DNA from: Ignavibacteriales bacterium
GTDB lineage: Bacteria; Bacteroidota; Ignavibacteria; UBA10030
Direction: 5' to 3'
DNA length: 64,000 bases
Assembly (NCBI GenBank): GCA_026390575.1
Contig: JAPLFR010000015.1
Coordinates: forward strand, 107,101 to 171,100
Shown: positions 1 through 64,000 of the stretch, piece after piece
Layout: each line of letters opens with the position of its first letter
How positions within the stretch are numbered: the first letter of the stretch is position 1
Notes under the pieces: model-generated
What the model was told of the DNA's origin: nothing
Database searches by the model: none
What the model saw: the letters and a program-made list of their open reading frames with translations, nothing else
Made by a program: the position numbers and the translations under genes

Positions 1-653
1 AATTTGTCGCAATCATGGGGGCGTCTGGTTCCGGTAAATCCACATTTATGAATATTTTGGGTTGCCTTGATAAACCAACGAAGGGATCGTATGTCCTTGA
101 GGGCATCGATGTCGGCAAATTATCCAGAGATGAACTCGCATCGATACGGAATAAAAAAATCGGATTTGTGTTTCAGGGATTTAATCTCCTTTCGCGCACA
201 TCGGCGCTTGAGAATGTGGAGCTCCCTTTGTTTTACGGTCCGACCTCAAACAAAGTCCGCAAAGCAAAAGCTATTGAAGCGCTCGATCGCGTAGGACTTG
301 GGGATAGAATTCATCATTATCCTAACCAGCTTTCTGGCGGTCAACAACAGCGAGTTGCAATCGCAAGAGCATTGGTAAACGATCCGAGTATTATTCTCGC
401 CGATGAGCCAACCGGTAATCTGGATAGTCGAACAAGCGTTGAGGTCATGGGTATATTCCAGGAACTGAATAATCATGGTATTACAGTTATTCTTGTAACG
501 CACGAACCGGACATTGCAACGTTTGCGAAACGACACATCGTTTTTCGAGATGGTAAGATTAAAACAGACAGGATCAACAGCAGTCCAAAGGTTGCTTCCG
601 AGGTGATCAAAGAGATGCCGATGATCGATGATGAAGAGGAGGAAGCGGCATGA
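1..653 (+). CDS. ABC transporter ATP-binding protein, MacB/LolD family (5'-partial; gene begins upstream of window)
   Basis: Translation begins inside the Walker A region (GASGSGKST) and has the ABC signature [15 protein letters not shown] plus Walker [12 protein letters not shown]. Its stop overlaps the start of the downstream FtsX permease (ATGA). Confidence 0.85.
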
Positions 654-1867
654 AGATTCTCAATATTCTTCATTCAGCGTTCAGAGCATTGCAGCGCAAT
701 AAGATGCGGTCATTTCTCACCATGCTCGGAATCATTATCGGTGTTGGGGCTGTGATAGCGATGCTTGCCATCGGCCAGGGCGCTGAATATTCAGTAAAGG
801 AACAAATTGCAGCGTTGGGTACAAATGTACTTATGGTCTATCCAGGCGCTCAACAACAAGCCGGAGTAAGGACTGCTGCAGGATCAGCAACAACTCTCAC
901 AGAGGATGATGCTCTCGCTATTGGAAGAGAATGCCCGGCAGTTCAGTATATTTCGCCGGGGGCAGGAGCCGGAGGTCAGGTCATTGCCGGCAATCTAAAT
1001 TGGTCGACCGGTATTCAGGGTGTCGGCTCCGACTATCTTGAGATACGCCAATGGCCGGTTGAATACGGAGAGTTCTTCACCGATCAAGATGTGAAGGCAG
1101 CAGCAAAAGTCTGCATCTTAGGAAGAACAGTTGCTGATAATCTTTTTCCCGAATCGAGTCCGGTTGATCAAACTGTTCGCATACGAAGTGTCCCATTTAA
1201 AGTCGTCGGCGTGCTGACAAAAAAAGGGCAAAACGCAATGGGGCAGGATCAAGACGATGTTATCCTTGCACCTTATACCACCGTCATACGAAGACTCTCT
1301 CATTGGCCCAATTTAAGGTTTATCCTTGTCTCCGCTACGAGTTTGAAGGATATCAGTGTTGCTCAAACACAGATCTCCGACCTTCTGCGCATGAGGCATA
1401 AAATTCAACCGTATGATCCGGACGATTTCACAATTCGTAACCAGACTGACCTCGCCGCAACAGCAACAGCAACCACTGATATCCTCACAATCCTTCTGGC
1501 AAGTATTGCATCGGTTTCGTTGCTTGTCGGCGGAATCGGCATTATGAACATCATGCTTGTCTCTGTCACAGAACGCACGCGCGAAATCGGTATCCGGATG
1601 TCTATTGGCGCACGAAGTAGAGACATCCTTACTCAATTTCTTATTGAAGCGCTTGTGCTTAGTTTATTGGGCGGTATTGTTGGAATCATCCTTGGCGTTG
1701 CCGGTTCATCGATTATATCGAGCATTGCGAAGTGGCCTACGATCGTCACAGCATTCTCGATTATTCTTTCGTTCGGCTTTTCAATTGCTATCGGGATATT
1801 TTTTGGATTTTATCCGGCGAGAAAGGCTGCAATGCTCAATCCCATCGACGCTTTGAGATATGAATAA
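650..1867 (+). CDS. ABC transporter permease, FtsX/MacB family
   Basis: 405 aa. N-terminal TM helix, large periplasmic domain, C-terminal 3-TM FtsX domain ending ...NPIDALRYE. Translationally coupled to the upstream ATPase. Confidence 0.85.
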
Positions 1868-1880
1868 CTTCCCCAAGAAC

Positions 1881-1929
1881 GAAGTCCATCTTCCACTTCT
1901 GGTTGATGAACGAAAGAAGATGGACTTCT
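1881..1929. terminator. Inverted repeat (13-bp stems gaagtccatcttc / gaagatggacttc) directly after the FtsX permease stop; putative terminator
   Basis: Perfect 13-bp inverted repeat seen in the sequence. The loop is about 23 nt and there is no strong T-run, so it is not a canonical intrinsic terminator. Confidence 0.45.
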
Positions 1930-2352
1930 CCTTCCTCGAAGTTTTCATCATAGTTCCATCTTCATAGAGGGTAATGATGCGCCTATTATTTTATGGAAGA
2001 CAAATCCAAGTTGTCAGTCCTTTGGAGAATCTACAACTCGTAATTTCGTAATAGGGAACCTTTATTCAATAATGTATGTCTATCAATGTATGAGCAATGA
2101 AACACATATAATGAAAGGACAAACCTAGAGAGAACCTTGATGACCGTTTATGCGAATAATTATTTCTCCGGGGTAAACGTGTTGGTTCGTTTCATTTCAA
2201 GTTGCAGAGAAGATTTTATAAACCATTTCACACCACCTGCGCATCTGCGCGATAGAGCTTCCATTTGCTGGGAAGCGATAGAGGGTGGTGTTTTTTTGTA
2301 CATATCTTTCGATTCCTAAACAGGAAATTGCATAGCAGAGAGAACCATTTCT

Positions 2353-3159
2353 ATGAAATTAAAATATTATCACGCTTCAGTTGTACAAACTATATATTTT
2401 ATAATCTATTTGGCTCTGTCTTCTGTAATAATATTTACCCCGATATTAATCAAGGGATCTGTATACATAACAAAATCATTTATTATTGATGAAGAAATAG
2501 CCGAAGTGATTCTTCTTGCTATTCTGTTCTCTCTCAATATTATGATTTTTAAATTATACAAGCGAGAAGCTTCCAGGCAGGAAGAATTCATAAAAAAAAT
2601 AAATAATGACAAGAAAACAACCGAGGAAAAACTTTATGATTCACTCAGTTATATTGGTAAAGTAAATGTTCAAATTGAAGAAATTAAAACAATTTTTAAT
2701 ACTGCGAACACATATCCGGAAACAAAAAATGAATTTAAAAAGACTTTCCGTTTCCTGAGCGAACGCGTCCTTGGAATTGTGAACACGAATTGGGCTTTGT
2801 TGAGAATAATCAACAGCAATACCCAGAGAACGATCAGCGAGTGTTTTGAAACACGACACGGCTTTTCTTGTCCATATCCCCACATCAGCAATAAAATGAT
2901 TATTGAAAAACAACTCATTCCATCGTGTACGACGGTTATTTCAAATTCAAAAAATTTAAATATCCTCGTCTATTGTACTATGCCCATTGATCAGATCAAC
3001 AATGATCAACAGATTTTTATCCAAGCGATCATAAATGAGATTATTATGCTCTTCATTATCTTGAATTCCTCATATTACAAAAACGGAAACAATGTCGACG
3101 AAGAAAACAATTCTCATGACAAAGGGAAAAAAATATATCCGATAACAGCGTTTGGTTGA
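2353..3159 (+). CDS. Hypothetical membrane-anchored protein in a very AT-rich insert
   Basis: 268-aa ORF with two predicted N-terminal TM helices followed by a hydrophilic K/E/N-rich domain. GC is far below its neighbours and I recognise no motif. Confidence 0.5.
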   Translation: MKLKYYHASVVQTIYFIIYLALSSVIIFTPILIKGSVYITKSFIIDEEIAEVILLAILFSLNIMIFKLYKREASRQEEFIKKINNDKKTTEEKLYDSLSYIGKVNVQIEEIKTIFNTANTYPETKNEFKKTFRFLSERVLGIVNTNWALLRIINSNTQRTISECFETRHGFSCPYPHISNKMIIEKQLIPSCTTVISNSKNLNILVYCTMPIDQINNDQQIFIQAIINEIIMLFIILNSSYYKNGNNVDEENNSHDKGKKIYPITAFG

Positions 3160-3223
3160 ATATGGTCGCTTGGAGCAAACCTCTTACATCTTGCTTGTTA
3201 CAGGATTTTCGAGAAATTATGGT

Positions 3224-3295
3224 ATGTCTTTCGGATCTTATCCGGCAAGAAAAGCAACAATGCTGAATCCCATCGACGCTTTGAGATATGAATAA
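3224..3295 (+). pseudogene. Duplicated 3'-terminal fragment of the FtsX permease gene (23 codons, ...[18 protein letters not shown])
   Basis: The sequence is near-identical to 1810-1867 (the last codons of the permease at 650-1867), and the same hairpin follows it. Confidence 0.55.
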
Positions 3296-3310
3296 CTCCC
3301 CCCTCAAATA

Positions 3311-3357
3311 CGAAGTCCATCTTCTCTTTCTGATGTAAAAGAAAAGAAGATGGACTT
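3311..3357. terminator. Second copy of the gaagtccatcttc / gaagatggacttc inverted repeat
   Basis: Same 13-bp stems as at 1881-1929. It follows the duplicated permease 3' fragment. Confidence 0.45.
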
Positions 3358-3415
3358 CACCTTCATACTAAACGATGTACGTTTTGCTGTTGGTACTATG
3401 AGATGCAGCTGTCCG

Positions 3416-4669
3416 TTATCGGAGTAAAATAAGTTTCTTGGTCTCTGAAAATGTCCCTGCCTGTAAACGGTAGAAATACACACCGCTTGGCAAATTGTTG
3501 GCGTTCCATTGCTTTGAGTAGGTTCCAGCTGCCATTTCATCAGAAACGAGAACCGACACTTCTCTCCCCAATGCATCGAATACTTTTAGCGATACATACG
3601 ATTTTGATGGGAGACTAAATGAGATGGTCGTTGTTGGATTGAATGGATTGGGATAGTTTTGAGAAAGATTAAAATCGTTGGGCAATTCATTTCTTTCATT
3701 GACACCCGTTGTTAACGCAGAAATCGGCACTCTAAATACTCCTCCAGTTTCTGTTCCAACAAAAATATTCGTGCCATATAATAATGCTGATGTAATTACT
3801 CCTCCCGAAATTCCACCAAGAGGTATCGTTGCTATTTGGAATGTGTTCAGGTTAATGGACGTACCAACATTATTGCCAAAGAAATAATATTGCCCACTTA
3901 TCATATCTGATGCGCATGACCTAAAATCTCCCGTTGCAACAGCGGGCGTCCAACTGGTAAAAGTTGGAAGAGATAAATTTAAATAAAGTCCGTTACTGGT
4001 TAAAGCAAAAATCGAAAATATGTTGTTTATCTTCAATGCATCCCCACTAAGCCCGGTATTTGCTTCAGTCCAAGTGCTGCCACGATCGGTTGACTTGAAA
4101 GCGCCATTTTCTGTTCCTGCAATTAATAAAACAGATACATCCTGACTCATAAATCCTCTAATGTTTTTTGATGCTCCTGCAGGAATTCCAGTTGCTTCAG
4201 TCCAGATAAACGTAGTATTATCCTCGGTAAAAAAGATACCGCCATTTTTTGTTCCAACTATTCTTCTTGAAGGATTATTGTATTGTCTATATAGAGTTAT
4301 ATCTTTATTCGCAAGGGTTTGCACAAACGGCGGTACATATAATGCAATTGGAGGTTGTAGGAGAGCCATGCCATTTTGAGCGTAAATAAACATATTTTGA
4401 CCAGTAATAACATCGCCCTCTAAACCAAAAATGTTAAGACTTGGTAAGGTGCCATTTTCACTATAAGTACTCCATGAATCACCATTATTCGTGGAACTAA
4501 AAATTCCTTTATCTGAAGTGCCGGCATAGATTGTCGTACCAACTCGAGCCACACCGGTAATGTTTAAGCTGCCAAGATTATTGTTTATTGGAGTCCACTG
4601 AGCAAACAGCGGAGTGATAGCAGTGAAAATTGAAAATACCAATACGATAAACCGGAACAAAACTTTCAT
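3416..4669 (-). CDS. Secreted BNR/Asp-box repeat protein with T9SS (Por) C-terminal sorting domain
   Basis: Signal peptide MKVLFRFIVLVFSIFTAITPLFAQ. Repeated S-x-D-x-G-x-(S/T)-W motifs (NNGDSWST, DRGSTWTE). C-terminus ...NYPNPFNPTTTISFSLP...GVYFYRLQAG matches a T9SS CTD. RBS AGGAGA lies upstream. Confidence 0.85.
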   Translation of the reverse strand: MKVLFRFIVLVFSIFTAITPLFAQWTPINNNLGSLNITGVARVGTTIYAGTSDKGIFSSTNNGDSWSTYSENGTLPSLNIFGLEGDVITGQNMFIYAQNGMALLQPPIALYVPPFVQTLANKDITLYRQYNNPSRRIVGTKNGGIFFTEDNTTFIWTEATGIPAGASKNIRGFMSQDVSVLLIAGTENGAFKSTDRGSTWTEANTGLSGDALKINNIFSIFALTSNGLYLNLSLPTFTSWTPAVATGDFRSCASDMISGQYYFFGNNVGTSINLNTFQIATIPLGGISGGVITSALLYGTNIFVGTETGGVFRVPISALTTGVNERNELPNDFNLSQNYPNPFNPTTTISFSLPSKSYVSLKVFDALGREVSVLVSDEMAAGTYSKQWNANNLPSGVYFYRLQAGTFSETKKLILLR

Positions 4670-5166
4670 AAATAATTCTCCTTAATTAAACTATGATTGA
4701 GTTAATAATAATGAATGCGGTGAGAACGGAAGCTTGAGGACAAAAAAGGCAAAAACCGCGTCACAACATGTAAAATGATAACCAATATTTATTATGTTTA
4801 CTATTTAAAAATAGCGAATGATGGCGATAATATCAAGAATTATGTGTGATCTCAAAAATATCCATCCCATTGGTACTCTTGCTCCATCGGTATTACGAAT
4901 AGTATAGTTGTACCTGTTATGGAACAAACACATGAAATCAGTCACGGAGAGTATCGTTCCTCAAAATTTTCATCCCTCTTTCATCTTTTTTTAGTACTCT
5001 ATATATAGAGTAATTTATGTCTATACTTTTATTAAAGATGATTCCAAGGTATCTGCATCTATCGCAAAGCATTTGCTGGCGGAGAGACTATTTAGAACCA
5101 CTTGCGATTTTCTATTGTTAAGATAAAGTATGCTATATATAAACAATCATATTTTGGAGAACCATC

Positions 5167-6192
5167 ATGTTTAAAACTATACAACACATCGCAATTTTTT
5201 TTATGTGCCTTTCAGTAATTGGTCAGGCACAACCTACAACCGGTTATCATGTCGTAAAAAGGATTACCGTTGGCGGTGAAGGCGGGTGGGATTATATTAC
5301 GTTTCATGCTCAATCGCATCGATTGTTTGCATCGCACGGTACCAAGGTTGTTGTGATAAGCACCGATTCCGATAAAGTCATTGGCGAAATTCCTAAGACA
5401 GAAGGTGTACATGGTATTGCGGTGGCTAACGAATTTGGACGCTGTTTTATCTCCAATGGACGTACAGCCACAGTCAGTATTGTTGACTTGAAAACATTAA
5501 AGCTTATCGACACCGTTTCCGTTGGGAAAAATCCGGATGCGATTCTGTACGATTCTTTTTCCCGCCGCGTATTTGTTTTTAACGGACGAAGCAATGATGC
5601 AACGATTCTTGATGCTAAAAATGGATCCGTAGTTTCAACATTGCCGCTTGGCGGCAAACCTGAATTTTCCGTCACTGATGGCAATGGACGTGTCTTTGTC
5701 AATATCGAAGATAAAAGTGAAATTGTCGTCATCGATGCAAAAGCAATGAAAATACTGTATCGCTGGTCAATAAAACCCGGTGAAGAACCTTCCGGTTTGG
5801 CTATCGATGTCAAACATAATCGCCTATTTTCTGTGTGCGGCAATAAATTGATGGTCGTCGTAAATGCAGAAAACGGAAATGTTGTTACCTCGCTTCCCAT
5901 CGGCGATAGAGTCGATGGCTGTGCGTTTGATCCTGGTGCAGGACTCGTTTTTTCATCAAACGGCGATGGCACCATGACGGTCATTCGCGAAGATTCTCCA
6001 TCGAAATTTTCTGTTCTGGAAACTGTGAAAACCCAAATTGGTGCACGCACAATAACAGTTGATCCCAAAACGCACACGTTGTATCTTCCCGCTGCAGAAT
6101 TCGGCCCGGTGCCCGCTCCAACACCCGATCGGCCTCGATCACGACCACCGATTTTACCGGATACATTTTGTATTCTGAAAATTCAAAAATAA
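5167..6192 (+). CDS. YVTN-family beta-propeller repeat protein (secreted)
   Basis: Signal peptide, then repeated about 40-aa units (…V…D…I.TI.VG..P.GIAV…) typical of YVTN/NHL-like propellers. Confidence 0.8.
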   Translation: MFKTIQHIAIFFMCLSVIGQAQPTTGYHVVKRITVGGEGGWDYITFHAQSHRLFASHGTKVVVISTDSDKVIGEIPKTEGVHGIAVANEFGRCFISNGRTATVSIVDLKTLKLIDTVSVGKNPDAILYDSFSRRVFVFNGRSNDATILDAKNGSVVSTLPLGGKPEFSVTDGNGRVFVNIEDKSEIVVIDAKAMKILYRWSIKPGEEPSGLAIDVKHNRLFSVCGNKLMVVVNAENGNVVTSLPIGDRVDGCAFDPGAGLVFSSNGDGTMTVIREDSPSKFSVLETVKTQIGARTITVDPKTHTLYLPAAEFGPVPAPTPDRPRSRPPILPDTFCILKIQK

Positions 6193-6197
6193 GAACC

Positions 6198-7490
6198 GTG
6201 AAAATCACTATCAGAATTCTATTTCTTGTTTTCGTTGTACTTTCGCATGCAAACGGTCAGATAGTGTTCACGCTTGACCGTTGCCTCACTTTAGCAAGCA
6301 CACAGAATCCGCGGATGCGGAGCGCTGAAAATGCCATACGAGCCGCAGAGCTTTCGCATGCAGAACTTTCCACTACGAAACTTCCGCAAATAAAATTAGG
6401 CGCAAGTTCTATCTATGCACCATCATCAGGAAGTTTTGGATATGATCCGGCATTATCCAATGGCGGTCAAGTGGCGGGACAAGTGATGGTTCAACAATCT
6501 TTGTACGATGGCGGCATACGAGGATTGAAATCCGACCAACTTTCAATAGACATCGACCGGTTTGCGAAAGAAAAACGGATAGCTGAACGCGATTTAATAT
6601 TTTCCGTTAAACAAACATTTGTTGAAACGCTTCGCTCCGAAAAAGAAATAGATTTGCAGGAAGAGAGTGTCCGTCAATTGAGAGATTATTTAAACATCGT
6701 CCGCCGTCTCTCCAAGGTCGGAAGCGCTGCGTACACTGATGTGTTGAAAACCGAACTTCAGCTTTCGAACGCGCAGCTTTCGTCTCAAAAAGCGACTGAA
6801 GAATTTGCCGTCGCAAAGTATTCTTTGGCAGAATTAATAGGCATGCCGCTTGATACGGCGTTTAATATTGTTGGCTCATTGAACGATACGACGAACACGG
6901 AAATTGATTCATCGTTGTTGAATGCATATCCAGATTCATTATCAAGTCTCGAAATGTCGGCGGCATCGCTGGCTATCAAGCGTTCCCTGATGGACGTCGA
7001 GTTGACCCAGCACGAAAATTATCCAACCGTTTTGTTTATGGGAGATGCAGGATTGCTTACATCGGGGGATAATCTTCGTTTACCGCGCGACGAGCGAGTC
7101 AGTATGTTTGGGTTTTCCTTTGGTATTGCATTGGAAATTCCTCTTGTCAATTGGGGTGCAACCGATTTGCGGGTTCAGCAGAAACACCTTGACGCAGACA
7201 ATCTACGATTGCAATCGGAATTATTGCAGCGTTCTCTTACGACCGAATCACGGAAAACACGGCTTCAGATTATTAAACAGCGCGAACGGCTTCGTTCCAT
7301 CCAGAACAACCTTAAATCTGCGGAAGATAATTTTCTTCTCACAAAATCTAAATATGCCGGCGGAGGAACATTGTCGCTGGAAGTGCTCTCGGCGCAGCAA
7401 TTGCTGACCGACACAAAACTTTCTGAATTACAAACGCTGGCAGACATACAACTTCTTGCTGCCAAAATGGAACAATTGACTACACGATAA
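6198..7490 (+). CDS. TolC-family outer-membrane efflux protein (ORF could begin at ATG 6168; GTG 6198 gives a cleaner signal peptide MKITIRILFLVFVVLSHANG)
   Basis: About 430 aa with two coiled/helical repeat halves typical of an outer-membrane factor. It is the first gene of a TolC-adaptor-RND operon. Confidence 0.75.
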   Translation: MKITIRILFLVFVVLSHANGQIVFTLDRCLTLASTQNPRMRSAENAIRAAELSHAELSTTKLPQIKLGASSIYAPSSGSFGYDPALSNGGQVAGQVMVQQSLYDGGIRGLKSDQLSIDIDRFAKEKRIAERDLIFSVKQTFVETLRSEKEIDLQEESVRQLRDYLNIVRRLSKVGSAAYTDVLKTELQLSNAQLSSQKATEEFAVAKYSLAELIGMPLDTAFNIVGSLNDTTNTEIDSSLLNAYPDSLSSLEMSAASLAIKRSLMDVELTQHENYPTVLFMGDAGLLTSGDNLRLPRDERVSMFGFSFGIALEIPLVNWGATDLRVQQKHLDADNLRLQSELLQRSLTTESRKTRLQIIKQRERLRSIQNNLKSAEDNFLLTKSKYAGGGTLSLEVLSAQQLLTDTKLSELQTLADIQLLAAKMEQLTTR

Positions 7491-7495
7491 GCCCT

Positions 7496-8509
7496 ATGAA
7501 AAAATCTTATACAATGATCGTGCTCTTTTTTCTCATTCTCTCCACTTCACTTTTCATTGATGGATGCCGTCAAAAGCAGGGTGACGACGAAGGCAGTCAA
7601 TCAGCTGCGAAAGCGACCGTATCTGTAAAAGCTGGAACTGTGAGCGAACGAGATGCCATTGTCGTCGTTGATGCAATCGGAAAAACTGATGCCTTGCGGA
7701 AAGAAAAATCGTATGCACCGATTGCTGGACGCATCATTGCTCTCAAGGCACTGGAGGGAATGGAAGTAAAGAAGGGCGACGTTCTTGCCATTATCCAAAC
7801 GAAAGAATCCGAAGCAACCATTCTTGGTGCCGAGTCGATGCTGAAGTCAGCGGTGACTGCTGAGCAAAAATCTGAAGCTGAGCGTATTCTCCAACTTGCA
7901 CGTACAACACAGAGCAGCGTGAACGTCTACGCAAAGTTTGACGGTTTCGTTTCAACGCGGAGTGCAAGCGAAGGGGAACTCGTTGCAGAGAATGCCGAAC
8001 TTCTTACTGTTATCGATCTTTCCACTATCGATTTTCTAGCGGATATACCTCTTCGCGATGTTTCATCGATTCAGCGCGGCGCGCGTGCTTCAGTGAGTTT
8101 TCAATCCATACCGGCAAAATTGTTTCCCGCAATCGTCGATGCAATCAATCCGCAAACGGATATTCAAAGCCAGACCGTTAAAGTTCGGTTGCAATTTTCG
8201 ACTTTGAATACTTCACTTCTCTCTTTGTTGCGAACGGAGATGATCGGCACCGCAAAAATTACCACAGGTATTCGGAGACACGCTTTATTTATTCCAAAAA
8301 CAGCGCTGCTTCGCAACGACGAAGACAATTCGTATTCAGTGGTGATGATCACGGCCGATTCTTTGGCAAAAATAGTTCCTGTTACGATTGGCGTCAGTGA
8401 TGAATACTCAGCAGAAATACTCAGTGAACACATACGAGCAGGAATGATGATTGTCACCGAAGGAAATTATGCGCTCACTGATTCGATGCGACTTGCCGTT
8501 GTACGGTAG
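7496..8509 (+). CDS. Efflux RND transporter periplasmic adaptor subunit (MFP/HlyD-like lipoprotein)
   Basis: Lipoprotein-type N-terminus (…FIDGC), then a biotinyl/lipoyl-like beta-barrel architecture. Sits between the TolC and RND genes. Confidence 0.85.
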   Translation: MKKSYTMIVLFFLILSTSLFIDGCRQKQGDDEGSQSAAKATVSVKAGTVSERDAIVVVDAIGKTDALRKEKSYAPIAGRIIALKALEGMEVKKGDVLAIIQTKESEATILGAESMLKSAVTAEQKSEAERILQLARTTQSSVNVYAKFDGFVSTRSASEGELVAENAELLTVIDLSTIDFLADIPLRDVSSIQRGARASVSFQSIPAKLFPAIVDAINPQTDIQSQTVKVRLQFSTLNTSLLSLLRTEMIGTAKITTGIRRHALFIPKTALLRNDEDNSYSVVMITADSLAKIVPVTIGVSDEYSAEILSEHIRAGMMIVTEGNYALTDSMRLAVVR

Positions 8510-8517
8510 GATGAACC

Positions 8518-11500
8518 ATGAGTCTGTTTGAATACGTTCATCATCACGCGAAAGCGATTCTCTTCACTGTAACTGTGCTTGTCCTCTCCGGCATAGCGCT
8601 TACTCTGCACATGCCGATTTCGCTTTTCCCGGATATTACATTTCCCCGCATCGTCATCCTAGCAGATAATGGAGAGCAGCCCGCGGAACGGATGATGGTA
8701 GAAGTCACGAAACCTCTTGAGGAAGTGGCAAGTTCTATTCCCGGCGTGAAGCTTGTTCGTTCCATCACCGGCCGCGGTTCGACAGAAATATCCATCGGTC
8801 TGGATTGGGGAACGAACGTTCAACAAACACTGCAATTTCTTCAAGGTCGAATTTCAAATGTTCGTAATACACTTCCGGCATCTGCTTCCATACAAGCGGA
8901 ACAAATGAGCGTTGCCGTTTTCCCAATTCACGGCTACAGTCTCACGTCGGATAAATTGAGCTTGGTGGAACTGCGGGATATTGCCTTGTATCAGATTCGT
9001 CCGGTTCTGATGAAAGTGAAAGGTGTCGCAAAAGTTGAAGTAACCGGCGGCGACACGCGGGAATTTCTTGTCACTGTTTCGCCGGAAAAGCTTGCTGCCT
9101 ACCGCTTGGACATCCGTCAAGTTGCAGATGCAGTTCAGAAAACAAATTTTATTTCATCTACCGGAATTGTGAACAATAATTTCCAGATGTACCTTGCATT
9201 AGTTTCCGGTTTGTTTAAAACCACGGATGACATCAAAGCAGTCGTGATTGCTGTTCAAGGCGGTGTTCCGATTAAAGTATCTGATGTGGCAGAAGTGAAG
9301 CCATCGGTTGAGGATAAATTTATCCGCACGACTGCGCACGGACAAGATGCGGTGTTGATCAATATTGTGAAACAGCCAACGGGCAGCACTGTTCAAATAG
9401 GAGAAGATGTTACAGCGGAAATAGCCAACCTTCATCTTCCGGCAAATGTTCGCTTTGAGAATTGGTATGATCAAGGTGATTTCATCATCAGTTCTATACT
9501 CAGCACGCGGGATAGCATTCTCATCGGTGTTGTGCTGGCGATGATTGTCGTGTTCCTCTTCCTGCGCAGTTGGCGCATAAGCCTGGTCATGCTGATGGTT
9601 GTTCCGGCAACCATAGCGTCAACATTTGCTTGTCTCTATTCGGTCGGTTTGACGATCAACATCATGACACTCGGCGGAATTGCTGCAGCTGTTGGTCTCA
9701 TCATCGATGATTCCATCGTCGTCATTGAAAATATCTTCACACATTTTTCCAAGCATCAGCCCGAACGCGGCACCGTGCGAGCGCCGGGGTTTGCCAAAAC
9801 TGCATCTGCTTCATTGAGCGGCTTGATGCCGGCTATTATGGGTTCCACAGCAAGCACAATTGTCATCCACATTCCGCTGGCATTTCTCGGCGGTGTAACC
9901 GGAGCGTTCTTCGCATCACTTTCAATCACGATGGTGTTTGCGATGCTTATCTCGTTTCTCTTTTCCATAACGCTCGCTCCGCTGCTTGCAATGCTGTTAG
10001 TGAGAGAAAATGACATCGAACACGAATTAGAACGGCACAACCATCCTTCTCAGTTTGCTGCCTGGTATGAGCACACTCTACGCCAGCTTCTCAAATATCG
10101 ACTCCTTATTATTCCTGTTGCATTCATTATTCTTGGTGCAACGTACATTCTTTACAATCACATTGGCAACGACTTTATGCCGGAAATGGATGAGGGGACA
10201 TTTGTTTTAGATTATAAGTCGCCTTCAGGTACATCCATGGATGAAACGAACCGCATCTTGATGAATGTCGAGCATATTCTGATGGCGATTCCAGAAGTGG
10301 AATCGTACTCGCGACGGAGCGGGACGCAATTAGGTTTCTTCCTCACGGAGCCAAACGATGGAGATTTTCTTGTCAAGCTAAAAAAAGATCGCTCGCGGGG
10401 AATCGATGAAGTAATTGCTGAGGTGCGTGAGAAAGTAGAATCATCCGAGCCGCGTTTGCAGATTGAATTTGGGCAGTTGATGATGGATGTCATCGGTGAT
10501 CTCACCAACAATCCTTCGCCGGTGGAAATTAAACTCTTCGGCGACGATACACCGCTGCTTCATGCCACGGCAGAAAAAGTAGCCGCGTTCATTGAAACCA
10601 TACCAGGTGTCGTTGATGTGTCCAAGGGGATTATCATCTCTGGACCGTCATTCATTGTGAACGTCGATGCTGTCAAAGCATCCATTGCCGGATTGAATCC
10701 AGCGGATGTGCGCGATCAATTGGAAACGATTATGCGTGGCCGTTCGGAGACTCAAATTCAAAAAGGCGAGAAGCTGGTAGCTGTTCGCGTGCGATTTCCT
10801 GACGGTTACCGCACGGATGTGGATAAAATCGAACAAGTGCAGTTTGTCAATCCAAATGGCGTACGCGTTCCGCTTCGCAACATCGCAACAATTCAAAAAA
10901 CTTCAGGACAAGCGGAATTGCACCGCGAAGGGCTGCGCCAGCTTGTGGCGGTGACGGCAAGAATCGACGGACGCGATCTGGGAAGAACGGTCGAAGAAAT
11001 TCAACAAAAACTTGCTAACGAGCTTCCTCTTCCGAAGGGAATTACAATAGAATACGGCGGCGTATACCAAACACAGCAAGAATCGTTTCGTGGATTGTTG
11101 CTAGTATCGCTCGCCGCATTTATGTTGGTATTTATTGTGCTCTTACTGGAGTTCGGCGAGTTTGCCGTTCCATTCTCCATCTTCATCGTAAATGTACTTT
11201 CTCTTTTCGGCGTACTGGGGGCTCTCTGGCTTACAGGAGTCTCCTTCAACATTTCCAGCTTTGTCGGAGTTATTATGATCATCGGCATTGTTGCAGAAAA
11301 TGCCATCTTTGTTTTACACAGTGTAAAAGTATTTCAAGCGGAAGGTCTTCATTTGGAGGACGCTTTGGTGCGTGCAGGACAAATGCGTGCCCGGCCGATT
11401 CTCATGACCACGCTTGCCGCTGTCTTTGCTCTTCTGCCGCTCGCGATTGGTATTGGCGCCGGTGCTCAGATGCAGAGGCCGCTCGCAATCGCTATTATCG

Positions 11501-11577
11501 GTGGATTTTCTGTTTCGAGTTTTATCTTGTTCTTTGGTCTTCCTGTGATTTACCGATTGCTCCATAAAGCTTCGTAA
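8518..11577 (+). CDS. Efflux RND transporter permease subunit (AcrB/CzcA/CusA superfamily, about 1019 aa)
   Basis: 12-TM architecture with two large periplasmic loops. N-terminus MSLFEYVHHHAKAILF…FPDITFPRIVI is typical of CzcA/CusA-like heavy-metal-efflux members. Confidence 0.9.
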   Translation: MSLFEYVHHHAKAILFTVTVLVLSGIALTLHMPISLFPDITFPRIVILADNGEQPAERMMVEVTKPLEEVASSIPGVKLVRSITGRGSTEISIGLDWGTNVQQTLQFLQGRISNVRNTLPASASIQAEQMSVAVFPIHGYSLTSDKLSLVELRDIALYQIRPVLMKVKGVAKVEVTGGDTREFLVTVSPEKLAAYRLDIRQVADAVQKTNFISSTGIVNNNFQMYLALVSGLFKTTDDIKAVVIAVQGGVPIKVSDVAEVKPSVEDKFIRTTAHGQDAVLINIVKQPTGSTVQIGEDVTAEIANLHLPANVRFENWYDQGDFIISSILSTRDSILIGVVLAMIVVFLFLRSWRISLVMLMVVPATIASTFACLYSVGLTINIMTLGGIAAAVGLIIDDSIVVIENIFTHFSKHQPERGTVRAPGFAKTASASLSGLMPAIMGSTASTIVIHIPLAFLGGVTGAFFASLSITMVFAMLISFLFSITLAPLLAMLLVRENDIEHELERHNHPSQFAAWYEHTLRQLLKYRLLIIPVAFIILGATYILYNHIGNDFMPEMDEGTFVLDYKSPSGTSMDETNRILMNVEHILMAIPEVESYSRRSGTQLGFFLTEPNDGDFLVKLKKDRSRGIDEVIAEVREKVESSEPRLQIEFGQLMMDVIGDLTNNPSPVEIKLFGDDTPLLHATAEKVAAFIETIPGVVDVSKGIIISGPSFIVNVDAVKASIAGLNPADVRDQLETIMRGRSETQIQKGEKLVAVRVRFPDGYRTDVDKIEQVQFVNPNGVRVPLRNIATIQKTSGQAELHREGLRQLVAVTARIDGRDLGRTVEEIQQKLANELPLPKGITIEYGGVYQTQQESFRGLLLVSLAAFMLVFIVLLLEFGEFAVPFSIFIVNVLSLFGVLGALWLTGVSFNISSFVGVIMIIGIVAENAIFVLHSVKVFQAEGLHLEDALVRAGQMRARPILMTTLAAVFALLPLAIGIGAGAQMQRPLAIAIIGGFSVSSFILFFGLPVIYRLLHKAS

Positions 11578-11693
11578 AATTCCTTGGTGAGACGTTCAAT
11601 TCCTGCCCGCCAAGATTTTTGGCGCGGAAGAATGAGTACCGATACCGATGAGTTGTTTGGTGGATAGAAGGCGGCTGTTGAAACGATAGTTAT

Positions 11694-12539
11694 ATGAAAG
11701 GAAAAATTATGAAGAAGAAAATATTTATCGGCATCGGAATATCAGTGCTCGTCATACTCATAGGTGCAGTCATCGTATTGTATCCTATGATCCGTTTTAT
11801 GACACAGAAAGAAATTGTCCAGATTGATCCAACGCTGACATTGGTATTGGGTGGTGGCGGCAACAGCGGTATTATTATTGGCGATAGTGCTGTTGTTGTT
11901 ATCGATACAAAAATGATGGGCAATTCAGAAGACCTGTACAAGCTTGCAAAGGAAAGAACGGGTCAAAAACCTATAATCGTGATTAACACACATTATCACA
12001 AAGATCACGTAAGTGGAAACAAGTTCTACAAGGGAAGTAAAATCTATATCGGGAGTTATGGAAAAGAATTTCTTCTAAAAAATATCGATGCAGAGAATCA
12101 ACCGACAGATTTTGTGAAGGACAGTCTCGTGATCGATCTTGGTAATGAGAAAGTGCATCTTTATAATATTGGCCAAGGTCATACCACGAACGATCTTGTA
12201 GTTTATCTATCCAATCGCCATATTCTCTTTACTGGAGATTTAGTATTCTATCGAATCAATCCTGTTTTAAAGAAGGAGAGTGGAGCAAATGTTTCTCGTT
12301 GGATATGTTTATTGGATACCATTGTAAGCCGATGGGGAGACAGTAAAATTGTTCCCGGGCATGGACAGGTTGGTGACAAAGAATTAGTGATTACATTGCG
12401 TCAATATTTTGTCGATATGACTGCTGCTGTCACAGATCCAAGTAAAAAAGATAAATATAAGGATTGGTTGACAATGCCAGGGATGGCATCACCGGAAAAG
12501 ACAGTCGAGTTTATAAGAAATTCTGGGGAGAAGAAGTAA
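11694..12539 (+). CDS. MBL-fold metallo-hydrolase
   Basis: HxHxDH motif (THYHKDHVSGN) with downstream His/Asp ligands, plus an N-terminal TM/signal segment. Confidence 0.8.
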   Translation: MKGKIMKKKIFIGIGISVLVILIGAVIVLYPMIRFMTQKEIVQIDPTLTLVLGGGGNSGIIIGDSAVVVIDTKMMGNSEDLYKLAKERTGQKPIIVINTHYHKDHVSGNKFYKGSKIYIGSYGKEFLLKNIDAENQPTDFVKDSLVIDLGNEKVHLYNIGQGHTTNDLVVYLSNRHILFTGDLVFYRINPVLKKESGANVSRWICLLDTIVSRWGDSKIVPGHGQVGDKELVITLRQYFVDMTAAVTDPSKKDKYKDWLTMPGMASPEKTVEFIRNSGEKK

Positions 12540-12587
12540 TCAAAGAAGCTAACCTCCCGCATTGACACGGCGAATTTTTCTTGGTGA

Positions 12588-13019
12588 ATGTGGTGTGACG
12601 TGATTCAGATACGGAAACAGAACGAAGGTGAAGAGATAAAGATTGTGGCTCGCCTACGTTGCGAAGCAACTCCGCCGGGTAAAAAGGGAAATCCTCGTAG
12701 GGATTTGATTTATCAAATCTCTGTGAAGAAGGATGTGATGTCTTATAAGGACGTGATAAATCACGTCTCTACAGAAGCAAAAAACCATTGCACCCATAGT
12801 CATTTCCTCGAAAGTGAGAATTCAGAACCGAGGAACATCACAGATCTGGATGTCCGCTTGATCCTGCAAAAAGCGCGGGACGCACAAAACGCTAATCCGC
12901 GAGCATGTCAGAAAAAGCAGATAGAGCATAACCCAAGATTCGATTTCATAGACCCTTCGAATCAATCCACCTGTTTCTCATTTGACAACACCAGCATTGA
13001 AACTAAAATATCTTTTTGA
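12588..13019 (+). CDS. Hypothetical protein (weak call; the region contains two perfect palindromes and could be regulatory or ncRNA instead)
   Basis: 143-aa ORF with no recognisable motif, only a GGTG-type RBS, and hydrophilic low-complexity composition. Confidence 0.3.
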   Translation: MWCDVIQIRKQNEGEEIKIVARLRCEATPPGKKGNPRRDLIYQISVKKDVMSYKDVINHVSTEAKNHCTHSHFLESENSEPRNITDLDVRLILQKARDAQNANPRACQKKQIEHNPRFDFIDPSNQSTCFSFDNTSIETKISF

Positions 13020-13060
13020 CTGTTCAACAATGAGGTAAGGATAGTCTATGAAGGATACTT

Positions 13061-14137
13061 ATGAAGATGAAGTTTGTATCATTACTGATAAGCGTTCTCG
13101 TCATTTCAAGTTGTGCAAAAACGGACTTTAAAAATATGAATACAGGATTATTACCGGAAAATGGACAAGGATTGGAAACTGCAACTTTTGCAGGCGGATG
13201 TTTTTGGTGTGTGGAGACAGCGTTTGAAGATTTAGATGGCGTTAAGAAAGTTGTGTCCGGTTATTCGGGCGGACATGTGAAGGATCCTACGTATGAGGAA
13301 GTCTGCACTGGAACAACAGGCCACCTTGAGTCTGTTCAGATTGTGTTTGATCCGCAGCTTATCAGTTATTCTGAACTGGTTGACATATTCTGGAAACAAA
13401 TCGATCCTACAGATGCGGGTGGTTCTTTTGTCGATAGAGGATCGCAATACCTCTCAGCTATTTTCTATCACAACGATGCACAAAAAAATATTGCCGAATC
13501 ATCAAAAACTGAACTGGACACATCCGGGATATTTGATAAACCTATAGCTACGAAAATTATTCAATTCACCTCATTTTATCCTGCCGAAGATTACCACCAG
13601 CAGTATTGTAAAAAGAATCCAGTTCGATATTACAGTTATCGAAGCGCATCAGGCAGAGATCAATTTATCAAAGCAGCCTGGGGAGATATAGGATTATCGA
13701 AATACAAAAAGCCAGCGAAAGAAGATCTGAAGAAAAAACTCACAGACATGCAATATGAAGTAACGGCTCAATGTGGGACTGAACCGGCTTTTAATAACGC
13801 TTATTGGAACAATAAAAAGGTTGGCATTTATGTAGATGTCGTTTCCGGCGAACCATTATTTAGCTCGACAGATAAGTTTGACTCGGGCACAGGGTGGCCA
13901 AGTTTTACTAAACCGATTGATTCGCGATACATCGTGAAGAAGAAAGATTCGACTGCATATATGGAACGAATTGAAGTACGAAGTAAATCAGGCGATTCAC
14001 ATTTGGGACATGTCTTCGATGATGGACCCACTCCAACGCACTTGCGATATTGTATCAATTCTGCATCGCTGAAATTCATTCCAAAAGAAGACATGGAAAA
14101 AGAGGGCTACGGATATCTACTGTGGATATTCAAGTAA
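13061..14137 (+). CDS. msrAB: Bifunctional peptide-methionine sulfoxide reductase MsrA/MsrB, lipoprotein/periplasmic
   Basis: MsrA active site GCFWCVE. MsrB motifs GTGWPSF and [10 protein letters not shown]. Lipoprotein signal [20 protein letters not shown]. Confidence 0.9.
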
Positions 14138-14618
14138 ATCAAGAACCTTAGAGATGCTTTTAAATCTCAAATCGCAACCTACAAATATCAAACAAAACAT
14201 AAAGTTACAAAACAGATATGTATCTTTTGTCATTGAACACTTGGATTTGGTAATTGTGTGAAGCTTGATATTTGGAAATCGAGAATTTTTACATACCTCA
14301 AAAAAAGCTTTAAAAATATAAATTTCCACCAAAAATCATTTCATAATCCGTTGTCGTACTTCAGTGGTTCATCTTTTACTTTCTTCGGCGGTGCACCAAA
14401 ACGATAAGCAATAGCAAAGTAAACGACCTGGAAATTTTAAGTATTCATTAGACATCCATAAAAGACACTAACCCCATTCAACCTGTCGAACTATTGCGGA
14501 GTCTAATGAAAAGAAGGTATAGTGTGCATTAATTATCAGAAACATTTTTATTATGTATCCGTTCATTATCAAGAGATGTTAAATAAAACGCTTTTATAAA
14601 AACAAGAAAGGATAATAT

Positions 14619-15017
14619 ATGTCGACCGCTCTCAAACGAACGACCATAGGACTTGTCGTTATCATTGGAATTTCAATATTGTCTTCCACTTTGACACAAG
14701 CGCAGCCAAAAATACAGATGCAGCGAATGTCTGTAGAGAATCATGTCAAGATTTTAAAAGACAGTTTGAAACTGAGCGATAAACAAACCACCAAAATCAT
14801 AAAAATTCTGGAAGACCAGCGCGAAGAAATAGTCACTGCGTTGAATGAACATCGTGATGATCGAAGTGCGTTGCAAGCGGCAAGGAAAGAAATTACGAAG
14901 AAAGCTGAGCAAAATATTAAATCCATTCTCACAGAAGATCAGGCAAAGAAGTTTGATGAAATGATAAAACAACGTAACGCGCGTATGGAACGACGGACAC
15001 GATCAAGCGGTAAGTAA
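14619..15017 (+). CDS. Periplasmic Spy/CpxP-like protein (LTXXQ motif family)
   Basis: Signal peptide, a helical K/E-rich body, and two LxxxQ repeats (LSDKQTTKI, LTEDQAKKF). Confidence 0.6.
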   Translation: MSTALKRTTIGLVVIIGISILSSTLTQAQPKIQMQRMSVENHVKILKDSLKLSDKQTTKIIKILEDQREEIVTALNEHRDDRSALQAARKEITKKAEQNIKSILTEDQAKKFDEMIKQRNARMERRTRSSGK

Positions 15018-15184
15018 ATTACGCAGCCGCAGTGTCAACACAAAGCCGGGCCGGTGGACCTGGCTTTTGTTTTTTTTTGTATCTCAAACCTCCCTAAACA
15101 AATCTTGCAGAATTTCTTATTGTGGTCTTTCTTGCTTCTCTCTCCATTTCTCGGTACTTTTTTTAAAATATCCTACGGAATTCA

Positions 15185-15682
15185 ATGCAACCTTACATAC
15201 GTTCTGCCCTTATCGTTCTCGGATTGTTGCTGCTCCAAACCACATTTCTCCCCTTCATTGCGCTTGGCGGATATCTTCCCGATCTCTTCATATTCTATCT
15301 GGTGTATATTGCGCTGCGGCGCGGACAAATTGAAGCAACCATCAGTGGATTCATCATCGGATTACTGCAGGATATACTCACAACACAGTTTTTTGGCTTG
15401 GCGGCACTTTCTAAAACTATTGCCGGATTCGTTGCAGGATATTTTTTTAATGAAAACACAGCAGAACAAACTCTTGGTTCGTACCGATATGTGTTGCTGG
15501 TTGCACTTTGTTCCGTTGTTCATAATCTTCTCTACTTCATATTTTTTTTCCAAGGGAGCAACGACTCTGTATTGTTTTCTACGATTGAATATACCATGGG
15601 AACGACTCTCTATACGTGCGTCATCAGCGTCCTGCCGATGTTTTTCTTTTCCAGAAAATATAACACTCCTTGGGCACAATGA
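15185..15682 (+). CDS. mreD: Rod shape-determining protein MreD
   Basis: About 165-aa polytopic membrane protein immediately upstream of and overlapping PBP2 (mrdA) and rodA. Confidence 0.7.
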   Translation: MQPYIRSALIVLGLLLLQTTFLPFIALGGYLPDLFIFYLVYIALRRGQIEATISGFIIGLLQDILTTQFFGLAALSKTIAGFVAGYFFNENTAEQTLGSYRYVLLVALCSVVHNLLYFIFFFQGSNDSVLFSTIEYTMGTTLYTCVISVLPMFFFSRKYNTPWAQ

Positions 15683-17520
15683 TTAATGTAGAAGAAATTG
15701 GCGCCCCATTGCGGAAGCGGGTACTGACCATTATTATTGTTTCAGCGTTTGTATTCTTGGTACTTCGGCTTTACCAGTTGCAATTATTATATCATACAGA
15801 GTTTGGGAGGAAATCCGATGAGAACAGTGTGCGAACAATTATCAAAGAACCGGTGCGCGGGTATATGTTTGATCGCAACGGCCTGTTAGTTGTAGATGAT
15901 GGTCCGGCATATTCGATCACTGTAACGCCGGCCACGTTTGATACCATGGCACTCTCTTTCTTTAGTTCGCTTCTCCAGATGGAACCATTGGTGATTCAAG
16001 AACGCCTCAATCGCGGCCGTATATATTCGCGGTTCTCTCCCGTTCGCATCAAACGGGACGTCGATTTTAAAACGCTTACGGCAGTGGAAGAGAATCTCTA
16101 TCAACTCTCCGGTGTATCGTATGAAATTGAATCGAAACGCATCTATCCATTTAATGTCCGTGCGCCGCATCTGCTTGGATATTGTAAGGAAATTACCGAT
16201 GCACAGCTTGCAAAAGTTGGCAGTGCATATCAACAAGGTGATATTATTGGCTCTTCCGGTTTGGAGGCAAGTTACGAAACGTTCTTACGCGGCGAAAAGG
16301 GATTTGAGTTCATCTCGGTAAATTCCAAGGGGCAATTATTAGGACCGCTTGATGGAGGACGGCGTGACATTCCTTCGAAAGAAGGATTCGATTTGAATCT
16401 GAGTGTTGACTTCGGTCTCCAGATGCTTGCCGAATCTTTGATGGTCAATTATCGGGGTGCATTGGTTGCTATCGATCCCAATGACGGTGGTGTGCTTGCG
16501 CTCGTGAGTAAACCGGATTTTGATCCATCTGTCTTCAGCGGTGTAACATCTGTTGAAGTATGGAATCAATTGAATAATGATCCAGATAAATCGCTCTTCA
16601 ATCGCGCCACCATGACGCGCTACCCGCCAGGTTCTACGTTTAAAATGCTCATTGCATCAGCGGCGCTTGAAGAAGGAATTATCGACGAACATTTTCGTAT
16701 CACATGCAACGGGGCGTACCGATTCGGCAATAAAACCTTCAAAGATCTCCATGTCCATGGTTCTATGAATGTTGTAGAAGCAATTCAACATTCATGCAAT
16801 GTATTTTTTTATCAACTCATTCTCAAAATTGGACTTGATAATCTCTACAAATACGGCAAGCGGTTTGGGTTCGGTCAGCCAACAGGTTTTGATATCGGTG
16901 AAGAAACAGCGGGCATTCTTCCTTCTGTCGAATACTACAACCGCGTCTATGGAAAAGGAAAATGGACGCAAGGATATCTTGTAAGTCTCGGTGTCGGCCA
17001 AGGTGAAGTTGGTGTCTCGCCTATGCAGATGGCGCGCTATGCTGCTTTGTTGGCGAACGGGGGCACACTCTTACAGCCGCATGCGGTTAATTCCATTCGT
17101 AATAAACGCACCAACAGTTTCGATGTGATTGATCACAAGGAAAGTTCGGTTGGAATTGATTCGAGCGTCATGAAATTGATCCGTGAAGGCATGCGGCGTG
17201 TTGTGGAAGCGCCCGGCGGCACCGGCGGTATGGCACGCATACCGGGTATCGTTTCAGCCGGGAAGACTGGAACTGCAGAAAATCCACACGGTGCAGATCA
17301 TGCCTGGTATATCGGCTTTGCGCCATTTGATCATCCAAAAATCGCTATTGCTGTGATGTTGGAAAATGCCGGATTCGGCGGAACAAAAGCAGCCCCCATT
17401 GCAGGCAAGGTGATGCAGAAGTACATCTTTGGCGAATTACCGTTGAAAACTATCAGCAGTCCGCGGGCAGCATCAATGAACGACACAACGAAACATTCAC
17501 TGAACACACGAAAGCAATAG
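15670..17520 (+). CDS. mrdA: Penicillin-binding protein 2 (elongasome transpeptidase)
   Basis: N-terminal TM segment and PBP dimerisation domain. Transpeptidase motifs STFK and SxN/KTG. Sits between mreD and rodA. Confidence 0.9.
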   Translation: MGTMINVEEIGAPLRKRVLTIIIVSAFVFLVLRLYQLQLLYHTEFGRKSDENSVRTIIKEPVRGYMFDRNGLLVVDDGPAYSITVTPATFDTMALSFFSSLLQMEPLVIQERLNRGRIYSRFSPVRIKRDVDFKTLTAVEENLYQLSGVSYEIESKRIYPFNVRAPHLLGYCKEITDAQLAKVGSAYQQGDIIGSSGLEASYETFLRGEKGFEFISVNSKGQLLGPLDGGRRDIPSKEGFDLNLSVDFGLQMLAESLMVNYRGALVAIDPNDGGVLALVSKPDFDPSVFSGVTSVEVWNQLNNDPDKSLFNRATMTRYPPGSTFKMLIASAALEEGIIDEHFRITCNGAYRFGNKTFKDLHVHGSMNVVEAIQHSCNVFFYQLILKIGLDNLYKYGKRFGFGQPTGFDIGEETAGILPSVEYYNRVYGKGKWTQGYLVSLGVGQGEVGVSPMQMARYAALLANGGTLLQPHAVNSIRNKRTNSFDVIDHKESSVGIDSSVMKLIREGMRRVVEAPGGTGGMARIPGIVSAGKTGTAENPHGADHAWYIGFAPFDHPKIAIAVMLENAGFGGTKAAPIAGKVMQKYIFGELPLKTISSPRAASMNDTTKHSLNTRKQ

Positions 17521-17521
17521 T

Positions 17522-18739
17522 ATGTTTTCTTACTTGAAAGAATATTTTGATTTCCGTGCATGCCTCATCTGTCTTGCTTTGGTGATCATTGGCTTGATGT
17601 CAATCTATAGCGCAACATTTGACATCAACAATGCGACAAATTTCTATAGACAGGCCCTCTGGGCTGGAATTGGCTTCATCGTCATGATGGTTACAGCTTT
17701 CATTCCTCTTCGCACTGTACAGCGTTTATCGTTCGCATTTTATTTTTCAACGCTTGCTGTACTTTTCATTGTTCTTGTGGTTGGCAGTACAGTCAAAGGA
17801 TCGAAAAGCTGGTTTGGTGTCGGCGGTATCGGAGGACAACCATCTGAGTTTGCGAAGATTGCAACCGTGCTCGCATTTGCATCGTATCTTTCAAAAACAG
17901 ATGTTTCTATTTCGCAGATTAAACATCTTGTCGTAGCGTTGTGCATCTTTGCTATGCCCATGTTCCTCATCCTTGCAGAGCCCGATCTTGGAACAACCAT
18001 TGTATTTTTTGCAACACTGCTGCCGCTTCTTTACTGGGCAGGCGTTTCAAATTTTATTCTTATTGCCATTCTCGTCCCGATTCTTGTTGCATTGGGCGCG
18101 CTCTTAGGCACGGCACAATTTCTCATTGCATCGATTCTCGGAGCGACCTTATTATATATCTTCCGTGCGAATCGATTCGCATTTGCGGTTGCTTTCGCGA
18201 TTGCTCTTGCCATCGGACTTTCAGTGCAAATTATGTACGAGCACATGCATGTATATCAACAAAAAAGAATTACGACATTTCTCAATCCTGAAGCCGACCA
18301 ATTGGGTGCTGGATACAATGTCGTACAGTCGAAAATTGCCATCGGCTCCGGCGGATTTAGGGGGAAAGGTTTTTTAAAAGGAACGCAAACACAGCTTAAT
18401 TACATTCCTGAACAATGGACAGATTTTATTTTCTGCGTTCAGGGAGAAGAGTTTGGGTTTCTCGGCGCTTCTTTGGTCTTAGTCTTGTTTGCGGCATTAT
18501 CGTTACACGGATTGAAGGTGGCGAATATTTCTAAAAATAAATTCGGAAGTTTATCGGCAATTGGTATTACCGGCATTCTCACGACGCATACAGTCATAAA
18601 CACCGGTATGGCCATGGGAATGATGCCGGTCATCGGCCTGCCGCTTCCTTTTATGAGTTACGGCGGCTCTGCGCTTATCGCAAATATGACGATGGTCGGT
18701 TTGCTGATGAACTTCTATGCCAATAGAAAAGAATATTGA
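17522..18739 (+). CDS. rodA: SEDS-family peptidoglycan polymerase RodA
   Basis: 10-TM SEDS protein (…GGQPSEFAKI…) immediately after PBP2. Confidence 0.9.
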   Translation: MFSYLKEYFDFRACLICLALVIIGLMSIYSATFDINNATNFYRQALWAGIGFIVMMVTAFIPLRTVQRLSFAFYFSTLAVLFIVLVVGSTVKGSKSWFGVGGIGGQPSEFAKIATVLAFASYLSKTDVSISQIKHLVVALCIFAMPMFLILAEPDLGTTIVFFATLLPLLYWAGVSNFILIAILVPILVALGALLGTAQFLIASILGATLLYIFRANRFAFAVAFAIALAIGLSVQIMYEHMHVYQQKRITTFLNPEADQLGAGYNVVQSKIAIGSGGFRGKGFLKGTQTQLNYIPEQWTDFIFCVQGEEFGFLGASLVLVLFAALSLHGLKVANISKNKFGSLSAIGITGILTTHTVINTGMAMGMMPVIGLPLPFMSYGGSALIANMTMVGLLMNFYANRKEY

Positions 18740-18849
18740 ATACAACAAGAGCTATACGTAAAACGATGATAGTGAGTAGGGGGGATCAGTTCATATCATT
18801 TGAAGTTGATATGAGAGTTCAGGTCAAACGTCGAAGATGAATACAGACA

Positions 18850-18887
18850 AACGCCTCCTTCGTTAATAAAAACTCTGGAGGCGTGCA
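18850..18887. terminator. Bidirectional hairpin between convergent rodA and the peroxiredoxin gene (cgcctcc…ggaggcg)
   Basis: 7-bp GC-rich inverted repeat with an AT-rich loop, located between convergent genes. Confidence 0.45.
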
Positions 18888-18931
18888 TCACTCCATCACT
18901 TTTTACCAACCTATTATTTTATCCGCACAAA

Positions 18932-19495
18932 CTAAATTTTTCCGACCAAATCTAATCCCGGCTTAAGAGTTTTTGCTCCGGGTTTCCAATTCATTGGACA
19001 GACTTCACCGCCATGCTCGGCTACAAATTTTGCCGCCTGCAATTTGCGAATAAGTTCATCAATGCTTCTGCCAATACTGTTGTCATGAATTTCGTACGCT
19101 TTCAAAACACCCTGCGGATCGATGAGAAATGTTCCGCGCAGTGACAGTCCTTCGTCTTCAATAAGTGTACCGTATGCAGAGGAAACACGCCGTGCCGGAT
19201 CGGCAAGCATCGGATATGTAATTTTCTTGATGGTGTCAGAAGTATCATGCCAAGCCTTATGCACAAAGCCTGTATCGACACTGACCGAAATTACTTCCGT
19301 GCCCTCTGCTTTTATTTCGGCATAATGATCCGCCAATTCTCCAAGTTCTGTTGGGCACACAAAAGTAAAATCCGCCGGATAGAAAAATAGAATGACCCAT
19401 TTGCCTCGATAATCCTTAAGCGAGATCTTTTTAATTTGATCGCTGATATAAGCATCTTCAGTAAAGTCGGGTGCTGGTGCGTTAATCTTAATCAT
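18932..19495 (-). CDS. Typical 2-Cys peroxiredoxin (AhpC/Tsa family)
   Basis: Peroxidatic motif FTFVCPTE and resolving motif GEVCPMNW. Start taken at MIKINAPAPDF (ATG 19495); the ORF extends further to 19543. Confidence 0.85.
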   Translation of the reverse strand: MIKINAPAPDFTEDAYISDQIKKISLKDYRGKWVILFFYPADFTFVCPTELGELADHYAEIKAEGTEVISVSVDTGFVHKAWHDTSDTIKKITYPMLADPARRVSSAYGTLIEDEGLSLRGTFLIDPQGVLKAYEIHDNSIGRSIDELIRKLQAAKFVAEHGGEVCPMNWKPGAKTLKPGLDLVGKI

Positions 19496-19649
19496 AAAAT
19501 TTCCTTTTTCAATTAATGTTAAATTTGAATGATGTATTGTCACGATTCATAACAAGAAAACGGGTGAATGAGGTTCCCAGAGATTTCATTTTTTTCTCTT
19601 AGAACTTCTTACGATCTTTCATTGTGAGAAGAAGAATGGAGAATGATTC

Positions 19650-20255
19650 ATGGGGCAAATAAAAACACTGTTATTTGATCTTGGAAACGTGCTCGCTTAT
19701 ATCGATTTTAATGAATTCTGGCGCTCACTCGGACTTGTGCGTCCAGAAGAAATTGCTCCGTTTGCAGATGGATATAAATCGTGGACACGCCAGTATGAAA
19801 CAGGGTTTATTTCAACAAGCGAATATTTGTCTGGACTTCAATCTGTTTTCGGACGACGTTTTAATGTTAAACAACTAAAACAGGCATTTGAGAATATTAT
19901 ACAAGAACCTGTTGATGGAATGTTAGATATCGTGAAGCATGTATCTCAAGAACACCGAACAGCCTTAGTAAGCGATACTAATGAAATTCATTACAGACTC
20001 AGTCTCAAAAAATTAGTGGTGCTCAGCATTCTTCAGAAACATTATCTCTCATACCAATTACGCGTTATGAAACCGGCTCGTGGATTTTACGACGCAATCA
20101 TTAAAGACCAAAAAATCGATCCCTCTGAAATGCTTCTCATCGATGATCTTATCACAAATGTAAATGGTGCTCAAGCAGCAGGAATGCAAGCAATAAAGTT
20201 TGAAAACCCAGCGAAGTTAGAAAAGACGTTGAAAGATCTTGGTGTTCTTTTATGA
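19650..20255 (+). CDS. HAD-family hydrolase (subfamily IA-like)
   Basis: N-terminal FDLGNVL motif I (the Asp nucleophile) and a C-terminal …IDDL…N… motif. Confidence 0.7.
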   Translation: MGQIKTLLFDLGNVLAYIDFNEFWRSLGLVRPEEIAPFADGYKSWTRQYETGFISTSEYLSGLQSVFGRRFNVKQLKQAFENIIQEPVDGMLDIVKHVSQEHRTALVSDTNEIHYRLSLKKLVVLSILQKHYLSYQLRVMKPARGFYDAIIKDQKIDPSEMLLIDDLITNVNGAQAAGMQAIKFENPAKLEKTLKDLGVLL

Positions 20256-20321
20256 TTACACTGATTACGCTGATTGATCACGGATGACAGATTTCATGGT
20301 GAGACACATCCGCGAAATCGA

Positions 20322-21479
20322 TCATCTGCGTTTATTCTGTGTTATCTGTGGAATCACACCAATACCAGGCCGATCCATTAATGTCACTTTTCCATTGATG
20401 ATTTTTGTGCCGTCAAAGATATCATTGTTGATGAGGAGTGCACCGTCTAGATCTGCCCAGTCCACCATCGGCGAGAGATGCGAAGCTGCAGAAATGGCGC
20501 AGGAAGTTTCTGTCATACATCCAAGCATTACTTTCATTCCCAGCGAACGGGCAAGTGTCAGCATTTTCTGAGCCTCGCGCATTCCTGTACTCTTCATGAG
20601 TTTGATATTAATGCCGTGGTACAGACCAACAGCATTCTTCACATCTGCAAGCCGTTGTACTCCTTCATCACCGATAATGGGGAGCGGCGATCGTTCAGTC
20701 AGCCACGCTAAATCATCAATGCGTTCTTTCGGTAGCGGCTGTTCCACCATGACCACACCGGTTTCTTTTAGCCAGTGAAGCATCTCGAGCGCTCTTTCCC
20801 TGTTTGTCCATCCTTGATTTACATCACCGGTGATCGGTTTATCCGTGACAGAACGAATGGCCTCGATCATTTCTTTGTCGGTATCGCGGCCAAGTTTTAC
20901 TTTTAATATTTTATATTCTTCCGCTTCTTTTGTTTTTTGCCGCACGACATCTGCTGTGTCGATACCAATAGTGAAAGATGTGAACGGTGTTTTATTCTTG
21001 TCATATCCCCAAATGTTATACCACGGCTGCCCCATGAGCTTCCCGACAAGATCGTGCAGTGCAATATCAACCGATGCCTTTGCTGCCGGATTGTGAAGAG
21101 CAAGCGAATCGATGTCATTGAGAATAGTTTCCAGATCGAAGGGATTTTCGTATCGACTGAGGTCAACTTTTGAGAGAAACGCCTGGACACTTTCATGCGA
21201 CTCACCAAGATAAGGCGGCATGGATGCTTCACCATAACCAACAACGCCATTGAATTCAATTTCTGTTAATACTACTGGCGTCGTCGTGCGAGAGTTGGTT
21301 GCAATAGTAAAGACGTGTTTTAATTCTAACGTATACGGACGATATGTCAAATTCATCTTTCCGGTGAGGAAATTGTCTGGAATACCTTCGGCAAGAGTTG
21401 TGTACGGGTTGTTCGTTATCATAGCGGCACCGGTTACCATGGCAGTGGATTTTAAAAAATCTCTTCTATTTTGATCCAT
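20322..21479 (-). CDS. Enolase-superfamily enzyme (dipeptide epimerase / mandelate racemase-muconate lactonizing family) with Tat signal peptide
   Basis: N-terminal RRDFLKSTAMVTGAAMI twin-arginine signal. MR/MLE-type barrel with KxK (ILKVKLG) and metal-ligand Asp/Glu positions. Confidence 0.7.
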   Translation of the reverse strand: MDQNRRDFLKSTAMVTGAAMITNNPYTTLAEGIPDNFLTGKMNLTYRPYTLELKHVFTIATNSRTTTPVVLTEIEFNGVVGYGEASMPPYLGESHESVQAFLSKVDLSRYENPFDLETILNDIDSLALHNPAAKASVDIALHDLVGKLMGQPWYNIWGYDKNKTPFTSFTIGIDTADVVRQKTKEAEEYKILKVKLGRDTDKEMIEAIRSVTDKPITGDVNQGWTNRERALEMLHWLKETGVVMVEQPLPKERIDDLAWLTERSPLPIIGDEGVQRLADVKNAVGLYHGINIKLMKSTGMREAQKMLTLARSLGMKVMLGCMTETSCAISAASHLSPMVDWADLDGALLINNDIFDGTKIINGKVTLMDRPGIGVIPQITQNKRR

Positions 21480-21840
21480 CGTATAAACTCCATCAGCTGT
21501 TCAATGAAGTCAAGCTATCGAATTGAAAGGATAAATTCAAATCTTCCATGTTGAACACTTTTTTTTAAAACCATCAATCTTGTGATGGAAGTTGCAAAGA
21601 TTGTCGATGTCCTCCCACTACCTCTCAGTGAAACATCTCAAGAGCTCTATGCTCAAGCGACTATATCCGCTTTTACAAAGGAAGAATACTCATTTATCTT
21701 AATGATCTTAGAAGTTCCAACCGGAGAAGAAGAAAAATAATTGGCTTTGTGGGGAAATTGTAAAATCGTTTTCGACCCTCGACTAAAAAATCCTAATTTT
21801 TGCTTGACTTTCAATGGTATTTCAGTAAATTTCATCTCCA

Positions 21841-21870
21841 GTGTGGGGAAAAGTGGGGAATTTGGGAAGC
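21841..21870 (+). promoter_or_regulatory. Three direct GTGGGG/TGGGAA repeats at about 10-bp spacing, about 45 bp upstream of mraZ: putative MraZ autoregulatory binding array
   Basis: GTGTGGGGAAAAGTGGGGAATTTGGGAAG seen directly. MraZ in E. coli and Bacillus binds GTGGG direct repeats upstream of mraZ. Confidence 0.5.
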
Positions 21871-21912
21871 CTCTTTTCCTGCTAAAAAATCTATATAAAT
21901 TATGAGGCATTT

Positions 21913-22362
21913 GTGTCGTCATTTAAAGGCAGATATTCCTATTCGGTAGATGAAAAAGGACGCGTGGCGCTTCCGGCAAAACTGCGAAGTAATCTTGCAA
22001 CAAGTGCAAAAGGAAATTTTGTCGTTACACGCGGTTTCGAACGTTGTCTCTATGTCTATCCGCAAGATGAATGGAATAGATTAGAACAATTTGTGCGAGG
22101 CCTTTCATTCTTGGATGCACAACATCGTTTCTATGCACGCACATTATTTGAGCGAGCAAATGATTCAAAAATCGACGGTCAATCACGCATAACCATCCCT
22201 CCAGATCTTATGGAATTTGCCGGAATAAAAAACGAGGTATTAATTCTTGGCGTACTGGATCGAATGGAGATCTGGAACCCTGCAGTGTATGAAGAGTATC
22301 AGAGAAATCAGCCAGACACATACGAGACTGTTGCCGAGCAAGTATTTAAGCCGCAGCAATAA
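21913..22362 (+). CDS. mraZ: Transcriptional regulator MraZ (GTG start)
   Basis: Two MraZ/SpoVT-AbrB-like halves (…DEKGRVALPAKLR… and …DGQSRITIPPDL…). First gene of the dcw cluster. Confidence 0.9.
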   Translation: MSSFKGRYSYSVDEKGRVALPAKLRSNLATSAKGNFVVTRGFERCLYVYPQDEWNRLEQFVRGLSFLDAQHRFYARTLFERANDSKIDGQSRITIPPDLMEFAGIKNEVLILGVLDRMEIWNPAVYEEYQRNQPDTYETVAEQVFKPQQ

Positions 22363-22376
22363 TTCATCGGCTTTCA

Positions 22377-23309
22377 TTGGAGGCACACACGTATCATACT
22401 CCCGTTCTGTTGCAGGAGGTTCTTTTCTACCTCCTTACCGCAAGGAACGGGTTTTATGTTGATGGAACACTCGGCGGCGGCGGTCATGCAGAAGCACTAC
22501 TCGAACAGCTGACGCCATCCGGAAAGTTGATGGGGATTGATCTTGATGATGATGCGTTGGAAGCAGCGAGCAAACGTCTGGCGCGCTTTGGAACAAGTGC
22601 GATTTTTGTAAAAGAAAATTTTAGGAATATTAAATCTGTTCTTTCTCACAATAGCGTGGGGGCAGTTCAAGGCATCTTGCTCGACCTCGGTGTTTCATCG
22701 TACCAAATTGATGAACCGACAAAAGGATTTAGTTTTCAAACGGACGAAATGCTCGACATGCGTATGGATCGTCACCAGCACGTGGATGCCCAACACGTCG
22801 TTAACCAGTACGACGAACAAGCACTCGTGGATATTCTATGGACGTATGGTGAAGAAAAACATTCACGTCGAATTGCGAAAGCGATTGTGCAACAGCGCAG
22901 CAAACAGTTGATCGAAACCACGGGCCAGCTTGCGGCTCTCATAGAGCGAACTATCGGCGGACAATTTCTCAATAAAACTTTGGCGCGGGTTTTTCAAGCA
23001 ATCCGCATTGAAGTGAACAATGAAATGGAAAATCTACGGCAGGCACTGTGTGATTGTATTGATGTGTTGAACCCCGGTGGGAGACTCGTTGTCGTCTCCT
23101 ATCACTCGCTGGAGGATCGCTTGGTCAAATATGCTTTTCGTGCAGCATCGGCACAGTCGATTCCTTCGGGAAATAAAATTATTCCAGATACGCCGCTCAA
23201 GCCGGTACTAAAGATGTTGACTCGAAAACCTGTCACGGCATCGGAAGAAGAATTGGAATGCAACCCTCGTTCGCGAAGCGCAAAACTCCGTGCCGCAGAG
23301 AAAGTATAA
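22377..23309 (+). CDS. rsmH: 16S rRNA (cytosine1402-N4)-methyltransferase RsmH (MraW)
   Basis: HTPVLL N-terminus, SAM-binding DGTLGGGGH, DLGVSS motif. Directly follows mraZ. Confidence 0.9.
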   Translation: MEAHTYHTPVLLQEVLFYLLTARNGFYVDGTLGGGGHAEALLEQLTPSGKLMGIDLDDDALEAASKRLARFGTSAIFVKENFRNIKSVLSHNSVGAVQGILLDLGVSSYQIDEPTKGFSFQTDEMLDMRMDRHQHVDAQHVVNQYDEQALVDILWTYGEEKHSRRIAKAIVQQRSKQLIETTGQLAALIERTIGGQFLNKTLARVFQAIRIEVNNEMENLRQALCDCIDVLNPGGRLVVVSYHSLEDRLVKYAFRAASAQSIPSGNKIIPDTPLKPVLKMLTRKPVTASEEELECNPRSRSAKLRAAEKV

Positions 23310-23371
23310 GAAAAGCACTGTTTGTGGGATATGAAAAACAAAATATTGGAGAAATTTTTGCAGCGAATGCA

Positions 23372-23851
23372 ATGGCAAGATATGGGCAACCGACTTCGCC
23401 AATTTCTATCCCGAAAATACGCGAAACACGGGATATGGTGTACAACGGACCTACAGATCCGTTAAACGACGAAACGGCACCATTCAACACATTACAGACA
23501 CCGCGCGGCAAGAAACAAAAGCAGCGAAGGATTTCTCCGTTTACCATTGTATTGCTTCTTCTTGGCGGTGCAGTGTCGAGTGTTTTGTACATAGGTAATA
23601 TTTTAGCTGTCGGACATCTGATGGTTCAGATTAATCAACTCCAAACAAAGCATCAGCAAATCTTGAATCAGCAGGAATTGCTTAAAGCACAGATCAACAG
23701 GTTGTCCGGGCTGGAGCGGATTCAACAGCTTGCACAGGATCAATTGGGATTGCGGAATCCCAGACAGCTTCCAGTGTGGATTGAGATTAGTCCCGAGCGA
23801 ATCAACGACGTAGAAGAAGTTTTCCAACAAAAAATGGAACGCAAGCGATGA
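23372..23851 (+). CDS. FtsL-like cell-division protein (single TM plus coiled coil); start uncertain
   Basis: One TM helix (FTIVLLLLGGAVSSVLYIG) followed by a Q-rich coiled coil. Lies between rsmH and ftsI, the conserved ftsL slot. Confidence 0.5.
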   Translation: MARYGQPTSPISIPKIRETRDMVYNGPTDPLNDETAPFNTLQTPRGKKQKQRRISPFTIVLLLLGGAVSSVLYIGNILAVGHLMVQINQLQTKHQQILNQQELLKAQINRLSGLERIQQLAQDQLGLRNPRQLPVWIEISPERINDVEEVFQQKMERKR

Positions 23852-26037
23852 CGGATCGGGAACCAGAGAATACAATTCCAGAAAAAGATACATCGTCTCT
23901 TTCTCATTCCAGGTTTTTCGTTTTAACGCTGTGCTTCCTTGCTTTCTTCGCTGTTATTGTAGTTCGATTAGTAACGATTCAAGTAATTGATTCGAGCAAG
24001 TATAAGACATTGGCGCGGAAGCAATATGAGCGTTCATTTATACTGCCGGCAACACGCGGAGATATTTTCGACCGGAATGGTAACGTTGTCGTCTCCAACA
24101 CGATGTTTATTTCATTTGCCGCTGACCCCAAGATTATTGGTGACAATCAGGAGCGTGTAGCAGAAACGTTTGCAAGTATTTTCGGAAAGCCGCGTTCGTT
24201 CTATCTGGATAAGTTACAGGAGACAGATCAGAATCAAAATAATAAGCGGTTTGTCTGGCTTGAACGCAGAGTAAAACCGGAGATTGCGCGTCGTATTGAA
24301 TCGGCCAAACTAGACGGTATCGTGATCATAAACGAACCGAAGCGGTTGTATCATTATGATGAACTTGCCGGCGCACTGCTTGGATTTACAGATGTTGACA
24401 ATAAGGGCATCTCGGGAATTGAATTACAATATGACAACGAGATGAAAGGTGTGAACGGTTCGGTTGTGATGCAGCGGGACGGTTTAGGGCGCGTGCGTCC
24501 TTCTGCAGATTATCCGCGTCGCGAACCGGTCAACGGAAAAGATCTGTCTCTCACAATTGATGTAACATATCAGGCAATTGTTGATGAAGAACTCAAGCAT
24601 GGCGTGGAGGCCAACAAAGCCGATGGCGGCTGTGCGCTGATCTTAAATCCAAAAACTGGTGAAGTGCTTGCGCTGTCCATGTATCCATGCATCAATCCGA
24701 ATGATGCCGGTACGTTCAACGTGGCTGCTGCACGAAACCGGATTGTGAGCGATGTGTTCGAGCCGGGTTCGGTGTTCAAAGTTGTGACGGCGACTGCAGC
24801 GTACGAAAATAATCTCGTGGCTCCGGAAATGCGCTTCAACGCCGAGCACGGGAAAATGAAAGTATCCCTCGGTGGAAACAAATTTCGTTTGATCAGCGAT
24901 TCGCATGAATTTGATATTCTCACATTTCAGGAAGCCATTGAAATGTCCAGCAACATTGTGCTGGCAAAAGTTGGTAAACTCGTGGGCGGCGAAAAGCTTT
25001 ATCGCCAGGCGCGTGATTTTGGATTTGGTATGACAACAGGGATCGATCTTCCCGGTGAAGTGCGCGGTGTGCTCAAGAAGCCAAGCGATCATGATTGGTC
25101 TGGTACAACACTTCAGACGATGTCGTACGGCTATGAAATTGGTGCAACGCCGCTTCAGATAGCATGTGCCTATGCTGCCGTGGCAAATAAAGGAATATTG
25201 ATGAAACCGTTCGTCATCGCCAAAGTTCAAGACGCAGACGGAAAAACGATGCTTGAACAAAAACCTCAAGCTATCCGGCGTGTGATGTCACAGCAGACTC
25301 AAAGCGAACTTATCTCGGCGTTTGAAGGAGTGGTCGAGCGCGGCACCGGAAAAGAAGCGCGTATTAATGGTGTACGTATTGCCGGTAAAACAGGTACATC
25401 CCGCAAATATGTTAATGGCAGATATGTGACAAATAATTATACCGCCTCCTTTGTCGGCTTTTTTCCTGTAGAAGATCCGCAAGTTGTATGTTTGGTGATG
25501 ATGGATAATCCGAAGACAAGAGGATATTACGGCGGCAGCACAAGCGGACCGGTTTTTCGTTCAATTGCCGAACGAGTGATTACGACATCATATAAGTTTT
25601 CACGTACCGCAATTGCGCAAGAACCTGCTCTCAACGGTACAGTCTCCGTCCCTGATGTTCGTATGCTGCAGCCATCGCTGGCAAAGAAGATGCTAACGAA
25701 TTACGGATTGAACTGTCAGACTTTTGGAACAGGCACGATGGTGATAAAGCAAACGCCTGAGCCGGGAAAGAAAATCGAAAAAGGCGAAACTGTCTCTCTC
25801 ATTCTCAACGGTGAATCACTTGTTTCATCTGATGGAATGATTACCGTGCCGGACGTGCGCGGCATGAGCATCCGTCGTGCAATGAACCGTCTTGTTTCAG
25901 ATGAATTTGAAATAAAGGTGCAAGGATCAGGTGTGGTGACACAGCAAATCCCATCAGCAGGTGAACGTGCTCGTTCGGGTTCAAGCATCCTGTTACTGTG
26001 CTCGCCGCGAAGTGTGTTGCAGGCAACACTGTTTTGA
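23848..26037 (+). CDS. ftsI: Penicillin-binding protein FtsI (PBP3) with C-terminal PASTA domains
   Basis: N-terminal TM segment. Transpeptidase motifs SVFK and KTGT. Two C-terminal PASTA-like repeats (…VPDVRG…). Confidence 0.9.
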   Translation: MTDREPENTIPEKDTSSLSHSRFFVLTLCFLAFFAVIVVRLVTIQVIDSSKYKTLARKQYERSFILPATRGDIFDRNGNVVVSNTMFISFAADPKIIGDNQERVAETFASIFGKPRSFYLDKLQETDQNQNNKRFVWLERRVKPEIARRIESAKLDGIVIINEPKRLYHYDELAGALLGFTDVDNKGISGIELQYDNEMKGVNGSVVMQRDGLGRVRPSADYPRREPVNGKDLSLTIDVTYQAIVDEELKHGVEANKADGGCALILNPKTGEVLALSMYPCINPNDAGTFNVAAARNRIVSDVFEPGSVFKVVTATAAYENNLVAPEMRFNAEHGKMKVSLGGNKFRLISDSHEFDILTFQEAIEMSSNIVLAKVGKLVGGEKLYRQARDFGFGMTTGIDLPGEVRGVLKKPSDHDWSGTTLQTMSYGYEIGATPLQIACAYAAVANKGILMKPFVIAKVQDADGKTMLEQKPQAIRRVMSQQTQSELISAFEGVVERGTGKEARINGVRIAGKTGTSRKYVNGRYVTNNYTASFVGFFPVEDPQVVCLVMMDNPKTRGYYGGSTSGPVFRSIAERVITTSYKFSRTAIAQEPALNGTVSVPDVRMLQPSLAKKMLTNYGLNCQTFGTGTMVIKQTPEPGKKIEKGETVSLILNGESLVSSDGMITVPDVRGMSIRRAMNRLVSDEFEIKVQGSGVVTQQIPSAGERARSGSSILLLCSPRSVLQATLF

Positions 26038-26122
26038 TCCTAAAGTTTTCTTGGCTGGAGGTACACTCCGAGTCCGTGAACAGTAGAAAATATTTTATCT
26101 AATGAAAGGTTTCTGATTTCTC

Positions 26123-27619
26123 ATGAGGCTTTCTCAACTTCTTGAAGGCGTCACTGTTTCCAAATTATTCCAGACGATGTACGGCCAAATGGTTGTTACA
26201 CACGAGGTGGAAATAGGTAAGGTACAGTACGACTCGAGAAAAATTCAGCGTGGTGACTGTTTCGTTGCGATCAAAGGTACGGCGAGTGACGGACAGACAT
26301 TTATTCAAAGCGCTATTAATCAAGGTGCAAAGGTTGTGGTGCTTCAAGATGATACAGTTCTTCCTGATCCGTTATGCATGCACGCAGGCGTCATTAAGGT
26401 CGTTGTTCCGAATGCTCGAAAAGCACTTGCTCTCATGTCAGCAAATTATTTTGGTCATCCGTCAAAAAAATTAAAATTTGTCGGTATCACAGGAACAAAT
26501 GGAAAAACCACAACATCACATCTCGTCAAAGCGATTATGGAGGCGGGCGGAGAAAAAGCTGGTTTGGTCGGAACCATCGAATACACGATCGGCGAGCAAA
26601 TTATTCCGGCAACGCATACGACACCTGAATCCTTGGAGTTGAACGAATTGTTCGCATCGATGGTAGAAAACAACTGCACTGCTGTTTCCATGGAAGTATC
26701 ATCACATGCGCTGGATCAATCCCGTGTGTATGGATTAGATTTCGATGTTGCCGTTTTCACCAACTTAACGCAAGATCATCTTGATTATCACGTCACGATG
26801 GAAAATTATTTCGAGGCGAAGAAAATCTTATTTACGCGTTTGAAGCCATCGCATTGTGCAGTTATCAATAATGATGATCCATGGGGAGTTCAACTGCTCG
26901 GCTTTATCAAAGCGAAGAAAATTTCGTATGGTTTCAACTTGACTGCAGATGTGTTCGCAAAGGAAGTCAAACTGAGTATAGACGGGACAACATTCGTTGT
27001 CAGCAATGGACAACAAGAATGCACGGTTTCAACATCGCTCATTGGCAAGTTTAACGTGTATAATGTTCTTGCGGCTTATGCGACAGGTGTAGGGCTTGGG
27101 CTTCCGCAAGAACAGATTCTTGTAGGTATCAAGAATTTAAAAAATGTACGAGGCAGATTTGAACGCATTGCTTCTCCTGGCGGATGGACGGCTATCGTTG
27201 ATTATGCGCATACCCCCGATGCACTTGAGAATTGTTTAAAAACTATCCACGATGTTTTGCCCTCAAAAAATCGTGGTCACATCATTACGGTATTTGGCGC
27301 GGGCGGTGACCGTGATAAAACGAAACGCCCGATCATGGGACGAATTGCAGGCGACTACAGTGATCTCGTCATTGTAACTTCGGACAATCCGCGGTCAGAA
27401 GTACCGGAGACAATCATCGATGACATTATGCGGGGTATAACCCGGCATGCAAGCGTCTTGCGTGAAGTGGATCGACAGACGGCAATTGAACGCGCAATCA
27501 AATGTGCAAAAAGTGGCGATGTTATCCTCATCGCAGGCAAAGGGCATGAGGATTATCAAATAATAGGTAAAGAGAAAAAACATTTTAGCGATCGCGAAAT
27601 TGTAGAAAGCCTTTTATGA
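26123..27619 (+). CDS. murE: UDP-N-acetylmuramoyl-L-alanyl-D-glutamate--2,6-diaminopimelate ligase
   Basis: Mur ligase P-loop GITGTNGKTTT, and MurE-type DNPR motif (TSDNPRSE). Confidence 0.9.
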   Translation: MRLSQLLEGVTVSKLFQTMYGQMVVTHEVEIGKVQYDSRKIQRGDCFVAIKGTASDGQTFIQSAINQGAKVVVLQDDTVLPDPLCMHAGVIKVVVPNARKALALMSANYFGHPSKKLKFVGITGTNGKTTTSHLVKAIMEAGGEKAGLVGTIEYTIGEQIIPATHTTPESLELNELFASMVENNCTAVSMEVSSHALDQSRVYGLDFDVAVFTNLTQDHLDYHVTMENYFEAKKILFTRLKPSHCAVINNDDPWGVQLLGFIKAKKISYGFNLTADVFAKEVKLSIDGTTFVVSNGQQECTVSTSLIGKFNVYNVLAAYATGVGLGLPQEQILVGIKNLKNVRGRFERIASPGGWTAIVDYAHTPDALENCLKTIHDVLPSKNRGHIITVFGAGGDRDKTKRPIMGRIAGDYSDLVIVTSDNPRSEVPETIIDDIMRGITRHASVLREVDRQTAIERAIKCAKSGDVILIAGKGHEDYQIIGKEKKHFSDREIVESLL

Positions 27620-27722
27620 TGACGCTGATGCTACAGAGCTGCCGCAGATTACTTATTCCGCAGATATCCAATCTCTGTCATCCGCCCTCTGCAATCCATC
27701 AGCGTAATCAGAGCAATCAATA

Positions 27723-29135
27723 ATGAAACTGACAAAATCTGACATATTAGCAATACCACACTTCAAAGCGATTGGTTTCGACGGACTGAAAAATTTTAAG
27801 GTTACTGGCATCGCTATAGATTCGCGAATACTGAAAACCGGCGAGTTGTTCTTGGCTGTTCGCGGCGATCAGTTCGATGGACACAACTTCATCTCTAAAG
27901 CAATGGAAGCAGGTGCAGCCGGTATCATTGTCGAGCGCCGCTGGGCAGATGTTAATGCCTCGATGATGGTCAGCATCAATATTCCACGCCTTATTGTCGA
28001 AAACACAATTCAAGCGCTAGGAAAACTTGCCAACATCTATCGCCACAAATTTGATATTCCAGTTATCGCTATAGGCGGATCAAACGGTAAAACTACAACA
28101 AAGGATATGATCCGGAGCGTACTTGAAACGAAATATCATGTGCTATGTACAGAAGGAAATCTGAACAATCATATCGGTGTGCCGCAAACACTCTTCCGTT
28201 TGGAAAAGAAGCACGAGGTTGCGATTGTTGAGATTGGCACGAATCATCCTGGTGAAATCGACTACCTGTGCTCTATTCTAGAACCAACGCATGGGTTGCT
28301 CACAAATATCGGCAGGGAACATTTGGAATTCTTTGACTCACTGGAAGGAGTTGCTAAAGCGGAAGGCGAATTGTTCGTTTGGATAGCAAAGCATCATGGC
28401 ATCGTTCTTGTTAATGCAGACGACAAACATCTTGTTCGTTTATCTAAGAAGAATAAAAGAATAGTGAGTTTTGGGCTCTCTACGCGTGGAGTCTCTATCA
28501 AAGGGACGATTGAATCGTTTAACGCACATGCACAAGCATTGCTGCATATAAAACCGAGAGGCAAGAAGGCATTTGAAGTCACCGTAGGAGTTTCCGGAGA
28601 ACATAATGCAAAGAATGCCCTTGCCGCTGCCGCTGTAGGAATAAAGTTGAATGTGCCGCTTGCGAATATTCAGAAATCACTCGCTTCATTCCAATCCTCC
28701 AGTAAGCGAATGCAATTACAGCGCATAGCACAAATAACAATTCTCAACGACACATACAATGCAAACCCGGATTCCACACTTGCAGCATTAGCAACCTTGC
28801 AGGCAATGAAAGCGACGGGTAAGAAAATTGCGGTTCTCGCCGACATGCTGGAACTTGGCGGGCAGGCAGAAGAGCTTCATCAGCACATTGGAAAGAATAC
28901 AACGCGATACGGTATTGACATTCTTCTCACCTTCGGTTCACTTTCAAAATTTATTCACGACGCTGCTTTAGTGGGAACGAAAGCACATTTTGAAAATAAA
29001 TCTACGCTCATAGAATACTTACTGCACACGCTCGCCGATGGTGATGTTGTGCTCGTCAAAGGATCACGCGGAATGAAAATGGAAGAAGTTGTTATGAATC
29101 TCAGTGAACAGCTTTCACCAAAGACAGGGATCTAA
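27723..29135 (+). CDS. murF: UDP-N-acetylmuramoyl-tripeptide--D-alanyl-D-alanine ligase
   Basis: Mur ligase P-loop GGSNGKTTTK. Position in the dcw cluster. Confidence 0.9.
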   Translation: MKLTKSDILAIPHFKAIGFDGLKNFKVTGIAIDSRILKTGELFLAVRGDQFDGHNFISKAMEAGAAGIIVERRWADVNASMMVSINIPRLIVENTIQALGKLANIYRHKFDIPVIAIGGSNGKTTTKDMIRSVLETKYHVLCTEGNLNNHIGVPQTLFRLEKKHEVAIVEIGTNHPGEIDYLCSILEPTHGLLTNIGREHLEFFDSLEGVAKAEGELFVWIAKHHGIVLVNADDKHLVRLSKKNKRIVSFGLSTRGVSIKGTIESFNAHAQALLHIKPRGKKAFEVTVGVSGEHNAKNALAAAAVGIKLNVPLANIQKSLASFQSSSKRMQLQRIAQITILNDTYNANPDSTLAALATLQAMKATGKKIAVLADMLELGGQAEELHQHIGKNTTRYGIDILLTFGSLSKFIHDAALVGTKAHFENKSTLIEYLLHTLADGDVVLVKGSRGMKMEEVVMNLSEQLSPKTGI

Positions 29136-29138
29136 CAC

Positions 29139-30263
29139 ATGCTGTTCTATCTTTTTACGTATCTGCACAAGACGTTCAACGTTCCCGGCCTTGGAATATT
29201 CCGTTACATTACATTCCGCGCTGGTGCTGCTGCAATCACGGCGCTCATTATTTCATTCTGGCTCGGACCAATAATTATTCGCAAACTTCGTGACTATCAA
29301 ATCGGCGAGTCGGCAAAACTTGAAGCGCCCAAGTCGCATTTGGCAAAAGCCGGCACACCGACAATGGGCGGATTGATTGTACTCTTATCAGTGATCATTC
29401 CTGCGCTTCTCTGGACAGATTTGAAAAATGGGTACATCTTGCTCATTCTGTTTGTTACAGTTATGCTTGGTGCTGTCGGTTTTTTAGATGACTTCCTCAA
29501 AGTTGTCCGAAAGAAACCCAAAGGACTCATCGGTAAGTATAAAATTGCAGGACAAGTCTTCGTCGGCTTAGTCGTTGGCGGTGTTATATATTTCTTTCCA
29601 CAATGGATTGATCAAACACTTGTGCCATTCAAATCGAGCACGACAGTGCCGTTCATGAAAAACCTAGAGTGGAATTTAGGAGTGTTCTACATCCCGGTTG
29701 TCATCTTTATCATTACAGCAACATCGAATGCAGTGAATCTCACAGACGGCCTCGACGGCCTCGCTATAGGCACGGTTGGGATAGTCTGCGGGACGCTCGC
29801 TATTATTACCTATGTTTCAGGACATGCCGTTTGGAGTCAGTACCTGACAATTCCTTTTCTGCGTGGCAACGGCGAGCTTGCGATTTACTGTGCTGCAATC
29901 AGCGGGGCGGCGCTTGGATTTCTTTGGTTCAATTCACATCCTGCGCAGGTATTTATGGGTGATACCGGCTCGCTAGCGCTCGGCGGCATTATCGGCGCGA
30001 TGTGTGTTCTGATAAAAAAAGAATTACTCCTGCCGACACTTGGCGGCATTTTTTTAATGGAAACTGTCTCGGTTATTATACAGCGAATGTATTTCAAGTA
30101 TACCAAGAAACGGTACGGCGAGGGCAGGCGAGTGTTTAAAATGGCTCCGATTCACCATCATTTTGAAATGCTTGGTTGGCCGGAACCAAAGATCGTTACA
30201 AGATTTTATATCATCGCCATTCTGTTAATGATTTTAAGTCTGGCAACATTTAAGGTGCGGTAA
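29139..30263 (+). CDS. mraY: Phospho-N-acetylmuramoyl-pentapeptide-transferase
   Basis: 10-TM protein with NAVNLTDGLDGLA and HHHFE motifs. Confidence 0.95.
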   Translation: MLFYLFTYLHKTFNVPGLGIFRYITFRAGAAAITALIISFWLGPIIIRKLRDYQIGESAKLEAPKSHLAKAGTPTMGGLIVLLSVIIPALLWTDLKNGYILLILFVTVMLGAVGFLDDFLKVVRKKPKGLIGKYKIAGQVFVGLVVGGVIYFFPQWIDQTLVPFKSSTTVPFMKNLEWNLGVFYIPVVIFIITATSNAVNLTDGLDGLAIGTVGIVCGTLAIITYVSGHAVWSQYLTIPFLRGNGELAIYCAAISGAALGFLWFNSHPAQVFMGDTGSLALGGIIGAMCVLIKKELLLPTLGGIFLMETVSVIIQRMYFKYTKKRYGEGRRVFKMAPIHHHFEMLGWPEPKIVTRFYIIAILLMILSLATFKVR

Positions 30264-30271
30264 TTTTCGTC

Positions 30272-31627
30272 ATGGATATCAATATTCTTCATAATAAAAA
30301 AGTTTCTGTTATCGGCGCGGCGCGCAGTGGTGTCGCAGTAGCAACGTTGTTAAAATCGCATGGCGCTCTTGTATTTGTTAGCGATTCGTCTGTTGCAGAT
30401 AAACTCCAATCCTCGCTTCCCAATCTCCAACTAGAAAAAATTGAATATGAAGTTGGCAGGCACAGCGATCGTGTTTATGAATGTGAGTTGATGGTGGTCA
30501 GTCCCGGTGTACCCAGCAATGCGCCGGTAGTTCTTGAAGCACAAAAGCGAAAGATGAAGGTCGTTAGTGAACTTGAAGTTGGTAGTTGGTTTTGCCGGGC
30601 GCCTATTGTTGCAATCACCGGCAGTAATGGAAAAACAACAACCACAACATTAACGGGAAGGATACTGAGCGATGCAGCGAAAAAACATGTTGTTGCTGGT
30701 AACATTGGAACGGCATTCTCATCTGTCGTTTTGGACTTGGCTGAGACAGATGTTGCTATTCTGGAAGTGAGCAGTTTTCAATTAGACCATATTGATAAGT
30801 TCCGGCCAAAAGTTTCCGTCCTGCTCAACATTACGCCTGATCATATGGATCGATATGATCACTCGATGGAAAAATATGCTGCTTCGAAGGCACGTGTGTT
30901 CAAAAATCAGCGAGCCGATGATGTGCTTATCTATAATGTAGATGACGCTTGGACAACTAAGGTAGTTTTGAATGCACAGTGCCGTAAGCTTGGTTTTAGC
31001 GTGAATCAAAAGCTGCCCAAAGGAGCGTTCATTGAAAATGGCAAACTTGTCACGTCCTTTAGTGGCATGAGGACAGAAGTCATCGATGTCAACCAGATCT
31101 TTATCAAAGGCATGCACAATCTTTACAATGCGATGGCAGCAGTGCTTGTAGGACAACTGCTGAAGGTTGATGCACCATTGATTCAATCAACGTTAAAAAC
31201 ATTTGAAGGAGTAGAACACCGTCTTGAATTTGTTCGCAAACTCAACGATGTCAGTTACTACAACGATTCAAAAGCAACAAACGTCGATTCTGTATGGTTC
31301 GCTTTACAATCATTCAAAGAACCCATAGTGCTGTTCTTAGGCGGCCGCGATAAAGGAAATGATTATTCCAGATTAACAGAACTTGTACGCAAACAGGTAA
31401 AAACAATTGTCGCTATTGGCGAATCGGCAAACCTCGTCGAACAGGCGTTCAAAGGTGCGACAGTGATTAAAAAGGCGTCGTCGATGGAAGAAGCTGTTGA
31501 TATAGCACGCTTTCTTGCACAACCGGGAGATGTGGTTCTCCTTTCTCCAGCCTGTGCTTCGTTTGATTGGTTTAAGAACTACGAACATCGTGGTGAAGTA
31601 TTTAAACAATTGGTGAATAAGCTATGA
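30272..31627 (+). CDS. murD: UDP-N-acetylmuramoylalanine--D-glutamate ligase
   Basis: Mur ligase P-loop ITGSNGKTTTT and the N-terminal Rossmann fold of MurD. Confidence 0.9.
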   Translation: MDINILHNKKVSVIGAARSGVAVATLLKSHGALVFVSDSSVADKLQSSLPNLQLEKIEYEVGRHSDRVYECELMVVSPGVPSNAPVVLEAQKRKMKVVSELEVGSWFCRAPIVAITGSNGKTTTTTLTGRILSDAAKKHVVAGNIGTAFSSVVLDLAETDVAILEVSSFQLDHIDKFRPKVSVLLNITPDHMDRYDHSMEKYAASKARVFKNQRADDVLIYNVDDAWTTKVVLNAQCRKLGFSVNQKLPKGAFIENGKLVTSFSGMRTEVIDVNQIFIKGMHNLYNAMAAVLVGQLLKVDAPLIQSTLKTFEGVEHRLEFVRKLNDVSYYNDSKATNVDSVWFALQSFKEPIVLFLGGRDKGNDYSRLTELVRKQVKTIVAIGESANLVEQAFKGATVIKKASSMEEAVDIARFLAQPGDVVLLSPACASFDWFKNYEHRGEVFKQLVNKL

Positions 31628-31754
31628 TTTCATGGATGATACGGATTAAACGCAGATTACAGATTTCGCTGATAAAAAATCAACTAAATAAATATTTTGT
31701 TGTAAATCAGTGCAATCTGTCATCAGTGGAACATCTGCGTAATCAGAATAATCA

Positions 31755-32942
31755 ATGTTAAAAATACAACGCAATCATATTGACATCTGGCTTCTTATCG
31801 TCGTCCTTGGACTCATGGTCGCAAGTCTCGGAATAGTGTACAGCGCATCTGCGGAATGGTCGTTTAAACGATTCGACACGCAGAGTCATTACCTTGATCT
31901 GCACGCGATAAAAATTTTATTAAGTATTGCCGCCTTATTTGTGGGATTAAGTATTCCTTACACTATGTACAAAAAATTCACCAAGACAGCACTTGTTCTC
32001 GCAGTGCTATTCTTGGCAGTAACCTTTGTGCTCGGAGGTGAAACCAAAGGAGCTGTGCGCTGGCTGCGTTTTGGCGGATTAGGATTTCAGCCATCCGAGT
32101 TTGCAAAGTTTGCACTTCTCTTTCATATAAGCCTGCTCATGGCTACGAAAGGCGAACATATACGAGACTTTAATAAAGGATTTCTCCCTGTCATCATTTG
32201 GATTGGTGTTGTAACAGGATTGGTGTTAGCACAACCGAACCTGAGTACTGGCATAATGTTGTTTGCGTTAACGATCGTACTTTTATTTGTCGGGCATGTA
32301 AGGATGACACATCTTTTTGGAATGATCGTTGTTGCCGTCTGTTTGTTCGCGCTCTATGTGCTCTTTATGGCATATGTCCTGAAGCGTCCGTACCAGCTAG
32401 AACGTATTATGCACTTCGTGCGTGGAAATCCAAACGGACAGCATAATTATCAACTTTGGCAGGGCATCATCGGTTTTGGCAACGGCGGTTTGTTCGGCGT
32501 TGGCCCCGGCGAAAGCCGCCAACGGGATTTATTCCTGCCAGAATCGTACAACGATTTTGTGTATTCGATTGTTGGGGAAGAATATGGATTGCTCGGTACA
32601 CTCCTTGTGCTGGGTGCATTTCTATTTGTGATGCTGCGCGGCTTTAGGATTGCTAAACACGCGAAAGACGATTTTGCAAGATTCCTCGCAGTCGCTATTG
32701 CAAGTACGATTACGTTGTATGCATTGGTTAATGCAAGCGTGGCGCTGGGACTTCTTCCCACCACCGGCTTACCGATGCCGTTTATCAGTTATGGTGGTTC
32801 ATCTCTTATGCTGTCGGCATTCTCCATCGGTGTGCTGTTGAACATTTCCGCGCATACGGATTTACATCCGCGAGCAGTAAAAACAGAAAAAGAAACTATG
32901 GAAACGCTTGGATCAGAGACTGGACTCGGAAAAGTGTATTGA
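31755..32942 (+). CDS. ftsW: SEDS-family peptidoglycan polymerase FtsW
   Basis: 10-TM SEDS protein (…GFQPSEFAK…). Sits between murD and murG. Confidence 0.9.
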   Translation: MLKIQRNHIDIWLLIVVLGLMVASLGIVYSASAEWSFKRFDTQSHYLDLHAIKILLSIAALFVGLSIPYTMYKKFTKTALVLAVLFLAVTFVLGGETKGAVRWLRFGGLGFQPSEFAKFALLFHISLLMATKGEHIRDFNKGFLPVIIWIGVVTGLVLAQPNLSTGIMLFALTIVLLFVGHVRMTHLFGMIVVAVCLFALYVLFMAYVLKRPYQLERIMHFVRGNPNGQHNYQLWQGIIGFGNGGLFGVGPGESRQRDLFLPESYNDFVYSIVGEEYGLLGTLLVLGAFLFVMLRGFRIAKHAKDDFARFLAVAIASTITLYALVNASVALGLLPTTGLPMPFISYGGSSLMLSAFSIGVLLNISAHTDLHPRAVKTEKETMETLGSETGLGKVY

Positions 32943-32945
32943 CGC

Positions 32946-34040
32946 GTGTCGAACGAGCGACTAAAAATTCTCATAGCGGCTGGTGGAACCGGCGGGCATG
33001 TATTTCCGGCAATTGCTATCGCAGATGAAATAAAAAAGCTGAGAACACATGCAGAAATTATATTTATTGGTACAAAAGAAAAAATTGAATCGCGCGTTGT
33101 TCCTCAACGAGGATATCCGCTTGAGTTTATTTGGATCAGCGGATTTCACCGCAGTGTGCGGATGGATAATTTTCTGTTTCCAATAAAAGTTGTTGTATCG
33201 CTTGTGCAGTCGTTCTTTCTCATGAAGCGGTTTCAGCCGGATATTGTCATTGGAACCGGCGGGTATGTATGCGGGCCCGTGTTGTATGCTGCGTCGCTGC
33301 TTGGAATTCCAACGGTTGTTCATGAATCGAACAGCTATCCGGGAATAACAACGCGGATGCTGTCAACAAGAGCAACGAGAATCTTTACGGCATTTGATGC
33401 TACGGCTCGCTGGTTAAAGCGGAAGGACAATATCGAATTGGCAGGCACACCGACACGGGATGTACTCGGAACTGTATCGCGTGAAGATGGAATAAGGTTT
33501 TTCAATCTTGATCCATTGAAAAAGACGATGTTTGTGTTCGGCGGAAGTCTCGGTGCAACATCCATCAATCAGGCAGTAAAATTATTGGTGAATGATGTTG
33601 CTGATTTCAATATTCAATTGATCTGGCAAACGGGCAGCACTGATGCGACATTGGCAAAGGAAATGGCAGCGAGGAAGAATTGCTGGGTGAATACATTCAT
33701 TGATAAAATGGAATATGCATACGCGGCTGCTGATGTGGTTGTGTGCCGTGCCGGTGCAACCACACTTGCGGAATTAACTCGGCTTGGCAAAGCATCGGTA
33801 TTAATTCCGTATCCGCATGCCGCCGCTGATCATCAGACATTCAATGCGCAGACATTGGTAGATGCCGGCGCGGCCGTGATGATCGCAGATCGAGATGTAA
33901 AGATGAAATTAAAAGATGTTTTGAATTCTATAATGAACGATGATAAGAAACGCCTGCAGATGAACGAAGCAAGCCGCGCGATCGGAAAACCGAATGCCGG
34001 CAGAGAAATTGCCCAGCGAATTCTTGAACTGGCAAAGTAA
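32946..34040 (+). CDS. murG: Undecaprenyldiphospho-muramoylpentapeptide beta-N-acetylglucosaminyltransferase (GTG start)
   Basis: GT28 N-terminal motif AAGGTGGHVFPA. Confidence 0.9.
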   Translation: MSNERLKILIAAGGTGGHVFPAIAIADEIKKLRTHAEIIFIGTKEKIESRVVPQRGYPLEFIWISGFHRSVRMDNFLFPIKVVVSLVQSFFLMKRFQPDIVIGTGGYVCGPVLYAASLLGIPTVVHESNSYPGITTRMLSTRATRIFTAFDATARWLKRKDNIELAGTPTRDVLGTVSREDGIRFFNLDPLKKTMFVFGGSLGATSINQAVKLLVNDVADFNIQLIWQTGSTDATLAKEMAARKNCWVNTFIDKMEYAYAAADVVVCRAGATTLAELTRLGKASVLIPYPHAAADHQTFNAQTLVDAGAAVMIADRDVKMKLKDVLNSIMNDDKKRLQMNEASRAIGKPNAGREIAQRILELAK

Positions 34041-34076
34041 GTGTGTGTGTAGAAATATTTCATGAAAGAGTATTAG

Positions 34077-35459
34077 ATGTTTAGTTCAATAAAGAAATTA
34101 CATTTTATCGGGATTGGCGGCATCGGTATGAGCGGCATTGCAGAAATATTGCTCGACCAAGGATTCAAAGTCAGCGGATCTGACCGATCTCTGTCCGAAG
34201 TCACCGAACGCCTCCAAAGTCTCGGTGCTATCACCTTTGAAGGACATCGTGCAAGCAACATTGCGAACGATGTGGATACAGTTGTGTATTCATCCGCTGT
34301 TCAACCGGATAACCCGGAAATTCTTGAGGCGCAGAGGCGAAAGATTCCTGTTGTGCGAAGAGCAGAAATGCTTGCAGAAGTCATGCGTTTGAAATACGGT
34401 ATAGGCATTGCTGGTACACACGGAAAAACTACAACAACATCGATGACAAGTCTCGTTCTCATGGAAGGCGGACTTGATCCGACTGTTATCGTCGGTGGAA
34501 AACTCAGCGGACTCGGCGGAACGAATGCACGGCTTGGACGCGGAGAATTTATTGTCGTAGAAGCGGATGAGTATGATCGGTCATTTTTATCTATCTCGCC
34601 GACTATTGCTGTACTGACAACGCTCGAGACCGACCATCTTGATTGCTATCGAGATTTGGAAGACATCAAAAGCGCGTTTATTCAATTCGGCAATAAAATA
34701 CCGTTCTACGGATTCATTGTTCTATGCCTTGATGAGCCGGCGCTTTTGGATATCATGCCAAATCTCAGCAAGAAAAAAATTATAACATACGGTCTCAATC
34801 CGCAAGCAGATGTACAAGCAGTTGATATCCATCATAAAGATAATACCACAACGTTCACACTTCTACGCAGTAATAACGAACTCGGTTTGATCACGCTTCA
34901 AGTGCCGGGCAAGCATAACGTGCAGAATTCACTTGGTGCAATTGCCGTCGGACTGGAGCTTGGTGTTCCATTTGAAAAAATTAAATCAGGCATTGAAAAG
35001 TTTTCCGGTGTTTATCGCAGATGGGAAAAGAAAGGCGAACGCAATGGCATTGCAGTCTATGACGACTATGCACATCATCCAACCGAGTGCAGGGCTACAC
35101 TTTCCGGTGTAAAAGCCGGCTGGCGCCGCCGTGTCGTGTGTGTCTTTCAACCGCACCTCTACAGCCGCACGCGTGATTTCTATGAAGACTTTGGCAAGTC
35201 GTTTCTCTTGTCCGATGTGCTCGTTGTGACGGATGTCTATCCGGCACGTGAAGAACCGATTCAAGGCGTGAGCGGCGAGTTAATTGTGAATGCGGCACAG
35301 CAGTTTGGTCACAAGGATGTTCATTACGTGCCAGATAAAAAACAGGTTCCTGCATTTCTCAAAACCATTGTCAAGTCTGGTGATATTGTTATTACGATGG
35401 GCGCGGGCGATATCTGGAAATACGGTGAAGAATTCTTAAAACTATTTTCAAATAAATGA
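34077..35459 (+). CDS. murC: UDP-N-acetylmuramate--L-alanine ligase
   Basis: FIGIGGIGMSG N-terminus and P-loop GTHGKTTTT. Confidence 0.9.
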   Translation: MFSSIKKLHFIGIGGIGMSGIAEILLDQGFKVSGSDRSLSEVTERLQSLGAITFEGHRASNIANDVDTVVYSSAVQPDNPEILEAQRRKIPVVRRAEMLAEVMRLKYGIGIAGTHGKTTTTSMTSLVLMEGGLDPTVIVGGKLSGLGGTNARLGRGEFIVVEADEYDRSFLSISPTIAVLTTLETDHLDCYRDLEDIKSAFIQFGNKIPFYGFIVLCLDEPALLDIMPNLSKKKIITYGLNPQADVQAVDIHHKDNTTTFTLLRSNNELGLITLQVPGKHNVQNSLGAIAVGLELGVPFEKIKSGIEKFSGVYRRWEKKGERNGIAVYDDYAHHPTECRATLSGVKAGWRRRVVCVFQPHLYSRTRDFYEDFGKSFLLSDVLVVTDVYPAREEPIQGVSGELIVNAAQQFGHKDVHYVPDKKQVPAFLKTIVKSGDIVITMGAGDIWKYGEEFLKLFSNK

Positions 35460-36370
35460 TTTCTCTAACGGACATACAGAAATTTCTTCGCGGGAACATT
35501 GCTGTCGATGTGCCAATGACAAAGTACACGTGGATGAAAGTCGGAGGGCCTGCGGATTTCTATATCGAACCAGCGGACAAGAATGATTTGATTTCCATTG
35601 TCGAGTATTTCCGTGTGAATCACTATTCCTGGATAATGCTTGGACGCGGCAGCAACGTGCTCATCAGCGATGAGGGAGTTCGCGGGGCTGTCCTCAATAT
35701 TGAAAATTCGCTTTCAGGCATCCGCATGGAAAATAGTTTGGTGTTCGCTGAGGCTGGCGTGCGGTTGACCAGGTTTGTAGATTTCTGTATCCAAAACGAA
35801 CTTGCCGGCGTAGAAATGCTTGCCGGAATTCCAGGCACGATCGGCGGAGCAGTAGTAATGAATGCTGGTGCGCACGGTGGAGAAATTGCAGACCATCTCG
35901 TGGAAGTAGAAGTTATTCGTGACGGCATTGTTCAGCGAATTCAAAAAGACGAAGAATCTTTTACCTATCGACACTCTCGTTTTGCCGATGATGTTGTATT
36001 GGGTGCAACGTTCAAATTAAAGGATGGGGATAAAGAAAAACTTTCAGCACTACGACGCGAGTTCATTTTAAAGCGCAACGAAACACAGCCGTTGGAGTAT
36101 CCAAATCTCGGCAGCATGTTTAAGAATCCGCCGAATACATTTGCTGCAAAGTTGATCGAGCAAGCCGGACTCAAAGGTAAACGCGTAGGCAATGCACAGA
36201 TTTCAGAAAAACATGCCAACTTCATTGTCAATCTAGGTAATGCAAAAGCGGCAGACATAGTGAGACTGATCGATTTAGTAAAACGCACGGTATATCAAAA
36301 TTCTGGTTTGATGTTGGAATTAGAAGTAAAGATGGTGGGGTTTTCGAATTTCGCAAAGGAAGCCGCATGA
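35456..36370 (+). CDS. murB: UDP-N-acetylenolpyruvoylglucosamine reductase
   Basis: FAD-binding PCMH-type domain (…GRGSNVL…). Overlaps the murC stop. Confidence 0.9.
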   Translation: MISLTDIQKFLRGNIAVDVPMTKYTWMKVGGPADFYIEPADKNDLISIVEYFRVNHYSWIMLGRGSNVLISDEGVRGAVLNIENSLSGIRMENSLVFAEAGVRLTRFVDFCIQNELAGVEMLAGIPGTIGGAVVMNAGAHGGEIADHLVEVEVIRDGIVQRIQKDEESFTYRHSRFADDVVLGATFKLKDGDKEKLSALRREFILKRNETQPLEYPNLGSMFKNPPNTFAAKLIEQAGLKGKRVGNAQISEKHANFIVNLGNAKAADIVRLIDLVKRTVYQNSGLMLELEVKMVGFSNFAKEAA

Positions 36371-37128
36371 GCGGAATAAAACATAAAATTGCCGGCGTGT
36401 CAGTGCTCGTCACCATTGTGATTTGTCTTGTATTCGGTGCGAACGCTTGGAAATCAAGTCTGAAAATAAAACAGATTAAGGTCGATGGCAACCGAATTGT
36501 CGGAGCAAATGAGATTCTTCAACTCACCCAAGTTCAGATGAACACGCTTCTGTATAATGTTGACTTAACGGCAGTTCAGCGGAATGTGATGAGTCATCAC
36601 TATATAAAAGATGCACTAGTGGAACGCAACCTGCCTAATTCCATCCATATTCAAGTTCTGGAACGTGTTCCGATCGCAATCGTGAACCGCGCTGAAACAA
36701 TGTATTTGGATGAAAATGGCGTGGTGCTTCCAAGAAGTATTTCGCACAGATTATTTGATCTGCCAATGATCAGCGGAATTTCGGCCAGCGAACCGATGGT
36801 CTTAGGTTCAATCATCAAACAGCCGGATGTTATTGAAGCATTGCAGCTGCTGAGCACGATGAAGACAGTGAATCGTCCGATGTATCATAATATCTCAGAA
36901 GTGCAATTGCGGAATGGGGGCGATATTGTCGTTTATTCGGCAGAAGGCGGCGTGCCTATCATCTTCGGGCGCGATGAAATGCCCAGTAAATTAGTACGGT
37001 TAGAAACTTTTTGGAACACTATAGTGCGTACACGCGGTACACAATTGCTGCAGTATGTAGATTTACGCTATCAAGATCAAGTTGTAGCAAGTTGGAAATC
37101 CGAACCATCGGCGACGAAAAGCCTATAG
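36367..37128 (+). CDS. ftsQ: Cell division protein FtsQ (POTRA domain)
   Basis: Single N-terminal TM segment followed by POTRA-like and beta domains. Sits between murB and ftsA. Confidence 0.75.
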   Translation: MSGIKHKIAGVSVLVTIVICLVFGANAWKSSLKIKQIKVDGNRIVGANEILQLTQVQMNTLLYNVDLTAVQRNVMSHHYIKDALVERNLPNSIHIQVLERVPIAIVNRAETMYLDENGVVLPRSISHRLFDLPMISGISASEPMVLGSIIKQPDVIEALQLLSTMKTVNRPMYHNISEVQLRNGGDIVVYSAEGGVPIIFGRDEMPSKLVRLETFWNTIVRTRGTQLLQYVDLRYQDQVVASWKSEPSATKSL

Positions 37129-37172
37129 CGGCAAAGCTCTGATGGAAGAACTATTGACTATAAGGAAGTAGC

Positions 37173-38411
37173 ATGGAACAAGATATTGCAGTTGGGTTAG
37201 ATATTGGCACAACGAAAGTATGCGCAATCGTCGCGTCGCCGGATGATAATTATCCCGGTAAATTGAAAATTCTCGGCATCGGAAAAAGCGCATCGGAAGG
37301 ATTGACGCGTGGCGTTGTAACGAACATTGAAAAAACTGTTCGCTCTATTCAAGCAGCGGTGCAAGATGCCGAGCAGCAATCCGGTGTAAAGATCACAACC
37401 GTTACGGTTGGCATCGCAGGTGACCACATCCAAAGCTTTCAAAGCCGCGGTGTCATCAGTATCAGCAGGCCGGAAAATGAAATCACACAGGAAGATGTTG
37501 ATCGGCTGATTGAAGACACCAAACGTGTCGCGCTCCCGCTCGACAGAAAAATTATTCACGTTATTCCGCAACAGTTTATTGTTGATGGACAGGATGGAAT
37601 TTATGATCCAGTTGGTATGTCCGGCGTGCGGATGGAAGCAGTTGTCCATATTATCACCGGACTTGTCACAGCGGCGCAAAACATTTATAAATGTGTTCAA
37701 CGCGCCGGTCTGCATGTTAATGATATGGTGCTTGAACCGCTTGCATCAAGTTATGCGGTATTGGATGATGAAGAAAAAGAAGTTGGTGTGGCGCTGCTGG
37801 ATATTGGCGGCGGCACGACGGATCTTGCAGTATTTGAAGAGCGCACGATTCGCCATACCGCTGTCATCGGTATTGCCGGCAAAAAAGTAACAGACGATAT
37901 TCGCAAAGGATTCGGCATTTTGACAGATCAAGCAGAAAGAACGAAAGTTGAATACGGTTTCACATATGAACCGGCAATTGTGGATAACCAGCCGATTCAA
38001 CTTCCCGGCATCGGCGGCCGCGCGCCCATAGATATTGACAAACGGCTTCTATGCAAAGTAATACAACCGCGGATGGAAGAGATTCTAGAATTTGCCGCGA
38101 TGGAAATCAAGCGCTCTGGATATTCCAAGCATCTCTCGGCTGGCGTCGTCCTTACAGGCGGCGGATCGCTTATCAAAGGAACAGCTGATCTTGCCAAAGA
38201 AGTACTGGGCATGCCCGTAAAGATTGGAATTCCTGGCGGGTTCAGCTCCGGACTCGTGCGGGAAATTGAAAATCCTATTTATGCAACCGGGGTTGGATTA
38301 GTAATGCACGAATTGAAAAACCGGGACCGATCAGGAGTAAAAGCTGTTATTCAGGATGGAAAAGGAAAAACAATTTTCCAAAAAATGAAATCATGGTTTG
38401 ATGAGTTGTAA
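37173..38411 (+). CDS. ftsA: Cell division protein FtsA
   Basis: Actin-fold ATPase (…GLDIGTTKVCAIV…, …LLDIGGGTTDLAVF…). Confidence 0.9.
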   Translation: MEQDIAVGLDIGTTKVCAIVASPDDNYPGKLKILGIGKSASEGLTRGVVTNIEKTVRSIQAAVQDAEQQSGVKITTVTVGIAGDHIQSFQSRGVISISRPENEITQEDVDRLIEDTKRVALPLDRKIIHVIPQQFIVDGQDGIYDPVGMSGVRMEAVVHIITGLVTAAQNIYKCVQRAGLHVNDMVLEPLASSYAVLDDEEKEVGVALLDIGGGTTDLAVFEERTIRHTAVIGIAGKKVTDDIRKGFGILTDQAERTKVEYGFTYEPAIVDNQPIQLPGIGGRAPIDIDKRLLCKVIQPRMEEILEFAAMEIKRSGYSKHLSAGVVLTGGGSLIKGTADLAKEVLGMPVKIGIPGGFSSGLVREIENPIYATGVGLVMHELKNRDRSGVKAVIQDGKGKTIFQKMKSWFDEL

Positions 38412-38460
38412 ACGAGACAGCAGAAGAACAGATTACAGATGACAGAAAAAAGATAGAACC

Positions 38461-38817
38461 ATGCATAATTTTAGAAAATTACATGTATATCAAAAAGGAT
38501 TATTGTTAAGTATGGATGTTAGAAAAGTGACAAATGATTTTCCAAAGAGAGAATTATTCTCGCTGACGTCTCAATTCCAAAGAGCTGTAGATTCAATTGT
38601 GCTTAATATTGCAGAGGGTGCAGGTAATCGATCGAACAAGGAATTCGCTAAGTTCTTAGATTATGCAATCCGTTCTGCTCATGAGTGTATTGGATGCATT
38701 GATATTGCTTTAGAAAATAAATATACAACTGAACAACAACATAAATATCTATTTGAACAAATTGATGAAATCATTGCAATGCTTATTGGCTTTCAACGAA
38801 CAATTATTAAAGATTAA
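38461..38817 (+). CDS. Four-helix-bundle protein (23S rRNA intervening-sequence protein family)
   Basis: 118 aa with KLHVYQKG…LNIAEGAG…EFAKFL motifs. Low GC. Inserted between ftsA and ftsZ. Confidence 0.8.
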
Positions 38818-38912
38818 GTTTCAGTCTGCATTCTGTAGTCTGCCGACTGTGTAATGAAATAGAATTAGTAATTACTAACAAACAACAAACTAACTTAAAA
38901 GGAGAATATACC

Positions 38913-40085
38913 GTGCCTATCGAACTTGATATACCATCTGGTCGAGGAGCAAAAATTCGTGTCATTGGCGTTGGCGGAGGAGGCGGTAATGCCGTCAATA
39001 GCATGATCGACAAAGGACTAACCGGCGTCGACTTTGTTTCCATTAATACAGATCTTCAAGCATTGGAGCGCAGCAAAGCCGAGCACAAACTTCAAATCGG
39101 CAAAAATCTCACACGCGGTCTTGGTGCAGGCTCTGACCCCAGCATCGGATTCCGTGCCGTGGAAGAGGACCGAGAAGAGATCGCCCAATCGCTAAGCGGG
39201 TGCGATATGGTTTTCATCACAGCAGGAATGGGCGGTGGTACTGGAACAGGCGGCGCTCCGTTGGTGGCAAACATTGCAAAAAGCGTTGGTGCGCTTGTGG
39301 TTGGCATTGTAACGAAACCGTTTAATAGTGAAGGAAAAAAGCGGAATGAACAAGCTATAGAAGGAATTGAAGAGCTGAAAAAGAATGTCGATACACTTAT
39401 CGTCATTCCAAACCAGAAGCTACTCGATCTCATTGATCGCCGCACTCCAATTATGGAAGCGTTTGAGATTGCAAATCAGGTGCTCTATAATGCCACCCGT
39501 GGAATCTCGGAGGTCATCACGATTCCTGGTTATATCAATGTCGACTTCGCTGATGTCCGCACGATCATGAAAGAAATGGGCGATGCGCTCATGGGTACCG
39601 GAATTGCTACTGGTGATAATCGTGCAACGGAAGCGGCGCAAATGGCAATTTCTAGTCCGCTGCTTGAAGGTGTCTCTATCGCCGGTGCGCAGGGCATTCT
39701 TATCAACATCACAGGCGGCAAGGAACTCAGTCTGACCGAAGTGGATGAAGCGACAAAAATCATTCACGAAGCGGCAGGCGAAGAAGCGAATGTCATCCTC
39801 GGTACTGTGATCGATGAGAATATGACGGAAGAAATTATGGTCACCGTCATCGCGACGGGATTCAACAAGCGCGCGGCGGCAATACAACGGCCAGCAAAAC
39901 CAGCTGCAAAATTAATCGATCATGTCCCCGTAGGTCCAACCGAACTTCAACGGTTCGACGTGCCAACCTATGCCCGGCGCGGCGTGGAAATTCCAAATAC
40001 ACCGCTCCGCGAAGTTGGAATGCGCGAGAAAATTGATAAATCCGATTCAGAACGTCCGGCGTTTCTGAGAAAAATTATGGATTAA
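38913..40085 (+). CDS. ftsZ: Cell division protein FtsZ (GTG start, RBS AAGGAG)
   Basis: Tubulin signature GGGTGTG ([12 protein letters not shown]), …[13 protein letters not shown]…, and a C-terminal conserved tail. Confidence 0.95.
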
Positions 40086-40194
40086 AAATACAATCGTACC
40101 ATATTAAAAAAATGAGTTTCCGTCCATTCTCTCTTGCACGGTGGGAATGAAGGATGGTTCACATATCTCCGGTCTTCCAGTTCCGGGTCGTTAT

Positions 40195-40216
40195 CTCCGG
40201 GAGGCCGGAGTTTTTT
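40195..40216 (+). terminator. Rho-independent terminator after ftsZ (ctccgg-gagg-ccggag + T6)
   Basis: 6-bp GC stems with a 4-nt loop, followed by TTTTTT. Confidence 0.6.
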
Positions 40217-40431
40217 ATTATGGTAACATCTTTTTCAAACTCTAGACAAGTCTCAACAAAAAACATTAATATTTTTTCTGAGCAATGGAAATATATAAAC
40301 AAAAACGGAGAATCCTGTAAAGAACTCTCCGTTTTGTTATTTAGGAGGCCGCTGTTTATTTGCGGGTGCGGTGAACCCATAAAAATGTATCTTGGATTAT
40401 TCGAAAATCAGTTCAAAGATTTTTTTCCGAA

Positions 40432-40890
40432 TTATTTTTCGTTATTTTCCTTCAAGGAACGATAGTTTAATGAGTATTCATTGAGCTTTACCGCCCTCTC
40501 AGCAACTGCGCTGAAAAATGCATCCGTGGTCTTATAATGACATGTAGCCTCTTCTTTGAAGAAAGCCGTGTTAGCAAACACTGCTTTCGCTAATGATGCT
40601 CTATATTGAATTGTCGGTGTTGCAGCATGCGCTGCAATAGTATCAATTCTATTTTGGATCATCGGAAATTTGTCCGCAGGAAGATCCAGTTGTATCATCG
40701 TAACAGTAGCAAGAGCGTTTTCAATATAATGGTTGTTCTGAGATTTTAAAAGGGACGCATACGCGAGATCCAGTTGTTCTTTCGCTTCAGCAGAATATCC
40801 TTTGAGAGCAGGATAAAAGGTTTGCGCCTGTGAAAGACCGGTTATTACAACTATCATCAGTGCAGCCAATATCATTTGTTTCTTGTTCAT
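40432..40890 (-). CDS. Hypothetical secreted helical protein (TPR-like?)
   Basis: Signal peptide MNKKQMILAALMIVVITGLSQAQ (start ATG 40890, RBS GGAGGA). Helical repeats. Confidence 0.55.
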   Translation of the reverse strand: MNKKQMILAALMIVVITGLSQAQTFYPALKGYSAEAKEQLDLAYASLLKSQNNHYIENALATVTMIQLDLPADKFPMIQNRIDTIAAHAATPTIQYRASLAKAVFANTAFFKEEATCHYKTTDAFFSAVAERAVKLNEYSLNYRSLKENNEK

Positions 40891-41100
40891 AACATCCTCC
40901 TGTAAAAGTGTGGGTTTATAATTCGTCGACTGGTACTTAATACGCCCACGATACGCTAAAGATGTCACCGTTCGGTCAGGAATTGTAAATTATTGTCATG
41001 GAATGAGTCTCTCTACTTCCAAGTTGTTATCTCCGGGAGACCGGAGTATTTTTTGATTCTAAAAATATTTTTTGGTTGACTATTGATTTTTTGAAACTTC

Positions 41101-41118
41101 TATCGTATTATTACGATA
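41101..41118. promoter_or_regulatory. Palindrome tatcgta-ttat-tacgata 9 bp upstream of arsR-1: candidate operator
   Basis: 7-bp perfect inverted arms seen directly. Lies between a TTGACT/TTGAAA-like -35 region and the ATG at 41127. Confidence 0.4.
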
Positions 41119-41126
41119 TAAGAACT

Positions 41127-49573: not shown

Positions 49574-49801
49574 ATGCCAACATATGAATTTCATTGTAAA
49601 GAATGTGGGTACACATTTGAGTCTTTCTTGACAGTTGCGGATAAGGAACGAAAGGACCGCGAAGCTTCTATCACATGCGAAAAGTGTGGAAGCAGTAAGA
49701 TTGAACAGGTATTCGGTGGCTTTTCAATCCTCACTGGTTCTCAGGTGAATCAAAAGACCGGTGGTGGTTCAAGCTGCTGTAGTGGCGGGAATTGTTGCTG
49801 A
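49574..49801 (+). CDS. FmdB-family zinc-ribbon protein with Cys-rich tail (…GGGSSCCSGGNCC)
   Basis: MPTYEFHCKECGY…CEKCG zinc ribbon (two CxxC pairs). C-terminal Gly/Ser linker, then CC…CC. RBS AGAGGA. Confidence 0.7.
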   Translation: MPTYEFHCKECGYTFESFLTVADKERKDREASITCEKCGSSKIEQVFGGFSILTGSQVNQKTGGGSSCCSGGNCC

Positions 49802-49808
49802 GTGCGAA

Positions 49809-50111
49809 ATGGCGACAGTCCACATTTTTGGTTTGCCGATGAAAGCATGCGATCCAGCCAAAACGTGGAAAGCAGCGGCAGACCTGATTGGCCGCCGGCT
49901 TGCATCGAGGTATGGAGAGAATGTCCGCACGGTGTATGTTGAATTATATTCACCGGAATCGTTCAAGTTTGAGAATATTATGAATTTGCTCAAGGAAGGT
50001 CAGGCTCCTCCTTTTGTAACTGTCGATGGTAAGCTCATTCAGAATGGCGGTAAACTTTCAGAGCGTACTATTGCACAAGAGCTTGAACGAATACTTACAG
50101 CCGAAGAGTAA
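49809..50111 (+). CDS. Hypothetical thioredoxin-fold protein, ArsD-like/DUF with a single N-terminal Cys (…GLPMKACDP…)
   Basis: About 100 aa. C-terminal half …PPFVTVDGKLIQNGGKLSERTIAQEL resembles the ArsD/glutaredoxin-like fold pattern (…LPLLLLDGE…G.YP…EL). Start taken at ATG 49809; the ORF extends upstream to 49761. Confidence 0.45.
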   Translation: MATVHIFGLPMKACDPAKTWKAAADLIGRRLASRYGENVRTVYVELYSPESFKFENIMNLLKEGQAPPFVTVDGKLIQNGGKLSERTIAQELERILTAEE

Positions 50112-50138
50112 ATGATAAAAGATGGAGATCAATACAGT

Positions 50139-50540
50139 ATGCATACGACTGAAAAGCAGAAGGAAGTAAGCACAATAGATATTAATAATGCTGCGCTTAA
50201 ACTTGGCAATGCCATTGTTGAAACGGCAGAGTATCAAGCATATAGTGATGCAGAAAAACGTTTCCAGAACGACCTCCAAGCTCAGGCATTGCTTAAAAAA
50301 CATGAGGAAGCTCAGCAAGCGCTTCAATTGATGTGGCGATTAAAAAGTTCAACCGAAGAGGCAATGCAGCAGGTCAGACAAATAAAGAAATTAATCGAGT
50401 CAAATCAGACGCTCACGGCATATTTTGCTGCTCAGGAAAATCTAGTTCCATTGCTCAGAGAATTGAATGAATTTATCAGCGAAAAGCTCAATATGGATTT
50501 TTCCGGATTGTCCAAACCCCAGCGTGGGTGCTGTGGATAG
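50139..50540 (+). CDS. YlbF/YmcA-like (UPF0342) helical protein ending in …RGCCG
   Basis: Helical about 130-aa protein. Pattern …A..L…AI…AEYQAY…A…F resembles the Com_YlbF family. C-terminal CCG. Start uncertain (50112 or 50139). Confidence 0.5.
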   Translation: MHTTEKQKEVSTIDINNAALKLGNAIVETAEYQAYSDAEKRFQNDLQAQALLKKHEEAQQALQLMWRLKSSTEEAMQQVRQIKKLIESNQTLTAYFAAQENLVPLLRELNEFISEKLNMDFSGLSKPQRGCCG

Positions 50541-50548
50541 AAGAGGAG

Positions 50549-50926
50549 ATGACAATGTTAAATACACAACTTCAAACTGATGCCGAACTGTTTGTGAATG
50601 CTCTGATAAATTCCCACGAGATGAAAGCCTTTGTGAAAGCGAAAGCTGAATTTCAAGGAAATCCTGAATTGCGCGAAGTCCGGAAGCAGTTCGGTGAGAA
50701 ACAGACCATGGCCCAATCAAAGCAATCTCATGGAACAATTACACAAGAAGAAATTGACGATGTGCGCGCACTTCAAAAAAAACTCAACTCGCACCCTGTC
50801 ACATCGACCTATACTCAAACACGTCAAGTAATGGTGAACCGATTGCATGAATGCAACGATGTACTGAGTAAAATATTGAGATTTGATTTTGCCTCTGCAG
50901 CTGCGCCACCATCGTGCTGTGGATAG
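50549..50926 (+). CDS. YlbF/YmcA-like (UPF0342) helical protein, paralog, ending in …PSCCG
   Basis: Same architecture as 50139-50540 (…FVNALINSHEMKAFVKAKAEF…). C-terminal SCCG. Start uncertain (50528, 50549 or 50555). Confidence 0.5.
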   Translation: MTMLNTQLQTDAELFVNALINSHEMKAFVKAKAEFQGNPELREVRKQFGEKQTMAQSKQSHGTITQEEIDDVRALQKKLNSHPVTSTYTQTRQVMVNRLHECNDVLSKILRFDFASAAAPPSCCG

Positions 50927-50961
50927 GAGTAGCTAATGTTTGATTATGAAAACAATATTAA

Positions 50962-51798
50962 ATGGAGAATCAACTGATGGTACGTTACTTGAATTCTAAA
51001 AACATTGGATCAATAATGATCGTCTTTGCCCTAGTCACCATTTTAATCTGTATGAGTGATTCTGCTAATTCACAAACGGCAAATCGTTCAAAAACTCAAA
51101 AGCAGACAATGGGGAAAAGTTCTTCTGCACCCGAATCAGCAAATAAGGCAATTGCACAGGCTCAGCAAAATGGCGATTACCTGTATATAATGTTTTATGA
51201 AAAGAAAGACGATTCTTACCAAGAAATGCGGAAGACCGTTCAGGCCTTCGTAAAAAAATCGGTCAAACCGATAAAGACTTATGAAGCCATGACAACTGAT
51301 AGCAAGGAATCGGATGTGATTCAAAAATATGGCATTAATCAAGCGCCACTTCCCATTCTCCTTGTATTCGCACCCAACGGTGCGATAACGGGCGGCTTCC
51401 CTCAAAAAGCCACGGAGAAACAGCTTACAGATTGTATGGTCCCAAATTTGATTATGAATATTTTAAAAACAGTTCAGTCAGGTAAAATCGCATTAATATT
51501 GCTTCAGAATAAGAATACAACGTTAAATACCGAAGTGGAAAATGTCGCTGTAGAATTCTCTAAAGATACACGTGTCGCTGGCTATGTGGATATCATTAAG
51601 CAGGATCCGAGTGAGGGTAATATAAAAGACTTTCTCACGCAGTGTAAAGTAGAGAACACATCAACAGAAGCCTCTACCGTTATGATTGTCCCGCCGAATA
51701 AAATTGGCGGTGTATTTAAGGGAAAAATAACCAAGGAAACTCTTATTGCTGGTTTAGCCTCGTGTTCCGGTGGTAGTTGCTGTGGTTCCAAGAAGTAG
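50962..51798 (+). CDS. Membrane-anchored protein with two tandem thioredoxin-like (non-CxxC) domains and tail …CSGGSCCGSKK
   Basis: N-terminal signal anchor (IGSIMIVFALVTILICMS). Internal duplication of about 90 aa (…YLYIMFYEKKDD…LPILLVFAPNGAITGGFP… / …IALILLQNKNT…TVMIVPPNKIGGVFKG…). C-terminal Cys tail. Confidence 0.6.
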   Translation: MENQLMVRYLNSKNIGSIMIVFALVTILICMSDSANSQTANRSKTQKQTMGKSSSAPESANKAIAQAQQNGDYLYIMFYEKKDDSYQEMRKTVQAFVKKSVKPIKTYEAMTTDSKESDVIQKYGINQAPLPILLVFAPNGAITGGFPQKATEKQLTDCMVPNLIMNILKTVQSGKIALILLQNKNTTLNTEVENVAVEFSKDTRVAGYVDIIKQDPSEGNIKDFLTQCKVENTSTEASTVMIVPPNKIGGVFKGKITKETLIAGLASCSGGSCCGSKK

Positions 51799-51810
51799 GA
51801 AGAGTAAAAA

Positions 51811-53028
51811 ATGAAAATAAGAAAATTAGTTTTTAAGGAAACATTTCAACGCGGAAACCAATTAGTAACCAGTTTAACTGCGATTACACTTGGCATTGCT
51901 GTTATTGTAGGCATCAAGAACATTAGCGTCTATTCAGAAAAAGCGGTATCGAGAGAATTGGATGCTCTGGGGGCTAATGTTCTCATCCTGCCTAAATCAG
52001 CGACGGTACAGGATTACTACAGTGCCGATTTTCAGGAAGAAGAAATTCCGGAAAGCTATGTGGACGTTTTAATCAATTCGGATATTCAAGGTCTTGATAA
52101 TCTCTCTCCTAAACTGAGCGTTCCGGTCGAAGTCAATGGACAGAAAACAGTCCTTACAGGAATTATGCCGAAAAATGAATTTAAGTCGAAGGCCACTTGG
52201 CAGGGAGCTTTGGGAGTTTTTTCCAGACCGGAAGGATGCGGAACCGTTCCAAATATCCCCGGCCTGACTGACTCTAAGAAAACTCAGGTGCGAAAACGTG
52301 TGATCGAAGATTTATCAGGGAATGCTGTTCTGGTAGGCTGCGATATTGCACAAAAGCTAAAACTGCAAGAAGGAGATTCCCTTCGCATATTAAAACAAAC
52401 ATTCTTTGTCAATGCAGTGCTGCCAGTAACCGGCACAGTGGATGACAACAGAATCTTTGCACATCTCCACACTGTTCAAAATCTGAATAACCGCAAGTCT
52501 GCTTTAAATGTCATTGAAATCGTAGGTTGCTGTTCTGAGATTTCCAAAGGACTTATTCAAAAACTGAACAAACTGTTGCCCGATGCCAAAGTTGTTACTA
52601 TTACGCAAATCGTAAGCACGCAAATCAATACCAATAATATGATGAATAATTTATCTCTTCTTTTGCTGATTATTATTGTCATCATTGGCGGTGCCACCAT
52701 CGCAAATTATATGTTTGCAAATGTGTATGAACGACGGCGCGAAATAGGCATTCTCATGGCTATGGGAGCAACGCCGGGTTGGATCGTCAAACTATTTTTA
52801 CTCAAATCCCTTCTCATAGGTCTTGCAGGCGGAATTATCGGATACATTGTGGGAACACTCATTGCAGTTGTCCTGGGGCCGAGGCTGGCGGATATTCCAG
52901 TGCTTCCTATACCAATGCTAGCCGTGTATGGGATCCTTGTTTCAATACTCGTTTCTCTCATCGCGAGTATTTTACCGATAATCAGGGCGACCAAAGTAGA
53001 TCCACATGTCATTATGCAAGAGGATTGA
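51811..53028 (+). CDS. ABC transporter permease, FtsX/MacB/DevC family, with vicinal Cys (VGCCSEI) in the periplasmic domain
   Basis: 405 aa. TM1, large periplasmic domain, C-terminal 3-TM FtsX domain. Paralog of 650-1867. Confidence 0.85.
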   Translation: MKIRKLVFKETFQRGNQLVTSLTAITLGIAVIVGIKNISVYSEKAVSRELDALGANVLILPKSATVQDYYSADFQEEEIPESYVDVLINSDIQGLDNLSPKLSVPVEVNGQKTVLTGIMPKNEFKSKATWQGALGVFSRPEGCGTVPNIPGLTDSKKTQVRKRVIEDLSGNAVLVGCDIAQKLKLQEGDSLRILKQTFFVNAVLPVTGTVDDNRIFAHLHTVQNLNNRKSALNVIEIVGCCSEISKGLIQKLNKLLPDAKVVTITQIVSTQINTNNMMNNLSLLLLIIIVIIGGATIANYMFANVYERRREIGILMAMGATPGWIVKLFLLKSLLIGLAGGIIGYIVGTLIAVVLGPRLADIPVLPIPMLAVYGILVSILVSLIASILPIIRATKVDPHVIMQED

Positions 53029-53032
53029 TTTC

Positions 53033-53695
53033 ATGATAAAAGTCGAAAATATCAATAAGGTTTTTACGGGCAGGCATACAAAGGTTCAAGCGCTGAAGAA
53101 TATCTCACTTGAAATTAAAGAAGGTGAATTCTTGAGCATTATCGGCCCAAGTGGTTCCGGAAAAAGCACACTGCTCCTCACGCTGGGAGGCATGAGTTCG
53201 CCAACGTCTGGAAAAGTATTCTGGAAGAACGATCCTATCTATGAGTGGAAGTTAAATAAACGAGCAGATTGGCGCGCACAAAACATTGGTTTTGTGTTTC
53301 AAACGTTTAATTTGCTGCCGTATTTGAATGTTTATGACAACGTTCAAATATCTTTGAGCTTGTCTGCTCCAAATGGCAGGAATGGAAAAGATATCCTAAG
53401 CATTTTGAATCGGATGGGTTTGTCGGAACGTCTCGAACATCTTCCAAGCGAATTGAGCGTGGGACAACAACAGCGCGTCGCTTTGGCAAGGGCGCTGGTA
53501 AAAAATCCGCATTTAATATTGGCGGATGAACCTACAGGTAATCTTGATCCAGGTACAGCTTCCGAAATAATAAATATTCTTAAAGAAGTGAATAAAAAAG
53601 GAAAGACCGTTGTCCTGGTTACACATGATCCAAACTTGGCAAACCTATCAGACCGGTCTGTCAAAATCGTTGATGGAGAGATACGCTCTGTTTAA
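53033..53695 (+). CDS. ABC transporter ATP-binding protein, MacB/LolD family
   Basis: Walker A GPSGSGKST, signature LSVGQQQRVALARAL, Walker [12 protein letters not shown]. Start taken at MIKVENI (ATG 53033), just after the permease stop. Confidence 0.85.
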   Translation: MIKVENINKVFTGRHTKVQALKNISLEIKEGEFLSIIGPSGSGKSTLLLTLGGMSSPTSGKVFWKNDPIYEWKLNKRADWRAQNIGFVFQTFNLLPYLNVYDNVQISLSLSAPNGRNGKDILSILNRMGLSERLEHLPSELSVGQQQRVALARALVKNPHLILADEPTGNLDPGTASEIINILKEVNKKGKTVVLVTHDPNLANLSDRSVKIVDGEIRSV

Positions 53696-53720
53696 TTTAC
53701 GCTGAAAGGATGCATGAATT

Positions 53721-54062
53721 ATGGCACAGCAAAAAGTTAAAACATTTTATGGATATGACAGAGAACTTTCGTCATTAGCGAAAAGTCTCTCACATCCTGC
53801 GCGGGTAGCAATTTTGTTGCAGCTCGCCAGTGTTAAAGGGTGTAGCTGTGCAAATTTTGTTGAAGCACTTCCTCTTGCTCAGGCAACAGTATCGCAGCAT
53901 TTATCGGTTTTAGTCAAATTAAATCTTGTGATCCGAGAACAGAAGGGAACAATGTCTTGTTATTCAATCAACACGGAGAAGCTGGAACGGCTTTCAAAGC
54001 TTGTTCAGGATTTTCTCTCGTGTATGAAGGGTGGTTTTCGAATCCAAAATTGCTGTAAATAG
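53721..54062 (+). CDS. arsR: ArsR/SmtB-family metalloregulator (copy 4) ending …QNCCK
   Basis: LSHPARVAILLQL…GCSCANFVEALPLAQATVSQHL HTH. Precedes arsD-arsA. Confidence 0.8.
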   Translation: MAQQKVKTFYGYDRELSSLAKSLSHPARVAILLQLASVKGCSCANFVEALPLAQATVSQHLSVLVKLNLVIREQKGTMSCYSINTEKLERLSKLVQDFLSCMKGGFRIQNCCK

Positions 54063-54086
54063 TATGAGATGTTAGGAGAATGAAAT

Positions 54087-54422
54087 ATGACAATGCAACA
54101 AATTAAATTAATTCAAATCGAAATCTTTGATCCGCCCATGTGCTGCCCAAGCGGATTATGCGGGCCGGATATTGATCCTGCACTGCTGGATATTAGTGAA
54201 GCAATATTAAAAATTAAAAAAGAATATGATGGAAAAGTGCACATAGAAAGATATTTACTCAGCCAGCAAGGGCAGAAGTTTATGCAGCAGCCGGAAGTCA
54301 TGAAACGTCTCCAAACAAACGGTGTTGAGATACTTCCGATTACTCTCATGAATGGCAAGGTAGTAAAAGAAAAATCATATCCATCGTATGATGAGTTTAT
54401 GAAATTTGTAAAAGATAAATAA
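54087..54422 (+). CDS. arsD: Arsenical resistance metallochaperone/repressor ArsD
   Basis: N-terminal IFDPPMCCPSGLCG (ArsD Cys12-Cys13-Cys18 motif) and thioredoxin-like fold. RBS AGGAG. Confidence 0.85.
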   Translation: MTMQQIKLIQIEIFDPPMCCPSGLCGPDIDPALLDISEAILKIKKEYDGKVHIERYLLSQQGQKFMQQPEVMKRLQTNGVEILPITLMNGKVVKEKSYPSYDEFMKFVKDK

Positions 54423-54456
54423 TAAAACATAATTCGAATGAATCTGATATCATAAA

Positions 54457-56307
54457 ATGAATAACACAAAATATATTTTCTTCAGCGGTAAAGGTGGCGT
54501 AGGTAAAACAACGATGGCTTGTGCAACAGCCGTTCACTATGCAAATGAAGGTAAAAGAACCTTAATAGTTACGACCGATCCGGCGAGTAATCTGGCCGAT
54601 GTCTTTGAAACAGAGATTGGACATAAAATTACACCCTTGATGAATAATCTTTGGGGAATGGAAATTGACCCGGATAAAGCGACTGAAGAATATCGCGAAA
54701 GAATACTCTCGCCCATGCGAGCCGTTATGCCCGAAAGCGTCATGGTGGTCTTGGAGGAGCAATTTAATTCTCCATGCACAACGGAAATTGCCTCATTCGA
54801 TCGATTCGTCGATTTCATGGTCGCTGAAAAAGAGGGCAAAGGCGAGAAGTATGACGCGGTCATTTTTGACACTGCACCTACCGGACATACAATCCGCCTT
54901 CTTGAATTACCTGTGGATTGGAGCAAGCACATCGAAGAAAGCGCAAAAGGTGAGGGCAATACTTGCATCGGTCCCGTTGCCTCTATCCAGGAAAACAAAG
55001 TGAAGTATGATGAAGCTACTCGACTTCTCGGTGATGCAAAGAGAACGACCTTTATGTTTGTTCTACAGCCTGAAGAAACGTCCGTCTACGAGACAAAACG
55101 ATCATCAAATGAATTAAAGGAAATCGGTGTTAAAAATGTTGAATTGATTATTAATGGTATACTCCCGAAGGCAGTATGCGAGCATCCGTTCTTCAAGAGC
55201 AGATATGAAATGCAGCAGAAGTATATGAAAATCATTCAGTCCGATTTTCCGCTGAAGATCAGAAAAATGTATCAGCGCGACGGTGAGATTAAAGGCCTGG
55301 AAAGAATACTAAATATTGAGCGGGACTTATTTGCCAATTCCACTGATCAGACCTACTCCCTCGGTAATGGCGAATTGGTAAAAACACACTTCAAAGAATT
55401 TGAAGCAGATTCAATTGACGAAATAATTAAGCCAAACGGCAAAACCAAATCAATATTCTTCACGGGAAAGGGTGGAGTCGGGAAAACTGTAATTTCTGTG
55501 GCGACAGCGTATAAATTCGCATCAGAAGGCCACAAGACCCTTCTTTTAACCACCGATCCGGCTTCGCATATTGGCGAAGTGCTCGAACAGCATATCACTG
55601 ACAAAATTCAAAAGGTGGAGGGCGTTCCCCATCTTTGGTCTGTCATCGTAGACCAGGAAAAAGCGACGATAGAATACAAGCAAAGGATTATTGAAGAATC
55701 AAAATCCAAGTATTCTGAAGATATGATGATAGCCATTAAAGAAGAACTGGAATCCCCTTGTACGGAAGAAATGGCGGCATTCGATAAATTTATGAGCTAT
55801 GTGGAAAGTGATGAGTATGACTTTGTTATTTTCGATACAGCTCCAACCGGACATACTCTGCGATTACTTGAACTTCCATTTGATTATAGCGATCAGGTCA
55901 GCCTGATGGTGACGACGAATCAAAAAAGTCAGGATGCGAAATCAGTCACTCAAAAAAGGTTTGATAAAGTTATCGCAAGGATGAAAGATTCCGAACGGTC
56001 CATATTCTCATTTGTTGTCTATCCGGAATCAACGCCGGTCGTTGAGGCCTACCGCGCAATGCTTGATTTGAAAGAAGCCGGGATTCAAACTCAGTTCATT
56101 GTTGCGAATCAAGTGCTTGATCCGGAATACTGCACAAATAAATATTTCATCAAAAGAAGAATAATGCAGGAAAAATACCTTGCAGAAATAAAGGAAAGGT
56201 TTCGATTGCCGGTTACCGTGATGCCCCTTCTGGAATCGGAAATAAAAGGTATTGCAATGATTCAAAAGGCATCGGATTTGCTATTCAGGAACAATGTCCT
56301 AGCGTAG
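54457..56307 (+). CDS. arsA: Arsenite-transporting ATPase ArsA (tandem A1-A2 halves)
   Basis: Two P-loops (GKGGVGKTTMA and GKGGVGKTVIS), two DTAPTGHT signature motifs, and conserved Cys (…EGNTCIGP…). Confidence 0.95.
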   Translation: MNNTKYIFFSGKGGVGKTTMACATAVHYANEGKRTLIVTTDPASNLADVFETEIGHKITPLMNNLWGMEIDPDKATEEYRERILSPMRAVMPESVMVVLEEQFNSPCTTEIASFDRFVDFMVAEKEGKGEKYDAVIFDTAPTGHTIRLLELPVDWSKHIEESAKGEGNTCIGPVASIQENKVKYDEATRLLGDAKRTTFMFVLQPEETSVYETKRSSNELKEIGVKNVELIINGILPKAVCEHPFFKSRYEMQQKYMKIIQSDFPLKIRKMYQRDGEIKGLERILNIERDLFANSTDQTYSLGNGELVKTHFKEFEADSIDEIIKPNGKTKSIFFTGKGGVGKTVISVATAYKFASEGHKTLLLTTDPASHIGEVLEQHITDKIQKVEGVPHLWSVIVDQEKATIEYKQRIIEESKSKYSEDMMIAIKEELESPCTEEMAAFDKFMSYVESDEYDFVIFDTAPTGHTLRLLELPFDYSDQVSLMVTTNQKSQDAKSVTQKRFDKVIARMKDSERSIFSFVVYPESTPVVEAYRAMLDLKEAGIQTQFIVANQVLDPEYCTNKYFIKRRIMQEKYLAEIKERFRLPVTVMPLLESEIKGIAMIQKASDLLFRNNVLA

Positions 56308-56357
56308 CGTATAAATGCTGACTCAAGTTTAGTAAACATAATAAGGTTGGAAATAAA

Positions 56358-56780
56358 ATGAAAATACTCATTCTCTGTACCGGTAATTCTTGCCGAAGCC
56401 AGATAGCGGAGGGATTCCTCAAGTCATTCGATCCAAACTTGGAGGTATATTCTGCCGGCACGAACCCCGCGCAAAAGGTTCATCCCAAAGCGATTCAAGT
56501 GATGAAAGAAGTTGGCATCGATCTCTCATCGCACAAAACCAAACTCGTGGATCAATTTCTAAACGATTCTTTTGATTATGTGATAACGGTATGCGATCAC
56601 GCAAAAGAAACCTGTCCAGTTTTCATCGGCAAAGTCACACATCGTCTGCATATGGGATTCGACGATCCCGCAGTAGCAACCGGAACAGAAGAGGAAGTTC
56701 TTTCTGTATTCAGAAAAGTACGCGACCAAATAAAACATAATTTCAACTCTTTTTATACTAAAAATCTAAAAACGAATTAA
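56358..56780 (+). CDS. arsC: Arsenate reductase ArsC, LMW-PTPase type (second copy)
   Basis: [21 protein letters not shown]-loop, and [10 protein letters not shown]. Confidence 0.85.
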
Positions 56781-56791
56781 GGGCTATCGCA

Positions 56792-57838
56792 ATGGAACAA
56801 GTATCGAAAAGGTTATCATTCATTGACAGGTATCTGACCCTGTGGATATTCATTACAATGTTTTTGGGGGTAGCAGCCGGATCTATCTTCCCCGACATTG
56901 CTGGTTTCTGGGATTCGTTAAGCTCCGGCACAACAAACATCCCCATTGCAATCGGATTAATTCTCATGATGTATCCTCCGCTTGCAAAAGTGAAATATGA
57001 AGAACTGCCTGTCGTCTTCAAAAATGTGAAACTGCTTTCATTATCATTAATCCAAAACTGGATTGTCGGTCCGTTGGTTATGTTTATTCTTGCACTTGTG
57101 TTCTTGCCTGATAAACCAGAGATGATGATTGGTGTCATTCTCGTAGGACTTGCGCGTTGCATTGCCATGGTACTGGTGTGGAATGATCTGGCAAAAGGCG
57201 ATTCTGAGCTTGCCGCCGGGCTTGTTGCCTTCAACGCTATCTTTCAAGTATTTCTCTATTCAGTATATGCCTACTTTTTTATCACCGTATTACCACCGCT
57301 TTTTGGATTCAAAGGAGCACTTGTAGAAATATCTATTAGGGAAATTGCTGTTACTGTTCTTATCTATCTTGGCATACCATTCTTTGGCGGAATGATAACC
57401 CGCGCAAGCCTGATTAAGATTAAAGATAAAGAATGGTATCACAAAACATTTGTCCCGAAAATTTCGATTCTTACTCCCATTGCATTGCTCTTTACCATTT
57501 TTGTGATGTTCTCGCTCAAAGGTGAAAAGATTGTCGAATTGCCGCTTGATGTCGTAAGAGTTGCTATCCCATACTTGTTTTATTTTGCCGGTATGTTTTT
57601 TATTACTTTCTTTATTGCAAAGAAGATGGGAGCTGGTTATGAAAAATCAACAACTACGGCATTTACCGCCGGCAGTAATGATTTTGAATTAGCCATTGCT
57701 GTGGCCGTTTCGGTGTTCGGAATAAATTCACAAGCAGCATTTGCAACCGTGATTGGTCCCTTGGTGGAAGTGCCCGCGCTTATAGGGCTGGTAAATGTTG
57801 CACTGAGGTTTAGGAAAAAATACTTTGCAGTACAATAA
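56792..57838 (+). CDS. acr3: ACR3-family arsenite efflux transporter
   Basis: 10-TM BART-superfamily protein. N-terminus [20 protein letters not shown] and conserved Cys in TM4 (…[12 protein letters not shown]…). Confidence 0.9.
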
Positions 57839-57915
57839 ATTGCTCAATTATCACTCAATCTGGATCAATGACGGGGAGTAGTATAGTACTCGATATTTCC
57901 ATATCTTTTAAGTAT

Positions 57916-58536
57916 ATGAAAATAGAACAAATTCAGAATGTTGATAACGAATCGGAACTGGTTCAGAAAGCGCAAAATGGAGATCAACGCGCGTTTTCAT
58001 TGCTGGTAAAGAAATACGAATCAACTGTCTATAGCTTTGCCTACAAAGTGTGTCGCAATGAAGAAAAGGCTGAAGAGACTCTTCAAGATACATTTGTGAA
58101 TGTTTATCGGAAACTTGATCAGTTCAATGGAAAGGCGAAGTTCAGTACGTGGCTTTATCAGATCGTTACGAATAATTGTCTGATGAAGAGAAGAAAAACT
58201 AAGCTGGACAAATCATCTGTTTCAATTGAATCTCCAGAGAACGCACAGGAAGATTCAGAACTTCAAGGCGATGGAGCACCGCTTCAGACACTTGTTTCGT
58301 TAACACAGACGCCGCAGGATGAAGTGGTGAACAAGGAACTCCGTGAGCTTCTCGACACTGCTATTCTGAAATTACCAATGGAACAGCGGATTGTTTTCAT
58401 TTTGCGCGATGTTGAAGGACGATCTTCGGAAGAAGCTGCCAAAATTCTCAAGGTTTCTATTCCGGCAATAAAATCCAGGCTTCGTCGTGCACGCGTGTTC
58501 TTACGCGAGCAATTACAGGAGTATATGGAAGTATGA
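57916..58536 (+). CDS. RNA polymerase ECF-type sigma-70 factor
   Basis: Sigma region 2 (…LVQKAQNGDQRAFSLLVKKYES…FSTWLYQIVTNNC) and region 4 (…EQRIVFILRDVEGRSSEEAAKIL…). Confidence 0.8.
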   Translation: MKIEQIQNVDNESELVQKAQNGDQRAFSLLVKKYESTVYSFAYKVCRNEEKAEETLQDTFVNVYRKLDQFNGKAKFSTWLYQIVTNNCLMKRRKTKLDKSSVSIESPENAQEDSELQGDGAPLQTLVSLTQTPQDEVVNKELRELLDTAILKLPMEQRIVFILRDVEGRSSEEAAKILKVSIPAIKSRLRRARVFLREQLQEYMEV

Positions 58537-58790
58537 AAACGAAAACTGTAAACAAACTACATTGTAGCGAAGTGGCAAAATATGTCTGCGAGAATCTGGA
58601 CGAACATCTGAATTCCAGAAAATGCCGCGCAATCAGAAAGCATCTTCAAACCTGTCCAAAATGCACGTCGCAATTAGAGTCACTTAAAAAAACCGTATTT
58701 CTTTATCGAAATTGCCCTGTTCCTGGCATTTCAGAACAATCCCACAAGAAGTTAATGGCTGGTTTGTCATTGATGATAGCGAAGAAATAA
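58533..58790 (+). CDS. Putative zinc-finger anti-sigma factor
   Basis: Overlaps the sigma stop (ATGA). HxxxCxxC motif (HLQTCPKCTSQ) and an additional Cys (HCSEVAKYVCE). Confidence 0.6.
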   Translation: MKTKTVNKLHCSEVAKYVCENLDEHLNSRKCRAIRKHLQTCPKCTSQLESLKKTVFLYRNCPVPGISEQSHKKLMAGLSLMIAKK

Positions 58791-58936
58791 TTACCTGCTG
58801 TAGTTGCAGCATTCCGCTCAATTTCTACTTCTCATAATTCTTTTTCTTTTAGATGAACCCTTTTCGCCCAACTCTGCATCCTATTACTGAACACTTGAAT
58901 TAGAACTATGGATTCTCCAATATTGAAAATTATATT

Positions 58937-59119
58937 ATGGCACTTACAATAAATTCTTATGTATGTCCGCAGAACCATCGTTGTCCTATCTTGAACATTT
59001 GTCCCATGGAAGCAATATCTCAAGAAGGTAAAGGCTTGCCTGTTATTGATGAAAGCAAATGTGCTGAATGTATGGATTGTGTCAGTTATTGTCCCATGCA
59101 AGCTGTCCAACAAAATTAA
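58937..59119 (+). CDS. Small 2x[4Fe-4S]-type ferredoxin-like protein (60 aa)
   Basis: CPQNHRCPILNICP and CAECMDCVSYCP motifs. Confidence 0.55.
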   Translation: MALTINSYVCPQNHRCPILNICPMEAISQEGKGLPVIDESKCAECMDCVSYCPMQAVQQN

Positions 59120-59196
59120 AAGCGGTTCTTATTTACAACGTCAAGGCAGTGGAAGGACAACCGCGATAGCAAATGCGACAAAGCATTGTTGTCAAA

Positions 59197-59424
59197 TCAC
59201 AACTGCTGTTTCTTACGTTCCCCAATTGTCAAGATAAGTCCCATACCTGCGCCATATGCAGTGCTTATCCAGGGATTGCGTGTGATTGGACATGTGCCGG
59301 TACTGCATCCGATATAGTAATAGTATGCGTATCCTCCTAAAGCCCCGATAAGAGAAAACAGTATCCGCTTTCGCCAGATTGATCCTGCCAAGTATTCTTT
59401 CAGCCGAAGAATGAGTGATTTCAT
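59197..59424 (-). CDS. Small membrane protein with GCSTGTCP (CxxxxC) motif
   Basis: 75 aa and two TM helices. The Cys pair sits at the membrane interface. Translationally coupled to trxA upstream on the same strand. Confidence 0.45.
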   Translation of the reverse strand: MKSLILRLKEYLAGSIWRKRILFSLIGALGGYAYYYYIGCSTGTCPITRNPWISTAYGAGMGLILTIGERKKQQL

Positions 59425-59801
59425 TGAACTACCGCTGCTTCTTGGTTGGATATTATCAAATCACTGTCAATAATTCTTTTCAATTCGTTTTTCGGCAAGG
59501 CACCCAACGCCATCTTCGGCTCTCCATTGAGCGGAATAAAGAGCAGCGAGGGAATACTTTGAATACCGAACATGCCTGCAAGCTCTTGCTCTTCTTCCGT
59601 ATTCACTTTATAGAAATTTACCTTCCCGGCATATTCTTTGGAAAGTTCATCAATGACCGGACCTACCATACGGCACGGCCCGCACCACGGCGCCCAAAAG
59701 TCCACGAGTGCTGGAAGATTCCCCTCATATTTCCACTCTTTATTCTTTTCAAAATTAAAGACTTTATCGCGGAAGGTTTCTTTGTTGAGATGTTCTGACA
59801 T
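59421..59801 (-). CDS. trxA: Thioredoxin
   Basis: WAPWCGPCRMVGPV active site. RBS AGGAGA. Confidence 0.9.
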   Translation of the reverse strand: MSEHLNKETFRDKVFNFEKNKEWKYEGNLPALVDFWAPWCGPCRMVGPVIDELSKEYAGKVNFYKVNTEEEQELAGMFGIQSIPSLLFIPLNGEPKMALGALPKNELKRIIDSDLIISNQEAAVVQ

Positions 59802-59966
59802 GGTTGTTCTCCTTTGTTAATTTATTACATTATCTTTGTTACAGATAAGATGATGGTGAAATGAAAACGATTCATCTTTCTTAGAAAAAATTTTTAATAC
59901 ACGAATCCTTTCCAGTCTGCCGGCATCCTATCTATAAACCGTTTACATACATAAAGGAGCAATATC

Positions 59967-60176
59967 ATGAAACGAAATATGGGTTCCATCGACAAAGGTG
60001 TTCGTATTCTTGTTGCTGCAGTTATAGCGGTTCTGTACTTTACAGGTCAAATCAGTGGTACACTAGCCATAATTTTTGGTATCCTTGCAGTCATATTTCT
60101 ATTGACAAGTGCAATCGGGTTCTGCCCGTTGTATCTGCCGTTGAAGCTTTCGACAATAAAAAAGAAAGATGCTTAA
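59967..60176 (+). CDS. DUF2892 (YgaP-like) small membrane protein
   Basis: 69 aa, two TM helices, conserved …GFCPLY… motif. RBS AAGGAG. Confidence 0.6.
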   Translation: MKRNMGSIDKGVRILVAAVIAVLYFTGQISGTLAIIFGILAVIFLLTSAIGFCPLYLPLKLSTIKKKDA

Positions 60177-60408
60177 AGGAAACCAAGTGCAGCAACGAAT
60201 CATTGTCAGAAATGTGTTGAAGGGAATTGGTTTCCTTGGGATCGTTCTCTTTCTTCTGGGAATCCCCAGGAATTATTTTTTATTGATCGGTTCAGGTGCT
60301 GCACTCTTTCTTGGCCTCACAGATTTCGGCAGGCAGTGTCCTTTGATTCTTTCTGTTCAATATCATCTTAACAGGATGAAATCAAAGAGACAGTCTCAAG
60401 TTATCTAA
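60169..60408 (+). CDS. DUF2892-like small membrane protein (paralog)
   Basis: 79 aa, two TM helices, …GRQCPLI… motif. Confidence 0.45.
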   Translation: MLKGNQVQQRIIVRNVLKGIGFLGIVLFLLGIPRNYFLLIGSGAALFLGLTDFGRQCPLILSVQYHLNRMKSKRQSQVI

Positions 60409-60494
60409 CGTATTGGACGGTTCTTGTTTTTATCACTTTTCTCTTGTTAATTGACAAGGGAATATTCACCAGCGATAAAAAGGACTCCATAACT

Positions 60495-60857
60495 ATGGGA
60501 AATATAATTTCATATCTGCTTTTAGGTTTAGCCGCTGGCATTCTTAGCGGACTTGTAGGGATAGGCGGCGGCATTTTGTTTGTTCCCGCACTTGTATTTC
60601 TTTTTGGTTTTTCACAACAGCAGGCACAGGGAACGACACTTGCACTTCTCGTTCCTCCAATTGGTCTTCTTGCAGCATGGACATATTATCAACACGGTTT
60701 TGTGGATTTAAAGGTAGCAGCATTTATCGCAGCTGGCTTTATTGTCGGCAGCTTACTCGGTGCGCGCTATGCGATAGGAATATCAAACGATATGCTCGGA
60801 AAAATATTTGGTGTATTTCTTGTAGCTGTTGGACTGAAGATGATTTTTGGAAAGTAA
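60495..60857 (+). CDS. TauE/SafE (DUF81) family anion exporter, half-size (4 TM)
   Basis: …LLGLAAGILSGLVGIGGGILFVPALV… is the characteristic G-rich TM1 motif. About 120 aa, so presumably functions as a dimer. Confidence 0.65.
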   Translation: MGNIISYLLLGLAAGILSGLVGIGGGILFVPALVFLFGFSQQQAQGTTLALLVPPIGLLAAWTYYQHGFVDLKVAAFIAAGFIVGSLLGARYAIGISNDMLGKIFGVFLVAVGLKMIFGK

Positions 60858-60864
60858 TTGAAAA

Positions 60865-61119
60865 ATGATACAGAATGAAGAGCTCATCAACGAGCAACAA
60901 TTTCTGCACCTCAATCAGATACGACAATCTGAACTCATTACGAAACATTGCTCTAGCATTGAAAAGAGCATACGCGATGCTCGATCCAAAGTAGAAGCGG
61001 AACAGATTGCAAGCAAAGCATATAATAAATTTGAAAGTGAATGTACAAGCAGCATTGTCCGTTTGGCACTTGCGCAATACATGCAAGCTAAAGTAACGCA
61101 CTATTGGAGTAAGAAATAA
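60865..61119 (+). CDS. Hypothetical protein
   Basis: 84-aa ORF starting 8 nt after the TauE stop. No recognisable motif. Confidence 0.35.
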   Translation: MIQNEELINEQQFLHLNQIRQSELITKHCSSIEKSIRDARSKVEAEQIASKAYNKFESECTSSIVRLALAQYMQAKVTHYWSKK

Positions 61120-61137
61120 TTTTATTCGAGAGACGAT

Positions 61138-61680
61138 ATGCACGAACGCAGATTTCATGGAGAAATAGAACGCCTTCGAACCCCGCAACGCCTTGCACTC
61201 CTCGAAGTAGAACGGGTTGTCGACCTGTGTCTTGAAGGAATTCAAGCGACAAATGTGTTGGATGTGGGAACAGGAAGCGGAATATTTGCAGAAGCATTTT
61301 CAAAAAGAGGAATGAATGTAACAGGGATTGATCCGAATCCAGAAATGTTAAAGGCAGCAAAGGACTTTGTCCCTGCCGGAAAATTTCAACAAGGTACAAT
61401 TGAGGAAATACCATTTAAAGACAAATCAGTCGATCTCGTTTTCTTGGGCCATGTCCTGCACGAATCGGACAATATTGTTAAAGCACTTTCCGAATCCAAA
61501 CGTGTAGCAAAGCAAAAAGTCTGCGTCCTTGAATGGCCATACAAACAGGAAGAAAGTGGCCCACCCTTAGAACACCGTCTTAAATCAGAAGAAATTCTTA
61601 CAGCTGTAAAACAAGCGGGCTTCTCTTCTGTGGAAACAATTCAGTTACTGCATATGGTGTTGTTTAGATTAATCATCTGA
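61138..61680 (+). CDS. Class I SAM-dependent methyltransferase (Methyltransf_11-like)
   Basis: Motif I VLDVGTGSGIFAE, motif post-I (…NVTGIDPNPEML…), motif II (…VDLVFLGHVLHE…). Confidence 0.75.
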   Translation: MHERRFHGEIERLRTPQRLALLEVERVVDLCLEGIQATNVLDVGTGSGIFAEAFSKRGMNVTGIDPNPEMLKAAKDFVPAGKFQQGTIEEIPFKDKSVDLVFLGHVLHESDNIVKALSESKRVAKQKVCVLEWPYKQEESGPPLEHRLKSEEILTAVKQAGFSSVETIQLLHMVLFRLII

Positions 61681-61855
61681 TTGCCTAACGCTGGTAAAAT
61701 CATGCGTTAACTCACCCAACCTACATCTTTCCATTTTTTGACAATACGCTCTAAACGGATTTCAATATCTGCATAAAATTTAATGCGATTTGCTAATAAT
61801 TCTCTTTTTTCGAGGTTTTTACACGGTACAATAGTTGCTAATTATAAATGTAACT

Positions 61856-62320
61856 ATGAAAACCGAGACAAAAGAATCGACAGTCTATTCTATTGGTAAA
61901 GTTGCCAAATTGCTTGGGGTGTCAGCCCAAATACTCCGGCTTTATGAAGAACGCGGATTAATGCTCATTCAAAAAAGTGCTGGCAATCAGCGTATCTACA
62001 CGGAAGATGATATAGAACGTATTCGATGTATTCGCAACGCCATCAACGAACAGAAGATCAGTATGGAAGGTATTCGTAAGATTCATTCTCTGATACCTTG
62101 CTGGGAAATGGTGAGTTGTCCTCCGGAAAAACGAAATGACTGCCTTGCATACGGCTCACACAATGCCGGGTGCTGGACCTTCGAACAAAAGAACACCGAT
62201 TGTGCAACACGCGAATGCCGGTTATGTAAAGTGTATCAACTTTCATCTGATTGCGGGAATATAAAGAAACTGATTCAACGATCACTCAGTGTCTCTGAGC
62301 GAAAAGATTCTTCCTCTTAA
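61856..62320 (+). CDS. MerR-family transcriptional regulator with Cys-rich C-terminal domain
   Basis: HTH YSIGKVAKLLGVSAQILRLYEERGL. C-terminal CWEMVSCP…CLAYGSHNAGCW…CATRECRLC. The ORF tool's TTG start at 61835 is replaced by ATG 61856. Confidence 0.75.
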   Translation: MKTETKESTVYSIGKVAKLLGVSAQILRLYEERGLMLIQKSAGNQRIYTEDDIERIRCIRNAINEQKISMEGIRKIHSLIPCWEMVSCPPEKRNDCLAYGSHNAGCWTFEQKNTDCATRECRLCKVYQLSSDCGNIKKLIQRSLSVSERKDSSS

Positions 62321-62338
62321 AACAAGGAATCCATTCAC

Positions 62339-63913
62339 ATGAATAAAACGATTATCAGCGTCGGGCTTGGTGTTCTTGTGTTTTCGTTGACTGTCATGTT
62401 GACTCTATCTGATCATGGCACACCAACAACACCGCTTACGACCTTGCGCAAGAAATACCGTCAGAAAGAAACACCCTCTGTCGACCACACACAATTTTCG
62501 CAGCTCAAAAAACATTTTTCCAAACCGCAGGAAGTCACTTTTGCATGCATTGCTTGCCATAACGAACGCCACAAAGAAGTGATGCAATCCAGTCATTGGA
62601 ATTGGGAACGACAGGAGTATGTGGAAGGAAAAGGAATACGAACGCTCGGCAAGAAAAATATTCTGAACAATTTTTGTATCGGCATTTCCGGCAATGAACA
62701 AAGCTGCAACAAATGTCATATTGGATACGGCTGGGGAGATGAGAAATTTGATTTTAAGAATCCGCTGAATGTTGACTGCCTTGCATGCCATGATAATAGC
62801 AACAAATACATAAAAGCAGTTGGCGGAGCCGGCATGCCCGACGCTTCGGTGAATTTAGCAAATGTCGCTCAGCATGTCGGAAAACCGATGCGCGCGAATT
62901 GCGGAACATGCCATTTCTTCGGCGGCGGTGGAAATAATGTGAAGCACGGCGACCTTGAAAACGCGCTCTTCGATCCCTCGCGCGATGTCGATGTGCATAT
63001 GGCGTCGGACGGAGAAGATATGCAGTGCGTGGATTGCCATACCGCACGCAAACATCAGATGCTCGGCAAGATGTATTCCGTTTCTTCCATGAACCGCAAC
63101 CGCGTCGAATGCGAGCAATGCCATACAACCCTTCCGCATGCAGATGATGTTCTGAATAAGCATACGTTAAAAGTGGCCTGCCAGGCCTGTCATATTCCTG
63201 AATACGCTAAGGTCAATCCAACTAAATTGCATTGGGATTGGTCAACAGCGGGAAAATTAAAGGACGGAAAGCCGTACGAAGAAACTGATTCTAACGGCGT
63301 CGATGTGTATATGTCCATCAAAGGGTCATTTGTTTGGGGCAAGAATCTGAAACCGGAATATATCTGGTTCAACGGAACCGCATCGCACTATTTGGTTGGT
63401 GATACGATAAACCCTTCGGCACCGGTAAAACTCAATACGTTATATGGGAGCTATGATGATCCTGATTCAAAGATTGTTCCGGTGAAAATACATCGTGCGA
63501 AACAAATTTATGACCTGCAGAACAAATACCTTATTCAGCCGAAAACCTTTTCAACAAAAAAAGGGGATGGTGGATACTGGAAAGAGTTCGATTGGAACAG
63601 GGCATCTGAAGAAGGAATGAAATTAATTAACCTTCCCTATAGCGGTAAGTACGGTTTTATAGAAACTGAAATGACTTGGCCGGTGAATCATATGATTTCA
63701 CCGAAAATCAAAACCGTGCCGTGTGCAGAATGCCACACACGCAATAATGGGCGAATCGCTTCTCTTACCGGATTCTACATCCCTGGAAGAGATTATATTT
63801 CCTGGGTAGAATATCTTGGAACTGGATTAATTCTGATCACACTTGCTGGTGTGCTGATTCATGGCGGTGTGCGCATAGCAGCATCGCGAAAGCAGAAGGA
63901 GAAAAATACATGA
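62339..63913 (+). CDS. Octaheme c-type cytochrome, membrane-anchored
   Basis: Eight CxxCH motifs (CIACH, CNKCH, CLACH, CGTCH, CVDCH, CEQCH, CQACH, CAECH), an N-terminal signal anchor, and a C-terminal TM helix. Confidence 0.85.
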   Translation: MNKTIISVGLGVLVFSLTVMLTLSDHGTPTTPLTTLRKKYRQKETPSVDHTQFSQLKKHFSKPQEVTFACIACHNERHKEVMQSSHWNWERQEYVEGKGIRTLGKKNILNNFCIGISGNEQSCNKCHIGYGWGDEKFDFKNPLNVDCLACHDNSNKYIKAVGGAGMPDASVNLANVAQHVGKPMRANCGTCHFFGGGGNNVKHGDLENALFDPSRDVDVHMASDGEDMQCVDCHTARKHQMLGKMYSVSSMNRNRVECEQCHTTLPHADDVLNKHTLKVACQACHIPEYAKVNPTKLHWDWSTAGKLKDGKPYEETDSNGVDVYMSIKGSFVWGKNLKPEYIWFNGTASHYLVGDTINPSAPVKLNTLYGSYDDPDSKIVPVKIHRAKQIYDLQNKYLIQPKTFSTKKGDGGYWKEFDWNRASEEGMKLINLPYSGKYGFIETEMTWPVNHMISPKIKTVPCAECHTRNNGRIASLTGFYIPGRDYISWVEYLGTGLILITLAGVLIHGGVRIAASRKQKEKNT

Positions 63914-64000
63914 AACGTGAATATGTCTATAAATCCTTCGAACGCTTCTGGCACTGGATGCAGGCACTATTGATTATCTTTCTCGGGTTCACGGGATTTG
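63910..64000 (+). CDS. b-type cytochrome membrane subunit (FdnI / Ni-Fe hydrogenase cytochrome b-like), 3'-partial
   Basis: MKREYVYKSFERFWHWMQALLIIFLGFTGF: the RFxHW motif and first TM helix typical of this family. ATGA overlap with the octaheme cytochrome gene. Confidence 0.55.
   Translation, partial: MKREYVYKSFERFWHWMQALLIIFLGFTGF

What the first reader, a model, noticed from the sequence alone, without database searches (positions are those of the whole stretch)
1805..3365. Direct duplication of a gene 3' end plus terminator flanking a 1.3-kb AT-rich orphan insert
Seen in the sequence: the last roughly 60 nt of the FtsX permease gene (…NPIDALRYE*) and its 13-bp-stem inverted repeat (gaagtccatcttc/gaagatggacttc) occur twice as an imperfect direct repeat of about 130 bp. 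The copies are at 1805-1935 and 3233-3365. Together they bracket a very low-GC segment containing one membrane-anchored ORF (2353-3159) and leave a 23-codon in-frame remnant at 3224-3295. Inference: this is the classic scar of a site-specific insertion into a gene's 3' end in which the incoming element supplies a replacement 3' end. The mobilisation genes have since decayed, since no integrase or transposase is present. A recombination between hairpin repeats is the alternative.
Basis: seen in the sequence. Interest (0 to 1): 0.55.

Follow-up and report, generated by a model that had tools for sequence, protein, structure and literature searches.

The report
Recombination scar behind an ABC permease gene
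The repeat is real: it is the leftover original end of a transporter gene, pushed aside when DNA from a relative carrying its own copy of that gene end plus one extra gene was spliced in, most likely by ordinary recombination and not by a mobile element.

Summary
The last ~21-25 codons of the MacB/FtsX permease gene plus its 13-bp-stem hairpin occur twice (1793-1937 and 3221-3366, ~85% identical). Nothing similar occurs elsewhere in the window.

Related metagenome contigs hold true empty sites, with the permease, one hairpin and the convergent T9SS-cargo gene directly adjacent. Copy B matches that single-copy end and is decaying as a pseudogene, so DNA carrying a replacement 3' end was inserted.

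Three points do not hold:
- The 268-aa ORF is not an orphan. It has more than 340 homologues and a predicted membrane-anchored GAF-like fold.
- Its low GC comes mainly from amino-acid composition.
- Nothing supports a site-specific element. There is no recombinase or relic of one, and the ORF has no flanking repeats in other contexts.

Relatives carry independent insertions at the same gene end, with other cargo or order and different junctions. One has a SpoIIE phosphatase with a ~64-codon remnant. Another has three permease-end copies.

The best explanation is repeated homology-anchored insertion with one illegitimate joint, either HFIR-like or Campbell-type. Each event displaces the old 3' end, as in Rhs and T6SS orphan arrays. 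This is ordinary genome evolution and a tidy multi-allele example. Interest is low to moderate.

The parts
650..1867 (+). Intact MacB-type ABC permease gene (405 aa), the conserved anchor gene.
   Evidence: Pfam MacB_PCD 4.6e-53 and FtsX 2.1e-21. It is 92-98% aa identical in relatives L003, L008, L009 and L027.
1793..1867 (+). Copy A, coding part: the last 25 codons plus stop of the functional permease. This is the replacement 3' end that arrived with the insert.
   Evidence: All 5 differences from the empty-site allele L146 are synonymous.
1881..1928 (+). Hairpin A: 13-bp perfect stem GAAGTCCATCTTC/GAAGATGGACTTC, the putative permease terminator.
   Evidence: -23.8 kcal/mol.
1937..2031 (+). 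Relic of the promoter and first ~17 codons of an OmpR-type response-regulator gene (ATG at 1977). It is the A-type right flank shared by all ORF268-bearing relatives.
   Evidence: nhmmer with the intact L009 regulator upstream region and 5' end: window 1865-2018 E 2e-5, L008 4.5e-9, L003 9e-8. Alignment.
2031..2297 (+). Conserved non-coding leader that travels with the 268-aa gene. It ends in a Y-shaped terminator-like structure plus U-run (2230-2297).
   Evidence: nhmmer finds it in 9 close relatives, including two other genomic contexts. The alifold consensus has 39 pairs, 6 with compensatory changes. Fold -29.4 kcal/mol, z -4.1. No Rfam match.
2353..3159 (+). Cargo gene: a 268-aa conserved hypothetical membrane protein with 2 TM helices, a long helix and a GAF-like domain.
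3160..3232 (+). Donor-type 3' tail of the cargo gene. It is homologous to the tails in L003, L008, L009, L011, L027 and L148 and ends at the illegitimate junction (~3232/3233, microhomology TCTTTC/TTTTTC).
3221..3295 (+). Copy B, coding part: the displaced original 3' end of the permease, now a pseudogene remnant. Secure homology starts at ~3233. Weak similarity reaches back to 3203.
   Evidence: It has 4 non-synonymous changes against L146. The L144 orthologue has lost the stop.
3312..3358 (+). Hairpin B: 17-nt arms, the original shared hairpin between the permease and the convergent T9SS gene.
   Evidence: I4; -27.3 kcal/mol, z -7.1. Hairpin and flank match the empty-site alleles.
3416..4669 (-). 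T9SS-sorted secreted protein gene (417 aa), the original convergent neighbour of the permease and itself an older module.
   Evidence: Pfam Por_Secre_tail 4.3e-13. It is adjacent to the permease in the empty-site contigs.
4885..4939 (+). Decayed internal fragment of an FtsX permease (motif [18 protein letters not shown]), a relic of an older displaced permease copy to the right of the T9SS gene.
   Evidence: blastn 78% to the L009 permease, E 1.9e-6. The same relic is present in L144, L145 and L146.
4952..5087 (+). Second, better-preserved relic of the response-regulator promoter and first ~25 codons (frameshifted).
   Evidence: nhmmer E 4e-20. tblastn and alignment to the L009 regulator.
5167..6192 (+). 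YNCE-like beta-propeller gene, the start of the conserved right flank (followed by TolC-MFP-RND).

Best explanation
The locus downstream of a highly conserved MacB-type permease gene is a variable region. It has been rebuilt several times by recombination that uses the permease gene as a homologous anchor.

In the lineage of this window the starting state was permease, hairpin, then the convergent T9SS gene. DNA then arrived from a relative whose order was permease, hairpin, response-regulator relic, leader, 268-aa gene. That DNA recombined homologously within the permease on the left. On the right it was joined illegitimately at a 5-8-nt microhomology, about 21-23 codons before the resident stop codon.

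The result is an intact permease with the donor's 3' end and hairpin (copy A), the 1.3-kb cargo, and the resident 3' end and hairpin displaced downstream (copy B). Copy B now decays as a pseudogene. Its hairpin is kept, presumably as the terminator shared with the T9SS gene.

Two routes give this same product and cannot be told apart here. One is homology-facilitated illegitimate recombination of a linear fragment. The other is single-crossover (Campbell-type) integration of a circularised fragment.

Once present, the ~145-bp repeats and the flanking conserved genes allow ordinary homologous recombination to delete, swap or reorder the modules.

Shown: the duplication, the empty site, the orthology of copy B to the empty site, the decay of copy B, donor-type arrangements without copy B, independent events with other junctions, and mosaic recombinants. 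Inferred: the direction of transfer (which genome was recipient), the enzymatic route, and the terminator role of the hairpins.
For: 1. Empty-site alleles. L146 has an intact permease 3' part, one hairpin, then the T9SS gene. L147 is the same. The contigs of P0124 and P0136 show HypA/206aa-MFP-ABC-permease followed by the convergent T9SS gene (then YNCE-OEP-MFP-RND in P0124), with 108-119 nt between the two stops against 120 nt from the copy B stop to the T9SS stop in the window.

2. Copy B clusters with the empty-site copy and with L144's copy B in UTR, hairpin and right flank. Copy A clusters with the ORF268-linked copies.

3. Copy B is non-functional and ageing.

4. Donor-type arrangements exist in L003, L008, L009, L011 and L027: permease, hairpin A, regulator relic, leader, ORF268, tail, with no copy B. 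Homology to the window stops at ~3232.

5. There are independent events with different junctions. In L145 the cargo is a SpoIIE/PP2C gene, and the remnant starts ~63 codons before the stop and has an internal 30-nt deletion. L148 has three permease-end copies in the order permease, T9SS, ORF268, and its donor-side junction lies 225 nt after the ORF268 stop, inside the next gene. An older permease relic lies to the right of the T9SS gene in the window, L144, L145 and L146.

6. Homologous exchange at the permease 3' end is directly visible. L007 has an L145-like permease body (~99%) joined near window position 1730 to a window-like module (~98%; 4-fold site divergence 0.06 against 0.43 in the permease).

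7. No recombinase gene lies in the insert or within ~6 kb in related contigs.

8. The mechanism and its arrays of displaced 3' remnants are described for T6SS effector-immunity and Rhs loci (PMC5361080). HFIR and circularisation followed by single crossover are described in PMC3240628.
Against: - The left homologous crossover could not be located. The window's permease is about equally distant (10-15% nt) from all sampled relatives.
- 4-fold-site divergence from L027 is uniform across the locus, so no transfer tract is visible against that relative.
- The polarity is not proven. A mirror event, in which the T9SS-side fragment with its permease stub enters using a right-hand anchor, gives the same structure.
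- Empty sites could be secondary deletions between copies A and B and not the ancestral state.
- Natural competence or another DNA uptake route is unknown for these uncultivated Ignavibacteriales.
- All relatives are short metagenome contigs, so haplotypes are incomplete. Two key contigs had no retrievable DNA.
Confidence: 0.7

Rival explanations
1. Site-specific integration. A small integrative element carrying an attP that mimics the permease 3' end was inserted by a tyrosine or serine recombinase. That recombinase either decayed afterwards or acts in trans.
For: Direct repeats derived from a gene's 3' end, an intact reconstituted gene and empty-site alleles are what such elements leave. The stem sequence of the hairpin is strikingly conserved across lineages. 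Several single-gene modules sit between such units.
Against: No recombinase gene or relic is present. Every base between the repeats is assigned to other conserved features. The module occurs elsewhere without repeats. Remnant lengths and donor-side junctions differ between events: about 21-25, about 18-23, about 63 and at least 96 codons. No integrase lies within ~6 kb in related contigs.
Confidence: 0.07
2. Shuffling by purely homologous recombination. The array of permease-end/hairpin units existed first. The window's order arose when a module flanked by two units was excised as a circle and re-integrated at another unit. On this view copy B marks no new illegitimate event in this lineage.
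For: L148 and the window hold the same two modules in opposite order, each bounded by permease-end/hairpin units. The repeats include a 30-bp identical block, which is enough for RecA-type exchange. The L007 mosaic shows that homologous recombination is active here.
Against: The tail/remnant junctions of the window and L148 differ on both sides: 73 against 225 nt of tail, with different permease positions. They are therefore not the same cassette moved. The first copy of each remnant still needs an illegitimate joint.
Confidence: 0.15
3. Remnant of a tandem paralogue or a local tandem duplication. A second permease gene once followed the first and was mostly deleted, leaving its last codons.
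For: FtsX permease genes are often tandem. A second internal FtsX relic lies at 4885-4939.
Against: Copy B's hairpin and right flank are orthologous to the single-copy end of empty-site genomes. No relative shows two complete permease genes here. The junction coincides exactly with the end of homology to donor-type tails.
Confidence: 0.05

Closest known systems
Homology-facilitated illegitimate recombination (one-sided homology anchor plus illegitimate joint) and Campbell-type single crossover of circularised DNA. Described for Acinetobacter, S. pneumoniae, P. stutzeri and E. coli (PMC3240628; references 41, 42 and 47 in PMC5361080).
   Same: A conserved anchor gene on one side. New DNA is added next to it. 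The joint on the far side sits at a short microhomology. Part of the resident sequence is displaced or duplicated.
   Different: Here it is inferred only from natural sequence variation in uncultivated Ignavibacteriales. No uptake route or enzymes are known, and the left crossover is not resolved.
Sequential displacement arrays: orphan 3' ends at Rhs/CDI loci and orphan immunity genes at Vibrio cholerae T6SS effector-immunity loci (PMC5361080).
   Same: There is an intact conserved gene, then the newest module, then older modules. Each older module is preceded by a displaced 3' remnant of the conserved gene. Different strains show different orders and contents.
   Different: The anchor is a housekeeping-type ABC permease and not a polymorphic toxin. 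The cargo genes (a GAF-like membrane protein, a PP2C phosphatase, a T9SS-secreted protein) have no toxin-immunity logic. The remnants are short and non-functional.
Integrative elements inserted into the 3' ends of tRNA, tmRNA or protein genes, which carry a replacement 3' end in attP.
   Same: Direct repeats made of the target gene's 3' end. The gene is kept intact. Empty sites occur in relatives.
   Different: No integrase, a 1.3-kb single-gene insert, variable repeat boundaries between independent events, and no common core.

Membership tests
Recombinase-mediated integrative element at a gene 3' end | A site-specific recombinase gene (or a recognisable relic) within or next to the inserted DNA | tested here: not met
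   The only ORF with support is the 268-aa GAF-like protein. The rest is a regulator relic and a conserved leader. Neighbouring genes in related contigs include no integrase.
Recombinase-mediated integrative element at a gene 3' end | The same crossover core and the same repeat boundaries in independent insertions | tested here: not met
   Remnants begin at different permease positions in the window, L145, L148 and the old relic. Donor-side junctions also differ.
Recombinase-mediated integrative element at a gene 3' end | Direct repeats derived from the target's 3' end, an intact target gene, and empty-site alleles | tested here: met
HFIR-type or sequential-displacement scar | An intact conserved anchor gene followed by new DNA and then a displaced remnant of the same gene's 3' end | tested here: met
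   Window, L144, L145 and L148.
HFIR-type or sequential-displacement scar | A donor arrangement exists in which the cargo follows the anchor gene without any remnant | tested here: met
   L003, L008, L009, L011 and L027.
HFIR-type or sequential-displacement scar | An illegitimate joint at a short microhomology, at variable positions | tested here: met
   The junction at ~3232/3233 lies in TCTTTC/TTTTTC. Positions differ in L145 and L148. The microhomology was read from alignments, not tested statistically.
HFIR-type or sequential-displacement scar | A homologous crossover tract in the anchor, detectable as a change in relatedness | tested here: inconclusive
   Seen clearly in L007 against the window at ~1730. 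Not resolvable for the window's own founding event.
HFIR-type or sequential-displacement scar | The host takes up and recombines foreign linear DNA (competence or an equivalent) | not testable with these tools
   Uncultivated MAG lineage.
REP/BIME-type dispersed palindromic repeat | Many dispersed intergenic copies in the genome | tested here: not met
   Only the two copies occur in 64 kb. In 148 fetched loci the stem occurs only at permease ends. The rest of the genome was not available.
Transposon with target-site duplication | A short target-site duplication, terminal inverted repeats and a transposase | tested here: not met
   The repeat is ~145 bp of gene end. The insert has no terminal inverted repeats and no transposase.
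Integron cassette array | An intI integrase with attI next to the array, and attC sites bounding the cassettes | tested here: inconclusive
   No integrase was seen in about 6 kb on either side in relatives. The repeated units contain coding sequence of the permease, which attC sites do not. No attC model was run.
GAF domain proteins (for the cargo ORF) | Sequence-profile membership in the GAF family | tested here: not met

The most novel reading that the evidence does not exclude
The permease-end/hairpin unit, whose 13-bp stem sequence is almost invariant across diverged lineages, could be a dedicated recombination site. An unlinked recombinase or a hairpin-directed process would recognise it and use it to capture and reorder single-gene cassettes (GAF-like membrane protein, PP2C phosphatase, T9SS-secreted protein) behind the transporter operon. 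That would be an integron-like cassette system in Ignavibacteria.
Probability: 0.05. Interest if true: 0.75.

Novelty: new member of a known kind. Interest (0 to 1): 0.3.

Why it matters
The region is explained and no mobile element needs to be invoked.

Its modest wider value is as a natural example of additive integration anchored in a conserved gene, in uncultivated peat and fen Ignavibacteriales. One locus shows at least four allelic states: empty, ORF268, SpoIIE, and reordered with three copies. Several independent junctions are visible.

Field evidence for this kind of recombination is sparse outside toxin loci. The locus could therefore serve as a marker for recombination and strain structure in these populations.

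For annotation, it warns that copy B and the short ORFs at 3152-3295 and 3224-3295 are pseudogene remnants. It also shows that the 'AT-rich orphan' is a conserved gene family.

Tried and rejected
- Rfam search of 1500-5300 at E up to 1 found nothing.
- I looked for decayed copy B remnants behind ORF268 in L003, L008, L009, L011 and L027. blastn and a permease-end profile found none. The weak visual similarity in MAFFT alignments was not significant.
- The genome-contig scan with the permease returned only one close relative, L061 at 78%, which has no ORF268 downstream. The rest were 60% identical or less and uninformative.
- I searched for flanking repeats around ORF268 homologues in other contexts and found none.
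- I tried to locate the left crossover, or a transfer tract, from 4-fold-site divergence and sliding distances. There was no signal except in L007.
- GC content as evidence of foreign origin was rejected, because the low GC is compositional.
- The tandem-paralogue idea was rejected on the orthology of copy B's flank to empty sites.
- The afdb50 fold library was unavailable.
- A PDB sequence search of the ORF family gave only weak coiled-coil hits.
- Leader motifs were sought upstream of distant ORF268 homologues and were absent below ~78% identity.
- DNA of the two JGI 3300075153 contigs could not be retrieved.
Full report
**Observation**

The window begins inside an ABC ATPase gene. This is followed by an intact MacB-type permease gene at 650-1867 (Pfam MacB_PCD and FtsX).

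The last 25 codons of that gene, its stop codon and a hairpin with a perfect 13-bp stem are present twice. Copy A is at 1793-1937 and copy B at 3221-3366, a spacing of 1428 nt. Several measures show this is not chance:
- A 30-mer is identical in both copies, with zero matches expected in shuffles.
- The stem 13-mer occurs only at these four arm positions in 64 kb.
- A profile of permease 3' ends from relatives finds copy B with E 2e-35.
- Both hairpins fold stably.

Comparison with relatives places the real junction at ~3232/3233.

**What lies between the copies**

The 268-aa ORF (2353-3159) is not an orphan. It has at least 344 homologues in Ignavibacteria and Bacteroidota metagenomes and MAGs, down to about 50% identity, none with a Pfam or NCBIfam hit.

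Its low GC is mainly compositional. GC12 is 0.305 here and 0.28-0.36 in all homologues. GC3 is 0.34, like the neighbouring T9SS and YNCE genes.

Upstream of the ORF is a conserved ~270-nt leader (2031-2297) that ends in a Y-shaped terminator-like structure. It accompanies the ORF in nine close relatives, including genomes where the ORF sits behind a cystathionine gamma-synthase gene instead of the permease.

The 95 nt between hairpin A and the leader (1937-2031) are a relic of the promoter and first ~17 codons of an OmpR-type response regulator.

**Relatives**

Contigs were fetched through the ORF, the permease and the T9SS protein. They show at least four states of this locus.

1. *Empty.* L146 has an intact permease 3' part, a single hairpin, then the convergent T9SS gene. 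L147 is the same. By gene order, the 49.9-kb contig of P0124 reads HypA/206aa-MFP-ABC-permease, convergent T9SS, YNCE-OEP-MFP-RND. This is the window's order without the ORF. The contig of P0136 is similar.
2. *Window-like.* L144 is 88% identical to the window across 3121-5056. It has the end of ORF268, the tail, copy B, the hairpin and the T9SS gene. L007 reproduces the left side.
3. *Donor-like.* L003, L008, L009, L011 and L027 have permease, hairpin A, regulator relic, leader, ORF268 and tail, but no copy B. Their right flanks differ: a 281-aa gene in most, and YNCE directly in L027.
4. *Other cargo or order.* L145 carries a SpoIIE/PP2C phosphatase gene between the permease end and a longer, decayed remnant. 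That remnant starts ~63 codons before the stop, has a 30-nt internal deletion and has lost the stop. L148 has three permease-end copies in the order permease, h1, T9SS, p2-h2-regulator relic-leader-ORF268-tail, p3-h3, YNCE. Its tail runs 225 nt into the 5' end of the 281-aa gene before joining p3.

**Which copy is original**

In the UTR, hairpin and right flank, the window's copy B groups with L144's copy B and with the single copy of the empty site. Against L146 it differs at 8/71 and 3/22 positions. Copy A differs from L146 at 18/69 and 17/22 positions, and groups with the ORF268-linked copies.

Copy B has 4 non-synonymous and 3 synonymous differences from L146 in 25 codons. Copy A has 0 and 5. 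L144's copy B has further amino-acid changes and no stop.

Copy B is therefore the resident 3' end, displaced and decaying. Copy A came with the insert.

**Mechanism**

The homology between the window and the donor-like tails ends at ~3232, inside TGTCTTTC. From there the sequence follows the permease (TTTTTCGGATTTTATCCGG in L146). This is a short microhomology joint.

The independent events in L145 and L148 break the permease at other positions. L148 also breaks the donor at another position.

There is also an older scar. A further internal FtsX relic (window 4885-4939, also in L144, L145 and L146) lies to the right of the T9SS gene, next to a second regulator relic (4952-5087). This implies the T9SS gene itself arrived earlier in the same way, behind a permease-regulator arrangement.

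Homologous exchange at the permease end is directly visible. L007 is ~99% identical to L145 in the permease body. It switches near window position 1730 to ~98% identity with the window through the hairpin, leader and ORF268. 4-fold-site divergence is 0.43 in the permease against 0.06 in ORF268.

This pattern is that of homology-anchored insertion with one illegitimate joint. The route could be HFIR, or circularisation followed by a single crossover (PMC3240628). It also matches the 'sequential displacement' arrays described for T6SS effector-immunity and Rhs loci (PMC5361080). I hold this explanation at about 0.7.

**Against a site-specific element**

- There is no recombinase or relic of one. 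All bases between the repeats are assigned to other features.
- The leader-plus-ORF module has no flanking repeats in other contexts.
- Junctions vary between events.
- The hairpin is not a dispersed REP-type repeat in the sequence available.

**Limits**

- The left crossover of the founding event cannot be located.
- Divergence from L027 is uniform across the locus.
- The polarity is inferred. The T9SS side entering by a right-hand anchor gives the same product.
- Empty sites may in part be secondary deletions between the repeats.
- The relatives are short metagenome contigs, and two had no retrievable DNA.

**Verdict**

The inference that incoming DNA supplied a replacement 3' end is right. 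The claims of a site-specific mobile element and an orphan gene are not supported.

This is a new instance of a known kind of recombination scar. It is of low to moderate interest, made somewhat richer by the several independent alleles at one site.

Noticed in passing
window 2031-2297 (also L003 4569-4873, L008 5685-6000, L027 5679-5998, L039 5626-5993, L010 3764-4089, L009 874-1179, L011 175-494): A conserved ~270-nt non-coding element lies upstream of the 268-aa gene. It has invariant blocks (GGGAACCTTTATTCAA, AGAACCTTGATGACCGTTTA, TAAACGTGTTGGTTCG) that can pair (GAACC/GGTTC, ACCGTTTA/TAAACG), followed by a three-way terminator-like structure with a U-run and compensatory changes. There is no Rfam match. 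Its distance to the start codon varies (about 65 or about 190 nt), so it may be a separate small RNA and not an attenuator. It was found only in the clade with at least 78% ORF identity.
   Followed up: partly
window 1937-2031 and 4952-5087; intact gene in L009 4525-5283: Two relics of the promoter and 5' end of an OmpR-type response-regulator gene. One lies directly after hairpin A and one directly upstream of the YNCE-like gene. This implies the permease was once followed by a two-component regulator.
   Followed up: yes
window 4885-4939; L144 (rc) 1738-1817, L145 (rc) 3757-3831, L146 (rc) 1818-1888: A decayed internal fragment of an FtsX permease (motif [18 protein letters not shown]) lies to the right of the T9SS gene in all T9SS-bearing alleles. 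It is an older displaced permease copy.
   Followed up: partly
L007 (Ga0182028_1421967) against window 1351-3104 and against L145: A mosaic contig. The permease body is ~99% L145-like, and the sequence from ~1730 onward is ~98% window-like. An L145-like patch of six synonymous differences lies at window 1837-1856, exactly where the window's copies A and B are identical. This hints at gene conversion between the repeats.
   Followed up: partly
L145 7564-8616 (-); L004 3550-3918 and L005 5794-6162: The alternative cargo at the same site is a membrane-anchored SpoIIE/PP2C phosphatase (Pfam 1.7e-54). Distant homologues of the 268-aa gene are followed by a conserved 122-aa gene with a weak SpoIIAA-like (STAS) hit (E 1.9e-4, below the cut-off). 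Both cargos may feed partner-switching signalling.
   Followed up: no
L042, L045, L046, L048, L056: In more distant genomes the 268-aa homologue lies convergent to another MacB-type permease and ABC ATPase pair (54-63% identical). This is a second, differently oriented association of the two families. It could be chance, given how common these permeases are.
   Followed up: no
L001 and L002 (Logan contigs SRR25046533, SRR25046531): Short-read contigs carrying the exact permease end 2 nt after its stop codon, inside the 30-bp block shared by copies A and B. An assembler would be expected to break at a true repeat in this way.
   Followed up: no
window 40176-40235 and 41012-41071: This is the only other direct repeat of at least 45 nt in the window: 60 nt, 75% identical. 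It contains a terminator-like CTCCGGGAGGCCGGAG plus T-run and brackets a 178-aa reverse-strand ORF (40432-40968). It may be a similar small scar.
   Followed up: no
L001 2824-3444; also L003 and the P0124 contig: A conserved 206-aa gene lies upstream of the MFP-ABC-permease operon. It has only weak MarR/winged-helix hits (E 1e-3) and is probably the operon's regulator.
   Followed up: no

Follow-up and report, generated by a model that had tools for sequence, protein, structure and literature searches.

A MerR-family regulator with a divergent two-CW cysteine domain precedes an OTR-family octaheme cytochrome operon in an Ignavibacteriales bacterium

What does an octaheme cytochrome c of the OTR family do in the cell, and to what does the cysteine-rich regulator encoded directly in front of it respond? 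These questions are raised by the last genes of a 64,000-nucleotide stretch of DNA (hereafter the window, whose forward strand carries all the features located below). The host is an uncultured Ignavibacteriales bacterium, and all the relatives compared are metagenome-assembled genomes, with fens as the source of the metagenomes. The less ordinary part of the locus is the regulator, not the enzyme.

The gene otr (62339..63913; NCBI MCX6122334.1) encodes a protein of 524 aa with exactly eight CxxCH motifs, at positions 70, 123, 147, 188, 230, 258, 281, and 462, and with one cysteine, C113, outside them. It matches TIGR04315 with 599.5 bits (cut-off 375) over profile positions 1-440 of 440, the match stopping at residue 480, and it aligns with OTR of Shewanella oneidensis MR-1 (PDB 1SP3) with 49% identity over 405 aligned columns (E 1.5e-134). 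In the alignment, the eight motifs are collinear with those of 1SP3 and of 14 orthologues. Lys105 (codon 62651..62653, GKKN motif) and Cys113 (codon 62675-62677) align with Lys56 and Cys64 of the Shewanella enzyme and are invariant across 15 orthologues. The roles of Lys56 and Cys64 were reportedly described by Mowat and co-workers in 2004. We take Lys56 to be the lysine ligand of the active-site heme, remote from the heme motif, with Lys105 as its predicted counterpart; an inspection of distal ligands, proposed in an earlier sequence-only reading of this DNA, thus finds an invariant Lys105 in place of Lys56. CxxCK is absent from the otr product and from the 14 orthologues, and NrfA, ONR, HAO, and MccA chains are missing from its PDB matches at E<=0.01. 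Identity with any of these four enzymes was rejected, TIGR04315 and 1SP3 being the sole matches, and the possibility that the cytochrome would group with NrfA-type enzymes carrying CxxCK, which the sequence-only reading had named as evidence against itself, did not materialize. Judged by these matches, the protein is an ordinary member of the OTR family, and its membership is unambiguous.

A hydrophobic segment (residues ~1-25) opens the protein, and hydropathy and alignment place a transmembrane helix near its end (residues ~492-511; 63812..63871), followed by the basic tail RIAASRKQKEKNT. The Shewanella enzyme, in contrast, is soluble and periplasmic, without this C-terminal helix. The membrane-anchored octaheme protein earlier read directly after the regulator is therefore confirmed by the eight motifs, the helix, and a gap of 18 bp between the regulator gene and otr. 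The otr stop overlaps, as ATGA at 63910, the start of a gene for a dihaem-type cytochrome b of family PF01292. Its first 30 codons out of 213 lie in the window (63910..64000, cut by the window end) and suffice for a PF01292 match (E 3.4e-5), in agreement with the cytochrome b gene predicted at this place.

Only the 5' part of the operon lies in the window; its five genes are, in order, merR-CW, otr, cytb, yeeE, and yeeE/rhodanese. A second contig (L048), which equals the window at 100% identity over 9203 bp and runs on beyond its end, carries the full-length cytochrome b gene (213 aa; PF01292 E 1.9e-29 in an orthologue) and, downstream of it, genes for a Sulf_transp protein of 172 aa and a Sulf_transp+Rhodanese protein of 404 aa. 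These transporter genes give YeeE/TsuA/YedE-type matches, plus rhodanese. The cytochrome b gene and these two genes lie within ~10 bp of one another, and a stem-loop followed by a T-run comes after the last one. All five genes recur in 15/15 related loci with enough downstream sequence. An Rfam scan of the whole window returned zero RNA families.

Neither the enzyme nor its pairing with a cytochrome b is new. NCBI already annotates the otr product as OTR, and an Otr-cytochrome b561 cluster was published for the Ignavibacteriae bacterium Ch128a, of the same phylum, where Otr together with a membrane cytochrome b was likewise interpreted as a terminal reductase linked to quinol (Kadnikov et al., 2020, PMC7509429). 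This likeness is one of gene description, and the accessible part of that article, in contrast to what is found here, mentions no regulator, transporter or rhodanese genes, or promoter element. Shewanella OTR is thought to be fed via CymA and periplasmic cytochromes (PMC12949373), whereas the otr described here shares its operon with genes for a dedicated PF01292 cytochrome b, YeeE/YedE halves, and rhodanese. Because of this cytochrome b and of the C-terminal transmembrane helix of OTR, a link to quinol may be inferred. Because the operon continues with YeeE/YedE-type halves and rhodanese, a sulfur oxyanion is the best-supported class of substrate. The likely function, as read from the genes, would be quinol-linked reduction of a sulfur oxyanion under the control of a thiol- or metal-based sensor.

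The candidate for this sensor is the product of merR-CW (61856..62320; NCBI MCX6122333.1), a 154-aa MerR-family regulator starting at an ATG; an upstream alternative start, TTG at 61835, is unused in homologues. A winged helix-turn-helix (wHTH) occupies residues 11-76 (61886..62083), with matches to PF13411 MerR_1 (E 1.3e-17) and PF00376 (E 4.9e-10). In the AF2 model (pLDDT 92.8), it superposes on CueR, MtaN, and RacA with an rmsd of ~1.3 A over ~63 residues, and GlnR also matches at ~1.3 A. Solved MerR structures match the model in the wHTH only, full-length superpositions giving an rmsd >10 A; after the wHTH, the model places the Cys domain as short helices (82-130), and a single longer helix comes only at 133-150. 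The eight C-terminal cysteines (C82, C88, C96, C106, C116, C121, C124, and C133) are all invariant in 14 relatives, and a further one, C58, lies inside the DNA-binding domain. The MerR-type protein with an eight-Cys C-terminal domain described by the sequence-only reading is thus upheld.

The cysteines belong to a divergent two-CW domain (residues 81-134; 62096..62257) with the pattern PCW-x4-C-x7-C-x9-CW-x8-C-x4-C-x2-C-x8-C, whose Cys and Trp are invariant in the relatives. Aligned by hhalign with bona fide two-CW domains, it gives a probability of 98.4% (E 1.1e-14); the two-CW model itself, NF045718, gives 10.2 bits (E 0.75), below its cut-off of 35 bits. A profile of the MerR C-terminal region retrieves P0061, P0101, P0144, and P0158, all of which pass NF045718. 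The signature columns (two CW, CxxC, and the Cys spacing) are invariant among 68 domain sequences, and MerR-CW has six superfamily-invariant cysteines plus two more. It shares with NF045718 the CW-x4-C-x7-C-x9-CW...CxxC-VY pattern, but the MerR-fused subfamily is without the ~8-residue insert between the second CW and CxxC and has the extra C133. Two-CW domains are also found on chemoreceptors, receiver proteins, and HD-type proteins. A PDB fold search gave zero matches for the Cys domain, and a literature search on "two-CW domain" found nothing; nor did searches for MerR with octaheme or tetrathionate and for the MerR family with sulfane sulfur return anything relevant. SoxR, a [2Fe-2S] redox sensor, likewise has a MerR-type wHTH followed by a Cys-based sensor. 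However, in the AF2 model of MerR-CW the wHTH is not directly followed by a long coiled-coil helix, and SoxR identity was rejected with a TIGR01950 score of 37.9 bits (cut-off 116.9) and the CX2CXCX5C motif missing.

The regulator family is strictly linked to sulfur respiration. In 33/33 genome loci found, MerR-CW lies directly upstream of sulfur-respiration genes: the OTR operon in 16, a thiosulfate/polysulfide-reductase-like operon in another 16, and a cluster of SQR-like, DUF1641, DsrC, and DsrE genes in the remaining one. The second class resembles PhsABC/PsrABC in having, behind MerR-CW, a PhsA/PsrA-like Mo-subunit, an FeS-subunit, and an NrfD-type protein, together with YeeE halves and rhodanese. 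It differs in that the PhsA match, at 511 bits, is below the equivalog cut-off of 694, and the window itself has no such operon. No complete OTR or Phs-like locus lacks YeeE and rhodanese genes, and L019 and L021 each have a single regulator with an OTR operon on one side and a Phs-like operon on the other. Behind more distant members of the family stand SQR-like, Mo-enzyme, DsrM/K-like, cytochrome bd, and multihaem genes. Comparable targets have other regulators elsewhere: FisR, a sigma-54 activator, and BigR, of the ArsR family, are sulfide- or persulfide-responsive regulators of sqr-pdo-tauE and yeeE-yedE-pdo2 operons (PMC7315123). The kind of target genes is the same, and FisR acts at a -24/-12 promoter, a type that may also precede merR-CW, but the protein families are unrelated, MerR-CW lacks an AAA+ domain, and none of the genes nearby encodes an enhancer-binding protein.

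The region upstream of merR-CW carries a conserved cis-element, CGGTACAATAGTTGCT (61824..61839), which ends 16 nt before the start codon and has the GG-N10-GC spacing of a sigma-54 -24/-12 promoter. The form YGGYA-N6-YTG (TGGCA-N6-TTG) occurs <=120 nt upstream of merR-CW in 38/42 loci, vs. 4.2% by chance, and over the ~540 kb scanned the strict motif takes an intergenic upstream position before merR-CW genes only. Among 27 non-redundant loci, GG and TTG are each kept in 27/27 and the -12 C in only 12/27; the window keeps both GG and GC. The element is only weakly palindromic. The inverted repeat at the merR-CW promoter is well formed in some clades only, and it is weak in that of the window. 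A 16-bp palindrome, TTGCTAAAATTAGCAA, ~45 bp upstream of the conserved element in close relatives, is intact in L001, L008, and L009 and not in the window, where alignment of the upstream regions finds a degenerate left half, TTGCTAATAATTCTCT (61790..61805).

The same DNA (61818..61848) may alternatively be read as a sigma-70-like promoter with the long spacer of MerR type, consisting of TTTACA (61818-61823), 19 bp, and TATAAA (61843-61848), the conserved element then falling inside the spacer. If this were the promoter, transcription would start at or next to the ATG and the mRNA would therefore be leaderless. The TATAAN hexamer is kept at a fixed distance in many AT-rich loci and is missing in the higher-GC L039, L040, L045, and L046; neither hexamer is conserved in higher-GC loci. 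A scan for canonical sigma-70 promoters between 61000 and 64000 gave sites no more frequent than chance. A Bacteroidetes-type -33/-7 reading of the conserved element was dropped because its spacing does not fit. No GAFTGA-type motif of AAA+ enhancer-binding activators occurs in the 64-kb window or in loci L001-L038, and a literature search for Ignavibacterium with sigma-54 found nothing. The conserved element would be either a sigma-54-type promoter or an operator of MerR-CW.

Taken together, the explanation that we favor, with slightly better than even confidence, is that of a five-gene operon for quinol-linked sulfur-oxyanion reduction that is autoregulated by MerR-CW through its two-CW sensor. 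In this scheme, menaquinol would be oxidized by the four-helix cytochrome b, which would hand the electrons on to OTR, an octaheme protein on the periplasmic side that is anchored through its own C-terminal helix. OTR would then reduce a soluble inorganic sulfur oxyanion. The family is named after the reduction of tetrathionate, which yields thiosulfate, but sulfite is a serious alternative substrate. The split YeeE/YedE transporter could import a sulfur product, for example thiosulfate, and the fused cytoplasmic rhodanese may strip or transfer the sulfane sulfur of this product. MerR-CW would bind the conserved element and the inverted repeat at its own promoter. Its two-CW domain may hold a metal or Fe-S center, or reactive thiols, the state of which would shift with reactive sulfur species or with the redox state and thereby switch transcription. 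The cofactor and the signal of the Cys domain are purely conjectural.

Other readings place the signal or the substrate elsewhere. MerR-CW could be an oxygen or redox sensor following an FNR-like logic, probably with Fe-S in the two-CW domain, that drives anaerobic or microaerobic respiratory modules and does not sense sulfur. We find this doubtful while giving it real weight: all its targets are respiratory or electron-transfer systems (OTR, Mo-reductase, cytochrome bd oxidase, eight-haem cytochrome, DsrMK-like), a two-CW domain on chemoreceptors would suit energy taxis, and SoxR shows that a MerR protein can carry Fe-S. The targets are, however, strongly biased toward sulfur, in view of the constant YeeE and rhodanese genes and of SQR, DsrC, and DsrE; the loci examined had no operon for a nitrate, nitrite, or fumarate reductase behind MerR-CW, and the Cys spacing appears to fit no known Fe-S motif. 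It is distinctly unlikely that the octaheme enzyme is mainly a detoxifying reductase for nitrite, hydroxylamine, or another N-oxide, the downstream sulfur genes being functionally separate. Characterized OTRs do have their highest in vitro activities with nitrite and hydroxylamine, and in Shewanella, deletion of otr gave no tetrathionate phenotype in a 2026 genetic study (PMC12949373). Yet the genes of the operon overlap or nearly abut and are syntenic in 15/15 complete loci, the same regulator family heads thiosulfate/polysulfide-reductase-like operons, and tetrathionate induced the otr of an acidobacterial MAG in sediment microcosms (bioRxiv 10.1101/2020.10.01.322446).

Two further alternatives can be given very little credence. 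MerR-CW might be a stress repressor akin to HspR, with cysteines that bind structural zinc only and a position before respiratory genes that has no sensory meaning. HspR is indeed the best NCBIfam match of the N-terminal domain (E 5.7e-16), and JGI labels relatives "MerR/HspR". This identity was nevertheless rejected and the reading is very improbable: the NF047375 score of 58.3 bits is far from the cut-off of 105, none of dnaK, clpB, and groEL is among the called genes beside merR-CW in the loci examined, the Cys domain recurs on chemoreceptors and receiver proteins, as is typical of sensor modules, and the linkage to sulfur operons holds in every locus. That the cluster belongs to an arsenic island and handles or reduces a metalloid oxyanion (arsenate, selenite, or tellurite) is hardly credible. 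Upstream of merR-CW, the window does encode an ArsP-like permease, ArsA, an LMW-PTP-type ArsC, Acr3, thioredoxins, and DsbD_TM, so that the arsenic/thiol island seen by the sequence-only reading is real; moreover, YedE-type proteins are also tied to selenium metabolism (NF033796 matches), and L019 has an ExtM-like cytochrome upstream of its OTR operon. In close relatives, however, the block running from an ECF-sigma gene through a methyltransferase gene to merR and otr is kept and adjoins DUF134 and Nitro_FeMo-Co genes, with no ars genes at that position. On this synteny, arsenic linkage of the operon was rejected; an ArrA/ArxA-type enzyme is missing as well, and the OTR assignment is firm. 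Of the "sulfur or metalloid oxyanion" initially proposed as substrate, the sulfur half is the better supported, given the YeeE/YedE halves and rhodanese downstream, and the metalloid half finds no support.

A bolder reading may also be considered. The two-CW domain could be a new sensor of reactive sulfur or of the redox state, bearing Fe-S or Zn-thiolate as cofactor and common to MerR regulators, chemoreceptors, and response-regulator proteins, and MerR-CW could gate a promoter of -24/-12 type whose -12 element is relaxed, no AAA+ enhancer-binding protein being involved. If true, a MerR-type protein would control sigma-54-like transcription; we consider this quite improbable.

The cellular role of OTR is still open twenty years after its structure. 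Here, the enzyme is tied to a quinol-oxidizing cytochrome b, a thiosulfate-type transporter, and a rhodanese, and it shares a regulator family with thiosulfate/polysulfide-reductase-like and SQR/DsrC/DsrE clusters, which is comparative evidence for a role in the sulfur cycle. The merR-otr operon offers a defined system in which this role may be tested. As for the two-CW domain, it is widespread and Cys-rich, and a database model exists for it without a paper, a structure, or a known ligand; the strict position of MerR-CW before sulfur-respiration operons therefore provides the first testable functional context for this domain.

A gene for a MerR-type regulator with a Cys-rich C-terminal domain, merR-CW (61856-62320, + strand, 154 aa), is followed by otr (62339-63913, + strand, 524 aa), which starts 18 bases 3′ of it and whose stop codon overlaps (ATGA) a cytochrome b reading frame beginning at 63910. 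The three genes recognized by the sequence-only reading are borne out: residues 11-76 of the regulator form a MerR winged helix-turn-helix (PF13411, E 1.3e-17) and its C-terminal half carries eight Cys, the otr product has exactly eight CxxCH motifs and one additional Cys, and the part of cytochrome b inside the window (30 codons) matches PF01292 at its N-terminus. In NCBI, the complete regulator (MCX6122333.1) and octaheme protein (MCX6122334.1), from an Ignavibacteriales metagenome-assembled genome (MAG), are annotated as a MerR family regulator and a tetrathionate reductase family octaheme c-type cytochrome. No Rfam family reached its gathering score across positions 1-64000.

By sequence, the octaheme protein belongs unambiguously to the octaheme tetrathionate reductase (OTR) family. 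It covers the entire TIGR04315 profile at 599.5 bits (cut-off 375 bits), and the only solved structure matched by its sequence is the Shewanella OTR, 1SP3 (E 1.5e-134; 49% identity across 405 columns). In the 1SP3 alignment, Lys105 and Cys113, invariant among 15 orthologues, correspond to OTR Lys56 and Cys64. Both OTR residues reportedly have assigned roles, Lys56 being the lysine that, unusually, ligates the catalytic haem. The predicted distal-ligand residues include the OTR-type lysine; given this residue, the TIGR04315 and 1SP3 matches and the absence of any CxxCK motif in the 524-aa product, the protein is not the NrfA-like enzyme that the sequence-only reading had kept as the competing identity.

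The Shewanella OTR is soluble, whereas the window protein adds an N-terminal hydrophobic segment and, past the TIGR04315 profile, a C-terminal extension in which a transmembrane helix (about 492-511) is followed by a basic tail. These membrane segments and the PF01292 cytochrome b encoded by the overlapping gene suggest a membrane-bound, quinol-oxidising two-subunit reductase. An Otr-cytochrome b arrangement is already reported for an Ignavibacteriae MAG (PMC7509429), so the enzyme part is of a known type; the cytochrome and its b-type partner have been annotated before. A public contig, L048, 100% identical to window 54798-64000 (9203 bp), extends the locus by 7.9 kb. There, otr is directly followed by genes for the cytochrome b (213 aa), a YeeE/YedE-type Sulf_transp protein (172 aa) and a Sulf_transp-rhodanese fusion (404 aa), then by a stem-loop with a T-run and unrelated genes. 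This five-gene set, with overlaps or very short gaps between the genes, is found in each of the 15 related loci whose sequence runs far enough downstream. We infer a pathway in which cytochrome b would oxidise menaquinol and electrons would pass along the eight haems to the one with the Lys ligand, where a periplasmic sulfur oxyanion would be reduced. Tetrathionate is the nominal substrate; recent Shewanella genetics suggested sulfite as OTR substrate (PMC12949373). The split YeeE/YedE transporter could then bring in the sulfur product, for example thiosulfate, and the fused rhodanese could handle its sulfane sulfur.

The proposal of a reductase for a sulfur or metalloid oxyanion is supported in part: for a sulfur oxyanion it has support, for the arsenic link it has none. 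The window carries ArsA, LMW-PTP-type ArsC, Acr3 and ArsP-like permease genes upstream; close relatives have DUF134 and Nitro_FeMo-Co genes instead, and keep a block of ECF-sigma, anti-sigma, ferredoxin, thioredoxin, YgaP-like, TauE-fragment and methyltransferase genes with merR-otr. Since ars genes are missing next to merR-otr in these relatives, the arsenic association is local to this genome. At the position of arsA, arsC and acr3 (54457-57838), relatives lack these genes (compared with 1-6200 of the related locus L001), and the segment seems to have been inserted or replaced locally. The TauE/SafE sulfite-exporter match (60444-60857, 137 aa) is confined to the C-terminal half of the family profile (positions 129-237 of 237), and the relatives' piece likewise has only 92-120 aa; either the gene is split or decayed, or it encodes a protein that is genuinely half-size. 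Elsewhere in the arsenic/thiol island, several small proteins encoded in succession (49574-51798) have cysteine-rich CC(G) tails; an ArsR-like gene (48913-49305) lies on one side of them and a MacB-type ABC transporter on the other. One is a 75-aa zinc-ribbon-like protein (C-terminus GGGSSCCSGGNCC), two are helical paralogues of 142 and 132 aa (with RGCCG and PPSCCG as their last residues), and another has 278 aa (C-terminus SCSGGSCCGSKK). These tails may bind metalloids or metals.

The regulator is a so far unstudied variant of MerR whose sensor domain is uncharacterised. Its eight Cys (PCW-x4-C-x7-C-x9-CW-x8-C-x4-C-x2-C-x8-C) are invariant in 14 relatives (53-87% identity). Searching 1.8 billion representative proteins with a profile built from the last 69 residues gave 229 matches at E<=1e-3. 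The majority are 145-170-aa MerR fusions; the others comprise free-standing proteins of 60-90 aa, small proteins with a membrane anchor, chemoreceptors bearing the domain once or twice at the C-terminus, and proteins with receiver or HD domains. Chemoreceptor copies exceed the threshold of the NCBIfam two-CW domain model NF045718, with up to 93 bits. Although the window regulator itself scores only 10 bits, profile-profile comparison (98.4% probability, E 1e-14) identifies its C-terminal domain, at the sequence level, as a divergent two-CW domain, a name not found in our literature search. None of C82, W83, C88, C96, C106, W107, C121 and C124 varies over 68 domain sequences; C116 and C133 belong to the MerR branch alone. 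The AlphaFold model of full-length MerR-CW is confident (pLDDT 92.8) and matched no solved structure outside the winged helix-turn-helix. Two methyl-accepting chemotaxis proteins (P0061, P0101) carry tandem two-CW domains at the C-terminus; in P0145 and P0127, the domain precedes a receiver domain or follows an HD-type phosphodiesterase-like protein. This distribution suggests a portable sensor module, which is cytoplasmic, since its fusion partners are a DNA-binding domain or the cytoplasmic end of chemoreceptors. That location and the six to eight invariant Cys argue for reactive thiols or for a site that holds a metal or cluster. SoxR is a precedent for an Fe-S MerR protein. For a Zn-Cys sensor, one is offered by PerR, whose Zn-Cys4 site senses sulfane sulfur (PMC9952342).

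When one genome per species was scanned for MerR-CW relatives, all 33 loci, mostly from Ignavibacteriota or Bacteroidota MAGs by record title with few exceptions, had one of three gene sets immediately 3′ of the regulator: the OTR operon (16 loci), genes for PhsA/PsrA-like molybdopterin, four-cluster FeS and NrfD-type membrane subunits with two YeeE/YedE halves and a rhodanese (16), or SQR-like flavoprotein, DUF1641, DsrC and DsrE genes (1). In loci L019 and L021, one regulator lies between an OTR and a Phs-like operon: in L019 (465-14408), as in L021, OTR-cytb-YeeE-YeeE/rhodanese is upstream of the single merR-CW on the same strand and PhsA-like-FeS-NrfD-YeeE-YeeE-rhodanese downstream. A 645-aa multihaem cytochrome also precedes the OTR operon in L019; it resembles the ExtM protein of selenite/tellurite-reduction operons (E 8e-66, below cut-off). 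More distant members, fetched individually, precede SQR-like genes (two cases), DsrM/DsrK-like genes (two cases), and genes for a TAT-signal molybdoenzyme, cytochrome bd oxidase, an eight-haem cytochrome and a FadL-like porin. The bd case is L040 (514-4224), where P0029 heads subunits I and II of this sulfide-tolerant oxidase and a Tll0287-like protein, with a TGGCA-N6-CTG element and an ATCTG...CAGAT repeat. The targets show a strong bias towards inorganic sulfur chemistry, which speaks against a general redox signal; every target is also respiratory, however, and MerR-CW may therefore answer to such a signal.

A conserved element, CGGTACAATAGTTGCT (61824-61839), ends 16 nt 5′ of the merR-CW ATG. 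GG[CT]A-N6-[TC]TG occurs within 120 nt upstream of merR-CW in 38 of 42 loci (4.2% of random windows), and 27 non-redundant contexts give T22 G27 G27 C23 A27, six variable positions, then T22 T27 G27. It also precedes the separately transcribed OTR operon of L019 and L021. Its spacing matches a sigma-54 -24/-12 promoter exactly, and such a promoter with an overlapping operator has somewhat less than an even chance: caution is warranted because the -12 GC retains its C in only 12 of 27 contexts, no GAFTGA signature of enhancer-binding proteins was found in the window and L001-L038 (38 loci), and the strict motif is upstream-intergenic only before merR-CW (10/10, ~540 kb scanned). That the element is instead the operator of MerR-CW inside a MerR-type long-spacer promoter is marginally more likely, with nearly an even chance. 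The window's copy takes up the 19-bp spacer between the hexamers of TTTACA-N19-TATAAA, an arrangement classic for MerR, but these hexamers are gone in higher-GC loci. Clade-specific inverted repeats begin at the TTG and run downstream (AGTTGATA-N8-TATCAACT; AATCTGT-N11-ACAGATT; TCTACATTTT/AAAATGTAGA), as for an operator co-evolving with its protein; the clade to which the window belongs has only a weak repeat. Close relatives (L001, 9915-9930; L008; L009) carry, about 45 bp 5′ of the element, a perfect 16-bp palindrome, TTGCTAAAATTAGCAA, which shares a TTGCTAA half-site with it; the window (61790-61805) has the left half only.

MerR-CW would autoregulate its operon from the conserved element and, through the two-CW domain, respond either to reactive sulfur species or to the redox state, and the redox control suspected earlier is plausible. 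FisR and BigR, which are unrelated to MerR-CW, control sqr and yeeE-yedE operons in response to sulfide/persulfide (PMC7315123) and provide a functional precedent for sulfur-responsive control of such operons. The OTR locus with its regulator is a lead rather than a discovery, in which MerR-CW marks sulfur-respiration operons with remarkable consistency.
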